Of a stretch of 64,000 bases of DNA, positions 1 through 64,000 are shown piece by piece. The notes beneath the pieces were generated by a model that saw only the letters and a program-made list of their open reading frames with translations, was not told the DNA's origin and did not search any database. A program made the translations under genes and the position numbers. This DNA comes from Vulcanimicrobiota bacterium (GTDB lineage Bacteria > Vulcanimicrobiota > Vulcanimicrobiia > Vulcanimicrobiales > Vulcanimicrobiaceae). Each line of letters begins with the position of its first letter. The first letter of the stretch is position 1. The stretch spans positions 284,501-348,500 of the forward strand of contig OY968762.1 in the NCBI GenBank assembly GCA_963695225.1. The letters are read 5' to 3'.

Positions 1-827
1 TCTACGATCGCCGCATCAACGCGCTGCGCCCCCATCCCGGCCAAGGCCGCGTCGCCGGCCGCCTGCGCGAACTCGTCGCCGATTCCGAGATCATGCAATC
101 GCATCGCGATTGCGGCCGCGTGCAAGACCCGTATTCGTTCCGCGTGATCCCCGTCGTGCACGGCGCCGCGCGCGACGCGGCGGCCTACGTCCGCGGCGTC
201 GTCGAAATCGAAGCGATCTCCGTAACCGACAACCCGCTCGTCTTCCCCGATGACGACGAATTCCTGACGGGCGGAAACTTCCACGGCCAGCCGGTCGCGC
301 TCGCCTCCGATTTCCTGAAGATCGCGATGGCCGAACTCGCGAGCATCAGCGAGCGGCGCACCTACTTGCTGCTCAACGGCGAAGAGCGCGGCCTGCCGCT
401 CTTCCTCTCGCGCAAGCCCGGCCTCGAATCCGGCCTGATGCTCGTGCAGTACTGCGCGGCCTCCCTCGTCAGCGAAAACAAAGGGCTCGCGCATCCCGCA
501 AGCGTCGATTCGATCCCGACCTCCGCGGGCCAAGAGGACCACGTCTCGATGGGCACGATCGCCGCGCGCACGCTCGACCGCCTGCTCGACAACGTGGAGG
601 GCGCGCTCGCCTGCGAACTGCTCGCCGCCCTCGCTGCAACGGATTTCCGGCGCCCGTTGCATTCGGGCCGCGGCACCGCCGCAGCCTATGCCGCAGCGCG
701 CTCCACGATCCCCCCGCTCGACGGCGACCGCAGCCCCGCACCGGACATCGAAGCCGCCCGCGACCTGCTCCGCTCCGGAGCGCTCGTGGCAGCCGCAGAA
801 GAAGCGATCGGAGGAACGTTGCGATGA
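1..827 (+). CDS. hutH: histidine ammonia-lyase, C-terminal part (5' end outside window)
   Basis: Open from the window edge in the frame of the 93..827 ORF. The translation ([14 protein letters not shown]..., [28 protein letters not shown]) is typical of HAL/PAL-family lyases. The stop overlaps the hutU start. Confidence 0.85.
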
Positions 828-2509
828 CCACATCGACGGGTGCGCGCACGATCCGCGCCGCGCGCGGAACGCAACTCAGCGCGCTGAGTTGGCAGACCGA
901 AGCGCCGCTGCGCATGCTGATGAACAACCTCGATCCGGAAGTCGCCGAGCGCCCGGAGGACCTCGTCGTGTATGGCGGCATCGGCCGCGCCGCGCGCGAT
1001 TGGGCCTGCTACGATACGATCGTCGCGACGCTGCGCCGCTTACGCGAAGATCAAACGCTCCTCGTCCAATCCGGCAAACCCGTCGGCGTCTTCACGACGC
1101 ACGCCGACGCGCCGCGCGTCCTCATCGCGAATTCGAACCTCGTGCCGCATTGGGCCACGTGGGAGCACTTCCACGAACTCGACCGCAAAGGCCTGATGAT
1201 GTACGGCCAGATGACGGCCGGATCGTGGATCTACATCGGCTCGCAAGGCATCGTGCAGGGAACGTACGAGACGTTTGCCGAGATCGGCCGCCGCCATTTC
1301 GGCGGCGATCTCACCGGGAAATGGATCCTGACGGCAGGCCTCGGCGGAATGGGCGGCGCGCAGCCGCTCGCCGCAACGATGGCCGGCGCCTCGATGCTCG
1401 CAGTCGAATGCGACCCCACCCGCATCGAGCGCCGCCTCGCAACCCGCTACCTCGACCGCCGCGCCGATACGCTCGACGAAGCCCTCGCGCTCGTGCAGGA
1501 CGCATGCGCGCGCGGCGAAGCGCTCTCCGTCGGACTGCTCGGCAACGCCGCGGAAGTCTTCCCGGAACTCGCCCGTCGAACCATCGGCCCCGAGAGCCGC
1601 CCCGGCATCCGCCCAGACGTCGTCACCGATCAAACGAGCGCGCACGATCCGCGCAACGGCTACCTCCCCGCGGGCTGGACGCTGGAACGCACCGCCGAAA
1701 TGCGCAAGAGCGATCCCGCCGCAGTCGAACGCGCGGCGAAAGCCTCGATGGCCGAGCACGTGCGCGCGATGCTCGCGTTCCACGCCGCGGGCATCCCGAC
1801 CGTCGACTACGGAAACAACCTGCGCCAGATGGCGTTCGACGAAGGCGTGCACGACGCGTTCGATTTCCCCGGCTTCGTGCCCGCGTACATCCGGCCGCTG
1901 TTCTGCCGCGGCATCGGCCCGTTCCGCTGGGTCGCGCTCTCCGGCGACCCCGACGACATCTACCGCACCGACGAGAAGATCAAAGAACTCTTCCCCGAGG
2001 ATCGCCTCCTGCACCGCTGGCTCGATCTCGCGCGCACGCGCATCGAGTTCCAGGGTCTCCCCGCGCGCATCTGTTGGCTCGGCCTCGGCGCGCGCGCCCG
2101 CGCGGGCCTCGCGTTCAACGAAATGGTCGCACGCGGCGAGTTGCGCGCCCCGATCGTCATCGGTCGCGACCACCTCGATTCCGGTTCCGTCGCAAGCCCC
2201 AATCGCGAAACCGAAGCCATGCTCGACGGCTCCGACGCCGTCTCCGATTGGCCCTTGCTCAACGCGCTCCTCAATTGCGCGAGCGGCGCGACGTGGGTCA
2301 GCCTGCATCACGGCGGCGGCGTCGGCATGGGCTATTCGCAGCACGCCGGCATGGTCGTCGTCGCCGACGGAACGATCGCCGCGCAAACGCGTCTCGCCCG
2401 CGTCCTCGAAAACGACCCCGCCACCGGAGTGATGCGCCACGCCGACGCCGGCTACGACCTAGCCCGCCAATGCGCCCGCGTCCACCATCTGGACCTCCCC
2501 ATGCCCTGA
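824..2509 (+). CDS. hutU: urocanate hydratase
   Basis: 561 aa of the expected length. Characteristic stretches include [12 protein letters not shown] (NAD site) and [15 protein letters not shown] overlap with hutH. Confidence 0.9.
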
Positions 2510-2567
2510 GCTCGCGCCGAAGCAACCGGCGGCCCGGGCATGGATTGGATGGGCAGCGCGCAACCGC

Positions 2568-2595
2568 TTGCAATCTTCCGGGCAGCGATTATAGT
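2568..2595 (+). promoter_or_regulatory. putative sigma70-type promoter of the phd/vapC pair with adjacent imperfect palindrome
   Basis: TTGCAA (2568-2573), a 16-nt spacer, then TATAGT (2590-2595), in the only A/T-rich patch of this region. GTAGATAATATAACTAC (2593-2609) is an imperfect inverted repeat, as expected for an autoregulated TA operator. Confidence 0.35.
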
Positions 2596-2624
2596 AGATA
2601 ATATAACTACATTTGGAGCATTCC

Positions 2625-2870
2625 ATGGAAGAAGCCGTGTCGGCGGCAGATGCCAACCGCAGGTTTTCCCTCCTTCTGCGTGGGGTTCGGGAGGGGAACA
2701 GCTACGTCGTGACCAGTCACGGAAAGCCCGTTGCGCGGATCATCCCCGCCGGCAAACGTGACGAGGTCGCCGCCGGCGCGCGCTCGACGCTCCTGTCTCG
2801 CCTCGAAAAGCAGCCCATCATCGATGCCGGACGCTGGACGCGCGATGAACTCTATGAGGGCGATCGGTGA
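2625..2870 (+). CDS. Phd/YefM-type antitoxin
   Basis: Small protein (...ADANRRFSLLLRGVREGNSYVVTSHGKPVARIIP...) with a typical Phd/YefM N-terminal fold signature. GGAG lies 6 nt upstream of ATG 2625 (the track uses an earlier TTG at 2613). 4-nt overlap with the PIN gene. Confidence 0.75.
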   Translation: MEEAVSAADANRRFSLLLRGVREGNSYVVTSHGKPVARIIPAGKRDEVAAGARSTLLSRLEKQPIIDAGRWTRDELYEGDR

Positions 2871-3328
2871 GGATTGCGCTCGATACGAACGTGCTCGCCT
2901 ACGCGGAAGGCATCAATGGTGCGGCGCGGCGCGGCGCTGCTCTATCCCTCATTCGCCGGCTGCCGCAAGAGGCTGCCGTCGTCCCGGTGCAGGTTTTGGG
3001 CGAGCTTTTCAACGTGCTCGTCCGCAAAGCCGGAAGGTCACGGAGCGAGGCCCGCGACGTCTTGTTGAGTTGGCGCGATGCGTTCACCGTCGTCGAAACG
3101 TCACCGGAAGTCATGTTGGCGGCAGCCGACCTCGCGACGGACCACCAGCTGGGCTTATGGGATGCCGTCATCCTGTCGGCCGCCTCGCAAGCGGGTTGCC
3201 GGCTGCTCTTGTCCGAGGCCCTTCAGGAAGGCTTCACCTGGGCCGGCGTGACGGTGGTCAATCTGTTTCCCGATCCAAAGCACCCTCTGCTGCAGGCGCT
3301 CCTGAGCCCCCCGCCCCACGCCGGCTAA
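2867..3328 (+). CDS. vapC: PIN-domain toxin (VapC-like)
   Basis: MRIALDTNVL..., GEL..., LWDAVIL... place the conserved acidic residues as in PIN nucleases. Translationally coupled to the upstream antitoxin. Confidence 0.75.
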   Translation: MRIALDTNVLAYAEGINGAARRGAALSLIRRLPQEAAVVPVQVLGELFNVLVRKAGRSRSEARDVLLSWRDAFTVVETSPEVMLAAADLATDHQLGLWDAVILSAASQAGCRLLLSEALQEGFTWAGVTVVNLFPDPKHPLLQALLSPPPHAG

Positions 3329-4566
3329 CGCTGATCCGAGCGAATCGCCGCGCCGTCTTTATAGACGAGCCCGCGGGGCCGCGCGCCGATCGGGTGCACC
3401 AGCTCCGCCGGGTCCTCGACTTCCCACACCACGAAATCCGCGCGCTTCCCCACGGCGAGCGTCCCGATCTCCGCTCCCAGCCCGAGCGCGCGCGCGGCGT
3501 TGCGCGTCACGCCGGCGAGCCCTTCCTCCGGCGTCAGCCGGAACAGCGTGCAGGCGAAGTTGACGGCCAGCAAGAGCGAGCCCAGCGGCGAGGTCCCCGG
3601 GTTCTCGTCCGTCCCAATCGCAATCGGCACGCCCGCGGCGCGCAATTCCGCAATCGGCGGCAAGCGCGTCTCGCGCAGCGCATAGAACGCGCCCGGCAAC
3701 ACCACCGCAACCGTCCCTGCCGCACGGAGCACCGCCGCCTCCTCGGGCGGCGTGTATTCCAGATGGTCTGCCGAAAGCGCCCCGAACCGCGCCGCAAGTC
3801 TCGCTCCCCCGCCGTCGGTGAACTGATCTGCATGCAGCTTCACGGGCAGCCCCAGCTTCTGCGCCGCCCCGAAAAACCGCGCGATCTGCTCCGGATCGAA
3901 CGCGATCGATTCGCAATACGCATCCACCGCATCGGCGAGCCGTTCGCGCGCGATCCCCGGCAGCACCTCATCGCACACGAACCCGACGTAGTCGTCGGCC
4001 CTCCCCGCAAACTCCGGCGGCACCGCATGCAACCCGAGGTACGTCGTGCGGACGCGCACCGGAAAGCGCCTGCCCAACTCCCGCGCCACGGCCAGCATCC
4101 GCCGCTCCGTTTGGGCATCGAGCCCGTACCCGGATTTGATCTCGATCGTGGTCACGCCCTCGGCGAGGCGGTCGATCAGCCGCCGGCTCGCCGTCGATAG
4201 TAGCGCGTCGAAGGGCGCGTCGCGCGTCGCACGAACGGTCGAAAGGATTCCGCCGCCGGCTTGCGCGATTTCGGAGTAGGTAGCGCCTTCCAAGAGCGCT
4301 TCGAACTCCCCGGCGCGATGCCCGGCATACACGAGGTGGGTGTGAGGATCGACGAGACCCGGCGTCAGGCAGCGCCCGCGAGCATCGCGGACGACGGCGC
4401 CGTTCCGCATCGCCGGCGGCAGCTCGTTGGTCGGCCCGATCCAGGCGATGCGCCCGCCGCGCACGCCGAGCGTGCCGTCCTCGATCAGCCCGTACTTTTC
4501 GCCGGCTTCCATCGTAGCCAGCCGTGCGTGCGTCCAAATGAGCTCGCACGGTTCGAACTCACGCAT
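3325..4566 (-). CDS. hutI: imidazolonepropionase
   Basis: Amidohydrolase-fold motifs (DPHTHLV, KLHADQF, GTDENPGTS) and a typical HutI N-terminus (MREFEPCELIWTHARLATM). I prefer the internal ATG at 4566 over the track start at 4617. Confidence 0.85.
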   Translation of the reverse strand: MREFEPCELIWTHARLATMEAGEKYGLIEDGTLGVRGGRIAWIGPTNELPPAMRNGAVVRDARGRCLTPGLVDPHTHLVYAGHRAGEFEALLEGATYSEIAQAGGGILSTVRATRDAPFDALLSTASRRLIDRLAEGVTTIEIKSGYGLDAQTERRMLAVARELGRRFPVRVRTTYLGLHAVPPEFAGRADDYVGFVCDEVLPGIARERLADAVDAYCESIAFDPEQIARFFGAAQKLGLPVKLHADQFTDGGGARLAARFGALSADHLEYTPPEEAAVLRAAGTVAVVLPGAFYALRETRLPPIAELRAAGVPIAIGTDENPGTSPLGSLLLAVNFACTLFRLTPEEGLAGVTRNAARALGLGAEIGTLAVGKRADFVVWEVEDPAELVHPIGARPRGLVYKDGAAIRSDQR

Positions 4567-4580
4567 CGGCGGGCCGCTCG

Positions 4581-5960
4581 ATGATGAAGCTCTTCGCGGA
4601 AGACGTCCTGCTTCCAAACGGCTGGGCGAAGGACGTGCTGCTTGAAATCGACGAGCGGGGGAATCTCGCGAGCATTCGGCCGGGTTCGCCGCCGTCCGCC
4701 GGGACGCATGTTCGCGGGCCGGTCCTCCCGGGAATGCCGAACACGCACTCGCATGCTTTCCAGCGCGCCCTTGCCGGGCGGATCGAGCGAGCCGGGGGAA
4801 AGGGCCGCGATTCGTTTTGGTCGTGGCGCGAGACGATGTACGAGCTCGTCGAGGCGCTCGGTCCGGACGACCTGGAAGCGCTCGCGACGTCCGCGTATTG
4901 CGAGATGCTGCGCGGCGGCTACACGGCCGTCGGCGAATTCCACTACCTGCATCACGAGCCGGACGGCACGCCCTACGCGCGGCGCGGCGAAACGAGCCTC
5001 CGCCTTCTCGCCGCAGCCGAAACGGCTGGGATCGGGTGCACGCTCCTCCCCGTCTTGTACGGGTCGAGCGGCTTCGGCGGGACGCCCCCCGCCGATCGCC
5101 AGCTGCGTTTCGTGAACGGCCTCGAGGGCTACCTCGAGATCTGGGACGAGGCCGCGCAAGCGGTCTCAGGGAACGCCGACCGGCGCCTCGGCGCCGCGCC
5201 GCACTCGTTGCGCGCGGTCCTGCCGGAACAGCTCCAGACGCTCGTCGCGACGATCGACGAACGCGATCCTCGGGCGCCGCTGCACATCCACATCAGCGAG
5301 CAGCGCGCAGAAGTGGAAGCGTGCCGGCGCTGGAGCGGCCAAACGCCCGTGCAATGGCTCGCCGGGCACGTGGCGCTCTCCGAGCGCTGGACGCTCGTCC
5401 ACGCGACGCACGCGACGGCCCCCGAGCGTTCGTCGATCGCCTTGGCGGGCGCGAACGTCGCGCTCTGCCCCACGACGGAGGCGAATCTCGGCGACGGCAT
5501 CTTCCCGGCCGAATCGTTCGTGCGCGACGGCGGGCGGTACGCGATCGGCTCCGACGGCCACGTCGTGCTGAGTGCGGCGGAAGAATTGCGCTGGCTCGAG
5601 TATTTGCAGCGCCTCACGCTCGAACGGCGCTGCGTCCTCACGGAACCCGGCGGCTCGACGGCGCAGAGCCTTTACGCCGAGGCCGCGCGGTCCGGCGGGA
5701 TCGCGCTCGGCCGGCCGATCGGAGAACTCGTCCAAGGTTATCGCGCGGACCTCGTCGTGCTCGATGCGGCCCATCCGCTCCTGGAAGGTCGCTCGCCCGC
5801 GACGATGCTGGATTCCTACGTCTTCGCCGCGGGCTCCGCCGCCGTCTCGGACGTGATGGTCGGCGGCCGTTGGGTCGTCGAAGAGGGCGCGCACCGCGGC
5901 GAGGCCGAGATTTCGGCCCGCGCGCTACGGACCGCGAGGCGCGTTTTTCGCGAGCGGTGA
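4581..5960 (+). CDS. hutF: formimidoylglutamate deiminase
   Basis: 459 aa amidohydrolase with MPNTHSHAFQR and HISEQ motifs and the typical HutF N-terminus (LLPNGW). Divergent from hutI. Confidence 0.8.
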   Translation: MMKLFAEDVLLPNGWAKDVLLEIDERGNLASIRPGSPPSAGTHVRGPVLPGMPNTHSHAFQRALAGRIERAGGKGRDSFWSWRETMYELVEALGPDDLEALATSAYCEMLRGGYTAVGEFHYLHHEPDGTPYARRGETSLRLLAAAETAGIGCTLLPVLYGSSGFGGTPPADRQLRFVNGLEGYLEIWDEAAQAVSGNADRRLGAAPHSLRAVLPEQLQTLVATIDERDPRAPLHIHISEQRAEVEACRRWSGQTPVQWLAGHVALSERWTLVHATHATAPERSSIALAGANVALCPTTEANLGDGIFPAESFVRDGGRYAIGSDGHVVLSAAEELRWLEYLQRLTLERRCVLTEPGGSTAQSLYAEAARSGGIALGRPIGELVQGYRADLVVLDAAHPLLEGRSPATMLDSYVFAAGSAAVSDVMVGGRWVVEEGAHRGEAEISARALRTARRVFRER

Positions 5961-6005
5961 GCCGCGCAGAGGCCCCCGTCACCATTCATCCGTAGTACGT
6001 CATCG

Positions 6006-6746
6006 ATGGAAGAACAACGAACGCGCGAACCCGCACGCGCGTATATTCTCGGCGGCAACGGCAGCACGCTCGCGTTCGTGCACGATCTCGTCCCCGATCA
6101 GAAGCAGATCGCAGCGTGGCTCGTCCCGCTCGCGTGGACGCCGGTCGGCGTCGTCCTCGGCGAACCGTGGCAGCGCGTGGGAATCGCCGCCGACAACGTC
6201 GCCGGCTGGGCGGATCAAACGTTTTCCCCCGACGATCCGCGTTCGTTCGTGAGCCCCATGCGCGATCTGGAATTGTTGCAGCGCGTCGGTTGGCGCGTCG
6301 AGCGCCCGACCCGCTTGAGCGAATCCGTCGTGTTGAACCCCGAGGATCTGCCGGAAGACATCCTCGACGGCCTCGACCATCCGGCGGCGACGCTGACGCA
6401 ATGCGCGATCTGCCGCCGCACGTGCGTGCGCGATCACTTCGTGTGGAACGATCGCCAGCTCTGCGCGTGGGATTATCATTCGTCGGTCTTCGGCCGGCGC
6501 GGCCCGTGGCGCGGCGTTCCGTACGAGGAGCGTTTGTTCGAAACGTTGCCGCGCGCGCCGTACGTCGTCGGCGCGTTGCTCGACGAAATCTCCGTCGACG
6601 CGGTCCTCGCGATCTCCGGTTTCCCGGAAGAGGCGCAACGCGAAATCGTCAACCTCGCGATCGAACGCGGGGGCGAGGCATCGTATCTGGCGGTCCGTAC
6701 GGACGACGGCTACACGCTGCTGCGCGAGCGCTCGCCCGCGCGGTGA
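6006..6746 (+). CDS. hypothetical protein with Cys cluster
   Basis: 246-aa ORF with non-degenerate composition. CAICRRTCVRDHFVWNDRQLCAWDYH is a possible metal-binding cluster. The stop overlaps the GTG start of the PBP gene (GTGA). Confidence 0.5.
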   Translation: MEEQRTREPARAYILGGNGSTLAFVHDLVPDQKQIAAWLVPLAWTPVGVVLGEPWQRVGIAADNVAGWADQTFSPDDPRSFVSPMRDLELLQRVGWRVERPTRLSESVVLNPEDLPEDILDGLDHPAATLTQCAICRRTCVRDHFVWNDRQLCAWDYHSSVFGRRGPWRGVPYEERLFETLPRAPYVVGALLDEISVDAVLAISGFPEEAQREIVNLAIERGGEASYLAVRTDDGYTLLRERSPAR

Positions 6747-8170
6747 CCGAAGAGCCCGGCCGGTCGGGCATCAACGCCGCGATCGGGCGTTTGTGGATCG
6801 TCTTCGTCGCGTGCTTTTTGGTGCTGATCGGCCGCCAAGTGTGGTTGCAGATCTTCGCCGCCGACCGCATCGCGAGCGACCCGCACAACCCGCGCGCCGC
6901 GTTGCTGACGGAATATCGCGGCTCGATCCTCGCGCGCGACGGCACGCCGCTCGCGTATTCCACGAAGGCCGGGCGCATCTATCCGTACGGCGCGGCGTTC
7001 GCGCATTCGATCGGGTATCTCTCGAGCCGCTACGGTGCGACCGGCCTCGAAGACGCCTTCGATGCGGATCTGAAGGCGCGCCCGTCCCCTTCCGATCCGC
7101 TCGCGCAAGCGCGCGCGCTGTTCGCGGGCGCTCCGCTCCCCGCGAGCGTTCGCGGGGCCGACGTGATCACGACGCTCGATCCCGCGATCCAGCGCACGCT
7201 CTACGACGCCCTCTCCGAACACGCGCGCGGAGCGGGCGTCGTCCTCGATCCGCGCACGGGCGAAATCCTCGCGCTCGCGAGCGTTCCCAGCTTCGACCCC
7301 GGCTCGATCGATCGCGACTTTCCGGCGTTGCGCGTCGATCCGCAGAGCCGCCTGCTCGACCGCAGCATCGACGGGCTCTACCCGCCCGGCTCGACGTTCA
7401 AGATCTTCACGGCCGCAAGCGCGCTAGACGCGGGCGTCGTCGATTCCGAGGAGACCTTCCACGACAAGGGGACGCTGCAGGTCGGCACGTTCGTGGTGCA
7501 CGACAACGAAGGCGAGGCGACCGGCACGCAAACGCTGACGGGCGCGTTCGCGCTCTCGAGCAACGTCGATTTCGCCGAGATCGCGCTGCGCCTCGGCGCG
7601 GACCGCTGGTTCGGCTACGCGCAGCGCTGGAAGCTCGGCGAGCCGCTCGGTTTCGAGCTCCCCGCCGTCCGCGACCGTCTCCCCGATCCGGCGACGGTTT
7701 CCCCGTCGATCCTCGCCCAACTCGGCTTCGGCCAGGCAAACCTGCTCGTGACCCCGCTCCGCATGGCCCTGGTCGCCGCCACGATCGCGAACGAGGGCGC
7801 GACGCCCCGCCCGCTCGTCGTGCGTGCGATCCGGGGGGCGGGCGTGCCGGTGCGCCGTTTCCCGCATGCGATGTTGACCGCTCCGATCTCGGCCTCGACC
7901 GCGGCCTCCGTCCGCGACATGATGATCGCCGTCGTCACCCGCGGAACGGGGACGGCCGCGGCGCTTTCCGGCGCGCAAGTCGCCGGCAAAACGGGGACCG
8001 CGACGAACTCGACGGGAAGACCGCACGCATGGTTTGTGGCCTTCGCGCCCGCGGAGCACCCGCGCGTCGCCGTAGCGATAGTGATAGAGAACGCCGGCTA
8101 CGGCGGAGCCATAGCCGCCCCGATCGCGCGCCGCGTCCTCTCCACAGCCCTAGAGCGAATCCGCACATGA
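6743..8170 (+). CDS. penicillin-binding protein, class B transpeptidase (PbpA/FtsI-like)
   Basis: An N-terminal TM segment (IGRLWIVFVACFLVLIG) followed by the STFK, SSN and KTGT motifs. Start taken as the in-frame GTG at 6743; the upstream part of the 6116..8170 track ORF is Arg-rich shadow sequence. Confidence 0.85.
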   Translation: MTEEPGRSGINAAIGRLWIVFVACFLVLIGRQVWLQIFAADRIASDPHNPRAALLTEYRGSILARDGTPLAYSTKAGRIYPYGAAFAHSIGYLSSRYGATGLEDAFDADLKARPSPSDPLAQARALFAGAPLPASVRGADVITTLDPAIQRTLYDALSEHARGAGVVLDPRTGEILALASVPSFDPGSIDRDFPALRVDPQSRLLDRSIDGLYPPGSTFKIFTAASALDAGVVDSEETFHDKGTLQVGTFVVHDNEGEATGTQTLTGAFALSSNVDFAEIALRLGADRWFGYAQRWKLGEPLGFELPAVRDRLPDPATVSPSILAQLGFGQANLLVTPLRMALVAATIANEGATPRPLVVRAIRGAGVPVRRFPHAMLTAPISASTAASVRDMMIAVVTRGTGTAAALSGAQVAGKTGTATNSTGRPHAWFVAFAPAEHPRVAVAIVIENAGYGGAIAAPIARRVLSTALERIRT

Positions 8171-8201
8171 GCAGCCCTATCACCCTGAGCCCGCACCCCG
8201 C

Positions 8202-10307
8202 ATGATCGAGCGCGTCTTCAACGATCGCTACCGCCTCGAAGGCCGCCTCGGCGAAGGCGGCATGGCGACGGTCTTCTCCGGTTTCGACACGCTCCTGCGC
8301 CGCCGCGTCGCCATCAAAGTCTTGCGCGCGCAGTACGCCGCAGACGAAGACTTCGTGCGCCGCTTCTACGATGAAGCGCAACACGCGGCCAAACTCTCGC
8401 ACCCCAACATCGTCAACATCTACGACGTCGGGCACGAAGGCGACACCTACTTCATCGTCATGGAACTCGTCGACGGTGAAACGCTCGCCGAGATGCTGCA
8501 CGGCGGGCGCCGCCTCCCCGAGCGCGTCGCAATCGATTACGCAACCCAAATCTGCAACGGCCTCGCCTACGCGCACCGCCAGGGCCTGCTGCACCGCGAC
8601 ATCAAGCCCGCGAACATCCTCGTCACGAAAGACGACATCGTCAAACTCTCCGATTTCGGCATCGCGCGCGCGGTCTCGACGCAGACCGTCACGATCGCCG
8701 AACCCGGCGTCGTGATGGGCAGCGTGTTCTACCTTTCGCCCGAACAGGCGCAAGGCCGCGAACTGCACGAGCAATCCGATCTCTACAGCCTCGGCATCGT
8801 GCTTTTCCAAATGCTGAGCGGCCGCTTGCCGTACACCGGCGAATCGCCGATCGCAATCGCGCTCAAGCACGTCGCCGATCCGATCCCCCCGCTCGACGGC
8901 GAAGGCGAATCGATCTCGCCCGCCACGTCCGCGATCGTGCACCGCCTGCTCCTCAAGGACCCGGCCGCCCGCTTTTCCTCGGCGAGCGAAGTCGCGGGCG
9001 CGCTGCGCGCGGCCCGGGAGGAACCCGCCGAGGGGCGATTCGCCGCGACGAACGGGCAGAAGGACGCCGCCCGCGCGGCGCGCGCCGCGAACATCCCGCC
9101 GCGCCGCTCGAGCTTCCCGGATCGCAGCGCCGCCGCCGCCTCGGCTCGCGCCGCCCGCGGCATCGCCGCCGACGTCCCCGGCCGCTCGAAGACGCGGTCG
9201 CAGAACGGCCAACGCCCGACGATCCTCCTGCTGCTCGCGGTCTTGCTGGTCGTCGCCTCGTTCGTCGGCTACTTCATGTTCTCCAAGCCCGGCGGGCTCT
9301 TCGGCGCCCCCGTCGAGGTCGCGGATTACGCCGGGCAGACGCTCGACGACGCGCGGCCCGCGATCGAAGCTGCGGGCCTGAAATTCCGCGTGACGCAGGA
9401 GCCGAACGAAACGGTCCAGATCGGCCGCATCATCCGCCAAGCGCCGCCGCCGAAGACGAGCGTCGAGCCGGGGACGACGGTCGAATTGTACGTGAGTTCA
9501 GGTCTGCCGACCGTCGATCTCGTCGACGTGCGCAACTATACGGCCGACGACGCGCAGCGCCTGTTGCGCGGGGCGAAGCTCGTGCCGAAGCTCGTCGAGA
9601 AGTTCGACAAGTCGCCGAAGGGCACGGTCCTCGCGCAGGATCCGCTCCCCGGCGCGAAGCTCGCGCAGCGCAGCATCGTCACGCTGACGGTTTCCAAGGG
9701 CCTCGCGCCCGTCTGGGTGCCGGACGTCGTGAGCATGACCGTCCCCGACGCGACCGCAGCCTTGCAGGCGCGCGGCCTCAAGCTGGAAATCGGCGAGCGA
9801 GCCGCGCTCGACGGCGTCCCGGAGAACGTGGTCGCCTCACAGGATCCCAAAGCGGGTGCGAGCATCGACGCGGGCGCAACGGTCACGGTCGTCGTCAGCG
9901 GCGGCCCGGGGAACGTCACCGTCCCCGAAGTCGGCGGTCAGAGCGTCGCCGAAGCGGTCGCGGCTTTACAGAACGCCGGGCTGCAAGCGACGTTCGTCTA
10001 CATCGTGCAGGTGGGGACGCCGAGCGGCACCGTCCTCGACGAATTCCCCGCAGGCGGCTCGCAAAAACAGCGCGGCTCGCAAGTCCGCCTCTCGATCGCC
10101 GTCCCCGGCACCGTCCCCGACGTCTCCGGCATGACGCTCGATGGGGCGCGGACGGCATTGCAGAACGCCGGCTACCGCGTCGGCAACGTCGCCATCACGG
10201 ACCAAGGCGACGCAGGGAAGGTCGTGCGCACAGAACCCGAAGCGAACGCCCCGCTCCATCCCGACGAAGCCGTAACGATCTACTACAACGCCCCGGCCGC
10301 CCAATGA
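8202..10307 (+). CDS. Ser/Thr protein kinase with five PASTA repeats (PknB-like)
   Basis: HRDIKPANIL and DFGIA kinase motifs, one TM segment (TILLLLAVLLVVASFVGYF), then five ~65-aa PASTA-like repeats. Confidence 0.9.
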   Translation: MIERVFNDRYRLEGRLGEGGMATVFSGFDTLLRRRVAIKVLRAQYAADEDFVRRFYDEAQHAAKLSHPNIVNIYDVGHEGDTYFIVMELVDGETLAEMLHGGRRLPERVAIDYATQICNGLAYAHRQGLLHRDIKPANILVTKDDIVKLSDFGIARAVSTQTVTIAEPGVVMGSVFYLSPEQAQGRELHEQSDLYSLGIVLFQMLSGRLPYTGESPIAIALKHVADPIPPLDGEGESISPATSAIVHRLLLKDPAARFSSASEVAGALRAAREEPAEGRFAATNGQKDAARAARAANIPPRRSSFPDRSAAAASARAARGIAADVPGRSKTRSQNGQRPTILLLLAVLLVVASFVGYFMFSKPGGLFGAPVEVADYAGQTLDDARPAIEAAGLKFRVTQEPNETVQIGRIIRQAPPPKTSVEPGTTVELYVSSGLPTVDLVDVRNYTADDAQRLLRGAKLVPKLVEKFDKSPKGTVLAQDPLPGAKLAQRSIVTLTVSKGLAPVWVPDVVSMTVPDATAALQARGLKLEIGERAALDGVPENVVASQDPKAGASIDAGATVTVVVSGGPGNVTVPEVGGQSVAEAVAALQNAGLQATFVYIVQVGTPSGTVLDEFPAGGSQKQRGSQVRLSIAVPGTVPDVSGMTLDGARTALQNAGYRVGNVAITDQGDAGKVVRTEPEANAPLHPDEAVTIYYNAPAAQ

Positions 10308-10870
10308 AGCGGATCCTCGGCATCGATCCGGGCCTTCGCACCACGGGATACGGCGCGATCGTGCGCAGCGCGGCGGGCCTCGCGCTGATCGAAGCGGGCG
10401 TCATCACGCCGCGCATCGATCAGCCCCTGGAAGCGCGTCTCGGCACGTTGCACGCGGAACTCGCCGCCGTCATCGAAGCCACTCGCCCGGACGCCCTCGT
10501 CATCGAAGAACTCTGGAGCGCCTACAAGAACCCGGCGACCGCCGTCCTCATGGGCCACGCGCGCGGCGTCCTCTGCCTGTGCGCGCACGAACGCGGCGTC
10601 CCGGTGCACCATCTCGGTCACTCGCTGGTCAAGCGCATGCTCGCCGGCTCCGGATCCGCCCGCAAAGACCAAGTCAACCGCATGGTCATGCAGCACTTGC
10701 ATCTTTCGATCGCGCCGCGCCCGAACGACGTCTCCGACGCCTTAGCGCTCGCCATCGCCTACGCCCACATCGAAGAAACCGAACGCCGCTTCGCCGCCGC
10801 CGGCACCTCGCGCGCATTGGGCATGGCCTACTCCGGCGTCACCCTCGGCCCGTCGAAGGGTGAGATGTAA
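10304..10870 (+). CDS. ruvC: crossover junction endodeoxyribonuclease RuvC
   Basis: ILGIDPGLRTTGYG N-terminus and correct length. ATGA overlap with the kinase gene. Followed by ruvA and ruvB. Confidence 0.9.
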   Translation: MKRILGIDPGLRTTGYGAIVRSAAGLALIEAGVITPRIDQPLEARLGTLHAELAAVIEATRPDALVIEELWSAYKNPATAVLMGHARGVLCLCAHERGVPVHHLGHSLVKRMLAGSGSARKDQVNRMVMQHLHLSIAPRPNDVSDALALAIAYAHIEETERRFAAAGTSRALGMAYSGVTLGPSKGEM

Positions 10871-10873
10871 GCC

Positions 10874-11503
10874 ATGTTCTCCCGCATAACCGGCGCGATC
10901 GTCGAACGCCGCGACGCTTCCGTCCTCGTCGAAACCGCCGGCGTGGCCTACGAGATCGTTCTCGCCCCGTGCGTCGCCGAAAAACTTCGCGACATCGACC
11001 CAACCCGCGTCACGCTCGAAATCTACCCGACGTTCGCGCTCGAAGGCAACAGCGGCCGCTTCACGTTCTTCGGCTTCACGAACGCGATCGAGCGCGAGTT
11101 CTTCGAAGCGCTCCTCACCGTCGCCAGCATCGGTCCGAAAACCGCCGCCCGCGCATTCTCCCAACCCATGGGCAAAATCGCGCAAGCCATCGAACGCGGC
11201 GACCACGCCTATCTCGTGAAACTCCCCGGCATCGGCCAGCAGAAAGCCCGCGACATCGTCGCCAAACTCCAAGGCAAAGTCGCCCGCTTCTTGCTCATCC
11301 AAGACGCCGAACCCCAAGCGCCGCCGCCGATCCCCGGCTACGCAGAAGAAGCGCTCGCCGTCCTCCTGCAACTCGAATACAAGCGCCATGAAGCCGAAGC
11401 GATGATCAAGCAAACCCTCGAAGCCGTCCCCGCCGTGCGCGACACCGAATCGCTCCTCGCCGAAGTCTACCGCCTCAAGAACCGCGCGGAGAAGGCCTCG
11501 TGA
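10874..11503 (+). CDS. ruvA: Holliday junction DNA helicase RuvA
   Basis: A typical N-terminal OB region, the HhH segment LPGIGQQKARDIV, and position between ruvC and ruvB. Confidence 0.9.
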   Translation: MFSRITGAIVERRDASVLVETAGVAYEIVLAPCVAEKLRDIDPTRVTLEIYPTFALEGNSGRFTFFGFTNAIEREFFEALLTVASIGPKTAARAFSQPMGKIAQAIERGDHAYLVKLPGIGQQKARDIVAKLQGKVARFLLIQDAEPQAPPPIPGYAEEALAVLLQLEYKRHEAEAMIKQTLEAVPAVRDTESLLAEVYRLKNRAEKAS

Positions 11504-12582
11504 GCGACCCGGGCGAGACGCGCCGCATCGTCCTCGGCGGCGAAGCTCAATCCGAACGGCTCGTCGCGCCGCAAGCTTCCATGGAAGAAGCCGTCATCGG
11601 CGCAACCCTGCGCCCGCGCACGTTCGATGAATACGTCGGCCAGCACCTCATCGTCGAAAACCTGAAGATCGCCATCGCCGCCGCCCGCGGACGCGGCGAA
11701 TCGCTCGATCATATCTTATTCTACGGCCCGCCCGGCCTGGGCAAGACGACGCTCGCCGCGCTCATCGCGCACGAACTCGCACGCCCGTTCCACGTCTCTT
11801 CCGGCCCGACGCTCGAAAAGCCGAAGGACCTCGTCGGCCTCTTAACCTCGCTCGGCGAGGGCGACATCTTATTCATCGACGAGATCCACCGCCTCGGTCG
11901 AATCGTCGAAGAGTTCCTCTACCCCGCGATGGAAGATTACCGCATCGACATCATCATGGATTCCGGCGCGTACGCGAAAACCTACAAGCTCCCGCTGCAG
12001 CGCTTCACGCTCATCGGCGCAACGACGCGCGCGGGCATGCTCTCCGCTCCCTTGCGCGAGCGTTTCGGCATCACGCACCATCTCGATTACTACGATGCCG
12101 CCGATCTCGAGAAGATCGTCGTGCGCAGCGCCGGCGTCCTCGGCATCCCGATCGATCCCGAGGGTGCGAAGATGATCGCCGGCCGCAGCCGCGGCACGCC
12201 GCGCATCGCGAACCGCCTCTTGCGCCGCGTCCGCGATTTCGCGGAGGTGCGCGCCGGCGGCGAGATCACGCGCGACGTCGCCGACGAAGCGTTGCGCCGC
12301 GAGGGCGTCGACGTGCGCGGCCTCGACCGCCTGGACCGCGCGTTCCTCGGGACGATCGCCGAAGTCTACCGCGGCGGCCCCGCCGGCATCGCCGCAATCG
12401 CCGCGACGCTCAACGAAGATGCCGAAACGCTCGAAGACGTCGTCGAACCGTACTTGCTGCAGATCGGCTTCGTGCAGCGCACCGCGAGCGGCCGCAAGCT
12501 GACCGCCGCCGCCTACGCGCATCTCGAGCGCACGCCGCCCGCCGGCATCGCGCCGGGCGCCACGCAGGAGCGCTTGCTCTGA
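11500..12582 (+). CDS. ruvB: Holliday junction branch migration ATPase RuvB
   Basis: GPPGLGKTTLA Walker A, ILFIDEIHRL Walker B, and a GTPRIANRLLRRVRD segment. Confidence 0.95.
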   Translation: MSDPGETRRIVLGGEAQSERLVAPQASMEEAVIGATLRPRTFDEYVGQHLIVENLKIAIAAARGRGESLDHILFYGPPGLGKTTLAALIAHELARPFHVSSGPTLEKPKDLVGLLTSLGEGDILFIDEIHRLGRIVEEFLYPAMEDYRIDIIMDSGAYAKTYKLPLQRFTLIGATTRAGMLSAPLRERFGITHHLDYYDAADLEKIVVRSAGVLGIPIDPEGAKMIAGRSRGTPRIANRLLRRVRDFAEVRAGGEITRDVADEALRREGVDVRGLDRLDRAFLGTIAEVYRGGPAGIAAIAATLNEDAETLEDVVEPYLLQIGFVQRTASGRKLTAAAYAHLERTPPAGIAPGATQERLL

Positions 12583-12584
12583 AC

Positions 12585-13619
12585 GTGCGGCGCGGCGCGT
12601 TCCTCGCCGGGCTCGCCGGCACGCTGGCCGCAGCACCGCTTGCCGCCGATGCGACCGGCGGTCTCGATATCGATGATACGCCGCCCGTGCGCCGCAGCGT
12701 GCGCGTGCTGCTCGCCTCCGGCAACGGCTTCCCGCCGCCGGAACCGCTCGATGCCGCGAGCTTCCGCTGGAGCGGCATCGCGTACCGCGGCACGTACGCG
12801 AACGTCGCCCTCCCGGATGGAAGCGTCGGCCTGCTGAACACGCTTCCGCTAGATGCGTATCTCTACGGCGTCGTCAGCAAAGAAGTCTCGCCCGCCTGGC
12901 CGCGCGCCGCGCAAGAAGCGCAAGCGATCGTCGCCCGCACGTACGCGCTCGGGAAGCTGCGCCCGGACCGCGCGTTCGACGTGCTTCCCGGTGAAGCCGA
13001 TCAGCGTTACGGCGGCACCGCCGGAGAAACGGTCGAAGGCCGCGCCGCCGTCGACGCGACCTCCGGCATCGCCGTCACTGCCGGCCCGCAACCCGCGCGC
13101 GTCGCCTTCAGCTCGTGCTGCGGCGGCTTCACCGCGGACGCCGGCGACACGTGGGGCAAAGCGTATCCGTACCTCCCCGCGCACGCCGACCCGTACTGCG
13201 CGAATGCGCCGGTCTTCAGCTGGCGCGCCGAGATCCCGTACGATGCGATCGCGCGCGCGCTCGGCGGCGAGTTCGCTGCGCTCGGCCCGCTCGAACGGAT
13301 CGAACTCCGCGAGCCCGACCGCTCCGGCCGCCCGCGCACCGTCGCATTCGTAGGCGCGCAGCGAACGTTCGAAATGCGCACGCCGGATTTCCGCGCGCGC
13401 CTCGGCTACGGCGTGGTGAAGAGCACGCTCCTCCGCTCGATCGCCTTCGGCGGCGCGGACCCGGGAACGCCGGGCGGCACGATCGTGATCGAGGGCAACG
13501 GAAACGGACACGGCGTCGGCATGTGCCAGTGGGGCGCCCGCCAGATGGCGGCCGCCGGCGCCTCCGCGCACGAGATCGTCGCGTTCTACTTCCCGACGAC
13601 GACGCTCGCGCGCGCGTAA
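12585..13619 (+). CDS. SpoIID/LytB domain protein
   Basis: Tat/Sec-like N-terminus (RRGAFLAGLAGTLAAAP). SSCCGGFT and GHGVGMCQWGA motifs are typical of the SpoIID family. Confidence 0.8.
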   Translation: MRRGAFLAGLAGTLAAAPLAADATGGLDIDDTPPVRRSVRVLLASGNGFPPPEPLDAASFRWSGIAYRGTYANVALPDGSVGLLNTLPLDAYLYGVVSKEVSPAWPRAAQEAQAIVARTYALGKLRPDRAFDVLPGEADQRYGGTAGETVEGRAAVDATSGIAVTAGPQPARVAFSSCCGGFTADAGDTWGKAYPYLPAHADPYCANAPVFSWRAEIPYDAIARALGGEFAALGPLERIELREPDRSGRPRTVAFVGAQRTFEMRTPDFRARLGYGVVKSTLLRSIAFGGADPGTPGGTIVIEGNGNGHGVGMCQWGARQMAAAGASAHEIVAFYFPTTTLARA

Positions 13620-13624
13620 GCCGA

Positions 13625-14752
13625 ATGGAGCCGAGCGAAAGCGAGAGCGTCGATCTGCGCTCGACCGCAGCGTACCGCTACGAGTTGCCGCCCGAACTGA
13701 TCGCGCACGTTCCGGCGGAACCGCGCGACGCCGCGCGCCTGCTGCACCTCGAGGCCGGCGGCACGCTCGCCGACCGCACGTTCTCCGACTTCCCGGGGCT
13801 CTTGCGCAACGGCGACGTGCTCGTAGTGAACGAGACGCGCGTGATCAAGGCGCGCTTGATCGGAACGCGCGAACACGGCGGCGGTGCTGCGGAGATCTTC
13901 TTGCTGCGGCCGACCGACCGCGAGCGCTACGACGGAAGCGCGCGCACGTTCGAAGCGCTCGTTCGCCCGGGCCGTCGCCTACGCGCCGGCGCGCGCGTCC
14001 GCTTCGGCGAGCTCGCGGTCGCGGAGATCCTCTCGGTAGCGCCGGACGGCGTGCGAACGGTCCGCTTCGAGTGCGAGGGCTCGCTCGACGGCGTGCTGGA
14101 GCGTTTCGGCCGAATGCCGCTCCCGCCGTACGTCGGCCCCGGCGACGCCGCCCGTGACGCCCGCTACCAAACGATCTTCGGCCGCGTCCCCGGCAGCGTC
14201 GCGGCGCCGACCGCCTCGCTGCATTTCACGGAAGCGACGTTCGCGGCGTTGGCGGAACGCGGCGTCGAGGTCGTCCCGCTCGTCCTCGACGTCGGCCTCG
14301 GCACGTTCAAGCCGATGGAAGCCGGCTCGATCGACGCCCACCACATGCATTTCGAGCACTACGAGATCCCCGCCGAAACCGCGCGCGCGATCGCCGCCGC
14401 CCGCCGCACTGGCCGCCGCGTGATCGCCGCCGGCACAACTGTTCTGCGCGCCCTAGAGAGCGCGGCAGAAGAAGGCGGCGTCCGCGCCGGCCACGGCGAG
14501 ACCAACCTCTTCATAACCCCCGGCTTCAAGTTCCGCATCGCCGACGCACTGCTGACGAACTTCCACCTTCCCGCCTCAACGCTGCTCGTGCTCGTCAGCG
14601 CCTTCGCAGGCTACGAGCGAACCCGCGCCGCCTACGCGCACGCTATCGCCGAACGCTACCGTTTTTTTTCCTTCGGCGACGCGATGCTCATCGAGCGCAC
14701 CCCCGATCGCCGCCTGGGCCGGCACTCCGTTCCCGCAGGTCCTGCAGCATGA
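13625..14752 (+). CDS. queA: S-adenosylmethionine:tRNA ribosyltransferase-isomerase
   Basis: YELPPELIA, VVNETRVI, PLPPY, TNFHLP and YRFFSFGDAMLI motifs. In-frame ATG at 13625; the upstream part of the track ORF is shadow sequence. Confidence 0.9.
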   Translation: MEPSESESVDLRSTAAYRYELPPELIAHVPAEPRDAARLLHLEAGGTLADRTFSDFPGLLRNGDVLVVNETRVIKARLIGTREHGGGAAEIFLLRPTDRERYDGSARTFEALVRPGRRLRAGARVRFGELAVAEILSVAPDGVRTVRFECEGSLDGVLERFGRMPLPPYVGPGDAARDARYQTIFGRVPGSVAAPTASLHFTEATFAALAERGVEVVPLVLDVGLGTFKPMEAGSIDAHHMHFEHYEIPAETARAIAAARRTGRRVIAAGTTVLRALESAAEEGGVRAGHGETNLFITPGFKFRIADALLTNFHLPASTLLVLVSAFAGYERTRAAYAHAIAERYRFFSFGDAMLIERTPDRRLGRHSVPAGPAA

Positions 14753-14998
14753 CCTGCGCGCCGTCTACGTGATGTTCCCGGCCGGCTTCGACCAACTGCC
14801 GTACTTTCACGTTACCGATATGCCGCCGTCGGAGGCCGGGCGATCTTTAGGACCTACGCACAGCTAGGAGGGCCCTTGGCACTGCCGAAAGCAACCGGCT
14901 GCTGCCACGCCGGTTCTCGCCGGGGGCGGCGTCTGCGCAGCCGGCAGACCGATGGGGAATCCAAGTAGACAGTCATCCTCGCACTGAGGTGGAACGTC

Positions 14999-17242
14999 AT
15001 GGGGCTTCGCGCGGGTTCGCGCCTCGTTCGCAGGATTCTCGTCGCAGCGTTGCTCGCGGCGCCCGCCCTGTCGCTCCTCGGCGTTCCCGCAAGCGCTGAG
15101 CCCCAAGCACCGGCGTGGCTCACGGTGCGCAAGAGCATCGCCGTCGTCGGTTACCAAAAACCCGATGGTACGTTTGCCGAGTACGGCACGGGATTCTGTT
15201 TCGAATCCGATGCCGAGCAATCGAAATTCATTACCGATTTGCATGTGGTCGAGGCGCCGCGCGAAGGCGGCCTGAAGCTCGTGGTCCGCTTGCCGGGCTC
15301 GTCCTCTGCTCAGCCCGCGACGATCTTAGATCAACGGAAGGAGTACGACTTAGCCGTCGTCTCGATCAAGGTCGGCAATGTTCCGCCGCTGCACTTCAGC
15401 CCCGGCGCGCCGGAGCAGACCGATAGAATCGCGATCGGCGGCTACCCGTTCCTCGAAGCGGTCATGCTCGGAAACTTGGCCGGCCAATCTGCGCAAGTAG
15501 CAGAACTCCGGCAGGCCAACGTCTCCCCCGCAGTCCACATGGGCATGGTCAGCTCGTTCGCCGATCCTTTCCTCGCCTTCGATTTGGAAGGTAGCCGCGC
15601 CGATGAGGGCAACAGCGGCGGTCCCATCTTCGACCCGAAGACGGGCCTCGTCTACGGCGTCATCGAGGGCTTCATCACGCACGACGCCGCTGCGGCAAGC
15701 CACGGCTCGACGCAATCGAGTGCCGACATCAACATGGCGTGGCTCGGGAAGTATGCCGTCGCGCTGATTCAGAACGCCCTCCCTAGCGGAACGAACAACC
15801 CTGGACCATCCGGCATCACCCGGACCGGCGCGGTGCTCGACAACCTCAGCCTCCTCCTCGCAGCCGCAAAGAACGGGAATGCAGACGCTCAGAACAAGGT
15901 CGCGCTCCTGTATCGCTCCGGCACCGGCGGCGTGCCGCAAGATTACGCGCAGGCCCTGCATTGGTTCCAAGCCGCAGCCGACCAGAATAACGCGAACGCC
16001 CAAGTCAACCTCGGCCTCATGTATGACGACGGCCACGGCGTGCCGCAAGATTACGGCCAGGCGATGCAGTGGTACCAGCGGGCCGCTGCGCGAGGCAATG
16101 CGATCGCCCAAAACAACATCGGCTTCCTGTACGAGAACGGCCACGGAGTGCCCCAAGACTACGCGCAGGCGCTGCATTGGTACAGGCTCGCGGCCGATCA
16201 GGGCCAGAGATCCGCGCAGTACAATATCGGCACGCTGTACGACGACGGCCACGGCGTAGCGCAGGATTACGCGCAGGCCATGCATTGGTACCAACTGTCC
16301 GCCGCGCAGGGCGACGCGAGCGCGCAGGACAATATCGGCTTTCTCTACGACGACGGCCATGGAGTAGCACAGGATTACGCGCAAGCCATGCATTGGTACC
16401 AACTGTCCGCCGCACAAGGCAATGCGAGTGCGCAGTACAATATCGGCATGCTCTACGACGACGGCCACGGCGTAGCGCAGGATTACGCGCAGGCCATGCA
16501 TTGGTACCAACTGGCCGCCGCGCAAGGCGATGCGAGCGCCCAAAACAATATCGGCTTTCTCTACGAGAAAGGCCGCGGCGTAACGCAAGATTACGCGCAG
16601 GCCATGCATTGGTTCCAGCTCGCCGCCGCACAAGGCGACGACGGCGCGCAGTACAATATCGGCGACCTGTACTATTACGGTCGCGGCGTGCCCCAAGACT
16701 ACGTGCAGGCAATGCGCTGGTATCAGAGCGCCGCCGCGAAGAGCAACAGCGACGCTCAGTACAGCATCGGAATCCTCTACAACTACGGCTACGGCGTGCC
16801 GCAAGATTACGCGCAGGCCATGCATTGGTACAAACTCGCCGCCTCGCAAGGCAACGAGGACGCGCAGTACAGCATCGGCGACCTCTACTACTACGGTCGC
16901 GGCGTGCCCCGAGACTACGGGCAGGCGATGCGCTGGTATCAGAGCGCCGCCGCGAAGAACAACAGCGACGCTCAATACAGCATCGGCATTCTGTACGAAT
17001 ACGGCTACGGCGTTTCGCGCGATTACGCTTCGGCGCTGCGCTGGTTCAGGCTCGCCGCGGACCAGGAAAACGGGGACGCCGAGTATAGCCTCGGCATCGT
17101 CTACGAATACGGCCGCGGAGTGCCGCGGGACTACGCCCAAGCTCTGCACTGGTACAAACTCGCGGCCGGACATGGCGACAAGAACGCGGCGGAGGCCGTC
17201 AGGCGCCTCGAGTCGCAGCCTGCCCGGCCGGCCCCACCCTAA
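14999..17242 (+). CDS. secreted trypsin-like serine protease fused to a Sel1-repeat (SLR/TPR-like) array
   Basis: Signal-like N-terminus. Candidate His/Asp/Ser residues in DLHVV, DLAVV and GNSGGPIFD. About 12 consecutive 36-aa units of the form A..WY..AA.QG...AQ..IG.LY..G.GV.QDY follow. Confidence 0.85.
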   Translation: MGLRAGSRLVRRILVAALLAAPALSLLGVPASAEPQAPAWLTVRKSIAVVGYQKPDGTFAEYGTGFCFESDAEQSKFITDLHVVEAPREGGLKLVVRLPGSSSAQPATILDQRKEYDLAVVSIKVGNVPPLHFSPGAPEQTDRIAIGGYPFLEAVMLGNLAGQSAQVAELRQANVSPAVHMGMVSSFADPFLAFDLEGSRADEGNSGGPIFDPKTGLVYGVIEGFITHDAAAASHGSTQSSADINMAWLGKYAVALIQNALPSGTNNPGPSGITRTGAVLDNLSLLLAAAKNGNADAQNKVALLYRSGTGGVPQDYAQALHWFQAAADQNNANAQVNLGLMYDDGHGVPQDYGQAMQWYQRAAARGNAIAQNNIGFLYENGHGVPQDYAQALHWYRLAADQGQRSAQYNIGTLYDDGHGVAQDYAQAMHWYQLSAAQGDASAQDNIGFLYDDGHGVAQDYAQAMHWYQLSAAQGNASAQYNIGMLYDDGHGVAQDYAQAMHWYQLAAAQGDASAQNNIGFLYEKGRGVTQDYAQAMHWFQLAAAQGDDGAQYNIGDLYYYGRGVPQDYVQAMRWYQSAAAKSNSDAQYSIGILYNYGYGVPQDYAQAMHWYKLAASQGNEDAQYSIGDLYYYGRGVPRDYGQAMRWYQSAAAKNNSDAQYSIGILYEYGYGVSRDYASALRWFRLAADQENGDAEYSLGIVYEYGRGVPRDYAQALHWYKLAAGHGDKNAAEAVRRLESQPARPAPP
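15880..17170. repeat. tandem 108-bp coding repeats (Sel1 units), several nearly identical at DNA level
   Basis: Strings such as gcgcaggattacgcgcaggccatgcattggtaccaact recur at 108-bp spacing (for example near 16260, 16370 and 16480). Confidence 0.85.
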
Positions 17243-17273
17243 AGCGCGCGTCCGGTCGCAGGCGCACGCCGGC

Positions 17274-19925
17274 ATGGGAGCTGCGGAAATGGCCCGAAGA
17301 ACGGTGCGGAGGTACCGAACTTTGCGTCCGCGCTCGATGCCCTACCTCCTCGCGGCGGCGATCCTTGCTCTTGCCGGCGTCATTCCGCGCCCCGGCGGAG
17401 CGGCGATTCGTTATGCGCCGCAAGCGGCGCCGCAGATCGCTCCGCTGACGCTCGAAATCGGCTTCGGGGGCGTCGTGACGCCGATCGCGCCGGAACAGCC
17501 GCCCTCGAGCGCTCGCGCCGGCGCGACGGGCATCGCCGCCGGCAAGAAGCGGCCGGAACTGTGTCCGAATTCCGGCGGCGAATTCCGGGTCACGCCCGAC
17601 GTTGCCGAAATGCAGGGCGCGTTCTTTTGCATCGGCGCGTCGAGCGCCGGGCTCAACGTCCACTTCGATTCCGACCTTCCGTTCACCACGGTGACGCCGC
17701 TGAAGTGCGTCGCGCTGCACGGCCCCCAGACGGCGGCCGGGACGGTCGTCACCTTCGTCGCCCGGTCCGGACGCAGGGTCGGGGACCACGTCGTTTACGA
17801 CGGCGGTCGCGCGCAGTGCGATCTCGGGGTCGCGTTCGCCTACGCGTACTCGGTCGAGCGGCTCAACGTCGCACGCAGCGTCGGCCCCGGGAAGAGCGTC
17901 GCGAGCCGCGTCGTGACGATTCCGTGGAAGCAGTTGCAGCCGGGCTCGCAGACGGCGAGCATCATGGTCGCCGTCGAGGTCTGCGCGTTGCACGACGACT
18001 GCACGACCGATCAGCTTCAAGTCGAAATCCCCGTCCGCGTTCAGGCCGGCGGCGCCTCGCTCGCGCTCGCGTACTCGCCGTACGTCAAGAACGCGGGCCC
18101 GACGCCTGCGCCGCAAGCGACGCCCGGGCGGTATTATCGGATCGGCGTCGACGCCGCTTGGAGTTGGGACGAGCGCAGCCTGCTCATGACTTCGTTCGCT
18201 CAGGATCAAAGCACGGTCGCCACGCAGCGCGCTCTAGCGCAAGCGCTCGGCATCTCCCCGCTCGCCGCACCCTCGAACGTCCGGATGGCGATCGCGCAGA
18301 CGCTGCAGACAAGCGGTCAGCCGTACTTCGCGTTTCAATCGCCGAGCGGTTCTCTAAACGATGTAAGCCTGAAGCCAACCTTCGACATGCAGCCCTACTC
18401 GCTTTCGAAGCTCGGCAGCTTGGCCTCGGGGTATCTGTACGCCTTCGACTCGCAGCCGCTCAAGATCGCCGCCGCATACGGGAATCAGGCGCAGGGCCGC
18501 TATTCCGGTGCGGAGATCGTGACGCTGAGCCTTCCGACGCCGCGGCCGAGCCCGGAACCTTCGCCGCGCACGTTACCGCCGCAGATTAACAAGACCGGCG
18601 CGATGAACCGGTTGCCGCTGCAACCGCCGCCGCCGCCCGCGCCGATCGTCGAGTCCGATACGGCAAACGATCCGCCGCTGGTCGCGTCGCTTTCGAATTC
18701 GTACGTCGGCTCGGCCGGGACGCGCGACTCGGTCGACGCGTATGGACTCCGGGCGCACGTGTACCGCAATGCGACCGCCAGCTACACCGGCTATCACGCG
18801 CTGACCGTCGATCTGTTCGGCGAGCTGCAACACGACCTGCAGAACCCGTGGCCTTCCCCGCCGGCGAGCGCAAAGGCGCAGTTCGCCGGTGAGTCGGCGA
18901 GCTTCACGTCATCCTCGGCGGGCGGAGGAGAGTCGTTCTGGCAGTTGCGAGAGACCGTCGGCGCGCAGATCGACGACCCGAACTTCTCGCCGCGCGCCGG
19001 TGCCATCACGTGGCTGGCGCCGCTCGACGGCCCGGTCGTCCACCTTGCGGCTTCGGGAGCGGTTGGCCCGCGCGCGCGCTACTACGCGCTCGACCTGTTC
19101 GGTTTCCGCCTCACGAACACGGAGCGAGACGTCGCGACGCAGGAAGGCGTGCAACTGACGGCTCCGCTCTTTTCTGCGCCCGGCTGGCTCCTGACCGGGG
19201 GCACGCAAACGCAGGTCGTCTCCGACCGCATGGCGGCGCTGGAGCAGGGGCTCGTGGGAAGCTACGCCGCCGCCGTCGCGGAGGTCATACCGACGCCCGG
19301 CCCGAGCGGCATTGCAGCCACCTCGCCGCGGCGCGCGCAGCATCTCGACAACGTGTCGCTGCAATCGCCGATGCTCGCGCTCTTCGGCGCCCGCGCGCCG
19401 CTGGACGTTCAGTACCGTTTCGTCGCCGGCTACAACGCCGGCAACGTGACCGCGTGCAACAGCAGCGGGAGCGGGAAGGCGCTCACCTACCAGTGCCTGC
19501 TGCAGCCGACGAACCACCTCGTCGGCGGGCTGTTCCTGCAGATCGACAAGCTCGGCATCGGCGTGACCGATACGCCCGCGCTTTCGAGCAACGTCGGTTC
19601 GAGCGGCGCGGCGCGCAACGTTGGGGCGAGCGGCAGCCTGCCCGGCGCGGTCACGGCGTTCCTGACGTACGCCGGCTGCCCCGCACTCTCGGCCGCATAC
19701 GCAAACGCCGCTTTCCCGCAGGGCATTCCGCTTCCGCAGCAAGGTAGCACGATCTCGGCCGAGATGGACTACCCGCTGCGCGTGCGGGCGGCGACGTTCG
19801 ACGTGGGGCTTGGCTACTTCAACGAGCAGCCTGCGACGCTCGGCGTGCCGGGTTCCGCCGGCTTCTTCGCAACGCTGCGCTTGGGCGCTGCGACCGCGCG
19901 CCCCGGCTCACGCTGCGCCTCCTGA
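17274..19925 (+). CDS. large secreted/exported hypothetical protein
   Basis: ~880-aa ORF with a hydrophobic N-terminal segment (MPYLLAAAILALAGV) and a Pro-rich linker, with balanced composition. I recognise no domain. The start is uncertain (17274, 17289 or later). Confidence 0.55.
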   Translation: MGAAEMARRTVRRYRTLRPRSMPYLLAAAILALAGVIPRPGGAAIRYAPQAAPQIAPLTLEIGFGGVVTPIAPEQPPSSARAGATGIAAGKKRPELCPNSGGEFRVTPDVAEMQGAFFCIGASSAGLNVHFDSDLPFTTVTPLKCVALHGPQTAAGTVVTFVARSGRRVGDHVVYDGGRAQCDLGVAFAYAYSVERLNVARSVGPGKSVASRVVTIPWKQLQPGSQTASIMVAVEVCALHDDCTTDQLQVEIPVRVQAGGASLALAYSPYVKNAGPTPAPQATPGRYYRIGVDAAWSWDERSLLMTSFAQDQSTVATQRALAQALGISPLAAPSNVRMAIAQTLQTSGQPYFAFQSPSGSLNDVSLKPTFDMQPYSLSKLGSLASGYLYAFDSQPLKIAAAYGNQAQGRYSGAEIVTLSLPTPRPSPEPSPRTLPPQINKTGAMNRLPLQPPPPPAPIVESDTANDPPLVASLSNSYVGSAGTRDSVDAYGLRAHVYRNATASYTGYHALTVDLFGELQHDLQNPWPSPPASAKAQFAGESASFTSSSAGGGESFWQLRETVGAQIDDPNFSPRAGAITWLAPLDGPVVHLAASGAVGPRARYYALDLFGFRLTNTERDVATQEGVQLTAPLFSAPGWLLTGGTQTQVVSDRMAALEQGLVGSYAAAVAEVIPTPGPSGIAATSPRRAQHLDNVSLQSPMLALFGARAPLDVQYRFVAGYNAGNVTACNSSGSGKALTYQCLLQPTNHLVGGLFLQIDKLGIGVTDTPALSSNVGSSGAARNVGASGSLPGAVTAFLTYAGCPALSAAYANAAFPQGIPLPQQGSTISAEMDYPLRVRAATFDVGLGYFNEQPATLGVPGSAGFFATLRLGAATARPGSRCAS

Positions 19926-19963
19926 CCGCCCGGAGAAAGGGCCCGCCGCGTTCGGCGGTTTCT

Positions 19964-21091
19964 CTAGTCGATCCGCTTGCGGAAGCGCAGCACGGCCGTC
20001 GTGAAGACGGTGATGCCGAGCAGCGCCAAGAGGCCGATCTGGCGCCAGAGATACTCGACGCCGACGCCCTTGATGATGATGCCGCGCACGATCGTCAGAA
20101 AGTACGTGAGCGGGACGAAATACGAGAGCGTCCGCAAGCCCGGCGGCATCGCGGCGACGGGGAAGATGAAGCCGGAGAGCAGCATGCTCGGGATCAGGAA
20201 GATCTGAATGAGCTGCGTCGCTTGGATGTACGTCTTCGCGACGGTCGAGACGAGCGTCCCGAGGCCGAGCGTCGTGAAGAAGAAGACGAATACCGTCAGG
20301 TAGAGCAGCACGAGGCTCCCCGCGACGGGGACGCCGAACCAGAAGATCGCCAGCAGCAGGATCAGCGTGACGTTGATGTAGCCGATCGTCATCAGCGGGA
20401 GCATCTTGCCGAGCATCAGCTCCCACGGCTGGATCGGGCTGACGACGAGCTGCTCGAGCGTCCCGAGCTCGCGTTCGCGGACGATCGTGCTCATGCTCAG
20501 GAACGTCATCGTGAACTGCATGACGAGCGCGAGGACGCCCGGCACGATGAAGACTTCCTGGCGGAGCGCCGGGTTGTACCAGGCGCGCGTGCGGACGTCG
20601 ACGCCGATCTTCGGCGTGGAGAGGCCGTTCATTTGCAGCTCCTTGACGACCATGCCGCGGGTCACGCTGCTGCCGATCGCCTGCGCGACGGAGAGGCTCG
20701 TGCGAGCGGCCGTCGCGTCGGAGGCGTCGACGGCGACCATCACCTGCGGCGCCTTCTTCTCGTGCAGCAGAACGGCGTAATCCGGCGGGATCACGATGCC
20801 CGCGAGCGCGTCCCCGCTTTCGATGCGGCGGACGACGCCCTGCATGTTCGTCGCGCGGTATTGCACCGAGAAGTACTGCGAGTTCACGAACGCCGCCAAC
20901 AACCGGCGGCTTTCGGCCGTGCGCGAGAGATCCCACACGACCGTCGGCTGATAGCGGATGTCGCTCGAGAGATAGCCGTAGAGGATCACTTGGACGAGCG
21001 GCATGAGCATCGTTGCGACGACCGTCCGCCGGTCGCGGAAGAACTGCGTGTACTCCTTGAGGGCGATCGTCCACATCCGCCGCCAGTTCAT
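19964..21091 (-). CDS. ABC-2 type transporter permease
   Basis: Starts MNWRRMWTIALKEYTQFFRDRRT, typical of YbhR/YbhS-like ABC-2 permeases, followed by a large loop and C-terminal TM helices. Adjacent to two ABC ATPase genes. Confidence 0.8.
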   Translation of the reverse strand: MNWRRMWTIALKEYTQFFRDRRTVVATMLMPLVQVILYGYLSSDIRYQPTVVWDLSRTAESRRLLAAFVNSQYFSVQYRATNMQGVVRRIESGDALAGIVIPPDYAVLLHEKKAPQVMVAVDASDATAARTSLSVAQAIGSSVTRGMVVKELQMNGLSTPKIGVDVRTRAWYNPALRQEVFIVPGVLALVMQFTMTFLSMSTIVRERELGTLEQLVVSPIQPWELMLGKMLPLMTIGYINVTLILLLAIFWFGVPVAGSLVLLYLTVFVFFFTTLGLGTLVSTVAKTYIQATQLIQIFLIPSMLLSGFIFPVAAMPPGLRTLSYFVPLTYFLTIVRGIIIKGVGVEYLWRQIGLLALLGITVFTTAVLRFRKRID

Positions 21092-21092
21092 G

Positions 21093-22037
21093 CTACGGCG
21101 CTCCCGCGGGGTTCGCGGCCTTGACGAGCCCGGCGAAGACGTCTTCGAGCGAAGGCGTGACCGGCCGCAGATCGGGGACGCGGATGCCGCGTTCGTCGAG
21201 GAAGCGCTGCAGCTGCGGGAGATCCTCGGCACGTTCGACGGTGACGTGCAGCGAGGAGCCGTAGAGGGAGGCGCTGCGGACGCACGGCAGGTCTTCGACC
21301 GTATCGAGCAGTGCGACGTTCTCCGGCGCGACGATCTCGACGGTGACGCCGGAATCCGGCGCGTGCTTGAGCGCTGCGGGGGAGCCGCGCGCGACGATGC
21401 GCCCGTTATAGATGAACGCGAGCCGGTTGCAATGCTCGGCTTCGTCGAGGTAATGCGTCGTCACCATCACCGTCGTGCCTTCGTCGGCGAGGCCGACGAT
21501 CAAATCCCAGAACTCGCGGCGCGAGACCGGGTCGACGCCGGCGGTCGGCTCGTCGAGGAAGAGCATCTGCGGCCGATGGATCAGCGCGCACGCGAGCGCG
21601 AGCCGTTTGCGGATGCCGCCCGGAAGGGCGCCCGCGAGTTCGCGGCGGCGCTCGGTCAAGTCGACGCGCGCCATCCACGTTTCGACGGCCTCGCTTTGCG
21701 CCGCGCCGTAGAAGCCGAACAGCCCGGCGAAAAAGCGCAGGTGCTCTTCGACCGTCAGATCGCGCCAGAGGCTCGAGCCCTGCGACATGTAGCCGATGCG
21801 CAGCTTGACGGATTCGGGATCGCGCGCGACGTCGTAGCCGAGGACTTCGGCCCTTCCCGACGTCGGCTCGAGGACGCCGCAGAGCATGCGGATCGTCGTC
21901 GACTTCCCGGAGCCGTTCGGGCCGAGGAAGCCCCAGATCTCGCCGGCGTGGATTTCGAACGAGATGCCGTCGACGGCGACGAACGAGCCGAAGCGCCGCG
22001 TGAGCGACTCCACCTTGACGCTCGGCGCGGACGTCAT
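21093..22037 (-). CDS. ABC transporter ATP-binding protein
   Basis: GPNGSGKST Walker A, LPGGIRKRLALA signature, MLFLDEPTAG Walker B. Internal ATG at 22037 overlaps the upstream ATPase stop. Confidence 0.85.
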   Translation of the reverse strand: MTSAPSVKVESLTRRFGSFVAVDGISFEIHAGEIWGFLGPNGSGKSTTIRMLCGVLEPTSGRAEVLGYDVARDPESVKLRIGYMSQGSSLWRDLTVEEHLRFFAGLFGFYGAAQSEAVETWMARVDLTERRRELAGALPGGIRKRLALACALIHRPQMLFLDEPTAGVDPVSRREFWDLIVGLADEGTTVMVTTHYLDEAEHCNRLAFIYNGRIVARGSPAALKHAPDSGVTVEIVAPENVALLDTVEDLPCVRSASLYGSSLHVTVERAEDLPQLQRFLDERGIRVPDLRPVTPSLEDVFAGLVKAANPAGAP

Positions 22038-22948
22038 GCGATCAGCCTCGCGACGAACGTATCCTCGAGCGAGGGCGGAATCGCGCGCAGCTGCGCGTCG
22101 TCGACGCCGGCCGCCGCGAGGCGGCTCTGCAGTTCCGGGATCGCATCGGCCGAGGCGACGAGCGCGTGCAAGGCTTCGCCGAAGACTTCGATGCTGCGCA
22201 CGAGCGGATCGCTGCGCAGGGCGCGCCGCGCCTCGCCGCGCTTCGTGCAGAGGATCTCGACGACGGTCCCCTGCAGCTGCCCCTTCAGTTCGTCCGGCGT
22301 ACCGCAACTGAGGATCGAGCCGCGCGTGATGAACGCGACGCGTGTCGCGCGCTCGGCTTCGTCCATGTACGGCGTGCTGACGAAGATCGTCGTCCCCGTG
22401 CGGTTGATGCGGTAGAGGATGCGCCAGAACTCGCGCCGCGAGACCGGGTCGACGCCGGCCGTCGGCTCATCGAGCAAGATCGTCGCGGGGCTATGGATCA
22501 GCGTGCAGGCGAGCGCGAGCTTCTGCTTCATGCCGCCGGAGAGCGCCTCCGCGAGGCGTTCGCCGAACGGCGTCAGCGCGAAGTCCTCGAGCAGCGAGGC
22601 GGCGCGGGCGGCGAACTGCGCGCGCGGGACGCCGAAGATGTCGCCGTAGAAGCGAAGGTTCTCCGTGACGGAGAGGTCCGGATAGAGGCTGAAGCGCTGC
22701 GGCATGTAGCCGATCGCCGCTTGCACGCGTGCCGTGTGGCGGACGACGTCGACGCCGTCGACGAGGAGCGTTCCGGAATCGACGGCGAGCGCGCCGCAGA
22801 TCAGGCGGATGAGCGTCGTCTTCCCGGCGCCGTCCGGCCCGACGAGCGCGAGGATCTCGCCGCGCGCGACGTCGAGCGAGAGGCGATCGACCGCGACGGT
22901 CGTGCCGAAACGCCGCGTGACGCCCGAGATCTCGATCGCCTTCTCCAC
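22034..22948 (-). CDS. ABC transporter ATP-binding protein
   Basis: GPDGAGKTT Walker A, LSGGMKQKLALA signature, ILLDEPTAGVD Walker B. Confidence 0.85.
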   Translation of the reverse strand: MEKAIEISGVTRRFGTTVAVDRLSLDVARGEILALVGPDGAGKTTLIRLICGALAVDSGTLLVDGVDVVRHTARVQAAIGYMPQRFSLYPDLSVTENLRFYGDIFGVPRAQFAARAASLLEDFALTPFGERLAEALSGGMKQKLALACTLIHSPATILLDEPTAGVDPVSRREFWRILYRINRTGTTIFVSTPYMDEAERATRVAFITRGSILSCGTPDELKGQLQGTVVEILCTKRGEARRALRSDPLVRSIEVFGEALHALVASADAIPELQSRLAAAGVDDAQLRAIPPSLEDTFVARLIA

Positions 22949-22950
22949 GG

Positions 22951-24267
22951 CTACGTGTGGAAGACGGCGTCGGCGGGGAGGCCGGGTTTCAGCGCGCCGG
23001 TCGTGTCCGAGAACTGGATCTTGACGCGGAAGACGAGGTACTCGATGCGTTCTTGCTTGGTCTGGACGTTCTCCGGCGTGAACTCCGCGGTGTTGCTGAT
23101 CTCGGTGACGGTGCCGGTGAACGTCTTCCCCGGCATGCCGTCGATCGTGACGTCTGCCGTCATGCCGGTCTTCACATGCGGCAAGTTCGATTCGCTGATG
23201 TAAACGTTGAGGTAAGGGTGGGCGAGATCGCCGACGGTCAGCACGGCGGAGCCGGGTTGGATGAGGTTGCCGACTTCGAAGTTGTGCGAGATGACGTAAC
23301 CGTCGAACGGGGCGAGGATCTGCGTTTCGCGGACGCGATCTCGCGCGAGCGCGAGTGCGGCGCGCGCCTGGGCGAGTTGCGCTTGCGCCGTGAGGACCTG
23401 CGCTTGGCGCTGCGCGACGAGCTGTTCGCCCGCCTTCGCGGACTGGAGGTTCGCGACCGATTGGCTGCGCTGCGAGCGCGAGGCGCGGACGCCGAGTTCG
23501 CGGATCTGGACGGTGCGGCGGTTCGCTTGCGCGAGGGCGAGCGCGTCGCGCGCCGCTTGAAGCTGCGCGGCGGCGGCGGTGCGGGCGTTCGTCGCGTCGT
23601 CGAGGGCTTGTTGGGCGATATCGCCCGTGGCGGCGAGGCTGCGCGCGCGATCGAGGTTCGTCTGCGCGTGCTTGTCCGCGGCGGCGGCCGCGACGAGTTG
23701 CGCTTGCGCTTGATCGACGGCGAGCGCGGCCGCGTGCGTTTCGATGGCGAGCGTTTCGCCCGCTTGGCCGAGGTTGGATTGCGCGATCGAGACGCCTTCG
23801 CCGGCTTGGGCGAGCGTCGTGGCGTAGGTGGTCTGCTGCAGGCCGTACGCCGCCTGCGCCGCGGCGACTTGCGCGGCCGCGGCGGCGACGCCGGCCCGGG
23901 CTTGATCGAGATCGAGCTTAGGATCGAGCTGCTCGAGGACGGCGAGGACTTGGCCCTTGCGGACGTGATCGCCGTCGCGGACGCGCAGGTCCATGAGGCG
24001 CCCCTGGACCTTCGGGGAGAGGTCGCTTTCGGTCGCCTCGATCGTCCCGGAGGCCTCGATTCCGGCCGGCGGCCGCAGGCGCGCGAAGATGAACCAGGCG
24101 ACGAGGGCGACGACGATCGCCGCGGCGATGAGGATGAGCGGGAGGGGGAGCGGCGCGCCCTTGGCGGGAGGCTGCGGCGGGCCGCCGGAGGGCGCGCCGG
24201 GCTGCGCGCGGGCGGGATCGTTCCGCGGCGCGGCGGGGGTGGGCGCGGCGGGCTCGGCTACGCCCAT
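22951..24267 (-). CDS. HlyD-family membrane fusion/periplasmic adaptor protein
   Basis: TM anchor (PLPLILIAAAIVVALVAWFIF), a lipoyl-like segment, long Ala/Gln-rich coiled coils and a beta-barrel C-terminus. ATG at 24267 chosen; upstream track sequence overlaps the RidA gene antisense. Confidence 0.8.
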   Translation of the reverse strand: MGVAEPAAPTPAAPRNDPARAQPGAPSGGPPQPPAKGAPLPLPLILIAAAIVVALVAWFIFARLRPPAGIEASGTIEATESDLSPKVQGRLMDLRVRDGDHVRKGQVLAVLEQLDPKLDLDQARAGVAAAAAQVAAAQAAYGLQQTTYATTLAQAGEGVSIAQSNLGQAGETLAIETHAAALAVDQAQAQLVAAAAADKHAQTNLDRARSLAATGDIAQQALDDATNARTAAAAQLQAARDALALAQANRRTVQIRELGVRASRSQRSQSVANLQSAKAGEQLVAQRQAQVLTAQAQLAQARAALALARDRVRETQILAPFDGYVISHNFEVGNLIQPGSAVLTVGDLAHPYLNVYISESNLPHVKTGMTADVTIDGMPGKTFTGTVTEISNTAEFTPENVQTKQERIEYLVFRVKIQFSDTTGALKPGLPADAVFHT

Positions 24268-24493
24268 GGAGCGGCCTCGCGCCGCAGGGGCGAGCGCCCG
24301 AATCCGTAGCCGGGCCGGTTGCGCGCCGGGGAGCCGTCGACCATACCATCTCCAAGGGGAACCGACGGTGCGGCCCTGAGAATCGGGTACCGAAAGCGGG
24401 ATGGGCCCAAACGGCGCCCGGTTGGCGGCGGTTGCGTGCTTGCCGCGCGGCTCGCTGTTGCGGTGCCGGTGCTCACGACGGGGGAGAACTGCG

Positions 24494-24904
24494 ATGGGAC
24501 GATCGTCGAAAACGCGAGGGCGCCAGGTGGTTGGGTACGGCTCGCCGTTCGAGAGTGTGATCGGGTTTTCGCGCGCCGTCAGGGTGGGCGACATCATTGC
24601 CGTGGCGGGGACGGCCCCGATGAACGCCGACGGGACGAGCGCGTGCATCGGCGACGTGTACGGCCAAACAAAGCGCTGCATCGAGATCATCGCGGCGGTG
24701 CTTGGGGTGGCGGGGACGGACCTGACGAGCGTGATCCGAACGCGGATCATGCTGACGGACATCACCCGCTGGAAAGAGGCCGCGCGCGCGCACGGCGAGA
24801 CCTTCGCAGAGATCCGCCCCGCCAGCACGTTCGTGCAAGTGAGCGCGTTCATCCGACCGGAATGGCTCGTGGAGATTGAGGCTGACGCGCAGGTTGCGGA
24901 GTGA
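24494..24904 (+). CDS. RidA/YjgF-family (Rid) protein
   Basis: A 136-aa product with FSRAVRVGDIIAVAGT and VEIEADA, typical of the YjgF/RidA fold. Confidence 0.7.
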   Translation: MGRSSKTRGRQVVGYGSPFESVIGFSRAVRVGDIIAVAGTAPMNADGTSACIGDVYGQTKRCIEIIAAVLGVAGTDLTSVIRTRIMLTDITRWKEAARAHGETFAEIRPASTFVQVSAFIRPEWLVEIEADAQVAE

Positions 24905-24951
24905 ACGGCTTTCGTTGGTTTGGAAGCTAGGTTTACCGCGGGACGATCGCG

Positions 24952-25347
24952 TTAGAGTATAGCCCGCGTGGAGAGTTCGATCGAGCGCGGCACGATCGAA
25001 TCGTTCACGATGTAGGTGAAGATGAACATCCCCACGCCCGCGATCAGCGGCGCGGCCGCGATGCGGTTGAAGGAGACGCCCGAGGTGCGCAGCGCCGTGA
25101 TCTCGTTGTCGGCCGCCATGCGCCCGAACGCGACGAGCGTGGCGAAGAGGCAGCCGAACGGAAACGCCATCGGGATCGATTGCGGCACGCGGAACGCGAG
25201 GAAGCGCAGGATCAGGAAGATGTTCGCGTGCGCGTTGATCAGGTAATCCGCCGCGACGAAGAAGATGTTGATGAACCAGAACAGCATGTAGACGCCGGCC
25301 GAGAACGCGAACGGCCCGGCGAGCTCGCGCAGGATGTACGAATCCAT
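24952..25347 (-). pseudogene. LptF/LptG (YjgP/YjgQ)-family permease, N-terminal ~130 aa only
   Basis: MDSYILRELAGPFAFS... and NEITALRTSGVS match the N-terminus of ~360-aa LptF/G permeases, but the ORF stops after about one third of that length. Confidence 0.4.
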
Positions 25348-25424
25348 GATCGCCAGGCGCAGGCTTGGGCCCGGCGGTGCGATCGGTGTGGCGCGGACGC
25401 CCGGCAGCGTCGCCATGCGGGGGC

Positions 25425-25904
25425 CTAGGAGTCGCGCAGAGCCGCCGTAACCCGGGCCACGTAGGCGCGTGTCTCGGCGATCGGCGGCAGGCTGCCGTGC
25501 GCGGCATCGACGGCGCCCGGGCCCGCGTTATACGCCGCCAGCGCCAGGGCCGTATCGTGATGGTAGCGCGCGAGCAGGTCCCGCAGGTACCTGGCCCCTC
25601 CGTGGATGTTGTCTTCGGGGTCGAACCGGTTGATGACGCCGTAGGTAGCCGCCGTGCCCGGCATGAGCTGCATGAGCCCCGCGGCGCCGGCGCGGCTGAT
25701 CGCGTGGGGATCGCCCTTGGACTCGACGCGGATGACCGCCGTCAGCAGCGCCGCCGAGACCCCCGTCTGCGCCGACTCAGCCCGAACAAGCCGCTGGAGC
25801 TGCGTAGCATCCATCGAGTGCAAGCGCGAGGGCAGAAACCCGTCCCCGCCGGAGCAGCCCGCAAAGGCCGCCAGGGCGAGAAGGATCAGAAGGGGGCGTT
25901 TCAC
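25425..25904 (-). CDS. lytic transglycosylase (SLT domain) lipoprotein
   Basis: Lipobox LAAFAGC, plus the SLT motifs ESKGDPHAIS and AGAAGLMQLMPGTA. Confidence 0.85.
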   Translation of the reverse strand: MKRPLLILLALAAFAGCSGGDGFLPSRLHSMDATQLQRLVRAESAQTGVSAALLTAVIRVESKGDPHAISRAGAAGLMQLMPGTAATYGVINRFDPEDNIHGGARYLRDLLARYHHDTALALAAYNAGPGAVDAAHGSLPPIAETRAYVARVTAALRDS

Positions 25905-26098
25905 GTCGCTTGGGGTTTCGGCAGACGGAGCGGGGGTCCGCCTTGGGGGCTGCGTAGAGCTGCTGTGTGCCCTAGCGGATGCCGTCGCCGCCGTGTACCG
26001 GGTGGAAGTGCTCGACTATGCGCTCCCCTTCCCGGAAGTTGCGCGGAGAGCTACGTCTGCAGCGGGGAGCGGCTGCATCAGAGCCCAAGTACCGCTGC

Positions 26099-26836
26099 AT
26101 GGCCAATCTGGAAACCTACCGTGCGCGCTTACTTCAGGCTCAGGAAGTTGTCAAAGCGCACTTCGGTGAGGTCGATGGTGTAGCTGCAGAACACGATGAA
26201 GGGCAGAGGACCGTCGCGCAATCCGAACTGTGGGTCGGCGTCCTTTCTGGGCGCCCGGAACTTCCGGCTCTGAACGCTTCCGTCGATGAATTGGACAGTG
26301 GCCTATATAACTTGGCATCCGGACAATACCGAGAAGCATACGGGAATCTGCGCCTCAGCCTAGAGCTGGGCATGGCAGCGATTCATTTCTCCGTGGAAGA
26401 GCTCGCACTTCGGCAGTGGCTGCGCGACAAGGCAGACATTATATGGTCCAACCTCGTTCAGGATAGCGACAAAGACAAATCCCTATTTACAACGGCCTTC
26501 GTAACAGCCTTCAACGATGATATGGGTGGGCGCTGGAATCAATATAGAACGATCGCAAACTCCCTGCATCGCGAGCTGTCTACTCACGTTCACGGTGCCG
26601 CCTCGACGCGCCGATCGACAAGGACACTATTGTTCAAACGCGAGATAGCGCTTGATTGGCTCACAAAATGTCAGAACGTGCATCTATCCTGGCAGTATAT
26701 TATGCTAGCCCGATATGCTGACCACCTCAGGCTGAACAAAGCGACACTTTCATCGCCCTTTAAGGACATGTTGCGAACGCTATTTGCGTCGATAGAGGAA
26801 ACGAACGGGCTCCTGGCAGAGCTGGGCTGTGTCTGA
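26099..26836 (+). CDS. hypothetical protein, possible HEPN-like domain
   Basis: 245 aa from ATG 26099, helical-looking, with an Rx4H element (RELSTH) in the C-terminal half. The stop overlaps the next gene's ATG (TGATG). First gene after the compositional shift. Confidence 0.5.
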   Translation: MANLETYRARLLQAQEVVKAHFGEVDGVAAEHDEGQRTVAQSELWVGVLSGRPELPALNASVDELDSGLYNLASGQYREAYGNLRLSLELGMAAIHFSVEELALRQWLRDKADIIWSNLVQDSDKDKSLFTTAFVTAFNDDMGGRWNQYRTIANSLHRELSTHVHGAASTRRSTRTLLFKREIALDWLTKCQNVHLSWQYIMLARYADHLRLNKATLSSPFKDMLRTLFASIEETNGLLAELGCV

Positions 26837-28416
26837 TGTCGGATTTCTATTATCGAACGGAAGATATTCGACCTGACAGCATCCTCAAGTACTTTGTCGA
26901 GATTGCTGAAGACCGAGACATCGTCGATGCTCTCAAGCGCAGAAACCCAACCATCCTCGTTGGCAGCCGTGGTACTGGGAAGAGCTTCCTTCTGCGCGTC
27001 GCGGAAGCAGAGCTAAATAGAGACCTGGATTCAGAAAAGGTCTTGGCCGTCTACTCTACGTTCACGATGAGCCCGCTTATCCAGACGACCGATAGGCATC
27101 AATTTACACACTGGATGCTTGCACGGCTTGCAGCCAATCTCGTGCGAGTAGTCAGGCGGCGGTATTCTTCGCTACCTGAGAGTATCAAGAAGATAGGCGG
27201 CATCGCCAATGAGTCAGGTCGGACAGCCATCGAGCGCATTGCGGAGTCGTACGAGGAGTCGTGGACGCACGGGACTGCAGCGCGGATCGATCCAAAAGGT
27301 ATCCCAACTGCGGACAGTTTTAAGGAGGCAGTGGAGGAAACGTGCATAACACTGGGCCTGCAGCGAGTAGCATTCTTTATCGATGAGGCGACTCACATAC
27401 TACTCGCAGAGCAGCAGCGCCAATTCTTTACACTATTTCGCGCCTTGCGTAGCCCGTACTTGACTTGCCACGCCGCAGTCTATCCTGGCGTCACAGCGTA
27501 CGGGGACGCTTTCCAACGGAGCCACGACGCGACATTTTTATATCTAAATAGGGACGTCCTTGCACGCGAGTATATTGATCGCATGCGAGAGGTTATCGAG
27601 AAGCAGGCGGACAGTGCCACGCTAGGTGCTATAGCACGTAACGGAAGCAGCTTTGATCTTCTCGCCTACGCGGCTTCTGGTAACCCTCGACTTCTGCTTA
27701 AGACGCTTAATAGGGCGCCCAAGCTAGGCGCGCACGAAGTTAACGGTGTCATAAGATCGTTCTATCGGAGTGAGTTCTGGAACGATCACACAACGCTGAG
27801 CAATAAGTACGCACCCTATAAGACTTTCATCGATTGGGGAAGAGACTTTCTCGAGAGAGATGTGTTGGGAAAGCTTCGGAACCGAAGCCAGGCTACATCG
27901 TACCTTTACGTTGACAAAAATAGACCTAAGGCAGTGGAGCAGGCCTTGGACTTGCTAGCATACACAGGAATCATCATAGAGCACGAGGCCGGGATGCGTG
28001 GCACGCGCAGCGGCGTTGGTACGCGCTATCTTGTGAACCTCGGCACGCTATTCGCGACTCTCTCCGTTCCAACGTCTGAAGGCATTCTTCTTGTAAAGGC
28101 CTTGTCGCCAAAAAGGTTCGCAGAGTACGGCGCTAATTACCCTGCCTTCCTAGAATTGCAAAAGGCAGCATCGGACCTGCCAAGCGAGTTGGACACGTCG
28201 CCCGTTCTCCGCGAGCAACTGCGGCGCAGTATTGACGTGTTGGATATAACCGAATGGCAGAAGTCAAAACTTCGCGAACTCCGTTTTACGACCTTAGGCG
28301 ACGTATTAAGGGCGACCGATCAGGAATTGCAGGAAGCCTATTATGTAGGCCAGATCCGGTCGCGCCAAATGAAAAATGCAGCCCAAGCGGCGGTCTTTGA
28401 GTACTTGACGGGATAG
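26836..28416 (+). CDS. ORC/Cdc6-like P-loop ATPase with C-terminal RpoA alpha-CTD-like helix-hairpin-helix
   Basis: GSRGTGKS Walker A, VAFFIDEA Walker B, a winged-helix-like middle region, and the C-terminal LRELRFTTLGDVLRATDQELQEAYYVGQIRSRQMKNA, which resembles the RNA polymerase alpha CTD HhH. Confidence 0.65.
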   Translation: MSDFYYRTEDIRPDSILKYFVEIAEDRDIVDALKRRNPTILVGSRGTGKSFLLRVAEAELNRDLDSEKVLAVYSTFTMSPLIQTTDRHQFTHWMLARLAANLVRVVRRRYSSLPESIKKIGGIANESGRTAIERIAESYEESWTHGTAARIDPKGIPTADSFKEAVEETCITLGLQRVAFFIDEATHILLAEQQRQFFTLFRALRSPYLTCHAAVYPGVTAYGDAFQRSHDATFLYLNRDVLAREYIDRMREVIEKQADSATLGAIARNGSSFDLLAYAASGNPRLLLKTLNRAPKLGAHEVNGVIRSFYRSEFWNDHTTLSNKYAPYKTFIDWGRDFLERDVLGKLRNRSQATSYLYVDKNRPKAVEQALDLLAYTGIIIEHEAGMRGTRSGVGTRYLVNLGTLFATLSVPTSEGILLVKALSPKRFAEYGANYPAFLELQKAASDLPSELDTSPVLREQLRRSIDVLDITEWQKSKLRELRFTTLGDVLRATDQELQEAYYVGQIRSRQMKNAAQAAVFEYLTG

Positions 28417-28782
28417 GGAGTAACGGCACGCCGTTTGCGATTCTCGCAACGGTCAACAGAAGTGTGTAATATTGTGCAACTATGTCGGCGTGGCGCGGAC
28501 GCCGTCTAGCGCCGCCAAGGGCGGGTACCCCCACGGAGCGCGGCCATCACGTTGTATCGTTTGGGGTTTACCTGAAATATCCAATCCATCGTCAATGCCT
28601 TTGCGCTCAGAGCGCTAACCGGTTCCTCCAGCGTGCCGCTTGCCCTCACGCATTCTCACGGCGTGCCCTTCCTCCAAAGTGCCCAATCTGCCAACCGCCC
28701 GACGGGCGTACCGCCGATAATCCTGAAATACGATAATTGTCTTGGAGGTCGGGGAACGTGCCAAAGTATACCCTAAGGGGAA

Positions 28783-28831
28783 AAGGCAGATGCTCGGCGC
28801 CGTTCAAGTGACGGGCGTACTCATCTGCCTT
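28783..28831 (+). promoter_or_regulatory. 10-bp perfect inverted repeat upstream of the helicase gene
   Basis: aaggcagatg (28783-28792) and catctgcctt (28822-28831) are separated by 29 nt, ~55 nt upstream of the GTG start at 28887. Confidence 0.3.
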
Positions 28832-28886
28832 AGTCGCCTCATGGCTAAGTTCTGGTCGAGGGGCGACGCTTGCCCAGGAGGATCGA

Positions 28887-31800
28887 GTGGCGGCGCTTGA
28901 AGAGCTAAAGACAGGGTCTACGGTGAGGGGAGTCCTCTCCAGCGGCGTCGCCACCGTCGTTAGTGTGCAGTGGTACGGTTCCGACGCGGTTGAGCTCACC
29001 TACAAAGACGCGACCGGAAAGGTCGGAAACGAGCTTCTCTACCGCGATAGGGAAGCCGACCTCGAGATCGTCGAGGAAGGGCGCCCGTGGAGCTTCGACG
29101 GAGATGGCGCCCTCTTTCGCCTCGTATCGGAGGCGCAACGCATTCACCTCGCCTATCTGTTCGATCCCGTTCTTGCTGTCCATACGTCGGTAGTAGAACC
29201 GCTGCCGCATCAGATTACCGCCGTCTATGAAAGCATGCTGCCGCGGCAACCACTGCGCTTTCTGCTGGCTGACGACCCGGGAGCCGGGAAGACCATCATG
29301 GCCGGCCTTCTCATTCGTGAACTGATCGCGCGAGGAGACCTGCAGCGATGCTTGATCGTCTGCCCAGGGAGCCTCGCGGAGCAGTGGCAAGACGAACTGT
29401 ACCGGCGCTTCAACCTGCCGTTCGAGATTCTCACGAACGACAAACTCGAGACCGCGCGCACAGGCAACTGGTTCATGGAAACAAATCTAGTGATTGCGCG
29501 GCTCGACAAGTTGTCACGCAATGAAGACCTACAGCAGAAGCTTCAGGCGCCGGATTGTCGGTGGGATCTCATCGTCTGCGATGAGGCGCATAAGATGTCC
29601 GCGACCTTCTTCGGCGGCGAGGTCAAGTACACAAAGCGTTATCGGCTTGGCCAACTCCTCTCTTCGCTAACACGGCATTTCCTGCTCATGACGGCCACGC
29701 CGCATAATGGCAAGGAGGAGGACTTCCAACTCTTCATGGCCCTGCTGGATGGCGATCGTTTTGAGGGCCGATTCCGCGACGGCGCCCATACTGCCGACGT
29801 GTCGGATCTCATGCGCCGCATGGTCAAAGAAAATCTTCTGACTTTCGACGCAAAGCCTCTGTTTCCGGAGCGCTGCGCATATACGGTCCCGTACAAACTG
29901 TCGGACGGCGAGGCCGCGCTCTACAAGGCGGTCACCGAGTACGTGCGTGAGGAGTTCAATCGTGCTGAGGCGCTGGAGAATGACAGGCGCGCTGGAACGG
30001 TCGGGTTCGCTCTCACGATCCTGCAAAGGCGGCTGGCCTCCTCACCGGAGGCGATCTACCAGTCTCTCCGCCGCCGCCGAGAACGCCTCGAAAGCCGGCT
30101 GCGGGAATTGGAGTTGCTTCAGCGCGGAGGCCCAACGGGCGACGCCATCAACGCGCACATCCCCGTATTGGATGACGAAGACGTTGACGACTTGGAAGAC
30201 GCGCCGGATGCGGAAGTCGAGAAAGTTGAGGAGGCGGTCCTTGACGCCGCGACTGCCGCCAGGTCGATCGGAGAGCTCCGGATTGAGATCGGGACGCTAA
30301 AGCGACTCGAGGAATTGGCTTTGTCGATTCGGCGCGGCGGCGACGACAAGAAATGGACTGAGCTCGCGAGCTTGCTCGGAGAGATCTTCAGGCCGGCGTC
30401 CATAATGAATGGTTCGGCGGGGCGGGCGCAGACTGACGATGCGGCCACGTTAGTGCCGCCCACAATCGCCCCATCTCCGCATCAGAAGATCGTCATCTTT
30501 ACCGAACATCGGGACACGCTTAACTACCTTCAGATCCGCATCGGAACGCTGCTGGGGCGATCGCAAGCCATCGTGACAATCCATGGCGGCATGGGACGCG
30601 AGGAACGCTTGAAGGCTCAGGAGGCATTCAAGCACGATCCCGAGGTTCAGGTCTTGCTCGCGACCGATGCGGCGGGCGAGGGCATCAACCTCCAACGCGC
30701 ACACCTGATGGTGAACTACGACCTCCCCTGGAATCCGAATCGGCTGGAACAGCGGTTTGGTCGCATTCATCGGATCGGCCAAACTGAGGTCTGTCACCTT
30801 TGGAACCTGGTCGCGGAAGAAACTCGCGAAGGGGACGTCTATCGCAAGCTGCTCGAAAAGCTCGAGCAGGCGCGTAACGCTTTGGGCGGACAGGTCTTCG
30901 ACGTACTGGGGAAATTGCAATTCGATGGTCGGCCGCTGCGCGAACTGCTCATCGAGGCCATTCGATACGGCGAGAAGCCCGAGGTGCGTGCGCGGCTTAC
31001 GCAAGTCCTTGAGAACGCCCTCGATAGAGAAGCCCTACGGACTCTTCTGGAAGACCACGCGCTGGTGCACGACGCCATGGACGCCTCGCGCGTCTTTCGG
31101 ATACGAGAAGACATGGAACGCGCGGAGGCACGCCGGCTACAGCCGCACTACGTCGAGTCATTCTTTCTGGAGGCATTTCGTCGCCTTGGTGGCGCTGTGC
31201 GGCAGCGCGAAGCAGGACGCTATGAGATCACGCACGTCCCAGCTGTCGTCCGAAGCCGCGACCGCCTTATTGGCGTGGGCGAGCCAGTGCTGCCGCGGTA
31301 CGAACGCATTGCCTTCGCGAAGGCGCTCGTAGCCCCTCAGGGGCAACCGTTGGCGGCCTTCGTCTGCCCGGGCCATCCGCTCCTTAGTTCCGTCATTGAT
31401 ATCACCCTTGAGCGTCACCGTGATCTATTACGACGTGGAGCCATACTTGTTGACGAACGAGACCTCGGCACAGAGCCGCGCATCCTTTTCTTTCTAGAAC
31501 ATGCTATCCAAGATACTGGAATAACGAAGAGCGGGGATCGGCGCATTGTATCGAAGCGCCTGCTCTTTGTCGAAATCGGCAAGGACGGCATTCCACGCCA
31601 TATTAACTACGCCCCATATCTCGACTACCGTCCGCTGGCGGAAAGCGAACCCGGTATCGACGCCATCCTAAGACGTCCCCAGTGCACCTGGATCACGCGT
31701 GACCTTGAGGCAAATGCGCAGGCGTATGCGATCGCAAAGGTGGTTCCTGAGCATCTCTCGGAGGTACGCGATCGCAAGATCGCGCTACTCGCCAAGACCG

Positions 31801-32483
31801 AGGCTGCGGTCAAGGACCGCCTCACGAAGGAAATCAACTACTGGGACTTTCGCGCGGAGCAGCTCAAGGAACAGGAGCGGGCCGGCAAAGCTAACGCAAG
31901 GCTGAACTCGGGTGAAGCGCGTAAGCGCGCGGACGACCTTCAGGCGCGACTCCAAAAGCGGCTCGAGGAGATCAAGCGAGAGCGCCAGCTAGCCCCGCTG
32001 CCGCCCGTCGTGCTCGGCGGGTTGCTGGTGGTGCCGATCGGACTGATCAGGGAAATCAGAGGGACTCCCCCAGTTACCTCGCAAGGCGCAGTTGATACGC
32101 AGGCTGCGGCTGCGAGGGCTCGCGAAATCGTTATGGAGATCGAGCGTGGGCTTGGCTTCGCGCCGGTCGACCGCGAATTTGAAAAGCTTGGCTACGACAT
32201 CGAAAGCGCCATCCCCGGGACTGGACGGCTTCGCTTCCTTGAAGTTAAAGGTCGCATAGCCGATGCCGACACGGTCACCGTAACTAAGAACGAAATTCTG
32301 TATTCGCTCAACAAGCCTGACGACTTCATCCTCGCCATGGTCGCTTTCGGCGCCGACGGGGCGCACGAGGTTCGTTACCTGCGCCGTCCGTTCCACGAAA
32401 AAGGCGTAACGACTGACTTTGCCGGGGCCACCGTCAATTTTCCCTTCGCGCAACTACTCGCTGAAGCGGCTCCACCGGCGTGA
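28887..32483 (+). CDS. SNF2-family helicase with C-terminal DUF3883-type (PD-(D/E)xK-like) domain
   Basis: AGGAGGA lies 5 nt upstream of the GTG start. DDPGAGKT (motif I) and VCDEAHKM (motif II), then helicase-C motifs ([25 protein letters not shown]). The C-terminus GYDIES...LRFLEVKG fits a D..ExK nuclease-like core. Confidence 0.85.
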
Positions 32484-32499
32484 GAAATGGTCTTCCCAT

Positions 32500-35400
32500 A
32501 TGATCGTAAAGACACGAAGAAAACTCATCGAAGTAGCCCTGCCGCTCGACGCAATCAACAAGGCTTGCGCGCGGGAGAAGTCGATCCGTCACGGGCATCC
32601 AAGCACACTGCATTTATGGTGGGCGAGGCGGCCGCTAGCGGCAGCGCGGGCAGTGATCTTCGCTCAAATGGTCGACGATCCGTCGGAATACGTAGATGTG
32701 CTCCGCGCGGACCCGAAGCTGCACCGTAAGGCGGAGACCGCGCTTAAAGCCCGACTGAAGCTTTGGGAGGAAGCCCTTTCCCTCGCCAAGAGGGCCGAGG
32801 GAACGGGGCTTTCGGTCCCGGAACCGGGGCCGGCACCGACCCTCGTCGATATGCTTGAAGATCTGGAGCGCCAGAGGCTCTTCCGAATAATCGAAGATCT
32901 CGTGGTCTGGGAAAACACGACTAACGAAATGGTTCTGCAGGCTGCTCGGGACGAGATCTGGGCAAGCTGGCGTCGCGCCTGCGCGGAGAATGTTGACAAC
33001 CCTCGCGCGAAGGAACTTTTTGATCGCAATGAGCTTCCGGCTTTCCATGACCCCTTCGCCGGTGGCGGTGCGCTGCCGCTCGAGGCGCAGCGGCTGGGGC
33101 TCGAGAGCTACGCCAGCGACCTGAACCCGGTAGCGGTGCTGATTAACAAAGCGATGATCGAGATCCCGCCGAGGTTCGCGGGGAAGCCGCCGGTGAATCC
33201 GGAGTCGCTCGGGGAGGAGTCTCTCATCTCCCGAGATTGGAAGGGCGCTCAGGGCCTCGCCGAGGACGTGCGCTATTACAGCCGGTGGATGCGCAACGAG
33301 GCTGAGAAGCGCATCGGCCACCTGTACCCTAAGGTCGAAGTCACCGCCGAGATGGCGAAGACGCGGCCGGACCTTAAGCCGTACCTTGGTCAAAAGCTCA
33401 CCGTGATAGCCTGGCTTTGGGCCCGCACGGTGAAGAGTCCGAACCCGGCATTCGCGCATGTGGACGTGCCGCTCGCCTCAACCTTTATGCTCTCAACCAA
33501 AGCGGGCAAGGAGGCGTATGTCGAGCCGGTGATTGAGAACGGCGGCTATGGTTTCACGGTAAAGGTTGGAAAGCCGAAGGATGTGGAGGCGGCGAAGATC
33601 GGCACGAAGCCGGGCAGCAGCGGGGGCAGCTTCCTCTGCTTGATGTCGGGGACGCCGATACCGTTTGAGTATCTTCGGTCGGAGGCCAAGGCTGGCCGCA
33701 TGGGCGCGAGGCTAATGGCTATCGTCGCAGAGGGCAACCGAGGCCGGGTCTATCTCGCGCCAACGGCGGAAGCAGAAGCGATCGCTTTGAGCGCGCACCC
33801 AACCGATGTGCCGGAGGCCGAATTGCCTCCGAAGGCGCTTGGTTTTCGTGTTCAGGAATACGGGATGACGCGCTGGCGCGACCTTTTCACTCTCCGCCAG
33901 CTTGCAGCATTGACGACTTTCGCTGACCTGGTGCAGGAGGCGCGCGAGCAGGTGCAGCGCGACGCAATTGCCGCCGGTCTTCCCGATGACGGCCGGCCAC
34001 TCCGCGATCGTGGCGCAGGCGCGACCGCCTACGTTGATGCAGTCGCGGTGTACCTTGCGTTCGCGCTCAGTAAAGTTACTGACCTTGCGAATACGATCGT
34101 AACGTGGCGTACTGACCGCGAATCATCATACCACCTGTTTTCGCGACAGGCGATCCCGATGAGTTGGGATTACTGCGAGCTTAACGCGCTCCTGAAGGGG
34201 ACTGGAAGTCTGATAGGTGCTGCTGATTGGACTGCCGAGAGCATCGAGGGCGTCGCTGCTGGTTATGGTTCACCTTTCGGTGATGCCCGCCAACATGATG
34301 CAACGCGGCAGGACACGTCGCGCGGCAAGGTGGTTTCCACAGACCCCCCTTACTACGACAACATCGGTTACGCAGATCTTTCCGACTTCTTTTATGTCTG
34401 GTTGCGGCGCTCGTTGCGACCGGTCTTTCCGGAGCTCTTCGCGACTCTCGCTGTTCCGAAAGCGGAAGAGCTGGTTGCTACGCCGTTTCGTCATGGCAGC
34501 AAGGAAAAGGCGGAGGCGTTCTTTCTCCACGGCATGACTCAGGCGATGCACCGCCTCGCCGAGCAGGCACATGCTGCGTTCCCGGTTACTATTTACTACG
34601 CTTTCAAGCAATCCGAAACCCAAACTGCGGAAGGCATCTCGAGCACGGGCTGGGAGACGTTCCTCGACGCAGTGATTAGCGCTGGATTCGCAATAACTGG
34701 CACGTGGCCGATGCGCACGGAACTTGGCAATCGCATGGTGGGCTCAGGCACAAACGCCCTCGCCTCCAGCATCGTGCTCGTCTGCCGCGCGCGCGCGGCG
34801 GACGCGCCCTCGGCGACGCGCCGCGAGTTTGTCGCCGCGCTCAGAGCCGAGCTGCCAGTAGCGCTCGCCCACTTGCAGCGCGGAAACATCGCGCCCGTGG
34901 ACCTCGCACAGGCGGCTATCGGCCCTGGCATGTCGGTTTACACCCGCTACATCAAGGTGCTCGACGCCGAAGGTAAGCCGCTTAGCGTGAGCGAGGCTTT
35001 GGCACTCATCAACCAGATTCTCGACGAGGCGCTGGCCGAACAGGAGGGCGACTTCGACGCCGATAGCCGCTGGGCGATCACTTGGTTCGAGCAGATGGGC
35101 TTTACAGAGGGCGAATACGGCGTGGCGGAACAGCTCTCAAAGTCCAAAAACACCAGCGTCGTCGGCATGGTCGAGGCTGGCATCCTCGAGTCGAAGCGCG
35201 GCAAGGTGCGACTACTTAAGCCCGACGAGCTGTCCTCCAACTTGAGCCCGGCCAAGGACTCACGCCTAAGCGCGTGGGCGATCGTCCACCACCTGGTCGG
35301 GGCGCTCGCGAGCCGAGGCGAGAGTGCAGCCGCGGGGCTCGTCGCCACGCTCGGAGCGAACGCCGAGATCGCCCGCGAGCTGGCCTACCGACTATATACC

Positions 35401-35544
35401 CTCTGCGAGCGCAAGAAACGGGCGGGGGAGGCGCTCGCCTACAACGGCCTCGTACAAAGCTGGCCGGAGATCGTTCGCATTGCGCGCGAGGGCGCAAAGC
35501 AACAGCCTGCGCAAGCCGGCTTATTTGAAGAAGCGGAGAGCTGA
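32500..35544 (+). CDS. DUF1156-type DNA methyltransferase (amino-MTase, DPPY)
   Basis: The N-terminal [19 protein letters not shown] is the DUF1156 signature. DPFAGGG is the AdoMet loop and [12 protein letters not shown] is catalytic motif IV. 16 nt downstream of the helicase gene. Confidence 0.85.
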
Positions 35545-35547
35545 TTC

Positions 35548-38500
35548 ATGGCCGTAACCAACCAAGAGCGCGTAGGCAAGGCGATGGAGCTGCTCCGAGC
35601 GGGGCTCGCACCTTTCGTCGAGCGCGAAGTGCAGTCTGCCATCAAGGCTGGAACCGTTCGCATGGACGCGGTGCGCCGTTTTGCTGAAGACCCGATCCTA
35701 AGCAACAAGCCGATCGAGCAATGGGACGTTGCTGGCCTACTGAAGCTAATGTGGGAAACCTGGAACGACGTATTCAGGCGCACGTTGGGCTTTGCCGAAC
35801 GCAGTTTGGTAAGCGAGTTGCGTGATGTTCGCAACAAATGGGCGCATCAGGAGCCGTTTTCCAGCGATGATACGGACCGCGCCCTCGACTCGATGAATCG
35901 CCTGCTGGCGGCCATCTCCGCGCCACAAGCCGACGAGGTCGGCAAGATGAAGATGGAATTGCGCCGCCTTGTTTTCGACGAGCAGGTACGGTCTGAAAAG
36001 CGCAGGGTCGGGGGCTCGCTGATCGAGCCGGCGTCGGCCGGCAACTTAAGACCGTGGCGCGAAGTCGTAACCCCGCACGCCGACGTTGCCAGTGGTGGAT
36101 ATCAGCAGGCCGAGTTCGCGGCCGACCTCTGGCAAGTACATCTCGGCGAGGGGAGCGACGAATACCGGAAACCAGCCGAGTTCTTCCGTCGTACCTTCTT
36201 GACGGAAAGCCTTGCGCGGCTGCTGGTCGGCGCAGTGCAGCGGCTTTCCGGCCGAGGCGGCGACCCCGTAGTGCAACTCCAAACGAACTTCGGCGGCGGC
36301 AAGACGCACTCAATGCTAGCGCTGTATCACCTCTTTGGCGGCGCTGCGCCGGGCGAAATGCCAGGCATCGACGCGGTGCTCGGCGAGGCGGGCGTAAAGG
36401 CCCTACCCAAAGCCAAGCGAGTCGTGCTTGTTGGCAACAAGATCTCTCCGGGCAATCCCGTCAAGAAACCCGACGGCACGATCGTGCGCACGCTCTGGGG
36501 GGAGCTTGCCTATCAACTGGGCGGCAAAGAGGCTTTCGCGCGAATAGCCAAGGACGACGAGAGCGCGACGAACCCAGGCGACCTGCTGCGCGAATTGTTT
36601 GTAGAGTATGGCCCTTGTCTCGTGCTGGTGGACGAATGGGTCGCCTATGCGCGCCAGCTTCACGATCAAAGTGACCTACCGGCTGGTGGATTCGAGACGC
36701 AGTTCACCTTCGCGCAGGCGCTGACTGAATCGGCGAAGCTTGCCAAGAACTGCCTTCTCGTTATCTCGTTGCCGGCGTCAGATACAACTGGGTCGCCCCA
36801 CACGCAAGCCGACGACGTGGAAGTCGGAGGCGTTCGGGGGCGCGAGGCGCTTGATCGCCTCCGAAACGTCGTGGGACGTGTCGAGGCGTCGTGGCGACCA
36901 GCTACCGCAGAAGAAGGTTTCGAAATCGTCCGGCGCCGCCTGTTCGAGTCGATGGCCGCCGAGATGTTCAAACAGCGCGATCTCACTGCGCGCGCCTTCG
37001 GCGATCTCTATCAAGCGCAGGCTGCGGAGTTTCCGCCGGAATGCCGCAGCGCGGACTACGAGAAACGAATTAAAGCTGCCTATCCCATCCATCCGGAGAT
37101 ATTCGACCGCCTCTACACGGATTGGTCGACGCTCGTAAAGTTTCAGCGCACCCGTGGCGTTCTGCGACTGATGGCCGCCGTGATCCACAGCCTGTGGGAG
37201 AAGGGCGACCGCAGCCCGCTGATTATGCCTTCGACGATTCCGATTGATGATCCACGCATACAGTTCGAGCTCACGAGGTATCTCTCTGATAACTGGGTGC
37301 CGATCATCGAAAAGGACGTTGACGGCCCCAACTCGTTGCCGCTGCGGATCGACGCCGAAGTGCCGAATCTTGGTAAGCTGTCAGCGACGCGACGCGTAGC
37401 GCGCACGATCTACCTCGGCTCCGCACCCACCGCAACCGCAGCCCATCGAGGCCTAGAAGACCGCCGGGTGAAGCTCGGCTGCGTTATGCCGGGAGAACCG
37501 CCGGCGGTTTTCGGTGATGCGTTGCGACGTCTTGCAGCTGCCGCCACTTATCTCTACCAGGATGGCCCACGGGTTTGGTACTCTACGCAGCCGACCGTCA
37601 CGAAGCTGGCGGAAGACCGCGCCGAGCAGTTGAAGCGCGATCCCGACAAAGTTGGCGCTGAGCTCGACCTGCGCGTTCGCAATGATCTGAAGCGAAGCGG
37701 CGACTTTTCACGCATCCACGCTCTTCCGCGATCTGGCGCCGACGTGCCTGACGATCTCGATGCGCGTCTCGTTGTGCTGCCGGCCGAGTTTCCGTACAGT
37801 AAAGATAGTGGGAACTCAGCCGAGTCGGCTGCGAAAGCAGTCCTCGAAGCACGTGGAAACACGCCGCGCCTCTATCAGAACACTCTTGTGTTCCTCGCCG
37901 CCGACAAGGTGCGACTTCAGGACCTCGACGAGGCCTTGCGCAGATTCCTGGCCTGGTCTTCCATCGTGGCCGAGACGGTTACGCTTAATCTCGACCCACA
38001 CCAAGCTCGCCAGGCGGAGGTGCAAAAGAAGACGGCGGATGACACGGTGAACGCACGGTTGCCGGAAACGTATCAGTGGCTCCTTGTGCCCGAGCAATCC
38101 ACACCGCAGTCTCCCGTCACGTGGCAGGCGTTGCGGCTAACGGGCGGCGATGCGCTCGCGGCTCGCGCCAGCAAGAAGGTTCGCAGCGACGAACTGCTGA
38201 TCTCAAGCCTCGGCTCCACAATCCTGCGCAAGCACCTGGATGACGTCCCATTGTGGCGTGGCGACTCCGTGGCAGTTAAGCAACTCGTGGACGATTTCGC
38301 TCGTTACCTGTACCTTCCGCGCCTTGCCGGGCCCGAGGTTCTCGCCCGTGCGATCGCTGATGGCGTTGCCCTTCTCACTTGGCGCACGGATACGTTCGGC
38401 TACGCGGAAAGCTATGTTGACGCAGCCGGGCGATATCGGGGGCTGCGAGGCGGCCTCGCCATGAACATTCTGCCCGACAACCCTGGGGTACTGGTCAAAC

Positions 38501-38871
38501 CGGACATCGCGGCCCGACAGCTGGACGCCGAGACTCCGCGACCCAGCATTTCACCGATAATACCGAAGCCCGAAGGGCCGGTGCCTGGAGGTGCAGCTGA
38601 AGGCGGTGTAGCGACAGAGATCTCCTCGGCCAAGCAGCTCAAGAGATTTCATGGCTCGGTGCAGGTCGATTCCACGCGAGTCGGGCGCGACGCTGGACGA
38701 ATCGCCGACGAGGTTATCGCGCATCTCGTGGGTCAAGTGGGCGCAGAGGTTAAGGTGAGCATCGAAATCGAGGCTTGGCTCCCAAACGGGGCGAGCGATC
38801 ACCTAGTGCGTACCGTTACTGAGAATAGCCGGACTCTTAAGTTTGACGCGCATGGGTTCGAAATTGAATGA
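35548..38871 (+). CDS. Swt1-like HEPN domain fused to DUF499-type P-loop ATPase
   Basis: The N-terminal ~120 aa contain LRDVRNKWAHQ (Rx4H HEPN motif). FGGGKTHS Walker A and LVLVDEW Walker B follow, with a long C-terminal region. Starts 3 nt after the MTase stop. Confidence 0.8.
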   Translation: MAVTNQERVGKAMELLRAGLAPFVEREVQSAIKAGTVRMDAVRRFAEDPILSNKPIEQWDVAGLLKLMWETWNDVFRRTLGFAERSLVSELRDVRNKWAHQEPFSSDDTDRALDSMNRLLAAISAPQADEVGKMKMELRRLVFDEQVRSEKRRVGGSLIEPASAGNLRPWREVVTPHADVASGGYQQAEFAADLWQVHLGEGSDEYRKPAEFFRRTFLTESLARLLVGAVQRLSGRGGDPVVQLQTNFGGGKTHSMLALYHLFGGAAPGEMPGIDAVLGEAGVKALPKAKRVVLVGNKISPGNPVKKPDGTIVRTLWGELAYQLGGKEAFARIAKDDESATNPGDLLRELFVEYGPCLVLVDEWVAYARQLHDQSDLPAGGFETQFTFAQALTESAKLAKNCLLVISLPASDTTGSPHTQADDVEVGGVRGREALDRLRNVVGRVEASWRPATAEEGFEIVRRRLFESMAAEMFKQRDLTARAFGDLYQAQAAEFPPECRSADYEKRIKAAYPIHPEIFDRLYTDWSTLVKFQRTRGVLRLMAAVIHSLWEKGDRSPLIMPSTIPIDDPRIQFELTRYLSDNWVPIIEKDVDGPNSLPLRIDAEVPNLGKLSATRRVARTIYLGSAPTATAAHRGLEDRRVKLGCVMPGEPPAVFGDALRRLAAAATYLYQDGPRVWYSTQPTVTKLAEDRAEQLKRDPDKVGAELDLRVRNDLKRSGDFSRIHALPRSGADVPDDLDARLVVLPAEFPYSKDSGNSAESAAKAVLEARGNTPRLYQNTLVFLAADKVRLQDLDEALRRFLAWSSIVAETVTLNLDPHQARQAEVQKKTADDTVNARLPETYQWLLVPEQSTPQSPVTWQALRLTGGDALAARASKKVRSDELLISSLGSTILRKHLDDVPLWRGDSVAVKQLVDDFARYLYLPRLAGPEVLARAIADGVALLTWRTDTFGYAESYVDAAGRYRGLRGGLAMNILPDNPGVLVKPDIAARQLDAETPRPSISPIIPKPEGPVPGGAAEGGVATEISSAKQLKRFHGSVQVDSTRVGRDAGRIADEVIAHLVGQVGAEVKVSIEIEAWLPNGASDHLVRTVTENSRTLKFDAHGFEIE

Positions 38872-39253
38872 GGGCTCTAACAAGCGCTGGCTGCGACCGC
38901 ACTACGGCGCGACGGGGCTTCCCGTTGCCATTCGCAAACGCCTTAGCCGCTGCATAGAACTTGCCGTTTTTGGTCGGTGCGCCCGAAGGAAGATGCTTTG
39001 CTTGGTCCACGGACTTCGGATCGACACCGACGCTTCCCGGCACATCGTGTCCGTGGTGAATGATTGTGCTGCCGTCGTCGAGTGCTTCATCCTCGTCCGG
39101 CGCATTGTTCCGAAGGGACATTAGGATGACGGAATGCCTACCCAGGACCTGGTAGTTCATCCCTCGCTGAAGATTCAGCCCTTCACGACTGCACAATTCG
39201 GAATGCGAAATGAGATCAAGGAAATCCATCGAGCCCCTCGTTTGCTCATTCAT
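38837..39253 (-). CDS. small SRA/YDG-like (PUA-fold) domain protein, possibly truncated
   Basis: LQRGMNY...SVILMSLRNNAPDEDEALDDGSTIIHHGHD resembles the G-I/M...S-I-V-L-S...Y-x-D-D...Y-T-G-x-G pattern of SRA/YDG modules seen in type IV restriction proteins. The last ~12 codons overlap the DUF499 3' end and look like read-through. Confidence 0.3.
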   Translation of the reverse strand: MNEQTRGSMDFLDLISHSELCSREGLNLQRGMNYQVLGRHSVILMSLRNNAPDEDEALDDGSTIIHHGHDVPGSVGVDPKSVDQAKHLPSGAPTKNGKFYAAAKAFANGNGKPRRAVVRSQPALVRALIQFRTHARQT

Positions 39254-39342
39254 CGTTGCCTACGTCTGGTTTTCGTGTAACCGTATGCCAAGCTATCGCC
39301 AAAAGCAACTCAGGTTCACTGTGGTTGAGGATCTTAAGGTGC

Positions 39343-39966
39343 TCACGCCGGCATTCTACTTTGCTCACGATAGTTCGGGCAATCGAGCAGTCTCAGGAAG
39401 CGGCGAAATGATCTGGAGTTTCGTGCCATGGTCAGCGGATCAGCTATCTTAAGAAGTCTCGCAGCGTCAGCGACCTTATCGTACTGCCGGTTCTGATTCC
39501 TTGCGCTTGCTGCAGCCTTTAGCACCCGAGTTGCGTCTGCGTTATCAGCGCTGCCCGTTAGCGTTCTAATTGCTGCTTTGGAGAGCGGTCCCAGCACCTG
39601 CTGTAGCGCCTCTGGATCGGCGGCAAGCCAATTCTCAAACTGGTTCACCTTAATAACGGCGCTAACGGAGCACGGTAGCGAGAATGTGAGGCCCTCGAGT
39701 CTCGCTGTGAGTTCTGCAGCCCACGCGACGCAGCAGCAATCGCGACCATCCAGGTCGAGAAGAACGATAACGTGGCGAGCACCCTTACGCAGAAGCGAAT
39801 CCTGCACCGTCTTCCGCACACGGGCGGCCAATTGGCCGGCTGGTGCATGTGGCTGCAGGTCGGCCTTTGCAATCCCGACGAGCTGATGAGGCACTTTGAT
39901 TCGAGGGACAAGAAGAGGAAGCGCGTGATATTCCGATACACCGTCCACGATTAGCCCTGTGCCCAT
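39343..39966 (-). CDS. DUF4276-like protein (Toprim-like features)
   Basis: From ATG 39966: LIVDGVSEYHALP (conserved Glu), VLLDLDGRD (DxD) and FENWLAADPEAL fit DUF4276. It lies immediately downstream of the ABC-type ATPase gene. Confidence 0.6.
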   Translation of the reverse strand: MGTGLIVDGVSEYHALPLLVPRIKVPHQLVGIAKADLQPHAPAGQLAARVRKTVQDSLLRKGARHVIVLLDLDGRDCCCVAWAAELTARLEGLTFSLPCSVSAVIKVNQFENWLAADPEALQQVLGPLSKAAIRTLTGSADNADATRVLKAAASARNQNRQYDKVADAARLLKIADPLTMARNSRSFRRFLRLLDCPNYREQSRMPA

Positions 39967-39967
39967 T

Positions 39968-41281
39968 CTATTGAGAATCCTTCTCCAAGAGCTCTGGCTG
40001 CGGCGGAACTGCGACACCTAGGACACCGCTGTCTAGGAATCCAAATGTGGTCGCCTCGCCATTCGCCCAGGCTGGCAAAAAGCTAGGATCTAACTCGTTC
40101 AGCGGCTTAATGTTGGTTTCGCCGGATGACCGCCAGATGATCATGACGTTTGCCGGGTCGACGTGGTCAATAACTATGGGTGAGTGGGTTGTTAAGATCA
40201 CCTGCTTCATCTTAGAGACGCGAGTACACGCGTCGACAAGGACACGAACTATCCAAGGATGCACAGAATTCTCTGGCTCCTCTAAGAAAATCACACTCGA
40301 GCCGGGATCAAACATTGCTACAAAGAGGGCCAGAGCTTGCACGGTGCCGTCAGAGATTTCGTCGACTGACCATGGCCTGCCAACGTTTCGCTCGTGAAAT
40401 GAGAGGCCGAGCCGGCGAGACGGAGTGTAAGATACCTCGATCTCGTCAAGACTCGGTAGAATTGCTTGCATTAGGCTCACGATCTCACGCCACGCAGCCT
40501 TATGTCTCTTCTGCAGCGTGTCGATGACAGCCGGAAGGTTTCCGCCATGTTTGCTAAGTTGAGGCTTCGGCCCCGGAACACCCTCATCACGCGAGATGTT
40601 CGGGTGAATTTGGAAGACTCTAATTTCGCCCATTACATTAGAGAAAGCAATCAGCGGCAGCGCGAAGCGACCGAGCGTTGTAATGAACAGCTCGGAACTG
40701 TTGAGAATACGGTCCGAGCGAGATGCAAAGTACTGGACATCTTGCACGTCAAGAAGCTGAGATCGTACGACGCGATCCGGCCGCTTCTTGATATCCGGCC
40801 GTTTTTTGATATAGTCGATAACGATCTTATCCTCAGAGCGATGTGCTCTAAGAAGGGGCGTATTCTTCTCTTCGAACTCATGTGAGATTTCAAGACTCTC
40901 GCTAACCACGTAGTATTCGGCTCGAATTGCAGCTCCCTTAGCAAGAAAGCTAAAGGAATGAACTATTGTAACCCAATCGCCGTTATCGGGTCGAATTGCC
41001 CGGGGAATATCATTCGATTCGAGGCGTACAGAGACGGTGAATTCAATTGGCCGCTTGGTGCGCCTCATTTTGCGGTGCGCGATGTTCTCGTAGCCACCCT
41101 TCGACGCTACGGCGATTTCGAGTCCGAAGCGATAGACGACCGCAAGAAACTCAAAGCAGTCACTTAAGTTCGTCTTGCCAGATGCATTTGGCCCTGCAAA
41201 GACTGTGAACTGCTTTGGCGAGAACTCGACGTCTCGTAAGGATTTATAGTTGCTGATCTTAAGGTGCTGAAGTTGAATGAT
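39968..41281 (-). CDS. ABC/SMC-type (AAA_15/21-like) ATPase
   Basis: My translation of the minus strand upstream of the track ORF continues in frame: (I)IQLQHLKISNYKSLRDVEFSPKQFTVFAGPNASGKTNLSDCFEFL. This supplies the Walker A that the 39968..41068 track ORF lacks. C-terminal ISDGT, IFLEEPENSVHP and TTHSP motifs are present. There is no ATG, GTG or TTG between the upstream stop and the P-loop. Confidence 0.7.
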   Translation of the reverse strand: MIQLQHLKISNYKSLRDVEFSPKQFTVFAGPNASGKTNLSDCFEFLAVVYRFGLEIAVASKGGYENIAHRKMRRTKRPIEFTVSVRLESNDIPRAIRPDNGDWVTIVHSFSFLAKGAAIRAEYYVVSESLEISHEFEEKNTPLLRAHRSEDKIVIDYIKKRPDIKKRPDRVVRSQLLDVQDVQYFASRSDRILNSSELFITTLGRFALPLIAFSNVMGEIRVFQIHPNISRDEGVPGPKPQLSKHGGNLPAVIDTLQKRHKAAWREIVSLMQAILPSLDEIEVSYTPSRRLGLSFHERNVGRPWSVDEISDGTVQALALFVAMFDPGSSVIFLEEPENSVHPWIVRVLVDACTRVSKMKQVILTTHSPIVIDHVDPANVMIIWRSSGETNIKPLNELDPSFLPAWANGEATTFGFLDSGVLGVAVPPQPELLEKDSQ

Positions 41282-41695
41282 AGCCTCACTTCAAGCCGGT
41301 CTTAGGCTCAGAGGAGCTCTGGCATGTTGCTTTTGGAAACGTGAGGGAAACGCCGCGAGTGTGAGTATCTGCGCTTCTGCGCGAGTTATCGCAGATCTGC
41401 CGTTCAATCCTGCGCTGGCCGGGTCGCTAATGCCGTGTTGGCGACGTAGATTGACCCGACATGTCGCCGCGCAACGCTCAGCGGATCGGTGACCCCCGTC
41501 TTAAGCGCGCCTTCTCAAGCCCCCGCACCCGTGCGCTCGCAAGCACTTTCTTGAGAACGCCGTCGAGCAGGGCCCGTGTGGTCGTGTGGTGAGTCCCTCG
41601 ATCCACACCGCGGGGAAGGCCCCAACTCAAGAGCGTGCGCCGGTGATCGATGCCCGGCAGTCGTCGAAGCACTCTACGCGTCGGCGAATCTTAGG

Positions 41696-43574
41696 CTAGT
41701 CCGCGTTGCACTTCAGAGGAATGTCCAGCCGAAGCTGCCGGCATCCGGCGGAGATTAGCGCATGGTAGGTAGCGTCGAGATCGGCTAGCGGCGGGACGAA
41801 GATCATCATCCCGTCGCGCCCACGCGTCATGAGGACGCGGTAGCTATTGAGCCTTAGCTGTCGAGCGTCGTGGGCCTTGCTCCGAACGACGGATGTGGCC
41901 CATTCTCTGCCGTTCCACACGAGGTCGGTATCCCAGCCAACGATTGGGAAATCGAGCTCGAGGCCTTGGCACGAGAACTCCGTCGCGACTTCGAGCATCT
42001 GGCAGCACGATTTCAGCGACGACGCGGGTTCGTTATACCAGGGACCGGGACGGAAGCCGCGAGTCGCTTGGAACGATGTGTTCATTCCGAAGAGCGGGAG
42101 ATGCTTCGCCTTCGATGAGCCGAGAAGCCCGAAGCGCCTTTCTTCCTCGCCCTCGTAACGAGCGCGAACGTAGCGCTTCGCTTCCTCAAGATCGCGTGTG
42201 ACATAGAGATCGAATGACGCGCGCTGCATCGAATCGGCGATGGACGCCGCCTCCGAGAGCTGCCCGTCGAGAACATGCTTCACCCAGTCGTGAAGGCCGC
42301 CGGCGGCATGCGATCGCAGCGTCACCTTGAGCTCGAGCGCATCGTCGACGACGACCTTCTGACCACCAAACACGGAAGCCACGTGCTGGGGGCAATGGAT
42401 CGTCCAATCGCCGCCGCTTGCCTTTATGGCGTCGCTCCAGAGCCGAAGGCCGCCCTCCTCGCCCAAGTGGATCTCCTGGCCCTCGCCGATCAGGCCGACG
42501 AGCATCGCCCAATCCGGCGTCCTCATGCCCAGCTTCACGAAGTCCTCGGGCTCCGAGAGTGGGTGCCCCCGTTTGCCCATCACGCGCTCGCTATCCCAGG
42601 CGCGCTGTGCCTCATCGTAGACCCAGATGTGTTCGGTCGGCAGCTTCTTTGAGGCGCCGCCGTAGCGAACGAGAAAACCATGCACGTCTTGAACGAAGAT
42701 CCGATTCTTGAGGGCGTGTTGGAGGACGTCGACCAGCGGGCCGTTGCCGGAGAGAAACACTGCCGGGCCGTTCCGCTTCGTCGTCCGAGAAGCGCGTCAA
42801 GTACACGAACTGAAGGCCAACGAGCGTCTTCCCGGCGCCGGGTACGCCGGTGACGAGCGCGAGGTGACGCTCCCCGTTCCTCTGCGCTTGGCCGGCGATG
42901 CGCTGAAGCGACTCCAGTGCCTCTGGGATTCCGGCACTCGACGCCCGGCGGATCTGCGGCAGTGCCTCATGTTCAAATATCCGGCGAGCAGCGGCGACCA
43001 ATGCCGGCAGAGGCTCGTAGTCGGCTTCGACCCATTGCGAAATGCTTGCCCGCGCGAGTTCGTGATTGTCCGGCACGGACTGAAGATACGAGGCGAGGGT
43101 CTTGCCTCCAAGGATGGTGACGTTATCGACATCCTGTGCGGGCAGGGACGCATCGTCGAGGGCCAGGATCGGCCGGACGTCGAGCTCGTGCGATCCGGCA
43201 TGATATTCGCGGAGATCGCGCGCATACGCGTCGACTTGATCGACGTCGCTCTGCTCGGCGTACTGCCGCCCTTTGAACTCGATCACATGCGCCGCCGGCC
43301 CCGTCAGGAGGACAACGTCCGGCCGCCGCCCGCGTTCCCGTGGTAGTTCGTACTCGAAAACGAGCCCCCAGTGCCGCACGCCCGGCCGTTGTTCGACGAG
43401 CTCATGGCATTCGCGCTTGAGGACCCTGATAGAATCGGCCCACGCCCGGATCTGCCCATCGCCGAGCGGCAGATTGAGATCGTGAATCAGCGCCGAGAAG
43501 TCCTTTTGCAAAGTAGCCGGCGTCTCTGCCAGGAACTCATCGATCGTACCGTACCAGCCGCAACCGTTATTGAT
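41696..43574 (-). pseudogene. DUF2075-family ATPase/helicase-like protein, interrupted by a 1-nt frameshift
   Basis: Track ORFs 42612..43511 (VTGVPGAGKT... FVYLTRFSDDEAERP) and 41696..42760 (FLSGNGPLVDVLQ...) are two halves of one DUF2075-type protein. The frames join at the run gccgggcc (42762-42769). Confidence 0.7.
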
Positions 43575-43613
43575 TTTGAGTCGACTCCTTAGAAGTTCGA
43601 TAAGATAACGGGT

Positions 43614-46334
43614 CTACCGCGCCGCAAGCTCAGCACCGCTTACGGGGATCATCGGCGCGTTCGCGCCCGCATAGTCCTCCGGCCGGCACGTGAAGATGAC
43701 GATCTGAGCCTGTTCCGCTAGCTCGCGAAGGACCAGGAGCAGCCGCCTGCGGCGCACTTCGTCCGCATGGACGAGCGGGTCGTCGAGGAGCACCGGCATT
43801 CGGCCGAGGCGGTCCGGCGCCGTTAGCAGCGATGCGTAGCCGAGGCGGACCAAGAGCCCGAGCTGGTCGATCGCCCCGAACGAAAGCTCCGTCACGTCGA
43901 TCGGGTGGTGCACGCCGTCGACCTGCAACTGCTCCATCGCGTGATGCTCGCTGATCTGTAGCCCTTCAAGCCTGCGGCCAAAGATGCGCTCGTACCAGGG
44001 ACCGACGCGCGCCAGTACGGGCGCCGCGTAAGCTGCGACGCGCTGATCGTCCGCCGTTTTCACGAGTACGTAGAGCCGCTTGAGGGCCCGTTCCTCCTTC
44101 TGCGCTCGCTCGAGATCACGCCGCACGCGTTCGCGCTGCTCCTCGTACTCGCTCAATTCCGCGCCCGGCGCAGCGTTGCGCTTTGCTTCGAGGCTCGCCC
44201 GGAGCCGCGCGCATTCGCCTTCGGCCTCCCGCGCGAGCTTCGCGAGCGTCTCGGCCTGCGCTTCGACCTCTTCGAGCGCGGCCGCCGGATCGGCGAGTTC
44301 GGCATACGGCGCATAGGCGGCGACTGCCGCCTCCAGCGCTAGCGTCGCAGTCTGATCCTTCTGGTAGGCATCGCTCAACTGAGCGGCGCGCTGCTCGTCG
44401 CTCTCGTTTGCGAGCAGCCGCTTGAGCGTTTCTCGCAGCGGCGTGAGCTTCTGCTCCCGCAGTTGGGCGTATGCCGCCTTGTCATCGTCCGATCGCTTGC
44501 GAGCCACCGATAGCACAAGTGCGCTTCGCTCGAACTCTGCGCGCGCGGCCTCGCGTTTTGCTTCGTTTGCCTGCTCCCTCTCGGAGATCCGCACGCTCAG
44601 CGCGTCGCGGTCGTCATCCGCTCCCGCCTCCGCGAGCAGCGCGTCGATCGTCGTAATCCGAGAGGCGATCGCGCGGGGGTCCGCTCCGCTGAGCCGGTCC
44701 GATCGGGCAGCCTTCAGCTCCTCGATCTCTCGTCTCAACACCGCAGCGCGCTCACGGGCGACGCGCAGTTCGCTGGTGTCGGCAGTCCCGGCGGCCGCCT
44801 CGATCGCGGCGATCCGCTGGTTCGCTTTCGAGAGTTGACTCTGCGCAGCGGCGAGGTCTGCCACGGGCCCGCGGACCTCGATCGCGCCGACGCCCTCGAT
44901 CTCGAGGCGGATCGGGCCGTCTCCGATAAAGCGGGCGGGCTCGCCGGCCGGCGCCGTCTCCTCCCGTTCGATCCCGGCCGCCGTCCAGCGAATCGGAAAC
45001 GCTCGCTCGGGCGTGAAGGTGACGCTCGTGCGCGCCGCCTCCAGTTGCGCTGTGAGGTCCCGGCTGCGTTTGATGAGGCCTTCGAGTTCAGAAATCGTCG
45101 CGTCGTCGATCTCGGGCAGCGCGCCGAGTTCCTCGGCCTTGCTCGCGATGTTCCCGTCGTAAGCCGCGACGTCGAGTTGCTGCCGCGCGAGCTTCTCGCG
45201 CTCCCCGCGCAGCCGTTCGGCGCGATTCGCCTCTTCGAGCCGGCGGCGCCACGCGGCAAGCTCGGTATCTTCGGAGGTCGCCTCGTTCAGCGTGAGCTGC
45301 GCGGCGTCGTGCGCGGCTGTGGCTTCGCGCAATGCCGCTTCGCTCTCGGCCAGCGCCGCCGCGAGTTTGCGTTCGTTGCCTTCCTCCGCGGCGAGCAGCT
45401 CCTGCGTCTCGCCGATTGCGCGCTTGCGCTCGACCGCCTCCGCGTACGCCTTTGCAGCCGCATTGTGTGCCGCCCGCGCGCTGTCGAGCGCGCCTTTCAG
45501 CTTAACGGCGTCCCTGAAGCGCGGACGTTCTGCCTGCACGCGCGCCTGCGCCTCAGCCGCCGCCGCGCTGCGCGCGTCGCTCGAGTCCTCGGCATCGCGC
45601 AGGGCGACCGCAAGCGCTTCCAGCTCGCTGACGCCCGCGGCGCGGCATCTGATCTCCTCATCCAGCTGCCTGAGTTCCTCGGCTAGCGCTGGGCTCGGCG
45701 CGGTTTTCCGCGGTTGGCCGTCGCCTTTGAAGGTCGCGTCATACGCCTTCTTGATCCGCTGCGCGATCTGCGCTTCGCGTTCCGTCTGTCCGGCGGCGCC
45801 GATCGCCTGGCTCAGGCGCGCTTGCGCGCTAGAGTTCAGTGCGAGGTCTTTCTCGTCTCCGAGAATCGGGATCCGCCCCTGCGGCGCGAATAGCAACTGC
45901 GCGAGCCCCAAGTGCCGCCCCTGGAAGCCGCTGAAGGCGCCTTTCCCGGGCGGATCGCCCTCGAAGATCTTGGTGACGAAATCGTCCGCGTCGGCGCCCA
46001 TGAAGGGCGTCGCTTTCCCGGCGGTGTCGAGCGTCGAGAGCTGCGTGCCGCCGCGCGGTCCCCACCATTTTTCGAGGCGGTACTCGACGCCGCCGTGCGC
46101 GAAATCGACGATGACCGTCGGCGCAAGGCCGCTCGTATCCCACGGGGCGAGCGTCTCGATATCCGCGCCGCCCGCGCCCGAGCGGCGGAAGAACGCGTAC
46201 TGCAGCGCCTGGAAGAGCGTCGATTTGCCGGCCTCGTTCGGGCCGTGCACGATCGTCATCCGCTCGTCCAGCGTGAACTCGACGGGGCGGTTGTGGCGGC
46301 GGAAGTGCTTCAGTTCGACGCGTCGCAGAATCAT
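43614..46334 (-). CDS. SbcC/Rad50-like SMC-type ATPase
   Basis: MILRRVELKHFRRH...GPNEAGKST Walker A, a ~600-aa Ala/Glu/Arg-rich coiled coil, and C-terminal LSFGAIDQLGLL signature-like and VLLDDPLVHAD Walker B/D-loop motifs. ATGA overlap with the sbcD-like gene. Confidence 0.8.
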   Translation of the reverse strand: MILRRVELKHFRRHNRPVEFTLDERMTIVHGPNEAGKSTLFQALQYAFFRRSGAGGADIETLAPWDTSGLAPTVIVDFAHGGVEYRLEKWWGPRGGTQLSTLDTAGKATPFMGADADDFVTKIFEGDPPGKGAFSGFQGRHLGLAQLLFAPQGRIPILGDEKDLALNSSAQARLSQAIGAAGQTEREAQIAQRIKKAYDATFKGDGQPRKTAPSPALAEELRQLDEEIRCRAAGVSELEALAVALRDAEDSSDARSAAAAEAQARVQAERPRFRDAVKLKGALDSARAAHNAAAKAYAEAVERKRAIGETQELLAAEEGNERKLAAALAESEAALREATAAHDAAQLTLNEATSEDTELAAWRRRLEEANRAERLRGEREKLARQQLDVAAYDGNIASKAEELGALPEIDDATISELEGLIKRSRDLTAQLEAARTSVTFTPERAFPIRWTAAGIEREETAPAGEPARFIGDGPIRLEIEGVGAIEVRGPVADLAAAQSQLSKANQRIAAIEAAAGTADTSELRVARERAAVLRREIEELKAARSDRLSGADPRAIASRITTIDALLAEAGADDDRDALSVRISEREQANEAKREAARAEFERSALVLSVARKRSDDDKAAYAQLREQKLTPLRETLKRLLANESDEQRAAQLSDAYQKDQTATLALEAAVAAYAPYAELADPAAALEEVEAQAETLAKLAREAEGECARLRASLEAKRNAAPGAELSEYEEQRERVRRDLERAQKEERALKRLYVLVKTADDQRVAAYAAPVLARVGPWYERIFGRRLEGLQISEHHAMEQLQVDGVHHPIDVTELSFGAIDQLGLLVRLGYASLLTAPDRLGRMPVLLDDPLVHADEVRRRRLLLVLRELAEQAQIVIFTCRPEDYAGANAPMIPVSGAELAAR

Positions 46335-47536
46335 CGCGCGAACTCCGCGAGCAGCTCGAGGGCGCGCCCGGCCGTGGCCGTGTCCTCGTTGCGATCGATC
46401 TGGTCGAGCAGGTGCGCGGCGATGCCTTGGAACTCGCCGGGTGGGAAGGCCGCCAGCCACGCTTCGCGCGTCTGCGGCCGCGCCTCGATCGCGCGTTCGA
46501 AGGCGATGAAGAAGAAGCGCGCGCCAAGTTCGGCTTCGAGGGCGGCGAGCCGCTCTGCGGCGGCCGGCGTGCACAAGCCTCGGACGTGGATGCGCGCGAG
46601 CGTCCGCTCCGGCGCTTCGAGCGCGCGCAGGTCGCCCGCGAGGCGATCGACCGAGGCTTCATCCGAGATCTCGTGCGTGCGTTCGATCCAGCGGAGCTCC
46701 CCGACCGGGATGCGCTCGATCGACGGCCGCGCGCCGCGTGCGGCGATCGTCACGATCGAGACCGTTCCGCAATCGCGATCGGCGAAGCTGGACTGTTCCG
46801 GCGTCCCGCAGTAGGCGATCTGCGCGGCGCCGTCGTCGTAGCTCTGGGCGCTGTGCCAGTGGCCGAGCGCGAGGTAATCGAGGCGCCCGCGGGAGGCCGC
46901 GTCCAGGGGAATCGGAAACGAGCCGCGCTGCTCGCCTTCCGATGTCTCGATCGTGCCGGGGATCTGCAGCTCGCCGTGCGCGAGGCCGACGCGGATCGCT
47001 TCCGGCGCCGTGTCGTGGCCGGCATACCATGCGGTCGGGTCCTCGGTGCTGTACTTCTTCAGGCAGGGAGATGCGAGCAGGACGCCGCCGCCGGGGAGGT
47101 CGTAGGCGCGCGGCTCGTGGATCGTCACGACGTTCGCTCCGTCCAGCGTCTGCCAGGCCGCGCCGGCGTACGGTCCGTCGAGCCCGCCCGGATCGTGATT
47201 GCCGGGGAGGATGTAGACCGGCATCTTCGCGCGCCGCAGCGCGCCCGCTACTTGCCCGATCTCGGCGGCGTGCGGCGTGCGCTCTTCGAACTGATCCCCG
47301 GCGACGAGGATGAAGTCGACCTGCTGCTGGTTGGCGATGTCGATGATCCGCTCGACGGTCCTCCGCCGCGCCTCGCGCACGGCGCCGGCCTTGTCGCCGG
47401 CTTGCAAGCACTTCATCCCGATTTGCCAGTCCGCGGTATGCAAGAACTTCAGGGGTGATCCTCCGTTGCCGACGCATGCACTGTTCCCGGGCTCTATATC
47501 GTGGCCGCGGGCGTGCCGTGCATCACCGTACGCCAC
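46331..47536 (-). CDS. SbcD/Mre11-like metallophosphoesterase
   Basis: HTADWQIG, GDQFE, GNHD and GHWH calcineurin-like phosphoesterase motifs. The functional start may be the CTG at 47452, with GGAGGA 6 nt upstream, rather than the ATG at 47536. Confidence 0.8.
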   Translation of the reverse strand: MAYGDARHARGHDIEPGNSACVGNGGSPLKFLHTADWQIGMKCLQAGDKAGAVREARRRTVERIIDIANQQQVDFILVAGDQFEERTPHAAEIGQVAGALRRAKMPVYILPGNHDPGGLDGPYAGAAWQTLDGANVVTIHEPRAYDLPGGGVLLASPCLKKYSTEDPTAWYAGHDTAPEAIRVGLAHGELQIPGTIETSEGEQRGSFPIPLDAASRGRLDYLALGHWHSAQSYDDGAAQIAYCGTPEQSSFADRDCGTVSIVTIAARGARPSIERIPVGELRWIERTHEISDEASVDRLAGDLRALEAPERTLARIHVRGLCTPAAAERLAALEAELGARFFFIAFERAIEARPQTREAWLAAFPPGEFQGIAAHLLDQIDRNEDTATAGRALELLAEFAR

Positions 47537-47646
47537 GCGCGCGTCGCACGGTTGACGTACGCATACGATACGTTATCGGCGGCAGCGTACGCCGTGTCGA
47601 GGACTTAGGCGAGACAAAATTTTGTGCGCGATGTAGTGCGTAGTGT
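46838..47646. repeat. direct repeat copy A (~0.8 kb: sbcD 5' two-thirds plus upstream region)
   Basis: Near-identical to 56828..57636 by direct reading at an offset of ~9990 bp. Homology starts at ...tagc(t/a)ctgggcgctgtgccagtgg and fades after tgtagtgcgtagtg. Confidence 0.9.
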
Positions 47647-47936
47647 AAGTGAACTTGCGGTCCACGCTGTCGGCCCTTCGCGAAGTCTACCGGGCCGTCG
47701 CGGCCATCACAAAGCTAGGAGCAGTCTAGCGCTCAAGCCATTTCCGGGTGTTGCTAAAGGACCCCAACCCGAGCGCCGATGCAAGAGCGCAGATGCAGGT
47801 ACGCCGATGAGATCCACGCGAGCGCGCGGTCGCCATCATGGGTTCCCTGGCCCGCAAGACGTTGTCTCTTCTCGCGCTTCGTATCTCCGTGTCTCCAGTC
47901 TACTAAAGCCAAACTCCTCCCGATAACGAGCACTTT

Positions 47937-49202
47937 ATGAAACCAGGACTGCGATTCGCCGACGCGCTGAGATGGGCGTGTTTCAGCGCGCTTGTCGCCA
48001 TGCTCGCGACCCTTGGCGCTGCCGTCGATGTTTCTGCGGAGGACTCTCTTGAGGCGGCCTATTCAGCGATCCAACCCTCCCTTGTACTAATTGGCTCCTT
48101 TAAGGGAAGGACCTTACTCGACACTGGATCTGGCTTCGTTGTTGGTAATCGCAACGGCCACGCGTTGATCATAACAAATCGCCATGTCGTTGCCAGCGGC
48201 GACAACTACGTCGCCATTCGCCAATACCCAACGACAATCTCCGCTACGCTTCACCTCGTGAGAGTGGGCACAGCTGACGATGTCGCGCTACTAGAAGCGA
48301 GCAGCGGTTCGATACCGCCGGTCTCCTTCCTGAACGGCTTGCCAACGCTCGGTCATCGCATCGCCGTCGCAGGTTATCCGCGCACGCAGTTAACCTTTGC
48401 GCAACTCGGCTTGGGGTTGACGCCGTCTATCCATGCCGGCACGGTGAACGCCTTACCGGCTAATGGGTATTACGTTCAATATGATGCTCAGACTGAGCCT
48501 GGAAACAGCGGCGGTCCTCTTTTCGATGCTAATACCGGTGCCGTCTTCGGAATTGTCGTTGCAAAGGTAAAGGGGGCAAACGAGAGCAATATCGCGATCG
48601 CGTTCCCGAGGCTTGCGAAGTTCCTCAGCAACGCAGGTGTTGGGCTCCGAACACGGCCGGACTCAGATGCAACTGCAGCAGTCCCGTCGCCGACGCCGAT
48701 TCCGACGCCGGTACCGACTCCAGCGATCGACGTGAGCGCATGCCGGTCCGCACTCTCTGATTTCTATACGGCAAGTACGGCGCTGAACGATGCCTTTAAT
48801 CGCTACATTAGAGCACAGCAGAGCGCAAGCTCATCGGCTCAGGTGGCAACCACTCGCGTCGCGATGAGTGTGGCGCAGATCGCAGCTGCCTACGAGCTTC
48901 GGGCGATCCGATCTGTGATCGACGCCGAAGAGCCAAAGTTCATCGGGCCGGAATCGTCGATCGAACAAAGCGGAGCACTCGAGACAGCGCGCTTGACGAG
49001 TCGCATAATTAACCACATACATATGCGCGATGGATACGCCCTAAACTGGTCTCAAGCACGATACAGTCTATTTGGGAACATTGCGAATGGCGGCTCCGGT
49101 TTCCAGCTCGATCAAACACCGCTAAACGAAAGCAATTTTCTGACAGGACAGATCGACAGCGACTTTTCCGAACTACGGCTAGCTCGGCCCTGTCAGCAGT
49201 AG
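47937..49202 (+). CDS. secreted trypsin-like (S1-type) serine protease with C-terminal domain of unknown function
   Basis: Hydrophobic N-terminus. Candidate catalytic residues in ITNRHVV, DVALLE and GNSGGPLFD. A Pro/Thr linker (PSPTPIPTPVPTP) precedes a ~170-aa C-terminal region. Confidence 0.75.
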   Translation: MKPGLRFADALRWACFSALVAMLATLGAAVDVSAEDSLEAAYSAIQPSLVLIGSFKGRTLLDTGSGFVVGNRNGHALIITNRHVVASGDNYVAIRQYPTTISATLHLVRVGTADDVALLEASSGSIPPVSFLNGLPTLGHRIAVAGYPRTQLTFAQLGLGLTPSIHAGTVNALPANGYYVQYDAQTEPGNSGGPLFDANTGAVFGIVVAKVKGANESNIAIAFPRLAKFLSNAGVGLRTRPDSDATAAVPSPTPIPTPVPTPAIDVSACRSALSDFYTASTALNDAFNRYIRAQQSASSSAQVATTRVAMSVAQIAAAYELRAIRSVIDAEEPKFIGPESSIEQSGALETARLTSRIINHIHMRDGYALNWSQARYSLFGNIANGGSGFQLDQTPLNESNFLTGQIDSDFSELRLARPCQQ

Positions 49203-49603
49203 GTGTCAACGGCAGCGACTGAAGACGGCACGTTGCTTTAGTGTTTCGCAATGGACAATGCGTAACGACTTCGTGCTCGTGGAGGGCACCCCGATTCTTA
49301 CGCCAGCGGGACCACAATTTCGAGCCGCCTAAACGGCTCGTTCTACGGAGGTCCCCATGGCCCGCAAACGACACTCCCCCGAGTCGATCGCGAAGGTCCT
49401 ACGTCAAGCCGAGTCCGGCGTTCCGATCGGCGAACTCGCGCGCAAGACCGGAGTCCACGAGAACACGGTCCATCCTCGGCGGGCAGCTAAAATCGCACAC
49501 CTGGGGGCACTTCAAAACCGCACACTACCCGGTGGGCAGTTCAAAATCGCACACCTGATGTAGCCTCGGGCACGCCAAGGGTGGCAGCGCGAACAGCGTT
49601 GCC

Positions 49604-51172
49604 ATGAACGTACTGGACGTGGCCGATCGAGACCGTATTCTGAACCTGCTGCGCAAGCGCTGGAGCATCCGGCACGTCGCGCGCGAAACCGGACACCGGC
49701 ACGAAACGATCCGCCGTTACGGGGTCGAGGCCGGCATCCTGGCGCCAAGGCCGGCAAAAGGTACCACCCCGGCCGAAGTGGCCGCCGACCCAAAACCGCA
49801 CACCGAGCCCGAAGTGCCCACCGGGTCGGCTCCAAAACCGCACACCGAGCCCGAAGTGCCCACCGGGTCGACGCGCAGCAGCGCCGAGCCGTTTCGGGAG
49901 TTCATCGAGGCAGAATTGCGCAAGGGCCGCAACGCCAAGGCGATCTTCCAAGACCTGGTCCTGCATCGCGGTCACACCGGCTCCTACGACGCGGTGAAGC
50001 GGCTGGCTCGCACGTTGCGAAAGCGCGAACCGAAGATCAGTTGCCGCTTCGAAACCGACCCTGGTCAAGAAGCCCAGGTCGATTACGGCGAAGGCGCGCC
50101 TGCGCGCGATCCGCGCACCGGCAAGTATCGCAAACCGCGCCTGTTTGTGATGACGCTTGGCAACAGCCGCCACGCGTTTCGCAAAGTCGTCTGGACCTCG
50201 TCGACGGAGATCTGGTGCCGGCTGCACGAGGAAGCATTCGCGTACTTCGGCGGCGCGACGCACACGATTCGCCTCGACAATCTCAAAGAGGGCGTTCTTA
50301 AGCCCGACGTTTGGGACCCGCAGCTCAATCCGCTCTACGCCAAGCTGCTCGAACATTACGGCGTTGTTCCGCTACCCTGTCGGCCGCACGCTCCCGATCT
50401 CAAGGGCAAAGTTGAATCGGCGGTCGGCTATACGCAAGGCACGGCCCTGAAGGGAAAGCGCTTTGAGAGCATCGAGGACGAGAACGCGCATCTGTTCCAG
50501 TGGAACGAGAACTGCGCGGCAACGCGAATCCACGGCACGACCAAGCGGCAAGTGCGGGCGATGTTCGAAGAGGAGCGGTCGCATCTCTTGCCGCTGCCGG
50601 CCAGGCGCTTTGAGTACTACCGCATCTGCGAGCGGACGGTGCACTTTGACGGCTACATCGAAGTCGACGCTGCCTACTACTCGGCGCCGCCGCGCTACGT
50701 TGGTAGCAAGGTGGTCGTGCACGTCGGCAGGCTGTGGCTGCGCATCGTTGATCGCACGACGCACGAATGCCTGCGCGAGCACACGATCGCGCTGCAGAAA
50801 GGCCAGCGCCGGACGCACGAGGCCGATCGCCCGCGGCAGACGCCGATCAGGGTCGAGAAACTGGCCGCTCGGATCGCCGGAGCGGGGCCCGGCTGCGCGG
50901 CCTTTGCGCAAAAGCTGATCGACACTCGCGGCGCGATCGCTCTGCGCGCGCTCTATGGGATGCTGGACCTGCTGCGCCGCTACGGAGCCGACGACGTCGA
51001 CCAGGCATGTGCGTTTGCGGCACGATCGGGGATCTCGAGCTTTCGGTTCGTTCGAACATATCTCCAGCACCACGCAACGCCGCTGAAACTCAAAGGTGAG
51101 CATCACATCATTCCGGAGATCGCGATCTACACAACGCACTTCGCCACCGTTACGCAAGGAGCAACCCCATGA
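49604..51172 (+). CDS. istA: IS21-family transposase IstA
   Basis: 522 aa with an N-terminal HTH and a DDE integrase core (QVDYGE..., typical IstA layout). Overlaps istB by 4 nt. Confidence 0.9.
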   Translation: MNVLDVADRDRILNLLRKRWSIRHVARETGHRHETIRRYGVEAGILAPRPAKGTTPAEVAADPKPHTEPEVPTGSAPKPHTEPEVPTGSTRSSAEPFREFIEAELRKGRNAKAIFQDLVLHRGHTGSYDAVKRLARTLRKREPKISCRFETDPGQEAQVDYGEGAPARDPRTGKYRKPRLFVMTLGNSRHAFRKVVWTSSTEIWCRLHEEAFAYFGGATHTIRLDNLKEGVLKPDVWDPQLNPLYAKLLEHYGVVPLPCRPHAPDLKGKVESAVGYTQGTALKGKRFESIEDENAHLFQWNENCAATRIHGTTKRQVRAMFEEERSHLLPLPARRFEYYRICERTVHFDGYIEVDAAYYSAPPRYVGSKVVVHVGRLWLRIVDRTTHECLREHTIALQKGQRRTHEADRPRQTPIRVEKLAARIAGAGPGCAAFAQKLIDTRGAIALRALYGMLDLLRRYGADDVDQACAFAARSGISSFRFVRTYLQHHATPLKLKGEHHIIPEIAIYTTHFATVTQGATP

Positions 51173-51933
51173 CCAACGACGAACTCGACCGCGCTCTGCG
51201 GCAACTGCGCATGAGCGGCATGGCCGACGCCGTTCCGATCCGAACGCAGCAGGCCCGTGCTGAGAACCTCGGCCCGCTCGATTTCATCAGCTTACTCGTG
51301 CACGATGAGCTGCAGCGGCGGCGGGATCGACTCATCGAGCGCCGCGTCAAGGCCGCCGGCTTTCGCGACCAGAGAACGCTCGACACGTTCGACTGGAAAT
51401 TCAACACGCTCGATCGCGCGCTCATCTTCGAACTGGCCAACGGGCGCTTTATCGAACAACACGAGGACGTTCTGTTACTCGGCAACGCCGGCGTTGGGAA
51501 AAGCCATATCGCGCAGGCGATCGGCATGGCCGCTATTCATGCTGGTTTCCGCGTATTGTACCGCGAGGCGCACGCGCTCTTCGAAGACTTCCTTCTCGCT
51601 GGCGCGACCGGCGAGCGCGGCACCGCGATCGCGACCTTTAGCGAGATACCCTTGCTCATCATCGACGACTTGGGGATGCGCAAACTCCCCGCCAACGCAG
51701 CCGAGGATTTGCTCGAAATCGTCATGCGACGCTACGAGCGAGCATCGACGATTCTGACCTCGAACCGACCGCTCGACGATTGGCCTAAGCTCTTCGGCGA
51801 CACGCCCGCCGTTGCGGCCTTTCTCGACCGGCTAATGCATCATTCGCATCTGATCGAGATTCGCGGCAAGAGTTATCGGCTCCACGAGCACAGCATCGCG
51901 GCCCGCCACCGGAAGGCAAAGGCGAGCGCGTAG
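51169..51933 (+). CDS. istB: IS21-family helper ATPase IstB
   Basis: GNAGVGKSH Walker A and LLIIDDLG Walker B; DnaC-like AAA+. Confidence 0.9.
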   Translation: MTNDELDRALRQLRMSGMADAVPIRTQQARAENLGPLDFISLLVHDELQRRRDRLIERRVKAAGFRDQRTLDTFDWKFNTLDRALIFELANGRFIEQHEDVLLLGNAGVGKSHIAQAIGMAAIHAGFRVLYREAHALFEDFLLAGATGERGTAIATFSEIPLLIIDDLGMRKLPANAAEDLLEIVMRRYERASTILTSNRPLDDWPKLFGDTPAVAAFLDRLMHHSHLIEIRGKSYRLHEHSIAARHRKAKASA

Positions 51934-52227
51934 CCAACGATTGCGACAAACATCACTCAGCCCGAGGCGTGCGGTTTTCAACTGCCCACGGGTGTGCGGT
52001 TTTGAGCTGCCCCCTGAGGCGGTCCATCTCTGGAAGAAGAAATACGGGACGCTCGGCACGCCCGAGCGTCGCGAGATGAACGAGCTGCGTGACGAGAACA
52101 CGCGACTCAAGCGTCTGGTAGCCGATCTCACCCTCGACAAGCTGATGCTCCAGGATGTGCTCTCAAGGAAGCTCTGAAGCCGGCCAAGCAGCGCGTCCTA
52201 GCCGGCGAACTCCAAGCAGAGTACGGC

Positions 52228-53043
52228 GTGAGCCAACGGCACGTCTGCGAAGCGCTGCGGTTCAATCGGAAATCAATCCAGTACAAGCCGAAGACCAGCG
52301 CCGTCAAAGAAGTGCTGCGCGGCCGCATCAAAGAGCTAGCGCAGGCGCGCGTGCGATATGGGTATCGACGGATCCACGTGTTGCTTCGCCGCGAGGGTTG
52401 GAAGGTCAATCCAAAGCGCATTGCTCGGCTATACCGCCAAGAAGGCCTGAGTTTGCGGGCAAAGGGTCCGAAGCGACGTAGCCGGTCCGCGGTTCAGCGC
52501 GTTCGAATTGCCGCGACGCAGGCGAACCATGTGTGGAGCATGGACTTCATGCATGATGGGCTGATGGGTGAAGATCGTAAGACGTTCCGCCTGCTGACGA
52601 TCGTCGACATTTTCACGCGCGAATGCCTTGCGCCCGAAGTCGCGAAGGGCTTCAGCGCTCGAGATGTCGTCGGTGTTCTAACACGGCTTGTCAGCCGGCG
52701 AGGGGCGCCGATCGCCATCCGCTGCGATCAAGGCACGGAGTTCACGGCGGAAGCGCTCGACCAACGGGCGTACAATAACCGCATCGAGCTCGACTTCTCA
52801 CGTCCTGGAAAGCCAACCGACAACGCCTTCGCCGAGGCGTTCAACGCGAGTGTCCGCAAAGAGTTGCTCAACACGTCCTGGTTTGATACGTTAGAAACGG
52901 CCCGTCGAGCGGCGCGGTCGTGGCGACGAGAATACAACGAGGTTCGCCCACACCGGTCGCTGGCCAACGAAACGCCGCAAGCCTTTGCCCTATCGGAAAA
53001 GCGGCGAAATGAACCCCAAGAGCCACAAAGCCCGTTGGCGTAA
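52228..53043 (+). CDS. IS3-family transposase OrfB (DDE/rve domain)
   Basis: HVWSMDFMHD...TIVDIFTRE...CDQGTEFT...RPHRSL integrase-core pattern. The frame is open upstream to ~52163 and is -1 relative to the orfA end, consistent with OrfAB frameshift fusion. Confidence 0.85.
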   Translation: MSQRHVCEALRFNRKSIQYKPKTSAVKEVLRGRIKELAQARVRYGYRRIHVLLRREGWKVNPKRIARLYRQEGLSLRAKGPKRRSRSAVQRVRIAATQANHVWSMDFMHDGLMGEDRKTFRLLTIVDIFTRECLAPEVAKGFSARDVVGVLTRLVSRRGAPIAIRCDQGTEFTAEALDQRAYNNRIELDFSRPGKPTDNAFAEAFNASVRKELLNTSWFDTLETARRAARSWRREYNEVRPHRSLANETPQAFALSEKRRNEPQEPQSPLA

Positions 53044-53070
53044 CGAATGGGGCACCTCCACATATGCGAT

Positions 53071-55575
53071 CTATCCCTGCAGTTGCTGTCTTTTTGCGTC
53101 TAAGAACTCAAGCGTACTTTCAAACTCCAACCACTGCGCTGCATGTTCCAGCTCGCGAATCCCATGCCTACCGCAAATATACTTCGTACACGCAACTAGA
53201 TGCGCATAGACCCCCATGTTCTCCGCTTCAGCCTGCATTTGCGACAGTAAGCAATCCAAGAGGCGCTCCTCGCCACGCCTCCAGTGAACTAGGGCTACAG
53301 CCTGTAATGCGAAGAGCCGGCCAGCTCTATATCCAGCCCTATCCTGGACTTGCAACGCTCGGGCCGCTGTAGCAAGAGCATCGGAAATACGGTCCAGCAT
53401 CAACTCGGAAATCGCCATGGCCGCCAATGCTTTGCCTGCCTCAATAGGTGCGCCTACAGCTTCATTAGCTTGAACAGCAGATAGCGCCAAATCAAGTGCT
53501 TCCTGCGGCGCACGCCAACAGAGTGTTTCGACTCTATTGGTAAGCGCCTTCGCGATCATCGCCTCACAACTCGCAGCCTCCGCCGTATCAAGAGCGCTGC
53601 CATAGCATCCTAAGGCCGCCTCGTGAAGATGATTAAAGCGCCGATTATGACCTTTGAAGCGCCAGCACTCCGCAACCCAAATAGAGTCATCGCGCCGTTC
53701 TCGCAGTGCTTCATCGAAGATAGCATCCGCCTCCCGAAACCTGCCGCGGATCATCTCGATGTCGCCTAGCTGCCTGCGCGCTGCACAACGATTGCTAGCC
53801 CCAAGTGCGCCGTTGGCGGCGATATTCGCGATGTCCACATAGACCGCAGCTGCAGCGCCGTAATTCCCGAGAAGATGCGCGGTATGAGCGCTAAGGTATC
53901 TGTAAAGCGGCCGCCAATCCTGTAGACGATCTTCAAATTCGGCGAGCCTCGCGTAAGACCGCGACGCTTCCTCGAGCCGGCCCTCCTTGCGAAAGCAGTA
54001 TGCTTGTAACAATAGCAGTCGCAAATCGATTTTTGAGGGGCCGACGGCGACCGAACCGCTGAACCTGCCCGCCAGATAGCTTTCAAGGACGCCGGCGACC
54101 CATATCCATCGGCCCGCCTCGATGCCGTCGAGAAGCGTTTCGACCACTGGTTCCCAGCGCGCCCTTTGATCGTCTGCGGCATGGAGTGGAAATCGCCGTA
54201 GAAGGCTCATGTAGGCCTCGGTAAGCCACATTTGTCTCTGAGCGTCGTTACCATGTTCCCGGGATTCCATCAGCTGCTCTTGGAGCGAGCGAACGACGCC
54301 GGCTAGAATAACAGACATCGGCCTAGCTGCCAGATGCATGGCAAACGTACTCTGCATTGCGTACAAGCCGAGTTGTGCGTCAACGACATCGCTATATGAT
54401 ATCGCACAGAATTCATCAAAAAGAGATAACGGCACAGGAAGATTCAAATTACGAACAATTGCCGCGAACAGCTCGCTGTCGAACTTGACTACGAGCGCTA
54501 TTGCGCGAGCAGCGTGACGCATTCCTTGGTCCAGATGACTCAAGAAACGGTCGATCACATCGCCCTGATGCAGAGCAAAGTCCGCGGCCTTGACCGCGCT
54601 TCCATTAGCCTTCTCGATCAAATAAGTTGAGGCACATAAGTCAAGATAGAGCGGTACCCCGGCAGATACGCTAATGATGGCATCTCGAATGTCCGGTTCG
54701 AGCACTGGAATGCCCGTGAGGTACTGTTCCGCATCGGCGCGTGCCAAGGCGCCCAACAGGTGCTGCTCGAGTACTTCGTCCCATTCCGGGTTCCATTCGC
54801 TCCAGCGGATAAATTCACGTGAGCCGATTACGAATAGGGAGCGTTCGGATGCCCCAATGAGCTCTTGTACCCAGGCATCGAGCCGTTGCTTCGTGCTGTT
54901 GAATTGTTGCCTCTTGTGAAGGGCCTCAAATGAGTCTAGAAAGAGAACGGCGTGCGCATCGGTTAGGAGCAAACCGCGTGCGATGTCATCGGCAAGATAA
55001 AACGGAACCTTCATTACTAGATCCTCTTCAGAGAGCAAGTCTATGGTCTCAAACTCTTCTCTTAGCGAGGTGAGATGTTGTCGGACAAACGCATTTGCGC
55101 GCCCAGCAAGTTTGCGGAATAGTTTGAAGACGGGAATCACGCCTACGGCCTCAGCAGCAACGTCGATGGCGTCTAAGAGAAGGCTGTTCTCGCCGAGAAG
55201 TGACTTGTTCAGGTTTCGAAGCTCCTCTCCAGATAGCTGAAGCGCGCGCGCAACAGCGTACTCGAAGCGGTAGCACGGAATGCCTAACTGACGGCGAATC
55301 TCCAGAAGTAGGTCGATAGGGCTCCTGAGGAGCGGATTCTCGCAGTCCACGGACGCAAGACGGACGCCATGACGAGGGATGTTCTCTTTTAGCTCGTGTA
55401 TTAGCGCTGACTTGCCGATGCCACCAGCGCCGTAAAACGTTAGCACTCTAAGGGAAGCCGTGCCATGTGTTATGGAAGCGAACAGGCGATTGAATGCTGC
55501 TTGCGCAGTCTCTCTGTCGGTAAACCGTTTGGTTGCCGGGTCCTTTAGAAGGCCTTTATACTTGCTTAACGTCAT
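53071..55575 (-). CDS. STAND NTPase (NB-ARC-like) with C-terminal TPR-like repeats
   Basis: FYGAGGIGKSAL Walker A ~40 aa from the N-terminus, VLFLDSFE Walker B, and SAGVPLYLDL (equivalent to the NB-ARC GxP/GLPL motif). A ~400-aa helical-repeat C-terminus follows. There is no N-terminal effector domain. Confidence 0.75.
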   Translation of the reverse strand: MTLSKYKGLLKDPATKRFTDRETAQAAFNRLFASITHGTASLRVLTFYGAGGIGKSALIHELKENIPRHGVRLASVDCENPLLRSPIDLLLEIRRQLGIPCYRFEYAVARALQLSGEELRNLNKSLLGENSLLLDAIDVAAEAVGVIPVFKLFRKLAGRANAFVRQHLTSLREEFETIDLLSEEDLVMKVPFYLADDIARGLLLTDAHAVLFLDSFEALHKRQQFNSTKQRLDAWVQELIGASERSLFVIGSREFIRWSEWNPEWDEVLEQHLLGALARADAEQYLTGIPVLEPDIRDAIISVSAGVPLYLDLCASTYLIEKANGSAVKAADFALHQGDVIDRFLSHLDQGMRHAARAIALVVKFDSELFAAIVRNLNLPVPLSLFDEFCAISYSDVVDAQLGLYAMQSTFAMHLAARPMSVILAGVVRSLQEQLMESREHGNDAQRQMWLTEAYMSLLRRFPLHAADDQRARWEPVVETLLDGIEAGRWIWVAGVLESYLAGRFSGSVAVGPSKIDLRLLLLQAYCFRKEGRLEEASRSYARLAEFEDRLQDWRPLYRYLSAHTAHLLGNYGAAAAVYVDIANIAANGALGASNRCAARRQLGDIEMIRGRFREADAIFDEALRERRDDSIWVAECWRFKGHNRRFNHLHEAALGCYGSALDTAEAASCEAMIAKALTNRVETLCWRAPQEALDLALSAVQANEAVGAPIEAGKALAAMAISELMLDRISDALATAARALQVQDRAGYRAGRLFALQAVALVHWRRGEERLLDCLLSQMQAEAENMGVYAHLVACTKYICGRHGIRELEHAAQWLEFESTLEFLDAKRQQLQG

Positions 55576-56558
55576 CGCGATGGCCGATCGTTCACTTTAG
55601 CGCATTGGGTGGCTGAGGCGTCTAGCAGTAGTCGGTGTCGAGGAATAGCCGAGTCGAGATTGGTGGCTTTGGATGAGTAATGTGAATGCAAGTCGCTGAA
55701 CAGTCCGCGGTATCGGGTTACTGCGGGAGGAAGGCCAGCGTTAAGCGGATGTTTCTCTGTTAAGCCGTCGCGCCACGTAAGAGTGATAGATTCCTGAGAA
55801 TGATCTAAGGTGACGTCGCAGTGTTCGTAGTAAAGCGTCGTTGTCTTAGAATTGACATTTAGGGTCCAACTCGTGTCGATGTGAACGATAAACCCTTCTG
55901 AAGGAGTCTTTCCGCTCAGAAGAGCGTTACCCGCGATTTGCGTACATGGTAATTCGCGCAGGCTGATCATCGTTGATGAGAGCATTACGAGAGTCGCATC
56001 GGCAAGAATCTCGTCAAGGACGGTTAATGCATTAATTCCGCTATCTAGCCAAGATCCACTCAGACTCTTCCCTGCGGCGAGGGCGTCACCGTTCGCGATA
56101 TACGGATCGTAGAAGCGACAACTCACTGCTTTCAGAGAACCCAGGGTTGACTTCAGGTGCCTGCAGATCTGCTTCCATCGGAGGATTTCGACGCCAAAGG
56201 CGAAGTGAAACATCGCATAGATCGTGGCCGATTCATGAGCGGAGAGGCGCTCGAGTTCGGCAAGGTCGGCCGCATTAGAGACGAGCGGCTTCTCAACCGC
56301 TGTGCGGCGGCCGGCAGAAAGTGCCGTCTTAAGATGCTGGAAGTGCGTGTCCGTTGGCGATGAGATGACGATCACATCGGCCGGTGAAGAGTCGATCAAA
56401 TGCTGAGCTGTACGATGCCTCGTGATAGACTGCGGGAGGGCTTGCATTCGGGCGACTTCTGGGTCGTAAGCATCGGTGATTTGGATCTGGGGCAAGAGTG
56501 ATAGTGCACGCAGATAATACTCCGTAACCTTGCCTACGCCAAGCAACGCAATATTCAT
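55572..56558 (-). CDS. Gfo/Idh/MocA-family NAD(P)-dependent oxidoreductase
   Basis: N-terminal Rossmann loop MNIALLGVGKV and the family-typical EKPL motif, in 328 aa. The stop overlaps the STAND start by 4 nt. Confidence 0.7.
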   Translation of the reverse strand: MNIALLGVGKVTEYYLRALSLLPQIQITDAYDPEVARMQALPQSITRHRTAQHLIDSSPADVIVISSPTDTHFQHLKTALSAGRRTAVEKPLVSNAADLAELERLSAHESATIYAMFHFAFGVEILRWKQICRHLKSTLGSLKAVSCRFYDPYIANGDALAAGKSLSGSWLDSGINALTVLDEILADATLVMLSSTMISLRELPCTQIAGNALLSGKTPSEGFIVHIDTSWTLNVNSKTTTLYYEHCDVTLDHSQESITLTWRDGLTEKHPLNAGLPPAVTRYRGLFSDLHSHYSSKATNLDSAIPRHRLLLDASATQCAKVNDRPSR

Positions 56559-56826
56559 GATTCTCGTCGACCGGAGCCTTTCGAGTTCGACCGTGATTCG
56601 TGGTTGAGGACGCTAAGGGAGCAGCACGCTGGTCGAGTGCGAGTAAGCGGCGCTTCGCGGCGGGGGCATTCGGTTCCGGCCAGCCAATGCGAGGGCGAGC
56701 TTGTTGGGTTCAACCGAACATAGCCGAAGGTGGCAGTCGGGCCGTGAGCGCAGGCGATCAGGTCGTAGGGGCCAACGAGGTGCATGAGCTCAAGCGCCGG
56801 TTGTCGAGTCGCAACGACTAACGATT

Positions 56827-57525
56827 CTAGCACTGGGCGCTGTGCCAGTGGCCGAGCGCGAGGTAATCGAGGCGCCCGCGGGAGGCCGCGTCTAGGGGGA
56901 TCGGAAATGAGCCGCGCTGCTCGCCTTCCGATGTCTCGATCGTGCCGGAGATCTGCAGTTCGCCGTGCGCGAGGCCGACGCGGATCGCTCCCGGCGGCGT
57001 GTCGTGGCCCGCGTACCATGCGGTCGGGTCCTCGGTGCTGTACTTCTTCAGGCAGGGAGACGCGAGCAGGACGCCGCCGCCGGGGAGGTCGTAGGCGCGC
57101 GGCTCGCGGATCGTCACGACGTTCGCTCCGTCCAGCGTCTGCCAGGCCGCGCCGGCGTACGGGCCGTCGAGCCCGCCCGGATCGTGATTGCCGGGGAGGA
57201 TGTAGACCGGCATCTTCGCGCGCCGCAGCGCGCCCGCGACCTGCCCGATCTCGGCGGCGCGCGGCGTGCGCTCTTCGAACTGATCCCCGGCGACGAGGAT
57301 GAAGTCCACCTGCTGCTGGTTGGCGACGTCGACGATCCGCTCGACGGTCCTCCGCCGCGCCTCGCGCACGGCGCCGGCCTTGTCGCCGGCCTGCAAGCAC
57401 TTCATCCCGATTTGCCAGTCCGCGGTATGCAAGAACCTCAGGGGTGATCCTCCGTTGCCGATGCATGCACTGTTCCCGGGCTCTATATCGGGGCCGGGGG
57501 CGTGTCGTGCATCACCGTACGCCAC
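56827..57525 (-). pseudogene. truncated second copy of the sbcD-like gene (first 232 codons)
   Basis: The translation differs from the 46331..47536 product at about a dozen of 232 positions. It stops (..HWHSAQC*) exactly where nucleotide homology to copy A ends. Confidence 0.85.
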
Positions 57526-57636
57526 GCACGCGTCGCACGGTTGACGTACGCATACCAGAGGTTATCGGCGGCAGCTTGTTCCGCATCGAGGAATTCTCGA
57601 AACGCCCGTTCTCGAGCGGTGTAGTGCGTAGTGCGA
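56828..57636. repeat. direct repeat copy B (~0.8 kb)
   Basis: See copy A (46838..47646). Confidence 0.9.
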
Positions 57637-57903
57637 AAGAGAGTCTGCAGCCTCAATCTGGCGCGCGCGAATGTAGCGGCCCCAAGAACCGTTACTGCCA
57701 AGAGCGGATGTCTCTGCCGGCGGCATAGACGGGGCTGCCTCTGGTGCACTTCTGGTACACTTTCGGGCGTCGGAGCCGCCTCCAGCGCATTCCGCCGGAT
57801 CGTCGCCCGATGATTGTCCCGGGCGGTCCGCCTGCCGAGCCAACTCAAGGGGCTGCTAGCCCAGGCACATGAGACCGCAACGGCTCTCGAAAGCGCTGGG
57901 CTA

Positions 57904-57939
57904 GAAAAACTTTGGCCTCTGCATTCGCAGAGGCCAAAG
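57904..57939 (-). terminator. Rho-independent terminator-like hairpin (minus strand)
   Basis: A perfect 13-bp stem, ctttggcctctgc / gcagaggccaaag, with a 4-nt loop (57910-57939). On the minus strand it is followed by TTTTTC. It lies ~110 nt downstream of the MazF-like gene. Confidence 0.6.
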
Positions 57940-58045
57940 TCCCGGCTCTCCCGGGGGAACGACGTGATTGTACCACATCTCGGGCAACTGTCGGCGCTCG
58001 CCTACTCGCTTTTCTTTGGCGGTTAGATGCAACTCGCGAGTCGCC

Positions 58046-58426
58046 CTAGACCGATCGCGTGCAGCAGGGCGCGCCTAAGTTCATCGAGTGCCTCGTGGAG
58101 AGGCTGACGGTCGGAATGTACTTGCCGCGCACTCGCACGCGGTCGAGGCGCTCGAAACGGACATGTGCTAGCAGGTCCGCTTTCGCCCAAGTGTCGACGG
58201 GGCCGAAACAAGCATAGCTACCCGGCGGAAAATGAACGTGGATTGGCTTGATCGGCCTGGGCGGCGCCGTACTGACAGGGACTACCAACGCTATCGGTGC
58301 CCCGGCATTTCGCGGTGAAACGACGACAACACGCCGCAGCTTTACCATTTCCGGCGCGACATAACCCGCGAAGTCGCACATCCAGACTTCACCGGGCGAT
58401 GGGATAATATTCGGTGGGAGCGACAT
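58046..58426 (-). CDS. PemK/MazF-like toxin-fold protein (no adjacent antitoxin recognised)
   Basis: PSPGEVWMCDF....PEMVKLRRVVVVSP matches the N-terminal SH3-like strand pattern of PemK/MazF-family proteins. Confidence 0.55.
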   Translation of the reverse strand: MSLPPNIIPSPGEVWMCDFAGYVAPEMVKLRRVVVVSPRNAGAPIALVVPVSTAPPRPIKPIHVHFPPGSYACFGPVDTWAKADLLAHVRFERLDRVRVRGKYIPTVSLSTRHSMNLGAPCCTRSV

Positions 58427-58560
58427 CGATTTCTACTACGTTTCGTGCGAGGACCGCATCGCGCTTCCGCTAGGGCAGTATCTCATTGTTGAGGGTATTG
58501 CGACGAAGGAGGAACTGAACAAGTGCGAGATCGCGATTGAGCGGTGGCGCCTGCTTCGCG

Positions 58561-58791
58561 TCAGAGAAGGGCCCGCAATTCGTCGACGGTTAGGCCGGCG
58601 TCGTCTAGAATGGCGGCGGGCGTGCCGCGCTTGATCGTATCGCCACGGTGAACGTGGACCGTCGTGCGCCGGCCGTTTTCCGGATTCTCCGTGAAGTGTG
58701 CACTACCGCGAATGCGAATGACGACGAACCCTGCACGCTGGAGTGCGCGGACTAGCCTGCCGCCTTCGACGACTGGGAGCTTTTCGCTCAT
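58561..58791 (-). CDS. hicA: HicA-family mRNA interferase toxin
   Basis: 76 aa. LVRALQRAGFVVIRIRGSAHFTENPENGRRTTVHVH is the classic HicA dsRBD-like pattern with a catalytic His. Confidence 0.8.
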   Translation of the reverse strand: MSEKLPVVEGGRLVRALQRAGFVVIRIRGSAHFTENPENGRRTTVHVHRGDTIKRGTPAAILDDAGLTVDELRALL

Positions 58792-58798
58792 AGCGCAG

Positions 58799-59038
58799 CT
58801 ACGCCGCGGGGGCGGGAAGTGTGACTGCCACGGCAGTCACGATATCTGACGGCGGAAGCGGCTCGCCGCGCTCGGTCATCACCTCAGCGTGAAGTTCGAT
58901 CACCTCGCGAGCATTTGCGAGGCATTCCTCGACCGTCTCCCCTTGCGTATGTGCGCCCCGGAACGCGGGGATGTGGACCGAAAACCCACCTTCGGCCTCG
59001 GGCTCCAGCACGACTGCGTACGACCGTTCCAACGCCAT
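58799..59038 (-). CDS. hicB: HicB-family antitoxin
   Basis: YAVVLEPEAEGGFSVHIPAFRGAHTQGETVEECLANAREVIELH is a typical HicB/UPF0150 N-terminal domain. It lies 7 nt upstream of hicA. Confidence 0.8.
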   Translation of the reverse strand: MALERSYAVVLEPEAEGGFSVHIPAFRGAHTQGETVEECLANAREVIELHAEVMTERGEPLPPSDIVTAVAVTLPAPAA

Positions 59039-59092
59039 CGTGGGAGGGTTCTCCTCCGGGATCCGCCATCCCAGCCATCATCGCGCGCGGGT

Positions 59093-59461
59093 CTAGGGGA
59101 CGTGCTCCTGTGGTAGTGCGGCCCGGATCGCGGCGATCGACGCATCGGGTTCCGCGACCTCGATGATGAGCCGCACGTAGCTCTCATCGTGCAAGCGAAT
59201 CGCAATCGCGCGTTCCGGGTCATGTACGTCCCAAAAGACGCGGCCTTCGTGCTCGTAAAACGTGCCGGCGATGACGACGCCGGGAAGGTTCGTTCCCGGC
59301 GCGCGCACGCCATGCCACCAGCCGCGCGCCTCGTCGGCTGCCCGGTCGACTCCGGCGATATGGGCGAGCGGCACGCGCAGCTCGCTCTTAAATGCCCAAA
59401 GCCGGTCGAACCCTTCGACGTGCACAAACAAATCGGGTCCGGCAATCTCGATCGTCGTCAT
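59093..59461 (-). CDS. hypothetical protein
   Basis: 122-aa ORF with balanced composition; I recognise no domain. Confidence 0.4.
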   Translation of the reverse strand: MTTIEIAGPDLFVHVEGFDRLWAFKSELRVPLAHIAGVDRAADEARGWWHGVRAPGTNLPGVVIAGTFYEHEGRVFWDVHDPERAIAIRLHDESYVRLIIEVAEPDASIAAIRAALPQEHVP

Positions 59462-59571
59462 GCCGCCACGTACCGTGAGAGTGCTGCGGAGTTACACGCT
59501 TACGCGCGCCCGGCAGAAGGCAAGTTCGCGGCGAGCAACGGTCCGCAAGCAGCGAGCACCGTCATGCGCAC

Positions 59572-60046
59572 TCAGCGTTGGGCGGTCGTGCGGCGCGCGG
59601 GTTTCGAAGTGCCCGCCTTGCGAGGCTCGTACGCGGCGAGTTTCGCCATGGCGCCGGAGGCGGCGAAGAGCATCTCCCGCTCGCCTTCGCTGAGCGTCGC
59701 AGCCATCGCGCGTTCGAGCCACAGGCGCCGCGCTCGCAGGTCCGCGGCGAGGACGCGTTCCCCGTCCGGCGTCAGCGCTATTCGGTGCTCGCGCCGGTCT
59801 GCGTCGCTCAAGCTGCGTGCGATCCAACCTTTGCGCTCGAGATCGGCGATCGTGCGGGTGAGCGACTGCGGCGCCAGACGCTCTTCGGCGGCAAGACGCG
59901 TCGCTGGGATCGGCCCGAGCCGGTGCAGCGTTCCCAGGATAGCGAGTGCGGAGAGCCCGGCCGAGCCCTCGGGCCGTTCGGCGCGCAGGCGCCGCCCGAG
60001 CGAGAGGACGCTGCGCAGGAGCAAGGCTGCATGTTCGCGTTTCACG
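59572..60046 (-). CDS. MarR-family transcriptional regulator
   Basis: A winged-HTH segment (LSALAILGTLHRLGPIPATRLAAEERLAPQSLTRTIADLERKGWI...DRREHRIALTPDG). GTG at 60046 taken as the start. Divergent from the membrane protein gene. Confidence 0.75.
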
Positions 60047-60130
60047 CTCGTCAAATAGTACGCATAGCGTAGTAAATCTTGCCGCGCCTGCAAGGATCGA
60101 GCGGGGTATCGGAGGGGAGTCGGGAGTGCG

Positions 60131-61240
60131 GTGAGCGGGAAGGCGCACGTGGCGGCGGCGCTTCGCTGGCAAGGCGAAGCGCGCGCGGAGCCTGCCGCCA
60201 TCCTCGCGGCAGCGCTGGGGATGGCGGGGCCTGTCGCCGTAGGCGTCGCAACCGGTCAGGTCCCGCTCGGCTTGGCGGGCGCCGTCGGCGGGCTTGCCGT
60301 CGGCAACGCAAGCTTGGGGCCGAGCGCGAAGGCCCAGGTGCGGGAACTGGGTGCGGCGCTGGTGCCGGCCGCCTTAGCTGCAGTCGCGGCGGCGGCGATC
60401 GCCGCTCGCGGCACGTTGACGGATGGGCTGCTCGTGCTCTTGGCGTGCGCGGCGGCGATGGCCGGGGGATATAGCCGGCCGATGTCCGTCGCGACGACGC
60501 GCTTCATCCTCTTCCTGATCGTGACGATCAACGTCGCCGGCGCCGCACCGCAGCGCGTAGCGCTGCCGATCCTCATCGTGGCGGGCGCGTTGTGGACCGC
60601 GCTAGCGAGCCTCGCCCTCGGCGGCCTCGCGCGCTCGCTCGGATCGCGCGCGCCTGCCGCGCGTGGCGGCGAACCTGCGGCTGGCGACGCTGCGACGGCC
60701 GCGGGCGGCGGCGAGGCGCCGGCGGCGACGGCCGCCCAGGGGCTCGCACGTTGGAAGAAGACGTTGACCGGCGTTGCAAGCCGGAATTACACGCTACGGC
60801 TCGGGATCTGCTTGACGGTCGCCGGCATCTTGCGATCGATGTGGCCGGAGCACCACCTGTATTGGATCGCGCTCACCGCTGCGCTGCTCTGCGAACGGCG
60901 CGTCGAGGCGTTTCCGATCAAGACGACGCAACGCGCCTTCGGCACGGCGCTCGGCGTCATGCTCGCATACGCATTCGTCGCATGCAACGTCACCGGATGG
61001 GCCTTGGCCGGCGCAATCGGCATACTCGCAGGCTTACGGGCGTGGCTGCGCACGAAGAACTATCTCGCTTACGCGATTGCGATGACGCCGCTCATCATCC
61101 TAATCATGGATGCGGGGCGGCCGCTCGGCAGCGGCGTGCTGATGGATCGCCTCGTCGCGACGCTCATCGGCGCGGCCCTCGTCGTCTGCGTCAACCTGCT
61201 GATCGGCGGCCGATCATCCGCCCGCCAAACTGGCTCTTGA
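60131..61240 (+). CDS. FUSC-like / aromatic acid exporter-like integral membrane protein
   Basis: Multiple hydrophobic helices in two blocks separated by an Ala/Gly-rich loop. The pairing with a divergent MarR is typical. Confidence 0.5.
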   Translation: MSGKAHVAAALRWQGEARAEPAAILAAALGMAGPVAVGVATGQVPLGLAGAVGGLAVGNASLGPSAKAQVRELGAALVPAALAAVAAAAIAARGTLTDGLLVLLACAAAMAGGYSRPMSVATTRFILFLIVTINVAGAAPQRVALPILIVAGALWTALASLALGGLARSLGSRAPAARGGEPAAGDAATAAGGGEAPAATAAQGLARWKKTLTGVASRNYTLRLGICLTVAGILRSMWPEHHLYWIALTAALLCERRVEAFPIKTTQRAFGTALGVMLAYAFVACNVTGWALAGAIGILAGLRAWLRTKNYLAYAIAMTPLIILIMDAGRPLGSGVLMDRLVATLIGAALVVCVNLLIGGRSSARQTGS

Positions 61241-61381
61241 CACGGAAGGCGCGCCCGGGGACGGCGCGCCGCTCACGTTTTCCCGTGAACGTCGTCCGCT
61301 CGGGGAGGCTGTGGATCTGGGCCGGCCGCCGGCGACGCGCCGCGGGCGGGTCGGATCGCGGCCGCGTTCGAATCGATCGGC

Positions 61382-62014
61382 ATGGAGCACGAGCGTCCCG
61401 TCGCACTCGCGCTGGATGCCATGGGCGTCATCTTTCGCGACGCAGACGATGTCGCCGCTCTCCTCATTCCGTTCGTTGCGGCGCAAGGAGGGTCGAGGGA
61501 CGCGGTCTTCGTGGAGGAGCGCTACCGCTCGGCGAGTCTCGGCGAGCTTACGGCAGAGGAGTTTTGGCAAGCGGTCGGGCTGGCGTCGGATCTGGAGAAT
61601 GCGTACTTAGCGCAGCATCGCCTCAACGACGGTGCCGTCGCCTTTCTCGAGCAGAGCGGCGAGCTGTTTTCGCGTGTTTGCTGCGTGACGAACGACGTAA
61701 GCGAATGGTCGAAGAAGCTGCGACGGCGGTTTGGCCTCGACCGCGCAATCGAGCACTGGTTCGTCAGCGGCGAGATCGGCAGGCGCAAGCCGGATGCCGC
61801 AATCTACGAGCGCGCGCTGCGCGAGCTACGCGCGCCTGCGGAGCGCCTGCTCTTCGTTGACGACCGCCTGCGCAACGTGGAGGCCGCCGCCGCCCTCGGC
61901 ATCTTCGGCGTCTTGTTCGGCCCGGAGGCGCGCAGCTCGGGATGGGACTACGCGGTGCGAGATTTCAACGAGCTTGCCGCGTTCTGCCGGCAATGGCGCC
62001 TCGGGGGAACGTGA
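61382..62014 (+). CDS. HAD-superfamily hydrolase
   Basis: Motif I LALDAMGV (the second Asp is replaced, as in dehalogenase-like members), the motif III Lys in GRRKPD, and motif IV FVDDRLRNV. Confidence 0.7.
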   Translation: MEHERPVALALDAMGVIFRDADDVAALLIPFVAAQGGSRDAVFVEERYRSASLGELTAEEFWQAVGLASDLENAYLAQHRLNDGAVAFLEQSGELFSRVCCVTNDVSEWSKKLRRRFGLDRAIEHWFVSGEIGRRKPDAAIYERALRELRAPAERLLFVDDRLRNVEAAAALGIFGVLFGPEARSSGWDYAVRDFNELAAFCRQWRLGGT

Positions 62015-62037
62015 TGTCTACGCTCAAGAGACGCTCC

Positions 62038-62214
62038 GATGGGTGACGGTCCGGAGCGCAAGCGGGGTGGAGCGCGCTCGTGTTTCAACAAGAACGGATC
62101 GCCGAAGGCGGCCTTTGCGACGAAGAAGCTCGCCGAGCGCGCCATTCCGCGGACGAGCGTCAGGCTCGCGGCATACGCCTGCGCGCAGCATGGGTGGCAC
62201 CTCGGCCACCGCTA
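62038..62214 (+). CDS. small basic protein (58 aa), not in ORF track
   Basis: My translation: MGDGPERKRGGARSCFNKNGSPKAAFATKKLAERAIPRTSVRLAAYACAQHGWHLGHR*. It resembles small conserved C...Y-x-C-x3-GWHLG proteins. It falls below the 60-aa track cutoff. Confidence 0.35.
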
Positions 62215-62357
62215 GGCGTCGGCAGAGATCCAGGCCCGCGCCTGCGCGGCCCGCGCGTATGGCTGCACGATCGGGAGCCCCTGCACTGGTTCATTTCGTC
62301 GCCGAAACGTGCTAGATTCTCTTCGGATGCACTCTCTCTGAAAGGGTCGGCGTGGCG

Positions 62358-62516
62358 ATGCAACTCCTAGAAGAAGGCCGGGCGGTCGAAGTTGTGGCCG
62401 AGGACGAAGAAGACGCCCAGAAATCGTGCACGTGCGGCTGTGCCTGCGGCAACGGCGGCGATGCAGTGCACGCCAACAATTTCGATCAAACTTCGGCGGT
62501 CACGGCGGTAACCTAG
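62358..62516 (+). CDS. candidate RiPP precursor peptide (52 aa, acidic leader, CxCxCxC core)
   Basis: My translation: MQLLEEGRAVEVVAEDEEDAQKSCTCGCACGNGGDAVHANNFDQTSAVTAVT*. It ends 7 nt before the radical SAM gene start. It falls below the track cutoff; the track instead shows an antisense ORF at 62367..62591. Confidence 0.55.
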   Translation: MQLLEEGRAVEVVAEDEEDAQKSCTCGCACGNGGDAVHANNFDQTSAVTAVT

Positions 62517-62523
62517 AGACTCC

Positions 62524-64000
62524 GTGAACCCCAGCGGCGGCGGTGCGCGTTCGCGGGCGGCGGACGCCGGGCCGTTCGTCAAGGTTTTCAAAACCGGCTC
62601 GCATCGTTACGTCTACGATGTGAGCCGTAATGCCCTGTTTCAAACGCGGGCCGCGACCGCAGCCGTCATCGAGGCCCTCGGCCAGGGCGTGAGCCCCGCC
62701 GAAGTCCACGCCCGGCTGCGGCCGCGCTATTCCCGCGACCAAGTCGCCCGCTCGCTGCGCGACGTGCGCCGCTGGAAGCGCAAGGGATACCTCTCCGGCC
62801 GCAGGCCTTTGGGCTTGCGCCTCGGTCTAACGCCGAGCGACCTTCAAGCGCAGATGGCGAGCGGCTTGCGTCAGCTGATCCTCGGCGTGACGGAGACGTG
62901 CAACCTGCGCTGCCGCTATTGCGTCTACAGCGGATCGTATCGGCACTTTCGGCAGCATCACGCAGCGAGCATGACGTTCGAGATCGCGAAGAAGGCGCTC
63001 GATTTCTTCTACGACCACGTCGCGCCGGGCGAACCGAACAGGATCTCTTTCTACGGCGGCGAGCCGCTCGTCAATCTCGCGCTGATCCGAGAATGCGTTG
63101 CGTATTACGACGAAAAGGCGCAAGGCCGCCGGATCGTCTACAACCTGACGACGAACGCGACGCTTTTGAAGGCCGAAGCGCGCCGCTTCCTCGCCGAGCA
63201 CAACGTCGCCGTGCGCGTGAGCCTGGATGGGCCCGAGGAGATCCACGACACGAATCGCGTCTATCGCAACGGACGCGGCTCGTACGGCGCCGTCCGCGAG
63301 CATCTCGAGGCGCTCGCGCGCGAGTACCCGGCCTACTTTCGCGAGCGCGTCTCGTTCTGCTCGGTCGCCGGGGCGCCGTACAAACTCGCTCCCGTCCTCG
63401 AGTTCTTCGAGGGCGATCCGCTGTTCGCGGGGCTCACCGTCTCCGTGAACGGCGTGCGCCCGGTCGACACGTCGTATCTGGAGGAACACCCGCCCTCGTT
63501 CGACGGCGCGGAAATCGGGGCGCTCCGCCGCAGATACATCGCGAAGACGGTGAAGGGCGAGGATCCCGGGACGTACCTGCGCTCGCTCTTCGAATCGCGC
63601 TTGGCGGACATCGTGCAAAGGGGGGCGGGGAAGCCGATTCCCGAGTACCTCCATCCGAACAAGATCTGCATCCCCGGCGTTCGGCGGCTCTTCGTCGACA
63701 GCAGCGGGCGCTTCCAGGCCTGCGAGCGCTTCAACGAGACACTCTTCATCGGCGACGTGGAGCGCGGCTTCGACGCGACGAAGGTTGCGGGCCTCATCGA
63801 CGACTACATCCGCATCAGCGAGGCCGACTGCCGCACGTGCTGGGCGGTCCGCCTCTGCCGAACGTGCTTCATCTCCGCGAACGGCGACGGCATCGACGGC
63901 GAGCACAAACGCAAGCACTGCGCGAACGAGCGCCGCGAGCTGGAAGCCGCGCTCAGCCTCTACTGCACGCTGATGGAGCGGAACCCCGACTGCCTCGACC
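62524..64000 (+). CDS. radical SAM/SPASM-domain peptide maturase (3' end outside window)
   Basis: Open frame from GTG 62524, with an in-frame TAA at 62509, to the window end. An N-terminal PqqD/RRE-like segment (HRYVYDVSRNALFQTRAATAAVIEAL...) is followed by CNLRCRYC (CxxxCxxC) and C-terminal Cys clusters (ICIPG...QACERF...CRTCWAVRLCRTCF). It is absent from the track because it has no stop. Confidence 0.8.
   Translation, partial: MNPSGGGARSRAADAGPFVKVFKTGSHRYVYDVSRNALFQTRAATAAVIEALGQGVSPAEVHARLRPRYSRDQVARSLRDVRRWKRKGYLSGRRPLGLRLGLTPSDLQAQMASGLRQLILGVTETCNLRCRYCVYSGSYRHFRQHHAASMTFEIAKKALDFFYDHVAPGEPNRISFYGGEPLVNLALIRECVAYYDEKAQGRRIVYNLTTNATLLKAEARRFLAEHNVAVRVSLDGPEEIHDTNRVYRNGRGSYGAVREHLEALAREYPAYFRERVSFCSVAGAPYKLAPVLEFFEGDPLFAGLTVSVNGVRPVDTSYLEEHPPSFDGAEIGALRRRYIAKTVKGEDPGTYLRSLFESRLADIVQRGAGKPIPEYLHPNKICIPGVRRLFVDSSGRFQACERFNETLFIGDVERGFDATKVAGLIDDYIRISEADCRTCWAVRLCRTCFISANGDGIDGEHKRKHCANERRELEAALSLYCTLMERNPDCLD

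Follow-up and report, generated by a model that had tools for sequence, protein, structure and literature searches.

The window, that is, the whole stretch of 64,000 nucleotides analysed here, from contig OY968762.1 of a Vulcanimicrobiota bacterium, contains two adjacent genes, denoted here A and B, that lie on the forward strand upstream of an Hma (helicase-methylase-ATPase) system (Table 1). The stop codon of A and the start codon of B have one base in common, forming the TGATG overlap described in the earlier note; across homologous loci, the offset from the stop of A to the start of B ranges from -27 to +7 nt, with an overlap in 21 of the 73 loci. The assigned start of gene A, ATG 26099, is backed by the alignment of homologues, and in-frame alternatives are found further upstream, at 25979 and 26018. 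The compositional break at the gene pair, likewise described previously, is evident from the decrease in GC content from 0.690 (25001-26000) to 0.544 (26001-27000), and the cassette has a GC content of 0.53-0.54, compared with 0.69 for the genome. Promoter, terminator and Rfam scans of the 25.0-29.5 kb region, including the B-HmaA spacer, produced nothing above background, and no tRNA was found in the window.

Table 1. Positions in the window of the two genes, their conserved motifs and predicted domains
Feature	Coordinates	Strand	Description
Gene A	26099..26836	+	245 aa, all-helical, candidate HEPN-like effector; ORF and translation
R85-E89 (LRLSLEL) of A	26351..26365	+	Both residues invariant (88 sequences); within predicted helix 77-107
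R158-G166 (RELSTHVHG) of A	26570..26596	+	R158-E159-x-S161-x-x-V164-H165-G166; end of helix 132-165
TGATG stop/start overlap of A and B	26834..26838	+	A stop TGA 26834-26836, B start ATG 26836-26838
Gene B	26836..28416	+	526 aa, ORC/Cdc6-clade AAA+ ATPase with winged helix and alpha-CTD-like HhH tail (PF24389)
Walker A GSRGTGKS	26962..26985	+	B residues 43-50, K49 invariant
Helical insert after strand 2	27133..27315	+	B residues ~100-160; secondary structure, block conservation
Walker B FFIDEA	27373..27390	+	B residues 180-185, D183 and E184 invariant
GNPR	27679..27690	+	B residues 282-285; R285 invariant, candidate sensor-2 arginine
Winged-helix region	27898..28050	+	B residues ~355-405; one strand and one helix, followed by two long strands
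C-terminal (HhH)2 domain, RNA polymerase alpha-CTD-like	28171..28413	+	B residues ~446-526
Spacer between B and HmaA	28417..28886	none	470 bp, outside the cassette

Gene B encodes an AAA+ ATPase of the ORC/Cdc6 clade that has a winged helix and in which the catalytic residues are intact. The Walker A (GSRGTGKS) and Walker B (FFIDEA) motifs are present, with K49, S50, D183 and E184 invariant among 74 homologues, and R239 and R285 are also conserved in all of these sequences; the roles of the latter two residues, as a putative arginine finger and sensor 2, are assigned by position only, and R285, within the GNPR motif, is presumably placed like the GDAR-type motif of Cdc6/Orc1. The ORC/Cdc6-like character proposed in the earlier note is borne out both by sequence and by structure comparison. 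The protein matches the Pfam family PF24389 (“ORC-CDC6-like”; “ORC-CDC6 family AAA ATPase” in UniRef) at 49 bits, above the gathering cut-off of 27, in an alignment that covers the N-terminal 60 residues of B alone (571-position model), and precomputed annotation places this family on all listed B homologues except for one truncated protein. B thus belongs to PF24389, a family without an assigned function, partner or system. In a Foldseek search with the AF2 model of B (pLDDT 83.6), the best matches were Orc1/Cdc6 (2qby_B, E 3e-6), ORC subunits, SSO1545 and RdrA; the top 12 matches, all to Orc1/Cdc6, ORC subunits or SSO1545, had a probability of 1.00, and the alignments to Orc1/Cdc6 spanned about 450-490 columns. 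With the archaeal and eukaryotic initiators (2qby, 2v1u, 1fnn and 7jk6; E 3e-6 to 1e-4), B shares the AAA+ core, the lid and the winged helix, the latter consisting, in the model, of the DSSP elements E356-360, H365-377, E380-388 and E394-400. The identity between B and these initiators is, however, just 11-16%, and B differs from them in the large variable helical insert, the alpha-CTD-like tail and the obligate small partner gene, as well as in its patchy distribution, shaped by horizontal transfer, and the absence of origin context. The insert lies between the strands 69-75 and 177-183 of the model and varies more than any other part of the ATPase domain (block conservation 0.44-0.52 vs 0.85-0.88 at the catalytic motifs). 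An HEH insert after strand 2 is a hallmark of ORC/Cdc6 (PMC12839542), and the insert of B occupies the matching place; it could be a specificity surface.

The C-terminal tail of B, LRELRFTTLGDVLRATDQELQEAYYVGQIRSRQMKNA, is conserved across the family, with R508 invariant, R510 present in 99% and G505 in 93% of the sequences. The resemblance of this tail to the C-terminal domain of the RNA polymerase alpha subunit, pointed out in the earlier note, holds in the sense that it is weak in each sequence and recurrent family-wide. The tail of B itself matches the NCBIfam RpoA model over residues 446-506 with E 0.068 and PF03118 with 12.2 bits (E 0.16), below the cut-off of 23.8, whereas PF03118 is matched by 20 of the 25 homologue tails (best E 6.5e-6) and HHH_5 by 13 of them; in a profile search of PDB, 13 of the 17 weak matches (E 0.4-1.5) were to the RpoA alpha-CTD. 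The profile matches are collinear over two helix-hairpin-helix units, and the hairpin glycine is conserved. Unlike the genuine alpha-CTD, the tail of B scores below threshold and continues from the second hairpin into an arginine-rich helix (R508, R510). Furthermore, in the HMMER alignment, the “LSVRS” arginine of the Bacillus subtilis alpha-CTD, which we take to be the equivalent of the DNA-contacting R265 of Escherichia coli RpoA, is aligned with W474 of B. Judging from this alignment, the DNA-contact determinant appears not to be kept in B, which would count against a literal alpha-CTD function.

The family of gene A comprises about 370 clusters at 50% identity and has no assignment in Pfam, NCBIfam, PADLOC or PHROG; in PHROGs, neither A nor B produced a meaningful match. 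The AF2 model of A, built from 11 sequences, consists entirely of helices (pLDDT 74). The earlier note had read an Rx4H element in this protein and, on that basis, considered it compatible with a HEPN RNase. The RELSTH sequence is indeed present at residues 158-163, but H163 is conserved in less than 85% of 88 homologues and is kept only in the closest subfamily, and the invariant histidine is H165. The conserved motif is therefore R158-x6-H165, with R158 present in 98%, E159 in 91% and S161, H165 and G166 in 100% of the homologues (family consensus YRECSEYVHGN). The other invariant residues in this set are R85, E89, S98, W107 and W116, and R205, like R158, is conserved in 98%. The Rx6H motif maps to the C-terminal end of a predicted helix, followed by a low-confidence loop; E89 is located in the long helix that precedes the Rx6H helix, and an insert, 108-131, separates the two. 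In HEPN domains, an acidic residue in helix 2 and the placement of the R..H motif are characteristic (PMC3710099), and E89 along with R158 and H165 of A fit this anatomy. The order of the helices and the 108-131 insert also fit the HEPN four-helix bundle, with moderate model confidence, although the helix-2 motif of A is R85-x3-E89, with alanine at position 93, rather than the usual E-x3-[KR].

The conserved Rx6H motif occupies the place expected in a HEPN domain, but it is not matched by any significant profile or fold similarity. A Foldseek search of PDB with the model of A detected no HEPN domain (best E 0.7, with Csm6' at rank 20 and a probability of 0.14), and the matches in PDB and BFVD, with E >0.6, were to generic helical bundles only (vinculin tail, BAR domains, GPCRs). 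Pfam scans of 153 family members yielded, as the best HEPN match, a single PF05168 hit with E 0.062; hhalign comparisons of the A family with the Swt1-HEPN of HmaC, HepT and the sister RiboL-PSP-like family discussed below were non-significant (best P ~0.1), and searches of PDB sequences with a single sequence and with a 41-sequence profile found no match. The sole recurrent Pfam match is DUF5677 (PF18928), detected in 17 of 112 and in 2 of 41 members, in all cases below threshold (best E 0.0018). This similarity is collinear, with residues 58-104 of A aligned to model positions 7-53 and residues 130-167 to positions 117-156, so that DUF5677 is the Pfam family nearest to A, by sub-threshold matches only, and it has no assigned function of its own. 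DUF5677 is enriched near defence-linked serine recombinases, and a DUF5677 gene expressed in Enterococcus provided no phage defence (PMC12632615). Taken together, the motif layout makes A a candidate HEPN-like protein whose membership in the HEPN superfamily is unproven.

The two genes travel together: A is located directly upstream of B in all 96 loci, from many phyla. These include 78 of the 78 testable genome loci, with A on the same strand as B and matching with E 1e-19 to 1e-43 apart from one weak, truncated case, and each of 18 additional loci taken from plasmids, IMG/VR and metagenomes. The hosts of the genome loci belong to Pseudomonadota, Acidobacteriota, Bacteroidota, Bacillota, Actinomycetota, Cyanobacteria, Planctomycetota, Verrucomicrobiota and Nitrospirota, along with one Methanosarcina. 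Among 185,579 species representatives, 197 (~0.1%), from at least 10 phyla plus one archaeon, encode a relative. The pairwise identities of A and B are correlated (r=0.87, Mantel p=0.001), that is, the two proteins co-evolve, with A evolving faster (mean identity of 33% vs 53% for B). In the closest relative, the B protein is 77% identical and the corresponding DNA 68% identical; the DNA homology is limited to 26189-28416. Clustering of 960 flanking ORFs revealed no conserved third gene. A search of 72,556 plasmid records gave 3 full-length matches, and a tblastn search of 50,697 phage genomes with B gave none. The pair is a self-contained, horizontally mobile cassette.

The surroundings of the cassette differ between loci: some copies sit in defence islands, some in mobile elements and some among ordinary housekeeping genes. 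In the window, the pair marks the edge of a defence island and adjoins known defence genes (Hma and others); other copies have a DISARM-like locus nearby, Ssp-like genes (on a Planktothrix plasmid) or RM and Mrr-helicase genes (on an integrative mobilisable element). The flanking proteins surveyed in 16 loci included RM types I, II and IIG, MADS, DrmMI and integrases. The location in defence islands, which the earlier note saw as grounds for a conflict function, accordingly holds for some copies but not for others, which are found amid housekeeping genes only. Because this is the case in 4 of the 11 annotated contexts, the enrichment in defence islands is suggestive and is not quantified.

As the earlier note had it, the pair falls into no named defence system: the PADLOC-DB 2.0 and NCBIfam anti-phage models claim neither gene, with no match for A and, for B, only mad8 (E 0.008) and DS41_1, and we found no description of this A-B pair in the literature. 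The N-terminal P-loop region of B is similar to those of DS-41 (“AAA2” of DefensePredictor, a validated E. coli system; E 4.6e-7) and of the NCBIfam Sll1717-family P-loop ATPases (E 6.5e-9), but B scores far below the respective cut-offs (29 vs 370 bits and 35 vs 75 bits). Identification of B with DS-41 is ruled out by this score and by architecture, DS-41 being a single-gene system. Among known systems, the anticodon nucleases PrrC and RloC and the HEPN-DUF499 protein HmaC resemble the pair in coupling a P-loop NTPase switch to a helical R..H domain, and in HmaC, which is encoded in the window, the order HEPN, ORC/Cdc6-STAND-like AAA+ and wHTH corresponds to that of the two genes, with A before B. 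In these proteins, unlike in A and B, the parts are fused into one polypeptide, and the HEPN domain is recognised as such. The possibility that the pair is an unfused HmaC was considered and discarded: hhalign produced no match between B and HmaC. A shows no detectable similarity to the HEPN domain of HmaC.

A parallel comes from a sister clade of the ATPase family of B, a PF24389-type ATPase with a Zn-ribbon and HhH tail (the HhH was detected as a weak HHH_5 match in one member and otherwise read from the sequence), which is homologous to B (E 1e-11 to 1e-26 at 23-27% identity) and likewise belongs to a compact unit of two genes, the other of which encodes a helical protein with an R..H motif. 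The gene order is reversed compared to A-B, with the RiboL-PSP-HEPN-like partner downstream. In 7 of 7 loci, this downstream protein carries invariant E-x3-R and R-H-x3-H motifs; it shows a weak HEPN_RiboL-PSP match, and one member is so named in UniRef. Unlike A, the sister partner thus has the canonical HEPN motifs, and there is no significant similarity between the two (hhalign P 0.1).

The pair probably represents a conflict or anti-phage module that has not been described before, separate from the neighbouring Hma, and is a candidate for a new two-gene NTPase-plus-effector conflict system. Our preferred, albeit tentative, reading is that A and B constitute a self-contained mobile module, most likely anti-phage, that functions independently of Hma, with B as the switch and A as the effector. 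Under this scenario, B would be an active ORC/Cdc6-type AAA+ switch that binds nucleic acid through the winged helix and the alpha-CTD-like (HhH)2 tail, with the variable helical insert after strand 2 as the recognition surface; an encounter with an invader-derived DNA structure or protein would change its nucleotide or oligomeric state. A, the translationally coupled partner, would be the likely effector, its R85/E89 and R158-x6-H165 being laid out like the motifs of HEPN RNases; it would be either restrained or activated by B, and RNA cleavage by A might lead to growth arrest or abortive infection. Among the points in favour of A as the effector is the analogy with the sister clade, in which the ATPase is paired with a protein that has canonical HEPN motifs. 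If the pair is indeed a defence system, a widespread two-gene module would be added to the catalogue, with a sensor built on a replication-initiator (ORC/Cdc6) scaffold and equipped with an RNA polymerase alpha-type DNA-binding tail, and A would represent a new, very divergent effector family missed by the current profile libraries. Together with the sister ATPase-plus-RiboL-PSP-HEPN unit, this would make the PF24389 ATPases a general switch for RNase effectors.

The roles within such a conflict or defence module could also be reversed, with A as a non-catalytic adaptor, regulator or sensor and B as the effector, which might, for instance, use ATP to bind or remodel invader DNA or disturb transcription via the alpha-CTD-like domain. 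This we consider unlikely. A matches no nuclease family significantly and evolves faster than B, as is common among sensors, and B combines a complete ATPase site with two nucleic-acid-binding modules; yet the invariant polar residues of A (R85, E89, S98, S161 and H165, plus R158 and R205) look more like an active site, the sister-clade partner has the canonical HEPN motifs, and B contains no recognisable effector domain.

Rather improbable, in our assessment, is a toxin-antitoxin-like addiction module that would be maintained by post-segregational killing rather than by a benefit in defence. A small, translationally coupled, horizontally mobile two-gene unit, often solitary amid housekeeping genes and sometimes found on plasmids or beside recombinases, conforms to this description, but an antitoxin would not typically be an AAA+ protein of 526 aa with DNA-binding domains, and the pair is rare on plasmids (see the count above). 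Arguably, the boundary between toxin-antitoxin and abortive-infection systems is blurred anyway.

We regard it as very improbable that a mobile element would rely on the cassette for its replication, partition or transcription control, with B as an ORC-like origin-binding initiator and A as a loader or regulator. The best structural matches of B are replication initiators, and some copies are part of integrative elements or have integrases, relaxases or ParB nearby; against this, the pair moves alone, with no conserved replication, integration or transfer neighbours found, several copies are inserted between housekeeping genes without a surrounding element, and no iteron-type repeats were seen beside the cassette. 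Highly doubtful as well is a variant of the switch-effector reading in which the tail of B would be a decoy of the RNA polymerase alpha-CTD, such that phage factors docking on or modifying the alpha-CTD would engage the tail, switch the ATPase and release A as a divergent HEPN-type RNase; if correct, this would amount to guard/decoy immune sensing based on a domain of the transcription machinery.

Hardly credible, finally, is a role of the pair as an accessory sensor, the alternative put forward in the earlier note, or as a regulator of the downstream Hma. The two lie in one low-GC island and share an orientation, with HmaA starting at 28887, 470 bp after the end of B and on the same strand. 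However, tblastn searches with the sequences of HmaA, HmaB and HmaC detected Hma genes nowhere within 10 kb of the pair across 80 genomes (0 of 80 loci), and this reading is therefore rejected and, as a general rule, refuted. Close relatives of the pair adjoin quite different systems or housekeeping genes, and the window contains a complete Hma system even when the pair is not counted. The nucleotide homology to the nearest relative stops exactly at the stop codon of B (28416), which puts the B-HmaA spacer outside the cassette. For annotation, the pair beside Hma should be treated as an independent neighbour and not merged into Hma. As a separate observation, a 41-nt imperfect repeat brackets the cassette (25383 and 28485); it was considered as an insertion scar and is possibly due to chance.

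The A-B gene pair (A, a helical protein and candidate HEPN-like effector; B, an ORC/Cdc6-like AAA+ ATPase with an alpha-CTD-like tail) is best filed as a putative NTPase-plus-effector conflict module. The stop of A and the start of B have one base in common, inside TGATG, as the earlier note described, and the two genes travel together at every testable locus without exception. In all 78 genome loci whose upstream sequence was long enough, an ORF of 220-300 aa on the same strand ends -27 to +7 nt from the B start, and these ORFs match the A profile (E values of 1e-19 to 1e-43, bar one truncated case); the same arrangement recurs in 18 of 18 additional loci drawn from metagenomes, plasmids, and IMG/VR contigs. 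The identities of A proteins, compared pair by pair, correlate with those of their B proteins (r=0.87, Mantel p 0.001), with A evolving faster than B (mean identity 33% vs 53%), and no conserved third gene was found beside the pair. The public genome annotation gives A as a 272-aa protein (P0280) starting from GTG 26018; alignment of homologues favours ATG 26099, and neither start is preceded by a clear Shine-Dalgarno sequence (region 25979-26098).

Coordinates of the gene pair, its relatives, and neighbouring features (positions in the window, except for loci outside it, which carry L-numbers and their own coordinates)
Feature	Location	Description
A	26099-26836	co-directional with B; 245 aa
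B	26836-28416	co-directional with A; 526 aa
41-nt imperfect direct repeat	25383-25423 and 28485-28525	flanks the A-B cassette on both sides
HmaA	within 28887-38871	SNF2 helicase with NOV_C domain
HmaB	within 28887-38871	DUF1156 methylase
HmaC	within 28887-38871	DUF499 ATPase with N-terminal Swt1-type HEPN domain
AAA_21/AAA_15 (ABC/OLD-type) ATPase	39343-41068 (-)	366 aa; overlaps a 224-aa ORF
Schlafen-group-3/DUF2075-type helicase	41696-43511 (-)	two overlapping ORFs: 42612-43511, P-loop; 41696-42760, remainder
AT-skewed segment	44001-46000	in 986-aa SMC-like AAA_23 ORF (-)
300-nt direct repeat	46839-47138 and 56828-57127	96% identity; spacing 9989 nt
Second matching stretch near the 300-nt repeat	47502-47530 and 57491-57519	
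IS21 istA/istB	49604-51933	inverted repeats 49503-49525 and 51992-52014
AAA_16-TPR ATPase	53071-55575	
A-B copy, Clostridium butyricum megaplasmid	L089:4559-8662	
Sister units	L094:5001-7541, L095:4947-7502, L096:4277-6831, L097:4232-6918, L106:2365-4958, L107:7977-10458, L108:1457-4017	related ATPase with another partner

The ORC/Cdc6-like reading of B is upheld. The protein, which has more than 1,500 homologues of equal length, matches PF24389 "ORC-CDC6-like" (49 bits vs a cut-off of 27), a Pfam family that already exists and is uncharacterised, and the closest PDB folds to its AF2 model (29 input sequences, pLDDT 83.6) are archaeal Orc1/Cdc6 (2qby_B at 3e-6, 2v1u, 1fnn), eukaryotic ORC subunits, and SSO1545, followed more remotely by RdrA, clamp loaders, and DnaA. 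Both claimed Walker motifs, GSRGTGKS and FFIDEA, are present; K49, D183, E184, R239, and R285 are invariant across 74 sequences, and on this ground B should be an active ATPase. Conservation is lowest in the helical insert after strand 2 (approximately residues 100-160) and in the linker 441-460. DS-41 of DefensePredictor was rejected as the identity of B, the likeness being confined to the P-loop region (29 bits vs a 370-bit cut-off).

The helix-hairpin-helix-like C-terminal segment of B is likewise present, and its proposed similarity to alpha-CTD holds for a family-level (HhH)2 domain but stays below threshold for any single tail sequence. The whole protein matches RpoA weakly in NCBIfam (residues 446-506, E 0.068); among 25 homologue tails scanned separately, 20 match PF03118 RNA_pol_A_CTD (best E 6.5e-6) and 13 match HHH_5, and 13 of the 17 weak matches of the tail profile to PDB sequences are RpoA alpha-CTD chains. 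At the position aligned with the arginine of the alpha-CTD "LSVRS" motif, which we take to be R265 in E. coli numbering, B has a tryptophan, and invariant arginines come after the second hairpin, which suggests that the tail is a relative of alpha-CTD rather than a copy.

Protein A falls in no described family: no significant matches were found in Pfam, NCBIfam, PADLOC, or PHROGs, among PDB sequences, or by fold search against PDB and BFVD. Searching 1.84 billion representatives with a profile of A brought up a coherent family, about 370 clusters in size, whose members are nearly all 230-260 aa long. In 88 members, R85, E89, S98, W107, W116, S161, H165, and G166 are invariant, and R158 and R205 are conserved at 98%. 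The Rx4H element proposed previously (RELSTH, 158-163) is present but H163 is not conserved; the motif of the family is instead Rx6H (consensus YRECSEYVHGN). In an AF2 model of moderate confidence (pLDDT 74, built on only 11 sequences), this motif closes the long helix 132-165 and is followed by a loop, E89 sits in the long helix before it (77-107), and the stretch between the two helices is a poorly ordered insert. HEPN domains have their Rx4-6H motif, the acidic residue of helix 2, and the insert between helices 2 and 3 in these same places (PMC3710099), so the modelled anatomy of A appears compatible with HEPN, although homology is not demonstrated: Pfam scans of the family gave their best HEPN hit, at E 0.062, for one member alone, and hhalign comparisons with HEPN families were all non-significant. 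The sole recurrent Pfam signal is DUF5677 (19 of 153 members, collinear but sub-threshold), a domain of unknown function; a DUF5677 gene that was assayed gave no phage defence (PMC12632615).

By analogy, the strongest indirect argument for a HEPN-type role of A comes from a sister unit that seems likewise undescribed. Distant relatives of B (559-587 aa, 23-27% identity), a neighbouring clade of PF24389-type ATPases, have a zinc ribbon ahead of a C-terminal tail that reads HhH-like (one weak HHH_5 match). Whereas A lies upstream of B, the partner of the sister ATPase, a 274-326 aa protein, is encoded immediately downstream in 7 of 7 loci, with an N6 DNA methylase upstream of the unit in L094 and L097. 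The partner family has the textbook HEPN motifs (invariant E-x3-R and R-H-x3-H), a weak match to HEPN_RiboL-PSP (E 0.0012), and one member named RiboL-PSP-HEPN protein in UniRef; no homology between A and this partner was detectable.

Most likely, B would be an ATP-driven switch that binds nucleic acid and A an effector under its control, probably an RNase of the HEPN type. B might sense DNA, with its variable insert as the recognition surface, and either hold back or activate A, which would cleave RNA, the outcome being abortive infection. The fold and catalytic residues of B, the tail similarity, the strict coupling and co-evolution of the genes, their mobility, and their independence from Hma are supported. 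The same logic has precedents in PrrC, RloC, and the HEPN-fused HmaC (PMC3710099, PMC12839542). What is unusual is the combination of an ORC-like putative sensor bearing an alpha-CTD-like tail with an unrecognised effector family; neither protein has a family-level match in PADLOC 2.0 or the NCBIfam anti-phage models, in line with the earlier note, and we found no paper on the pair in the literature.

Relatives are encoded by only 197 of 185,579 species representatives, and these span at least 10 phyla and include a Methanosarcina; this distribution is the hallmark of a mobile accessory gene cassette. The pair is rare on plasmids (3 full-length matches) and absent from 50,697 phage genomes; of 2.9 million IMG/VR contigs, 8 carry it, often close to a contig end. 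A tie to defence islands is suggestive. The nearest relative (B protein 77% identical) adjoins a DISARM-like locus with MNT/HepT, a Planktothrix plasmid copy adjoins Ssp-like phosphorothioation genes, a helicase, and PLD, and another copy is carried by an integrative mobilisable element that also encodes an Eco29kI RM and a MORC-like ATPase/Mrr-helicase pair. In the Clostridium butyricum megaplasmid, A-B is directly 3' of a large serine recombinase, a position taken as a sign of defence cargo in PMC12632615, where DUF5677, the Pfam family nearest to A, is listed among the domains enriched close to defence-linked serine recombinases. The 99 flanking proteins from 16 loci include RM types I, II, and IIG, MADS components, DrmMI, PbeA, and three integrases, along with many housekeeping families; in four cases, A-B is a lone insert amid housekeeping genes.

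In the window, the complete Hma (helicase-methylase-ATPase) system, comprising three large genes (PADLOC scores of 1688, 1518, and 1160 bits for HmaA, HmaB, and HmaC), begins 470 bp past the end of B, the distance first reported. Hma is an already known "Type-1 BREX-related" system (PMC12839542). The proposal that A-B is an accessory sensor for this module is rejected: no Hma gene occurs within 10 kb of A-B in any of 80 loci, and DNA similarity to the nearest relative covers only 26189-28416, ending at the B stop codon.

The window is indeed a defence and mobile-element island, with the compositional break at about 26.0 kb (GC 0.69 to 0.54) and GC remaining at 0.52-0.63 to about 44 kb. The copies of the 41-nt repeat are 78% identical, the first 19 nt agreeing at 18 positions; the repeat may be a scar left by insertion, or may have arisen by chance, the DNA being GC-rich. 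Past Hma lie an AAA_21 ATPase, a split Schlafen-type helicase, an SMC-like ATPase, a trypsin-like peptidase, an IS21 element, and a STAND-like ATPase. The AAA_21 ATPase and its overlapping ORF, located where the GC of the island is lowest, may make up a further small defence unit of two genes, and the split helicase is probably a frameshifted pseudogene. Within the SMC-like ORF, AT skew reaches -0.26 to -0.34 at a GC of 0.69, typical of the genome. The region between the 300-nt repeats, which holds the peptidase, the IS21 element, and the AAA_16-TPR ATPase, looks like an insertion of about 10 kb with a duplicated target gene fragment.

Follow-up and report, generated by a model that had tools for sequence, protein, structure and literature searches.

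The window, a stretch of 64,000 nucleotides, encodes a three-gene operon that we assign to Hma. With a probability of about 0.8, it would be a complete and probably functional Type-1 DUF499-centred BREX-related system in the common HEPN-fused form, carried on a horizontally acquired defence island and acting by a four-step mechanism. The operon is an intact, ordinary copy of a widespread and already known three-gene anti-phage system, and its discovery value is small, since thousands of taxa are already on record with this system, of which it is a textbook example. The features of the locus are as follows:

hmaA: 28887..32483, + strand, SNF2-family helicase with a C-terminal NOV_C/DUF3883 PD-(D/E)xK nuclease, 1198 aa
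hmaB: 32500..35544, + strand, DUF1156 N6-adenine-type DNA methyltransferase, 1014 aa
hmaC: 35548..38871, + strand, DUF499 ORC/Cdc6-type AAA+ ATPase with an N-terminal Swt1-like HEPN fusion (approximately residues 1-150), 1107 aa
HEPN-encoding part of hmaC: 35548..36042, + strand, with the R-x4-H motif RNKWAH at residues 95-100
Intergenic region 5' of hmaA: 28417..28886, no strand assigned, 470 nt

The open reading frames of the three co-directional genes lie at these coordinates, and the gaps between them are 16 nt (hmaA-hmaB) and 3 nt (hmaB-hmaC). The first-pass annotation had described three large co-directional genes in a single compact operon, and the gene sizes, the gaps and the layout were all verified. 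The hmaA gene starts with GTG, and AGGAGG is found ahead of the start codon. The reading frame of hmaB is open from a TTG at 32419, whereas the ATG at 32500 gives the protein of 1014 aa and the 16-nt gap. The ATG agrees with independent gene calls for locus L084, whose numbering differs from that of the window by a constant 25894: hmaA, called there at 2993-6589, falls on 28887-32483, and the start of the following gene, 6606, falls on 32500. The promoter of the operon presumably lies within 28417..28886. Consensus scans of this region returned no + strand promoter, with scores not above the shuffled expectation, and neither the promoter nor the terminator scans exceeded the shuffled expectation, so they are uninformative on the operon boundaries. 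Pfam and NCBIfam gave no match for an open reading frame of 84 aa at 28482-28736.

The assignment to Hma, already suggested in the first-pass annotation, is borne out by full-length matches to the PADLOC HmaA, HmaB and HmaC profiles, with scores well outside what chance would give. Searches for the domains named in that annotation recovered SNF2, NOV_C (=DUF3883), DUF1156, HEPN_Swt1 and DUF499, and each of the listed motifs was located in the translated proteins. HmaA matches its PADLOC profile over residues 1-1195 (E=0, 1688 bits), and Pfam identifies SNF2-rel_dom (3e-16), Helicase_C (6e-24) and NOV_C (5e-16, residues 1077-1158). The motifs DDPGAGKT, DEAH and EVK are located at residues 129, 232 and 1119, respectively; the Walker A GKT at 134-136 and the DEAH box at 232-235 are invariant in 28-32 relatives, as is the nuclease tetrad D1104/E1119/K1121/E1136 in 40 of 40. 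The tetrad probably corresponds to the catalytic residues D1084/E1104/K1106/E1121 of the Halomonas protein (PMC11232893), as judged from the motif and the same K-to-E spacing of 15 rather than from an alignment. A sequence search of the PDB gave RapA as the closest solved relative of HmaA. Residues 1-95 and 700-1070 are covered by no Pfam match; the published description of the Type-1 helicase places a TUDOR domain at its N-terminus and an inactive REase in its interior (PMC12839542).

HmaB matches its PADLOC profile with E=0 and 1518 bits, and Pfam gives DUF1156 (1.5e-27) and a weak match to MethyltransfD12. Counted from the ATG, motif I (FAGGG) is located at residue 186 and motif IV (DPPY) at residue 615, separated by an insert of about 430 aa. 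The DPPY motif is invariant in 59 of 59 relatives and FAGGG is present in 45-46 of 47. In tblastn alignments of the loci, the per-position identity drops to 27-41% over residues ~526-600 of the insert, as compared to 70-90% elsewhere in the protein. This variable patch sits between motifs I and IV, as does the TRD insert of Type-1 methyltransferases. Neither HmaB nor HmaC had a match in the sequence search of the PDB.

For HmaC, the PADLOC profile (E=0, 1160 bits) covers residues 166-1105 only, and the Pfam matches are HEPN_Swt1 (1.3e-37, residues 11-124) and DUF499 (6e-27). The corresponding RefSeq name is 'Swt1 family HEPN domain-containing protein'. Besides RNKWAH at residue 95, the protein contains GGGKTH at 249 and LVLVDEW at 358; R95 and H100, the Walker A GGGKT at 249-253 and the Walker B DE at 362-363 are invariant in 80 of 80 loci. 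The AlphaFold2 model of the full-length protein, built from a shallow alignment of sequences with 79-93% identity, is poor (pLDDT 56, pTM 0.36), with an all-helical HEPN region at a pLDDT of ~70-93. A Foldseek search of the model against the PDB gave generic RadA/AAA+ P-loop matches only, none of them at E<=0.001. The DUF499 ATPase has been described with a C-terminal RRM/ferredoxin-like domain (PMC12839542). When modelled separately, residues 1028-1107 reached a pLDDT of 74 with no clear beta-alpha-beta pattern, and Foldseek found no match to this 80-residue model in the PDB better than E=8. The models are too weak for judging the domain arrangement or the pairing of HEPN domains.

The architecture is not new. 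It was described in 2013 by Anantharaman et al. as the 'Ava_2192' family, with the HEPN fusion listed in Table 1 (PMC3710099); a COG1743/DUF499/SNF2-nuclease operon was described in the EVE paper of 2020; the name Hma was given in 2021 (Payne et al., PADLOC), and a NAR paper of 2026 reclassified the system under the name 'Type-1 BREX-related system' (PMC12839542). The operon has the same three genes, order and domains as these systems, full-length profile matches and relatives with 69-93% identity, and it shows no difference of substance from them, the present copy being among the compact ones. Of the hallmarks of Type-1, we found a DUF499 ATPase with intact Walker A and B motifs, a DUF1156 methyltransferase with motifs I and IV, and a helicase with a NOV_C nuclease. 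We also found the N-terminal Swt1/Abi2-family HEPN with the conserved R-x4-6-H that marks the HEPN-fused variant. Reading the operon as an R-M-like defence system, as had been proposed, agrees with the published view (PMC3710099, PMC7641849, PMC12839542). The HEPN-ATPase fusion and an abortive RNA arm had been taken for a novelty, but both were in print in 2013 and restated in 2026; the fusion occurs in 1370 of 2446 Type-1 taxa and has been proposed to serve as a last-resort suicide RNase (PMC12839542). HEPN and DUF499 are both present in all of the 120 best HmaC homologues and in 109 of 128 diverse complete representatives, in which RNxWAH is mostly kept. The GC content of the HEPN segment, 60.6%, is the same as that of the remaining operon, so that the fusion was not a recent local event.

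The statement that no mechanistic or structural description exists is outdated, given the nickase activity of HmaA (PMC11232893) and the biochemistry and structures of MANTIS (bioRxiv 10.64898/2026.09.23.753747). The Hma system of Halomonas meridiana (Liu et al. 2024) is the only experimentally tested Type-1 system (PMC11232893). In that study, p-hmaA sufficed to protect E. coli from T4, E1104A reduced the defence and mutating all four residues of the nuclease tetrad removed it, a C-terminal fragment of HmaA containing NOV_C nicked plasmid DNA with Mn2+, and overexpression of HmaB left T4 sensitivity unchanged (PMC11232893). The architecture of HmaA and the D/E/K/E tetrad, mapped by motif and spacing, are common to the Halomonas and the present system. 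In contrast, the Halomonas HmaC is ~958 aa by its coordinates with no HEPN reported, whereas the present HmaC is HEPN-fused, and the Halomonas operon is interrupted by Septu and others, whereas the present one is compact. The reach of the Halomonas test is limited by the heterologous host and by the modified DNA of T4.

MANTIS, also named Gao_RL or Type-2 BR, has a homologous DUF499 ATPase, a homologous methyltransferase with FxGxG and DPPY, and a helicase-nuclease effector. Its mechanism, which serves as our template, was described biochemically and structurally in September 2026: the DUF499 ATPase MtsA forms dimers via the ATPase domains at its N-terminus and loads the methyltransferase, which hemimethylates asymmetric 6-bp sites, and restriction is directed by the methyltransferase and requires both the ATPase-methyltransferase complex and the helicase-nuclease (bioRxiv 10.64898/2026.09.23.753747). 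[quoted passage not shown] At the present locus, no PLD match was found in HmaA and no Pfam match in the small flanking open reading frames, and a fourth gene would not fit into the gaps of 16 and 3 nt between the hma genes. The Type-2 NCBIfam models scored 101-167 bits against cutoffs of 1000-1200, and the Type-2 PADLOC profiles 73-132 bits as compared to 1160-1688 bits for the Hma profiles. Based on the missing PLD and MtsB gene and on scores far below the cutoffs, we rejected membership in Type-2.

The ATPase, methyltransferase and helicase cores are also homologous to BrxC, BrxXI and BrxHII of Type-3 BREX (PMC12839542), and HmaA matches the PADLOC BrxHII profiles at ~300 bits. This homology of all three proteins would be expected if the system blocked phage DNA replication in the manner of classical BREX, without cutting DNA and with the nuclease and HEPN as mere accessories. 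We consider such a mode of action highly improbable. Among the genes of the locus and its neighbours we found no PglZ, BrxA, BrxB (or BrxB-like), BrxF or BrxL; Type-1 is set apart by the added active PD-(D/E)xK nuclease on the helicase (PMC12839542), and mutation of the nuclease abolishes the Halomonas defence. Further differences from Type-3 BREX are the added active nuclease of HmaA, the N-terminal DUF1156 of HmaB and an HmaC of the DUF499 rather than the DUF6079 type. Type-3 membership was rejected on the lack of a PglZ or iSTAND/BrxB-like gene and on the intact nuclease residues of the helicase, since the Type-3 helicase lacks a nuclease.

In the mechanism that we propose for Hma, HmaB, a DPPY-type amino-methyltransferase, would mark host DNA at a short sequence, with its specificity provided by the variable insert (step 1). 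HmaC, the homologue of BrxC and MtsA, would spend ATP on loading the methyltransferase onto DNA and recognise unmodified sites (step 2). Unmodified foreign DNA would then license HmaA, the SNF2 motor of which would translocate while the PD-(D/E)xK nuclease nicks or cuts (step 3). Finally, the HEPN of HmaC would act as a second, RNA-cutting effector that shuts down translation if DNA restriction fails, probably triggered by dimerisation or oligomerisation of the ATPase domains on target DNA, which would pair two HEPN domains (step 4). Steps 1 and 2 are carried over by homology from the sister Type-2 system MANTIS, the only one in which they have been demonstrated, and loading may differ in Type-1, which lacks the MtsB that MANTIS needs for methylation. 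Step 3 is transferred from the Halomonas homologue, where it was demonstrated for HmaA alone. For step 4, we infer the role of the HEPN: that of a suicide effector is a published hypothesis (PMC12839542), to which the dimerisation trigger is added here.

Since the Halomonas HmaA works without HmaB and HmaC and overexpression of HmaB was ineffective (PMC11232893), R-M-like coupling is hypothetical for Type-1. HmaA might instead be a stand-alone effector, with HmaB and HmaC either restraining it or forming an independent second defence. Also in line with such independence, hmaB is found nearby in only 85% of HmaA homologues and hmaC in 81% (PMC11232893), and among 40 loci of close relatives, 35 carry additional genes between hmaA and hmaB, the remaining five being compact; compact copies without embedded genes made up ~37% in Payne's survey. 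Nevertheless, we regard a stand-alone HmaA as improbable. The A-B-C order is held on the same strand in loci from many bacterial phyla, at 69-80% identity, which supports the earlier claim of a conserved three-gene unit; the catalytic DPPY of HmaB is invariant, and in MANTIS restriction needs all components and methylation needs the ATPase. None of the catalytic residues in the four enzymatic domains varies among the 28-80 relatives compared.

More specifically, we tentatively suggest, at somewhat below even odds, that the HEPN of HmaC is an RNase that is kept off in the resting ATPase and switched on only by ATP- and DNA-dependent AAA+ dimerisation pairing two HEPN domains, so that one sensor would feed both restriction by HmaA and abortive RNA degradation. 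In both MtsA and BrxC, the dimer is formed by the N-terminal ATPase domains. To demonstrate either the HEPN suicide effector or its dimerisation-gated activation would be a first. The HEPN could also be a nucleic-acid sensor, a structural dimerisation module or a cutter of specific phage transcripts that spares the host, which we hold to be rather unlikely. Non-catalytic HEPN binders exist and eukaryotic Swt1 has been inferred to lack activity (PMC3710099); many Type-1 systems do without the domain (1076 of 2446 taxa, PMC12839542; 19 of 128 representatives), and the searchable literature yielded no RNase assay or other experimental test of the HEPN in any HEPN-DUF499 protein. However, R95 and H100 of the R-x4-H motif are invariant in all 80 close relatives, RNxWAH is kept in a large majority of representatives with <50% identity, which argues for catalysis, and Anantharaman et al. 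(PMC3710099) list the HEPN-AAA+ family as 'Active' within a system that they class as R-M-like. The practical value of the present operon is that it represents Type-1 with the HEPN, free of embedded genes and with intact catalytic residues. Being compact and intact, it is a convenient construct for studying RNA cleavage by the HEPN, the need for the ATPase in methylation and function without an MtsB-like co-factor.

The operon probably lies on a horizontally acquired defence island, as supported by its GC content of 60-62% against ~68% in the flanks, by the nearby IS21 and IS3 elements and by plasmid copies, the HEPN form of HmaC being present on 142 plasmid records. The two-gene module upstream had been considered a possible part of the system. 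None of the 80 related loci contains it, the pair recurs in two other contexts with no hma gene called in the 8-kb flanks shown, and its GC content (~53%) differs from that of the operon; we therefore rejected it as a part of Hma and consider it an independent cassette. A HEC-01 pair, which is commonly embedded, here adjoins the operon on the opposite strand. The flanks at ~68% GC encode a PASTA kinase, RuvB and SpoIID.

An ORF scan of the window identified three long, co-directional open reading frames on the plus strand:

28887-32483, plus strand: hmaA, 1198 aa, GTG start
32419/32500-35544, plus strand: hmaB, 1014 aa from the ATG at 32500
35548-38871, plus strand: hmaC, 1107 aa

The hmaA stop codon is separated from the hmaB ATG at 32500 by 16 nt, and hmaB from hmaC by 3 nt. 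This hmaB start is also the gene call, at a constant offset, on the Logan contig L084, which bears the same upstream ATPase gene and a 1198-aa hmaA. A Shine-Dalgarno sequence, AGGAGG, is located 5 nt upstream of the hmaA GTG. Every motif listed in the first-pass annotation was recovered in the three proteins, which contain DDPGAGKT (residue 129), DEAH (232) and EVK (1119) in HmaA, FAGGG (186) and DPPY (615, both counted from the ATG) in HmaB, and RNKWAH (95), GGGKTH (249) and LVLVDEW (358) in HmaC. Its domain calls were each borne out by Pfam profile searches, with matches to SNF2-rel_dom, Helicase_C and NOV_C (the current name of DUF3883) in HmaA, to DUF1156 and weakly to a D12-class methyltransferase in HmaB, and to HEPN_Swt1 (E 1.3e-37, residues 11-124) and DUF499 in HmaC. 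The name Hma, also given there, is correct, as the PADLOC profiles HmaA, HmaB and HmaC match end to end with 1688, 1518 and 1160 bits, respectively. The PADLOC HmaC profile starts at residue 166, so that the HEPN domain falls outside that model.

The HEPN-fused architecture was reported in 2013 by Anantharaman et al. (PMC3710099, the "Ava_2192" family), who classed its HEPN domain as "Active" and the system as restriction-modification-like. The operon of COG1743, DUF499 and SWI2/SNF2-nuclease genes was described as a predicted restriction system by Bell et al. 2020 and named Hma by Payne et al. 2021, with 1638 instances in 26 phyla. It was later re-classified as a Type-1 DUF499-centred BREX-related system, homologous to BrxC, BrxXI and BrxHII of Type-3 BREX (NAR 2026, PMC12839542). 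The same paper counts the HEPN fusion in 1370 of 2446 taxa and proposes a last-resort suicide RNase. All 120 top-ranking homologues of HmaC in the database (78-100% identity) contain HEPN and DUF499 (PF18731 and PF04465), and several sources already use the name "Swt1 family HEPN domain-containing protein" for such homologues. The HEPN fusion is not unusual, and the abortive RNA arm put forward as new in the first-pass annotation is not new: Hma, the version of it with a fused HEPN domain and the idea of an abortive RNase have each been described before, which makes the operon in the window an ordinary finding. The literature searches turned up no experiments on a HEPN domain from a DUF499 protein.

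The putative catalytic residues were invariant among the related loci compared. This was the case for GKT and DEAH of HmaA (28-32 of 28-32 loci), the nuclease residues D1104/E1119/K1121/E1136 of HmaA (40/40), DPPY of HmaB (59/59), and both the HEPN residues R95 and H100 and the Walker A and B motifs of HmaC (80/80). The nuclease tetrad was matched to D1084/E1104/K1106/E1121 of Halomonas HmaA by the motif and an identical K-to-E spacing of 15, not by alignment. HmaA from Halomonas is sufficient to protect E. coli from T4, and its NOV_C domain introduces nicks into plasmid DNA in the presence of Mn2+; the E1104A substitution weakens defence and a quadruple nuclease mutant loses it. HmaB overexpression left T4 sensitivity unchanged (Liu et al. 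2024, PMC11232893).

Most of HmaB shares 70-90% identity with its relatives, but identity falls to 27-41% at residues ~526-600 (window ~34075-34300), between motifs I and IV. A target-recognition insert is expected between these two methyltransferase motifs. At four related loci (L031, L032, L044 and L070), HmaB shares only 42-45% identity, although the adjoining HmaA and HmaC remain at 69-77%. The variable patch and the divergent HmaB proteins beside conserved HmaA and HmaC fit with diversifying sequence specificity, and suggest that a specificity module may have been exchanged or diversified.

A mechanism has been presented for the Type-2 sister system MANTIS/Gao_RL in a September 2026 preprint, in which the DUF499 ATPase MtsA forms an asymmetric dimer via its N-terminal ATPase domains, and MtsA and MtsB load the methyltransferase MtsC, leading to hemimethylation of asymmetric 6-bp sites (bioRxiv 10.64898/2026.09.23.753747). 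No published test of a MANTIS-like coupling of methylation and restriction in Type-1 systems was found in the literature searched. The best-supported reading of Hma is a restriction-modification-like circuit with an extra RNA arm. HmaB would methylate host sites. HmaC would spend ATP on loading HmaB and on recognising unmodified DNA. Both methylation and loading are carried over from MANTIS by homology. HmaA would then translocate and nick or cut the DNA, the only step demonstrated in a Type-1 system (Halomonas, PMC11232893). Alternatively, the three proteins may not be tightly coupled; the self-sufficiency of Halomonas HmaA speaks against tight coupling, as does the absence of MtsB from Type-1 Hma, in contrast to MANTIS. 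In the circuit with an RNA arm, the HEPN domain would cut RNA as a back-up. HEPN RNases generally need two domains per active site. The ATPase domains of MtsA and BrxC, which are homologous to that of HmaC, dimerise, making it plausible that an ATP- or DNA-driven dimerisation of HmaC would switch on the HEPN RNase.

Scanning a single genome for each species yielded at least 589 confirmed relatives. The best 80 of these show 69-80% identity, and by record title their hosts include Alpha-, Beta- and Gammaproteobacteria, Chloroflexota, Gemmatimonadota, Acidobacteriota, Planctomycetota, Bacteroidota, Chlorobiaceae, Deinococcota, Verrucomicrobiales, Myxococcota and Nitrospira, among others. The order and strand of hmaA-hmaB-hmaC are kept in the related loci, in support of the proposed conserved three-gene unit. 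Direct adjacency was observed for hmaB and hmaC in 43/74 related loci and for hmaA and hmaB in just 5/40; a fully compact operon, as in the window, was found in 5/40, in line with the published ~63-66% of Hma loci that hold embedded genes.

Searched exhaustively with HMMER, 1.84 billion cluster representatives gave 11241 relatives at E<=0.001, of which 2469 reached E<=1e-30. Among the best 150 matches, 109 of 128 apparently complete proteins contain HEPN, mostly with RNxWAH-type motifs, in a ranking that favours proteins with HEPN, as the domain was part of the query. The other 19 are without HEPN; 16 of them are about 894-966 aa long, most of which start at the segment corresponding to residue ~168 of HmaC in the window. 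The HEPN form of HmaC was present on 142 plasmid records and on no phage record. Carriers include pVV8 of Thermus thermophilus HB8 and a Meiothermus plasmid, the latter with the operon in the same compact form. On pVV8 (NC_017767.1, 4233-25469; L086), HEPN-HmaC shares 44% identity, the hma genes are interspersed with genes for Fic, HicAB and HTH proteins, and the helicase is encoded on the opposite strand. The model organism T. thermophilus HB8 could supply thermostable material amenable to structural study. A PDB sequence search returned no relatives of HmaB or HmaC.

Upstream of the operon lies a two-gene cassette:

26099-28416, plus strand: a 245-aa protein abutting a 526-aa ORC/Cdc6-like AAA ATPase (PF24389)

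No recognisable domain was detected in the 245-aa protein, and the cassette gave no PADLOC match and only a weak NCBIfam "DS41_1_antiphage" match (29 bits, below the cutoff of 370). We rejected the cassette as part of Hma, since it is missing from all 80 related hma loci (the best 80 of at least 589), has a GC content of ~53% as compared to 60-62% in the hma operon, and recurs in two other contexts whose displayed 8-kb flanks contain no called hma gene. In one, a metagenome contig (L081/L082), the pair adjoins an MZB/PLD/UvrD cluster; in the other, Ectopseudomonas mendocina (L083), its neighbours are ribonucleotide reductase genes. The pair may form a defence cassette of its own that is so far uncharacterised.

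The GC content of the hma operon is lower than in its flanks (~68%), and the operon sits in a defence island that includes the HEC-01 pair, the helicase, the SMC-like ATPase and the IS21 and IS3 elements listed here with their neighbours:

39343-41068, minus strand: HEC-01 pair, a DUF4276 protein and an AAA_21 ABC ATPase
41696-43511, minus strand: PDC-S41-like DUF2075/Schlafen-group-3 helicase, two overlapping ORFs
43614-46574, minus strand: SMC/Rad50-like ATPase, 986 aa
46659-47477, minus strand: 272-aa protein
47937-49202, plus strand: trypsin-like protease
49604-53043 and 53071-55575: IS21 (istA/istB) and an IS3-family transposase, then an 834-aa AAA_16/TPR STAND-like NTPase

The HEC-01 pair, a defence candidate found embedded within Hma loci by Payne et al., is here located just outside the operon, convergent with hmaC; weak HEC-01A-like genes occur between hmaB and hmaC in four related loci (L007, L036, L060 and L078). 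Between the Walker A (GVPGAGKT) and Walker B (VYDEAQ) motifs of the helicase gene, a single frameshift splits the reading frame, which points to either a pseudogene or a sequencing error. The SMC-like ATPase has a host-like GC content of 69% and matches the LmuB, PtuA and GajA profiles only at its N-terminal P-loop. Together with the adjoining 272-aa protein, which had no Pfam or PADLOC match, and the nearby protease, it may constitute another defence module. The mobile elements lie within a second low-GC patch (53-63%). The host backbone at 8202-13619, with ~68% GC, encodes a PASTA-domain Ser/Thr kinase, RuvB and a SpoIID-domain protein.

Follow-up and report, generated by a model that had tools for sequence, protein, structure and literature searches.

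Campbell-type integration by a single crossover, as in suicide-plasmid insertion, flanks the inserted DNA with a direct repeat of the homologous fragment, one gene copy being truncated and the other complete, and recombination between the repeats can reverse it. In transformable bacteria, homology-facilitated illegitimate recombination joins foreign DNA non-homologously at one end. Defence cassettes are rapidly gained, lost and exchanged for others in defence-island hotspots such as the core defence hotspots of Pseudomonas aeruginosa (PMC10250203) and the P2/P4 hotspots (PMC9122126). The locus described here, within a window of 64,000 nucleotides (the whole stretch of DNA that was analysed), is a clean junction-level example of defence-island remodelling in the uncultured soil phylum Eremiobacterota. 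It is an ordinary scar of gene-cassette turnover, and neither its structure nor its mechanism is new in kind.

The sequence-only reading of the window had reported a near-identical direct repeat of about 0.8 kb around a block of about 10 kb, and local alignment, the check it had proposed, bears this out and fixes both boundaries and identity. Two segments offset by 9,989 bp, 46839-47606 (copy A) and 56828-57595 (copy B), align without gaps over 768 bp, of which 732 positions (95.3%) are identical. Such an alignment rules out chance or low identity as the source of the repeat; as the window has no long dispersed repeat other than the A/B pair, chance is in any case of no concern. The features of the repeat are as follows.

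46839-47606, minus strand: repeat copy A, the leader and first 232 codons (longest ORF) of an intact sbcD-like gene, from the ungapped alignment to B
56828-57595, minus strand: repeat copy B, the same leader and the truncated 5' part of the gene, from the alignment, with a Pfam Metallophos match at residues 29-229 and agreeing short-read contigs
56827-57525, minus strand: truncated sbcD' ORF of 232 codons when read from GTG and ~204 when read from the conserved start (57441), with a TAG that straddles junction J1
47607-47645, minus strand: faded upstream extension of A, with the module-boundary motif CACTACGCACTAC at 47633-47645, in the block of 66% identity; shared with the relative L001
57596-57633, minus strand: faded upstream extension of B, with the motif at 57621-57633, in the block of 66% identity; shared with the relative L001
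56559-56827, minus strand: spacer of 269 bp from J1 to the oxidoreductase start, without recognisable gene remnant

The limits first given for the repeat, 46838-47646 and 56828-57636, were off by no more than 1 nt at the gene-internal end, but the description as near-identical holds for only 768 of the 809 bp. Beyond these and a 1-nt indel lie a further 38 bp (47608-47645 and 57596-57633) at 66% identity. This faded extension, also found in L001, still carries a motif common to both copies, which occurs at the two repeat copies only. The longest identical run between A and B is 74 bp. Both copies carry their genes on the minus strand, and comparison of the two 232-codon reading frames shows 12 residue differences, in line with the dozen or so first estimated. 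The ORF of copy B, as had been noted, is truncated exactly where homology ends: a TAG directly follows the break (CACAGCGCCCAG before it, TGCTAGAATCG after it), while copy A reads on from CCCAG into AGCTACGAC. At this junction (J1, 56827/56828) microhomology amounts to at most 4 nt, GCTA. The shared piece covers not two-thirds of the gene, as had been supposed, but 232 of the 401 codons of the longest ORF (58%), or 204 of 373 (55%) when counted from the start codon kept in relatives.

The complete gene of copy A belongs to a two-gene module.

46331-47536, minus strand: intact sbcD-like metallophosphoesterase gene (Pfam Metallophos), conserved start at 47452 (CTG here, TTG in relatives)
43614-46334, minus strand: sbcC-like ABC/SMC-type ATPase gene (906 aa), overlapping the sbcD stop in an ATGA; Walker A and long coiled coil

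The naming of these genes as sbcD and sbcCD is a loose one: both proteins fall below NCBIfam cut-offs and the ATPase has no CxxC. The SbcD-like protein, whose relatives are 370-380 aa long and whose own entry (P0124) is a 100% identical match, scores 47.9 bits against Pfam Metallophos (cut-off 21.5) and has SbcD/Mre11 as its best PDB matches. Against TIGR00619 it reaches 58.2 bits (cut-off 77.65) and against NF008206 49.7 (cut-off 450), the alignment to canonical SbcD models being limited to the N-terminal ~90 residues. The motifs GNHD and GHWH are present, and motif I is DWQ, not DxH, in A, B and several relatives. In the SbcC-like protein, Walker A (GPNEAGKST, residue 31) is followed by an A-, E- and R-rich stretch of ~700 residues and by a C-terminus with LSFGAIDQ and VLLDDP, giving a split ABC ATPase head of which AAA_23/SMC_N match the N-terminus only. 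No CxxC zinc hook is present in its 906 aa, which include only three cysteines (230, 708 and 883). PADLOC v2 returned no hits for the SbcD-like protein, and for the SbcC-like protein only P-loop-level matches to LmuB, PtuA and GajA (E 1e-4 to 1e-8, ~50 residues). Genomic context alone suggests a defence role for the pair. The metallophosphatase defence systems DS-8 and DS-9 (PMC13092281) were rejected as counterparts, as they are SMPDL3A-like and unrelated to this pair. No Rfam match was found in 41-60 kb, conserved leader included, and a simple promoter scan at both leaders gave no candidate.

Comparison of the two copies shows A and B to be diverged alleles that evolved under purifying selection, not a fresh duplicate. 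Over 203 shared codons there are 12 synonymous and 8 non-synonymous differences (dS 0.083, dN 0.018, omega 0.21), a ratio matching that of A or B to intact orthologues (0.17-0.25). The non-coding leader has diverged by 9.7% over 154 nt, and by 16% over its last 70 nt, against 3.3% in the coding part, which fits the expectation for orthologue-like divergence. Copy B is no farther from outgroups than copy A (dN to L001 of 0.034 and 0.036, respectively), polarised changes are balanced (16 A-derived, 12 B-derived), and no pseudogene acceleration in B was found by branch comparison with outgroups. On the B branch 4 non-synonymous and 5 synonymous changes compare with a neutral expectation of ~75% non-synonymous (P = 0.05), in a lineage-specific selection test that has only 9-10 substitutions per branch. 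Relative to A, B has no internal stops or indels. No gene-conversion tracts, nor any mosaic breakpoint in copy A at 46839, were seen. On the omega value and the equal branch lengths, a fresh duplication in situ was rejected.

The secreted protease, nested IS3/IS21 and oxidoreductase-STAND genes first read between the copies are all borne out by gene and IS annotation.

47937-49202, plus strand: trypsin-like serine protease with a signal-peptide-like N-terminus (Pfam Trypsin_2; GC3 0.60)
49278-53062, plus strand: IS3-family element, orfB at 52228-53043 (Pfam rve/HTH_21); ends uncertain by ~2 nt
49475-52019, plus strand: IS21-family element, istA 49604-51172 and istB 51169-51933, inserted in the IS3
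53071-55575, minus strand: STAND-type P-loop NTPase with TPR repeats (Pfam AAA_22/AAA_16/TPR_12/nSTAND6)
55572-56558, minus strand: GFO_IDH_MocA-family oxidoreductase, first of a two-gene pair, with a 4-bp overlap with the STAND gene

The GC content of this cargo is 52-60% (GC3 ~0.57-0.68), compared with 70% (0.87) in the sbcD copies. The IS3 has terminal inverted repeats at 49289-49310 and 53031-53052 and no convincing target-site duplication, and a contig from a second sample, X3, enters it at 49278 from a different flank. The IS21 is bounded by a target duplication, CGGTCCATC, at 49466-49474 and 52020-52028; contigs from X2 and X3 join 49465 to 52020, with IS21 absent. The nearest relatives of the STAND NTPase, from other phyla, are only 36-39% identical. 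The oxidoreductase-STAND pair recurs in the same order in other sequences (L008-L012); in distant taxa it is a self-contained unit with the oxidoreductase first. No phosphoesterase partner was found beside it in other genomes, which makes a functional three-gene SbcD'-oxidoreductase-STAND operon unlikely. The block as a whole does not show the make-up of a composite or IS-bounded transposon, as it has a single internal IS3::IS21 and no inverted repeat linking J1 and ~47646; nor does it show that of a site-specific island, since the only transposases between the copies are those of IS3 and IS21 and no core-like repeat extends beyond the gene homology. A transposon or integrase origin of the block was accordingly rejected, as terminal repeats, recombinase and target duplication are all lacking.

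The surroundings are a defence island, with an Hma system, PDC-S41, and MazF and HicAB modules.

41696-43511, minus strand: Schlafen-group-3/DUF2075 helicase (PADLOC candidate PDC-S41), with a 1-nt frameshift at 42765 that splits the gene

The frameshifting base at 42765 is absent from short-read contigs. Related Eremiobacterota MAGs carry the same sbcDC-like module at 85-89% identity, with a different flank in each; the 5' boundary of the module is common to A, B, L001, L004 and L006, and beyond it all five contexts differ. L001 itself has a 501 bp, 93% identical direct repeat of the 5' region of the PDC-S41 helicase around 12 kb. No trace of a B-type sbcC was found within the window. In a scan of genome contigs for an empty site or complete B module, the sole matches were a partial one at 55% identity and L002, which is the L001 contig and region again; no match to the leader motif was found in JGI metagenomes, and a protein-anchored metagenome scan returned relatives at 33-44% identity only. 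No genome with a complete B-type module at the site was thus found to represent a 'before' state.

The favoured history, to which a probability of roughly 0.6 is assigned, is that the module once had a second complete allele in this defence-island hotspot, and that B is the relic which a recent truncation left of it. The module, an Mre11/SbcD-like phosphoesterase with a Rad50/SMC-like ATPase, would be native to this Eremiobacterota lineage. An illegitimate join at J1 would have fused codon 232 of the B allele to foreign DNA of lower GC, which would have brought the complete oxidoreductase-STAND pair and the adjacent IS3, and the remainder of the B module would have been lost. As the intact A module lies 10 kb away with its own leader, the two 5' ends form a direct repeat around the cargo. 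This order of events is presumptive, and so is any part played in it by the IS3, an element that lacks a target duplication and has a different left flank in another sample. Copy B is now probably non-functional, as it lacks the capping domain, the C-terminus that binds the ATPase and the last part of the phosphoesterase fold. The data are compatible both with truncation in situ and with a copy that was truncated before it came in on recombining DNA.

Of the histories offered by the sequence-only reading, two are favoured by these results, a remnant of a second sbcCD-like system and a cassette-exchange hotspot: the copies are diverged alleles with omega of 0.21, B keeps the full 5' boundary, the context of the module differs in each genome, and L001 shows an analogous partial duplication. 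Plain insertion of the cargo into one sbcD gene is not borne out, as it duplicates no 768 bp and the copies differ by 4.7%. It survives only as a Campbell-type single crossover with a circle bearing a foreign sbcD fragment, which is the main rival to the truncated-relic reading and, on balance, unlikely. A cargo circle carrying the sbcD 5' fragment of a related strain, already truncated at J1, would have entered the resident sbcD, leaving a truncated copy on one side and a full gene, restored, on the other. The order of truncated copy, cargo and full copy with its own leader is exactly the geometry of such an insertion-duplication; the copies are allelic and B is undecayed, so arrival could have been recent, and the 74 bp identical run is enough for RecA. 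Furthermore, in X3 the cargo and J1 occur without the protease or the A-specific and B-specific upstream sequences, which suggests that the block moves between contexts, though with coverage of only ~2-4x absences in X3 are weak evidence. Against this, the model needs an extra step, an earlier truncation at J1 in a donor; neither a circle nor another integration was seen; and the affinity to relatives along copy A is unchanged at 46839.

Whatever its origin, the repeat permits RecA-mediated loop-out, as had been proposed from the sequence. The geometry is valid, and homologous recombination between A and B could delete 9,989 bp with no scar, leaving one intact hybrid gene. Among the Logan contigs, which are too short to resolve a joint across a 768 bp repeat, none showed a skip of 9,989 bp. 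A 10,887 bp 'joint' in the X4 data was rejected as a deletion product, as one of its sides is only 30 nt long and it is out of the repeat register. It is a rather doubtful extension of this idea that the sbcD-like 5' part and leader act as a portable homology handle for the recombinase-free shuttling of defence cargo between strains. If so, RecA would excise a circle of the cargo and a truncated hybrid copy while the intact operon stays, and the circle could re-enter any related module-bearing genome by a single crossover. The J1-cargo arrangement in a second sample without the flanks seen in the window, the analogous repeat in L001 and the undecayed state of B would fit such a handle.

It is very unlikely that a site-specific integrative element entered sbcD at codon 232 with a surrogate 5' end restoring the gene. 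The repeat edge is sharp inside the gene and faded outside it, and A and B do not differ over the 60 bp that lead up to J1, but this run is not longer than others (up to 74 bp), the DDE transposases of IS3 and IS21 are the only recombination enzymes between the copies, with no tyrosine or serine recombinase, and the ends show no core repeat, either inverted or direct. Equally little weight attaches to a local segmental duplication in this genome, in which unequal crossover or replication slippage would have copied the 0.8 kb fragment and the copies would then have diverged where they lie. A and B are indeed mutually closest (96.7% identity over the 203 shared codons vs ~91-93% to relatives) and both have a derived CTG where the conserved start is TTG. 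However, a fragment truncated at birth should drift neutrally, whereas omega is 0.21, the B branch is neither faster nor rich in non-synonymous changes, and its 698 bp are free of frameshifts and stops; the mechanism also leaves unexplained why 9 kb of foreign DNA of low GC separates the copies.

Every unique junction is backed by independent short-read contigs, so that the repeat is not an assembly artefact. A Logan contig of 4,872 bp (L007) is 100% identical to 56862-51991 and thus spans J1, as does a second-sample contig (X3, 56601-56862). Contigs from X1 span the two different upstream ends (57407-57831 and 47418-47872) with no differences, and another (49039-49819) crosses the protease, IS3 and IS21; these contigs cover the unique junctions and do not phase alleles across the repeat. 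The collapsed or chimeric copies that the sequence-only reading had named as a refuting outcome are contradicted by these matches. A false tandem of two strain alleles of one sbcD locus, joined in long-read metagenome assembly, might be suspected from the several related strains with other sbcD alleles in the sample and from at least one probable consensus indel in the window, but is scarcely credible when J1, both upstream ends and the protease-IS3-IS21 and IS21-IS3-STAND joins are each found at 100% identity in independent contigs and the IS21 target duplications on the two IS3 halves match.

The truncated-relic history thus describes a locus at which the homologous stump left by an illegitimate join makes the cargo deletable with the surviving operon unharmed. 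Two candidate modules are flagged in addition: the SbcD-like/SbcC-like pair without a zinc hook, widespread in metagenomes, and the oxidoreductase-STAND pair, kept across phyla.

The module resembles SbcCD and Mre11-Rad50 (PDB 6S6V, 4LTY and 2Q8U families) in pairing a calcineurin-like phosphoesterase with Mre11/SbcD motifs and a large coiled-coil ABC ATPase, encoded by overlapping genes. It differs from them in its sub-cut-off scores, the missing CxxC zinc hook, the Gln in place of the motif-I His, the defence-island setting and the variable genomic locations. Compared with Campbell-type insertion, no circular form, replication or transfer function is seen here, and the copies are 4.7% diverged. 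J1 is like a homology-facilitated illegitimate join in being non-homologous, with little or no microhomology, and a homology anchor elsewhere is presumed; that anchor was not found. In organisation the locus resembles defence-island hotspots, with variable defence-type cargo between conserved sequences, a module context that differs per genome, cassettes of foreign GC, IS elements and decayed gene remnants. By contrast with the known hotspots, the locus comes from a MAG of uncultured Eremiobacterota, no element that would mobilise the block was found, and the flanking homology is provided not by core or phage genes but by the 5' part of a gene of the module itself.

Seeded repeat search and local alignment delimit a direct repeat of 768 bp (46839-47606, copy A, and 56828-57595, copy B), ungapped, identical at 732/768 positions (95.3%) and offset by 9,989 bp; in the seeded search this pair is the sole long dispersed repeat of the window. 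The sequence-only reading, in which a direct repeat of about 0.8 kb brackets a block of about 10 kb, is upheld, but the near-identity it extended over 46838-47646 and 56828-57636 holds for the 768 bp and not for what follows: past a 1-nt indel, 38 bp more can be aligned, at 66% only. An exact motif, CACTACGCACTAC, is present within this 66% stretch of both copies and absent elsewhere in the window.

Features of the repeat and of the cargo between its copies
43614-46334 (-), sbcC-like gene for an ABC/SMC-type ATPase of 906 aa, with an ATGA overlap with the sbcD-like gene
46331-47536 (-), intact sbcD-like gene, Pfam Metallophos domain
46839-47606 (-), copy A: leader and first 232 codons of the 401-codon ORF 46331-47536
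47937-49202 (+), trypsin-like protease with a signal-peptide-like N-terminus
about 49278-53062, IS3-family element, interrupted by an IS21-family element
49475-52019, IS21-family element, within the IS3
53071-55575 (-), STAND/TPR NTPase
55572-56558 (-), GFO_IDH_MocA oxidoreductase, 4-bp overlap with the STAND gene
spacer of 269 bp, from the oxidoreductase to J1, the junction 56827/56828 at which the homology of copy B ends against the cargo
56827-57525 (-), truncated ORF of copy B: 232 codons as in copy A, 12 of them coding for a different amino acid

This inventory agrees with the earlier description of the block as containing a protease, a nested IS3/IS21 and an oxidoreductase-STAND operon, and with its estimate of about a dozen differing residues among 232. 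Copy B had also been described as truncated where homology ends, and its TAG stop does start directly after the break (..CACAGCGCCCAG/TGCTAGAATCG, where copy A reads ..CACAGCGCCCAG/AGCTACGAC), just past the GHWH phosphoesterase motif.

The unique joins are covered by independent short-read contigs. A Logan contig of 4,872 bp (L007) is 100% identical to 56862-51991, running from 35 nt within copy B across J1 through the oxidoreductase, the STAND gene and the right half of IS3 to the end of IS21, and a second sample provides a contig (X3, 56601-56862) that likewise crosses J1. Contigs from sample X1 cover, with 0 differences, the unique sequence upstream of copy B (57407-57831) and copy A (47418-47872) and the protease/IS3/IS21 join (49039-49819). 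The two halves of IS3 are linked by the IS21 target duplication, CGGTCCATC, identical on both sides (49466-49474 and 52020-52028). The short-read contigs and this duplication make a collapsed or chimeric assembly, the outcome that had been named as fatal to the repeat, very unlikely, and the arrangement as a whole is unlikely to be an assembly artefact. The window's intact SbcD-like protein is recorded (P0124) on a contig of 2.98 Mb.

The nearest SbcD-like proteins (89-92% identical) belong to MAGs labelled Candidatus Eremiobacteraeota or Ca. Velthaea, whose loci share 85-89% DNA identity with the module, i.e. the sbcD-like/sbcC-like gene pair, at copy A. Two of them (L004 and L005) can be aligned across sbcD, sbcC and the neighbouring Schlafen-group-3 helicase PDC-S41 (window 47554-41769), L006 across sbcD-sbcC only, and L001 across sbcD-sbcC and fragments; the upstream flank of copy A or copy B was found in none of the four. 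In a five-way alignment, the similarity of copies A and B, L001, L004 and L006 extends to approximately the CACTACGCACTACA motif, some 190 nt ahead of the conserved TTG start, and is lost past it. Given this common limit, the whole 5' boundary of the module is present in copy B. Both copies have a derived CTG at the position of the relatives' TTG start. In 70 of 80 metagenome loci at greater distance (33-44% identity), the sbcD-like gene is succeeded immediately by the sbcC-like one, whereas the helicase does not follow; the pair is thus the conserved unit.

A parallel structure is found in L001, where a 501 bp direct repeat of the PDC-S41 5' region (1713-2211 and 13865-14363, 93% identity), with an additional 145 bp piece (3152-3293 and 14362-14505), encloses approximately 12 kb including sbcD-sbcC. 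One repeat copy comes after an SMC-like gene of only distant similarity (25-27% amino acid identity to the SbcC-like protein), the other after sbcC; the helicase gene has decayed at both places through frameshifts or deletions. Partial-module repeats around cargo thus recur within this island family.

The sbcD-like leader (47453-47645 and 57442-57633) contains blocks conserved in five loci, namely a GCACTAC GCACTAC tandem heptamer, GCCGCCGATAAC, CAACCGTGCGAC and TGGCGTACG. Neither copy of it has an Rfam match or a sigma-70-like consensus, and it is possibly a promoter, operator or leader of an unrecognised type.

In the 203 codons that run from the conserved start to the break, copies A and B differ by 12 synonymous and 8 non-synonymous changes (dS 0.083, dN 0.018, omega 0.21), and omega between either copy and intact orthologues is 0.17-0.25. 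Copy B is as distant from the outgroups as copy A, and polarisation with three outgroups assigns 16 derived differences to A and 12 to B. In the coding part each branch carries approximately 4 non-synonymous and 5 synonymous changes against about 75% non-synonymous changes expected under neutrality (P = 0.05 with the B branch taken singly; P = 0.002, 8/19, when the branches are pooled). The non-coding leader has diverged more than the coding part (9.7% over 154 nt, 16% over the last 70 nt), and copy B has no indel and no stop. These patterns indicate that the divergence built up while both sequences were in functional genes, and that the truncation of copy B, or its arrival in truncated form, is recent compared with the split between A and B. 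As the differences are evenly spread, the longest identical run being 74 bp, no conversion tract can be recognised; copy A likewise exhibits no change of affinity to its relatives at 46839.

The cargo has a GC content of 52-60% (GC3 about 0.57-0.68), compared with about 70% (GC3 0.87) in the sbcD copies. The closest relatives of the STAND protein, at just 36-39% identity, belong to unrelated taxa, in which the oxidoreductase-then-STAND order recurs as a unit, one instance adjoining conjugation and integrase genes; given this recurrence, the window's pair is complete and starts at the oxidoreductase. The order is kept, with overlapping or adjacent genes and a STAND/TPR NTPase of about 830 aa, in three such loci (L008, L011 and L012), the taxa with the conserved pair including Wenzhouxiangella and an activated-carbon metagenome. 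The pair, without a PADLOC match, is possibly a defence-type module not yet described. For IS3 no convincing target duplication was found. Another sample has IS3 without IS21 (joint 49465>52020) and with its left end against a different sequence, and both elements thus appear to be active in the population. Word depth in run X1 is about 17x for IS21 and 4-5x around it; IS21 is therefore multi-copy. The cargo also occurs in samples that have neither the protease region nor either of the window-specific upstream regions.

The reading favoured here (probability roughly 0.6) sees in copy B a stump left from a second module allele. An illegitimate join at J1, where microhomology does not exceed 4 nt, would have cut this allele and set the foreign oxidoreductase-STAND pair and the neighbouring IS3 beside copy B, the remainder of the second module being lost; IS3 possibly helped, which is conjecture. 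Among the histories offered by the sequence-only reading, a remnant of a second system and a cassette-exchange hotspot fit best. The main rival, in which a circle bearing the cargo and a truncated foreign allele entered the resident gene by a Campbell-type single crossover, predicts the same geometry as is observed and is judged rather improbable. A site-specific island bringing a surrogate gene end is unlikely, as is duplication in situ of copies that are equally distant from the outgroups. Under every reading the copies are substrates for homologous recombination, which would delete 9,989 bp and leave one intact hybrid gene under the copy B leader. Among the short-read contigs, whose length would not resolve such a joint, none shows a skip of 9,989 bp. 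That cargo is shuttled without a recombinase on a homologous gene handle is a speculative possibility.

Approximately 26-59 kb of the window is a defence island.

Further features of the defence island
28887-38871, complete Hma system (HmaA SNF2 helicase, HmaB DUF1156 methylase, HmaC HEPN-DUF499 ATPase), very strong PADLOC matches
41696-43511 (-), PDC-S41/Schlafen-like helicase, in two frames, with one extra base at 42765 in a short T run
58046-58426, MazF/PemK-like toxin, right flank of copy B
58561-58791, HicA-like toxin, and 58799-59038, HicB-like antitoxin, both recognised by eye from the translation and not by a family-library scan

The helicase matches the PADLOC candidate PDC-S41 with E = 4.8e-131 when the intact L004 orthologue is the query. 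Its extra base is missing from otherwise identical short-read contigs (X2); a long-read consensus error is thus the probable source of the frameshift, and the gene, of 601 aa, is probably intact. On the left-hand margin of the lower-GC island, 25979-28416 encodes a 285-aa protein without a family match and then a 526-aa ORC/CDC6-like AAA ATPase, possibly a further defence candidate of two genes. In the interval that separates copy B from the MazF-like gene, a promoter-like site (CCGACA-16-TGgTACAAT) precedes two hairpins (CCCGG..CCGGG and GGCCTCTGC..GCAGAGGCC) and then a T run (57900-57994, minus strand); this stretch may encode a small RNA or belong to the terminator region of mazF. Elsewhere, 15928-17199 consists of about 10 tandem 108-nt (36-aa) repeats, 67-76% identical, within a 747-aa ORF (14999-17242).

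The comparison with SbcCD holds at the superfamily level only. The nuclease subunit scores under the NCBIfam SbcD cut-offs, and the DxH of its motif I is replaced by DWQ; this His to Gln change (46331-47452) is shared by several relatives, while others keep the His. The ATPase resembles SbcC in having a Walker A motif, a long coiled coil and, at the C-terminus, LSFGAIDQ and VLLDDP; the CxxC zinc hook is absent. No PADLOC system is matched by either protein past the P-loop; context and the variable locations of the module suggest a role in defence. The feature itself is a further example of an established type of event, belonging functionally and structurally to defence-island hotspot turnover (PMC10250203, PMC9122126) and also grouping with insertion duplications.

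Follow-up and report, generated by a model that had tools for sequence, protein, structure and literature searches.

The window analysed here, a stretch of 64,000 nt, carries on its reverse strand the gene of a Gfo/Idh/MocA oxidoreductase (hereafter OX) and, directly behind it, that of a STAND NTPase (Table 1). The two open reading frames are exactly those of the original prediction, and the ATGA overlap read at their junction represents, on sequence grounds, translational coupling of OX and the STAND protein. Overlaps or gaps of at most 10 nt separate the two genes in most of the homologous loci as well. The module is self-contained, with a size of 3.5 kb; promoter and terminator scans of the region upstream of OX gave no signal above chance, and no part of the module matched Rfam.

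The pair lies within a low-GC insert of ~9 kb whose borders are an insertion sequence interrupted by another (IS3::IS21) and a duplicated sbcD fragment. This bears out the earlier description of an A/T-rich block between an IS and a truncated sbcD copy, the GC content of the module being 0.54 versus 0.65-0.71 in its surroundings. On one side, orfB of the IS3 element ends 28 nt from the stop codon of the STAND gene, and the nested IS21 element is delimited by 23-nt inverted repeats; both elements were given their family names from the translated transposase sequences. No near match of the IS region was found among plasmids. On the other side, the two copies of the 748-nt direct repeat share 96.1% nucleotide identity and 95% protein identity over 231 aa. 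The defence-island setting was found as described, with Hma, HEC-01 and split PDC-S41 systems upstream in the window, which also encodes MazF. A secreted trypsin-like peptidase (47937-49202) was considered as a possible effector and rejected: it is encoded beyond the IS in convergent orientation, bears a signal peptide and appears in no other locus.

Table 1. Features of the gene pair and of its surroundings, in window coordinates
Feature	Position	Strand	Description	Basis
OX gene	55572..56558	-	328 aa, predicted NAD-dependent Gfo/Idh/MocA oxidoreductase, first gene of the pair	ORF
OX Rossmann domain	56199..56558	-	Residues 1-120; GxG = G7, G9; D32; EKP at 56286-56294	
OX D172-S-G-I-N176 motif	56031..56045	-	Aligns with DPGIN of D-galactose 1-dehydrogenases	
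STAND NTPase gene	53071..55575	-	834 aa, effector-less	ORF
STAND nucleotide-binding oligomerisation module	54328..55452	-	Residues 42-416, winged helix included	
STAND Walker A	55408-55431	-		
STAND Walker B	54925-54948	-	hhFLDSxE	
STAND GxP	54652-54660	-	GVPLYLD; sensor-1 is R253	
STAND sensor solenoid	53074..54315	-	Residues 421-834, family-specific, TPR-like; ~25 invariant residues	
OX/STAND stop/start overlap	55572..55575	-	ATGA, 4 nt; junction ...CGA TGA / ATG ACG	
Upstream region	56559..56827	-	269 nt, sbcD' breakpoint to OX start; presumed promoter region	
IS3-family orfB (transposase)	52228..53043	+		ORF and translation
IS3 orfA	49357-49563 and 51941-52177		Split by the IS21 insertion	ORFs and translations
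IS21-family element	49503..52014	+	Nested in the IS3 that adjoins the STAND stop codon	ORFs and inverted repeats
IS21 ends	49503-49525 / 51992-52014		Inverted repeats	
IS21 istA	49604-51172			ORF
IS21 istB	51169-51933			ORF
Direct-repeat copy 1	46839..47586	.	Lies in the sbcDC operon, within its intact sbcD (46331-47536)	
Direct-repeat copy 2	56828..57575	.	5' portion of sbcD with the preceding 50 nt; OX-side border of the low-GC insert	
sbcD N-terminal fragment	56827-57525		Repeats the start of intact sbcD	
sbcC	43614-46574			
Hma	28887-38871		Defence island	
HEC-01	39343-41068		Defence island	
PDC-S41	41696-43511		Defence island, split	

Architecture of the STAND NTPase

The STAND protein combines a Walker A motif (GAGGIGKS, residues 49-56), a Walker B motif, a sensor-1 arginine, a GxP motif and a winged helix with a C-terminal repeat sensor, and GxGGIGK[ST], hhFLD[ST]xE, R253 and G[VL]PLYLD are conserved across 13 pairs. 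Pfam gives weak matches to AAA_22/AAA_16/nSTAND6/NACHT and to TPR_12 and no further domain. In the AF2 model (pLDDT 87) an NBD-HD-WHD arrangement is followed by an all-helical solenoid. Only three short helices precede the P-loop, and no fused effector domain was found by Pfam or in the AF2 model, as had been proposed from the position of the P-loop. The best fold match is the archaeal STAND-TPR protein PH0952 (6mfv, E 1e-9), followed by MalT, CED-4 and NLRPs (NLRP9/14). The NB-ARC label of the original prediction has to be given up: there is no match to PF00931 even at E<=0.1, CED-4 is merely a distant fold match and the closest folds are those of PH0952 and MalT; therefore the NTPase is AAA_16/MalT/PH0952-like. 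Among the PADLOC models only mad8 responded (E 0.025), with no match to Avs1-4 or any other STAND model.

The sensor solenoid holds invariant residues such as H567, D605, R639, H643, R646, K676, N680, E683, E712, K715 and Y749. Its sequence similarity, detected with the family profile, is limited to the TPRs of LGN/Pins (E 4e-12), and its fold matches are the peptide-binding TPRs of Rap and LGN.

PH0952 and MalT, the best structural neighbours, are built as NBD-HD-WHD-arm-TPR/SUPR sensor proteins. A transcription factor of the MalT/AfsR/LAL type controlling the OX gene, an alternative already raised with the original prediction, would be in keeping with the AAA_16-type NTPase, with an FTDRE motif that precedes the P-loop and with a weak similarity of the TPRs to those of MalT and AfsR. 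However, neither Pfam nor the AF2 model nor the fold search revealed a DNA-binding domain (HTH, LuxR, BTAD or OmpR), the modeled solenoid extends to the last residue, and the two genes are translationally coupled, not divergent. This reading is effectively refuted, and we give it hardly any credence. MalT itself differs in having a LuxR HTH output and a sugar inducer.

The oxidoreductase partner

Residues 1-112 of OX match the Pfam family GFO_IDH_MocA (PF01408, 6e-15), with the sequence VEKPL at positions 88-92, and the AF2 model (pLDDT 89) shows the canonical two-domain fold, namely a Rossmann domain bearing GxG and EKP at the N-terminus and an alpha/beta substrate domain at the C-terminus. 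Foldseek aligned OX with many Gfo/Idh/MocA structures (E 1e-18, TM ~0.75), including DgpA2, SqgA and L-arabinose 1-dehydrogenase (TM 0.7-0.79). The C-terminal domain alone has no sequence-level relatives in the PDB; in homologue searches the single sequence of OX retrieved only itself, and an alignment had to be used as query instead.

The Rossmann residues G7, G9, D32 and the EKP motif are invariant in 21-48 family members. The position of D32 is occupied by Ser in the NADP-dependent galactose 1-dehydrogenases, and the invariant Asp would make OX prefer NAD over NADP. Residues K90, H118, D172, N176 and W231, also invariant in the family, form a catalytic and sugar-binding constellation of the aldose 1-dehydrogenase type, matching K91/H119/D169/N173/W231 of the Azospirillum brasilense L-arabinose 1-dehydrogenase (residue roles as in PMC9795676). 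OX thus shares with the AraDH/GalDH subgroup the length (~310-330 aa), the two-domain fold, the D-x-G-I-N-A-L-S motif, an Asp-x-x-x-Asn replacing the His/Tyr base that is otherwise usual, the EKP lysine, a His119-like histidine and the equivalent of Trp231. It differs in an identity of only ~17-20%, in the predicted use of NAD rather than NADP, in extra family-specific invariants (FxDPY, K238, H253) and in that its relatives accompany cytidylyltransferases and not pentose catabolism.

Because its catalytic residues are strictly conserved, OX is predicted to be almost certainly an active enzyme, unlike Gal80, a catalytically inert Gfo/Idh/MocA fold that signals by protein-protein contacts modulated by NAD(P). 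The earlier idea of an NAD(P)-consuming enzyme does not fit a dehydrogenase, which interconverts NAD+ and NADH and does not destroy them.

About half of the OX family is STAND-free and resides in cytidylyltransferase-rich glycan clusters (cytidylyltransferase/GT2/PMT/Ldh_2/SDR/methyltransferase), a context that suggests a glycan-pathway sugar as the substrate of OX-type enzymes, rather than a free aldose oxidised at its C1-OH with NAD(P)+ as in the AraDH/GalDH subgroup. A search for residues that distinguish STAND-linked from STAND-free enzymes, as a putative interface, found none. OX defines a Gfo/Idh/MocA subfamily of ~400 clusters.

Recurrence and genomic contexts of the pair

The adjacency of OX and STAND genes, which had to be more than a peculiarity of this contig for the original prediction to hold, was found in 24 distinct loci, 14 with OX upstream of STAND and 10 in the reverse order. 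The loci are spread patchily over Alpha- and Gammaproteobacteria, Clostridia, Actinomycetes and Thermoplasmata archaea, and Wenzhouxiangella marina, Acidiplasma aeolicum and Yinghuangia soli are cultured carriers. The divergence of the STAND proteins is correlated with that of OX (Mantel r=0.85, p<=0.0002). A fortuitous adjacency, brought about by IS and recombination events, could be imagined for a region as heavily rearranged as this one, with IS3::IS21 and the sbcD duplication, but it is refuted by the recurrence in both gene orders and by the correlated divergence, which leave it a negligible probability.

OX adjoins every STAND protein that scores at least 680 bits to the family profile. 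The sensor part of this profile is matched only by OX-linked STANDs, and those that share the NTPase module only are not accompanied by OX; in these sister proteins neither a fused effector nor an alternative recurrent partner was found. The two genes are the only ones common to the loci, as no third conserved gene or small ORF was found across them, and their GC content deviates from that of the host, being lower. Neither 50,697 phage genomes nor 2.9 M viral contigs (IMG/VR) nor plasmids contain the pair; Streptomyces plasmids gave only distant matches to the NTPase alone. It is probably a horizontally mobile, strictly two-gene module, with probably stoichiometric co-expression. The pairing, which was not recognised in the original prediction, is represented neither by a PADLOC model nor by a specific NCBIfam model; no known defence HMM matches either protein, and no description of a STAND-sugar dehydrogenase pairing was found in the literature.

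In one locus (L006) the pair is placed between pglX and pglZ of a BREX system, together with a PhD/PIN pair, and in another (L152) between hmaB and hmaC of Hma, together with MazEF. PDC-S01 (L018) and a PD-(D/E)xK nuclease (L008) adjoin it elsewhere; at L001 and L087 it forms part of the cargo of ICE-like elements, and L090 has an integrase. The first two positions resemble those of accessory genes embedded in BREX/Hma, e.g. type IV restriction or TA genes between pglX and pglZ. However, the pair mostly occurs away from BREX and Hma, and it is therefore autonomous and not a component of these systems. Further Hma or BREX genes were searched for in the other pair loci and none was found. An aggregate PADLOC scan of 107 neighbours revealed clear defence genes in few loci only, and this assessment of enrichment rests on a small sample of loci.

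About half of the pair loci have housekeeping neighbours (L004, L013, L016, L019, L026, L050, L153), with Wzy_C near the pair in L013. These surroundings, the conserved glycan clusters of the STAND-free relatives and the lack of residues specific to STAND-linked OX would be expected if OX performed an ordinary step of a sugar or activated-sugar pathway in regulated glycan or envelope tailoring, with the STAND protein as a scaffold or allosteric switch that responds to a cellular cue. We regard this as rather unlikely, though worth keeping in mind: the genes of the glycan clusters are never carried by STAND-linked loci, the pair has been inserted into BREX and Hma operons and travels on ICE-like elements, its patchy cross-domain distribution and deviating GC content speak against it, and it would be unusual for a single metabolic step to be regulated by a cytoplasmic ATP-driven oligomerising switch.

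Possible function of the pair

Its recurrence in distantly related bacteria and archaea and its position within two anti-phage operons make the pair a probable conflict or defence module, not described so far and unusual in its enzymatic output, a role in defence as such being evenly balanced to slightly favoured. It resembles Avs and related antiviral STAND systems in joining a P-loop STAND NTPase to a C-terminal repeat sensor, in its association with defence islands and mobile elements, and in an oligomerisation, presumably set off by a ligand, that turns on an enzymatic output. In contrast to Avs, its STAND protein has no fused N-terminal effector and no PADLOC Avs1-4 match, its NTPase is AAA_16/MalT-like rather than of the Avs clades, and a sugar dehydrogenase that depends on NAD is encoded separately as its partner, a class of effector that we did not find reported.

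A STAND protein that is activated by a trigger through its TPR-like sensor and controls an NAD-dependent, aldose-1-dehydrogenase-like OX against invasion is a proposal that could go either way. At rest the STAND protein would be closed and ADP-bound; its sensor would bind the trigger, for which a protein or peptide that arises when a phage or mobile element invades is the most plausible candidate, and nucleotide exchange would lead to oligomerisation. The oligomer would then recruit or activate OX, the sole catalytic output available, which would oxidise a sugar or activated-sugar metabolite with the same chemistry as in the STAND-free glycan-biosynthesis relatives. As a result, an envelope or nucleotide-sugar precursor could be diverted, or the NAD+/NADH balance perturbed, so that the infection fails or the cell arrests. 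What is shown of this scheme is the conserved pair with its intact NTPase motifs and its intact cofactor and catalytic residues, the exclusive tie of the sensor to OX, and the defence and mobile-element settings; what triggers the sensor, that STAND protein and OX form a complex, which of them controls the other, what OX oxidises and that phages are resisted are inferred. Against a role in defence it may be said that a reversible dehydrogenase is not obviously a lethal effector, that OX is not specialised and that the sister STANDs can act without an adjacent enzyme. The housekeeping neighbours of about half of the loci, the small number of loci with clear defence genes, the lack of matches to known defence HMMs and the absence of the pair from the phage, viral and plasmid sequences searched also count against it.

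OX would presumably be the effector rather than a regulator. The reversed logic, in which OX is a sensor, guardee or negative regulator of a metabolite or NAD(H) state and the STAND protein is the executor, has precedents: MalY and Aes regulate MalT, and in yeast NAD-bound Gal80 is a regulator. MalT with MalY, Aes and MalK provides a case of metabolic enzymes binding a STAND protein, although in the present pair enzyme and STAND protein are inherited together as obligate partners in one operon and the STAND protein is devoid of a DNA-binding domain. MalT being a top fold neighbour, the existence of an inhibitory MalT-enzyme complex (8bob) and the ability of sister STANDs to function without an adjacent effector favour such a reversal, and the strict co-occurrence of sensor and OX would fit a sensor that binds OX or its product. 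Nevertheless, the STAND protein has no output domain, no further conserved gene is present at the loci, and the strict conservation of catalytic residues argues that turnover, and not just binding, is selected; the reversal seems improbable to us. An executor of this kind might act via its own oligomer or via partners elsewhere, possibly the neighbouring restriction-like systems.

In its most specific form, the proposal of STAND-controlled OX describes a new anti-phage or anti-mobile-element system, in which a pattern-recognising STAND protein switches on an NAD-dependent sugar dehydrogenase that oxidises an essential metabolite, either a sugar or an activated sugar, instead of cutting DNA, proteins or NAD+; this we advance tentatively. 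Candidate targets are precursors of the envelope, nucleotide-sugars and free-anomeric ribose species. The known outputs of STAND/NLR-like immunity are nucleases, proteases, NADases and pores. If true, NLR-like immunity would gain its first oxidoreductase effector; with a conserved sugar dehydrogenase as partner, the outputs of STAND immunity would come to include a metabolic one directed at carbohydrates, and immune sensing would be joined to the chemistry of glycans or sugar nucleotides. If the pair does not serve defence, it would represent an unreported control of a metabolic enzyme by an ATP-driven oligomerising switch. Since it is small, self-contained and present in cultured organisms, the pair is directly testable.

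Anatomy of the gene pair and its surroundings

The two genes, coding for a Gfo/Idh/MocA oxidoreductase (OX) and a STAND NTPase (STAND), lie adjacent in the window (see the table) and their junction reads CGA-TGA with ATG-ACG, giving, as ATGA, the 4-nt overlap claimed by the original prediction. The A/T-rich character that it ascribed to the block is also apparent, the GC content of the pair being 0.54 in a genome of 0.65–0.71, and the flanks are as described, an insertion sequence by STAND and a truncated sbcD by OX. The end of the IS3-family orfB is placed 28 nt from the STAND stop codon, and orfA of this element is interrupted by a nested IS21-family element, the istA of which contains a perfect 39-nt tandem duplication that yields a repeated PKPHTEPEVPTGS peptide. 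The truncated sbcD, separated by 269 nt from the OX start, is one arm of a direct repeat whose other copy forms the start of an intact sbcD in an sbcDC operon. Therefore, a segment of about 9.2 kb of lower-GC DNA, containing a secreted trypsin-like peptidase, IS3::IS21, STAND and OX, is bracketed by the repeat. With a divergence of 4%, the copies look less like a fresh duplication than like the outcome of recombination with a related allele. Besides its signal peptide, the peptidase has a linker rich in Pro/Thr, and its C-terminal half is unannotated. Its weak PADLOC matches are to protease domains from RT-Protease, LmuA and Avs1b, and it never adjoins the pair in other loci. Scans for promoters, terminators and Rfam elements gave nothing outstanding in the pair region.

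A genuine defence island, the setting that had been proposed, is found further upstream in the window, with HmaA, HmaB and HmaC (each >1000 bits in PADLOC), the candidate system HEC-01 and a split PDC-S41, while a MazF-family toxin with no obvious MazE called lies 1.5 kb beyond OX. The PDC-S41 ORFs cover complementary positions of the profile, which points to a probable frameshifted pseudogene. HmaC carries an N-terminal HEPN_Swt1 domain (residues 11–124), outside its alignment with the HmaC of the homologous locus L152.

Features of the window around and beyond the gene pair
Feature	Position	Strand	Description
Tandem repeats	15928-17168		~11.5 copies of a 108-nt (36-aa) unit, ~75% identity
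Direct repeat	21507-22003, 22424-22920		~500 nt, 73% identity (self-comparison)
Genes directly upstream of Hma	25979-28416		ORC/CDC6-like AAA ATPase (26836-28416) and unannotated 285-aa ORF
Complete Hma system	28887-38871		HmaA SNF2+NOV_C, HmaB DUF1156 methylase, HmaC DUF499
HEC-01 (A and B)	39343-41068		DUF4276 + AAA_21 gene pair, PADLOC candidate-system match
Schlafen-group-3 helicase / PDC-S41 homologue	41696-43511		Overlapping ORFs 41696-42760 (profile positions 269-634) and 42612-43511 (28-261)
Direct repeat	46839-47586, 56828-57575		748 nt, 96.1% identical, 5' part of sbcD
Trypsin-like serine peptidase	47937-49202		Secreted
IS21-family element	49503-49525, 51992-52014 (inverted repeats)		Nested in IS3 (49300-53070 region)
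istA duplication	49790-49828, 49832-49870		39-nt tandem duplication
STAND gene	53071-55575	minus	834-aa ORF
OX gene	55572-56558	minus	328-aa ORF
PemK/MazF-family toxin	58046-58426		
Presumed HicA	58561-58791		Sequence reading
Presumed HicB	58799-59038		Sequence reading

The NTPase and the oxidoreductase

Pfam gave only weak AAA_22, AAA_16, nSTAND6 and NACHT matches around the Walker A motif of STAND (residues 49–56) and a weak TPR_12; NB-ARC, effector and DNA-binding domains were all undetected in this search. The AF2 model (pLDDT 87) comprises three short N-terminal helices, the NBD, a helical domain, a winged helix and a helical solenoid unbroken to the C-terminus. The effector-less architecture is thus upheld by both the Pfam result and the short modeled N-terminus; the NB-ARC label is not, the NTPase being of AAA_16/MalT type. 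The best structural match is PH0952 (6mfv, E 1e-9), itself a STAND that has a TPR sensor, followed for the NTPase part by MalT, CED-4 and NLRPs, and the sensor part resembles the peptide-binding TPRs of Rap and LGN. Walker A, Walker B (hhFLD[ST]xE), the sensor-1 Arg and GxP (G[VL]PLYLD) are kept in all 13 pairs examined, and from these motifs and the structural matches the 834-aa protein is predicted to be a competent AAA_16/MalT-type STAND NTPase. The roughly 25 invariant residues of its LGN/Rap-like TPR, N680, R639, H643 and K715 among them, hint at a conserved ligand that would be a protein or a peptide. A role of STAND as a transcription factor is effectively excluded, given that Pfam detected no DNA-binding domain.

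OX matches GFO_IDH_MocA in Pfam (6e-15) and, weakly, many sugar dehydrogenase models of NCBIfam, all below their cut-offs. In its AF2 model (pLDDT 89) OX has the two domains canonical for a Gfo/Idh/MocA enzyme, and its close structural neighbours are all sugar-acting (DgpA, NAD-dependent glycosidases and L-arabinose 1-dehydrogenase). The family invariants are G7, G9, D32, E89-K90-P91, H118, FxDPY, D172-S-G-x-N176, W231, K238, H253 and Y283. Five of them (K90, H118, D172, N176 and W231) align with D-galactose 1-dehydrogenases and are the counterparts of Lys91, His119, Asp169, Asn173 and Trp231 in the L-arabinose 1-dehydrogenase of A. brasilense. In that enzyme these residues make contact with L-arabinose, and Asn173 stands in place of the usual His/Tyr (PMC9795676). 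The invariant Asp32 suggests a preference for NAD rather than NADP.

The OX family is made up of about 426 clusters at 50% identity (E≤1e-30). Among 26 full-length metagenomic members, eight are STAND-linked and eight are STAND-free on informative contigs, the rest lying on contigs too short to show linkage. Both groups interleave in a neighbour-joining tree of low resolution, the STAND-free enzymes keep all signature residues, and a comparison of the two groups found no residue distinguishing them. The STAND-free genes, with frequent overlaps, neighbour CTP_transf_3 cytidylyltransferases, GT2 and PMT-type glycosyltransferases, Ldh_2, SDR and methyltransferases; others adjoin Mur-ligase-like genes. 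These neighbours, together with the shared signature residues, lead us to predict that the family is a glycan or activated-sugar oxidoreductase, a subset of which would be wired to STAND with no obvious active-site change. Such neighbours also speak for a signal-controlled glycan-tailoring step as the role of the pair, a reading we regard as possible though rather unlikely. At five STAND-free loci (L015, L081, L091, L083 and L086) the OX-family gene belongs to a recurrent cluster. Its other members are CTP_transf_3 cytidylyltransferases (two or three), Ldh_2, SDR and methyltransferases, an acyl-carrier/AMP-ligase pair and a GT2 that is in some cases a fusion with a cytidylyltransferase; the cluster appears to encode an uncharacterised CMP/CDP-activated glycan-tailoring pathway.

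Recurrence of the pairing

STAND has about 30 full-length relatives (23–39% identity). By looking up neighbourhoods and scanning genomes and metagenomes, 24 distinct loci were found in which OX and STAND are adjacent and share a strand, in most cases with an overlap or no more than 10 nt apart. Gfo/Idh/MocA proved a recurrent STAND partner, a point that the original prediction had proposed to check. OX precedes STAND in 14 loci (window, L001, L004, L006, L018, L019, L078, L079, L087, L089, L090, L098, L152 and L153) and follows it in ten (L008, L009, L013, L016, L026, L050, L061, L077, L095 and L097). Hosts include a Xanthobacteraceae MAG, Wenzhouxiangella marina, Ruminococcaceae/Clostridiales, Yinghuangia soli and Pseudonocardiaceae among the bacteria, and a Thermoplasmata MAG and Acidiplasma aeolicum among the archaea. 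The pairwise identities of the STANDs correlate with those of their OX partners (Mantel r=0.85, p≤0.0002). With 24 loci, both orders and this correlated divergence, chance adjacency is effectively excluded.

Linkage was bimodal in the genome scan: all STANDs scoring at least 680 bits to the family profile have OX, and relatives below 340 bits lack it, except for an actinobacterial clade that keeps a divergent pair. OX-linked proteins match the profile end to end and OX-less ones over the NTPase and arm only; therefore, the family-specific sensor and OX co-occur. Inspection of domains and neighbourhoods of the OX-less relatives revealed neither a fused effector nor a recurrent neighbour. Cross-locus comparison found no third common gene, either of at least 100 aa or a small ORF, and the pair is a strict two-gene module. 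It is conserved, co-inherited and translationally coupled, with an intact NTPase and an intact, predicted NAD-dependent sugar dehydrogenase, and the sensor private to this STAND is never met without OX. In the OX-linked locus L089 the STAND gene is in two pieces (4013-5227 and 6920-8056) about 1.7 kb apart and may be disrupted by an insertion.

For the pairing, which the original prediction did not recognise, PADLOC v2 offers no model, nor does it have one for either protein, and NCBIfam (June 2026) offers no specific one. A link of Gfo/Idh/MocA with STAND or with defence was not found in the literature searched, including the main survey of NTP-dependent conflict systems by comparative genomics (PMC7159879) and recent large discovery studies. 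Systems that combine a STAND sensor with a separate enzyme are known; what is new here is the class of the partner, the sensor private to the family and the connection with glycan chemistry.

Genomic settings and proposed role

Two different defence operons contain the pair as an insertion, and mobile elements carry it as well. In L006/L007 it sits in a BREX locus, flanked by PglX and PglZ and accompanied by a PhD/PIN pair, and in L152 between HmaB (54% identical to that of the window) and HmaC (46%), overlapping hmaB by 8 nt. The L152 STAND is just 33% identical to that of the window, and this association with Hma is therefore independent. MazEF is also inserted in the L152 operon, where this MazE/PemK pair lies with an unannotated 301-aa gene between hmaA and hmaB (369-2023). 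Hma operons seem to tolerate embedded cargo, like BREX. PDC-S01, another PADLOC candidate, is directly downstream of the pair in L018, and a CARF-type PD-(D/E)xK nuclease directly upstream in L008. The pair is ICE-like cargo in L001/L017 and L087, which have relaxase and DUF87/TrwB ATPases in common, and has an integrase nearby in L090. Housekeeping genes are the neighbours in L004, L013, L016, L019, L026, L050 and L153; strong defence matches in an aggregate PADLOC scan of 107 neighbours were confined to the loci with the defence or mobile settings given above. Searches of phage genomes, viral contigs and plasmids did not find the pair.

In the role we propose, STAND would sense a trigger and control OX as the enzymatic output, with an anti-phage or anti-MGE consequence, a reading to which we give even chances. 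The NAD(P)-consuming role suggested earlier is not supported, since a dehydrogenase does not consume NAD(P); were OX the effector, the more likely source of its toxicity or protection would be the sugar that it uses or makes, or else a redox imbalance. The reversed logic, with OX as sensor or negative regulator in the manner of MalY and Aes for MalT, seems improbable to us.

PDC-S01 homologues were directly downstream of STAND genes at three unrelated loci, the archaeal, OX-linked L018 (4606-5643) and the bacterial, OX-less L023 (~9803-10963) and L042 (~9696-10973). They may represent another recurrent partner of STAND proteins, or else a gene of mobile elements. Elsewhere in the window, a direct repeat and a run of tandem units were noted (see the table), the latter of which we take to be Sel1-like repeats (GVPQDYAQAMHWY..AA.QG).
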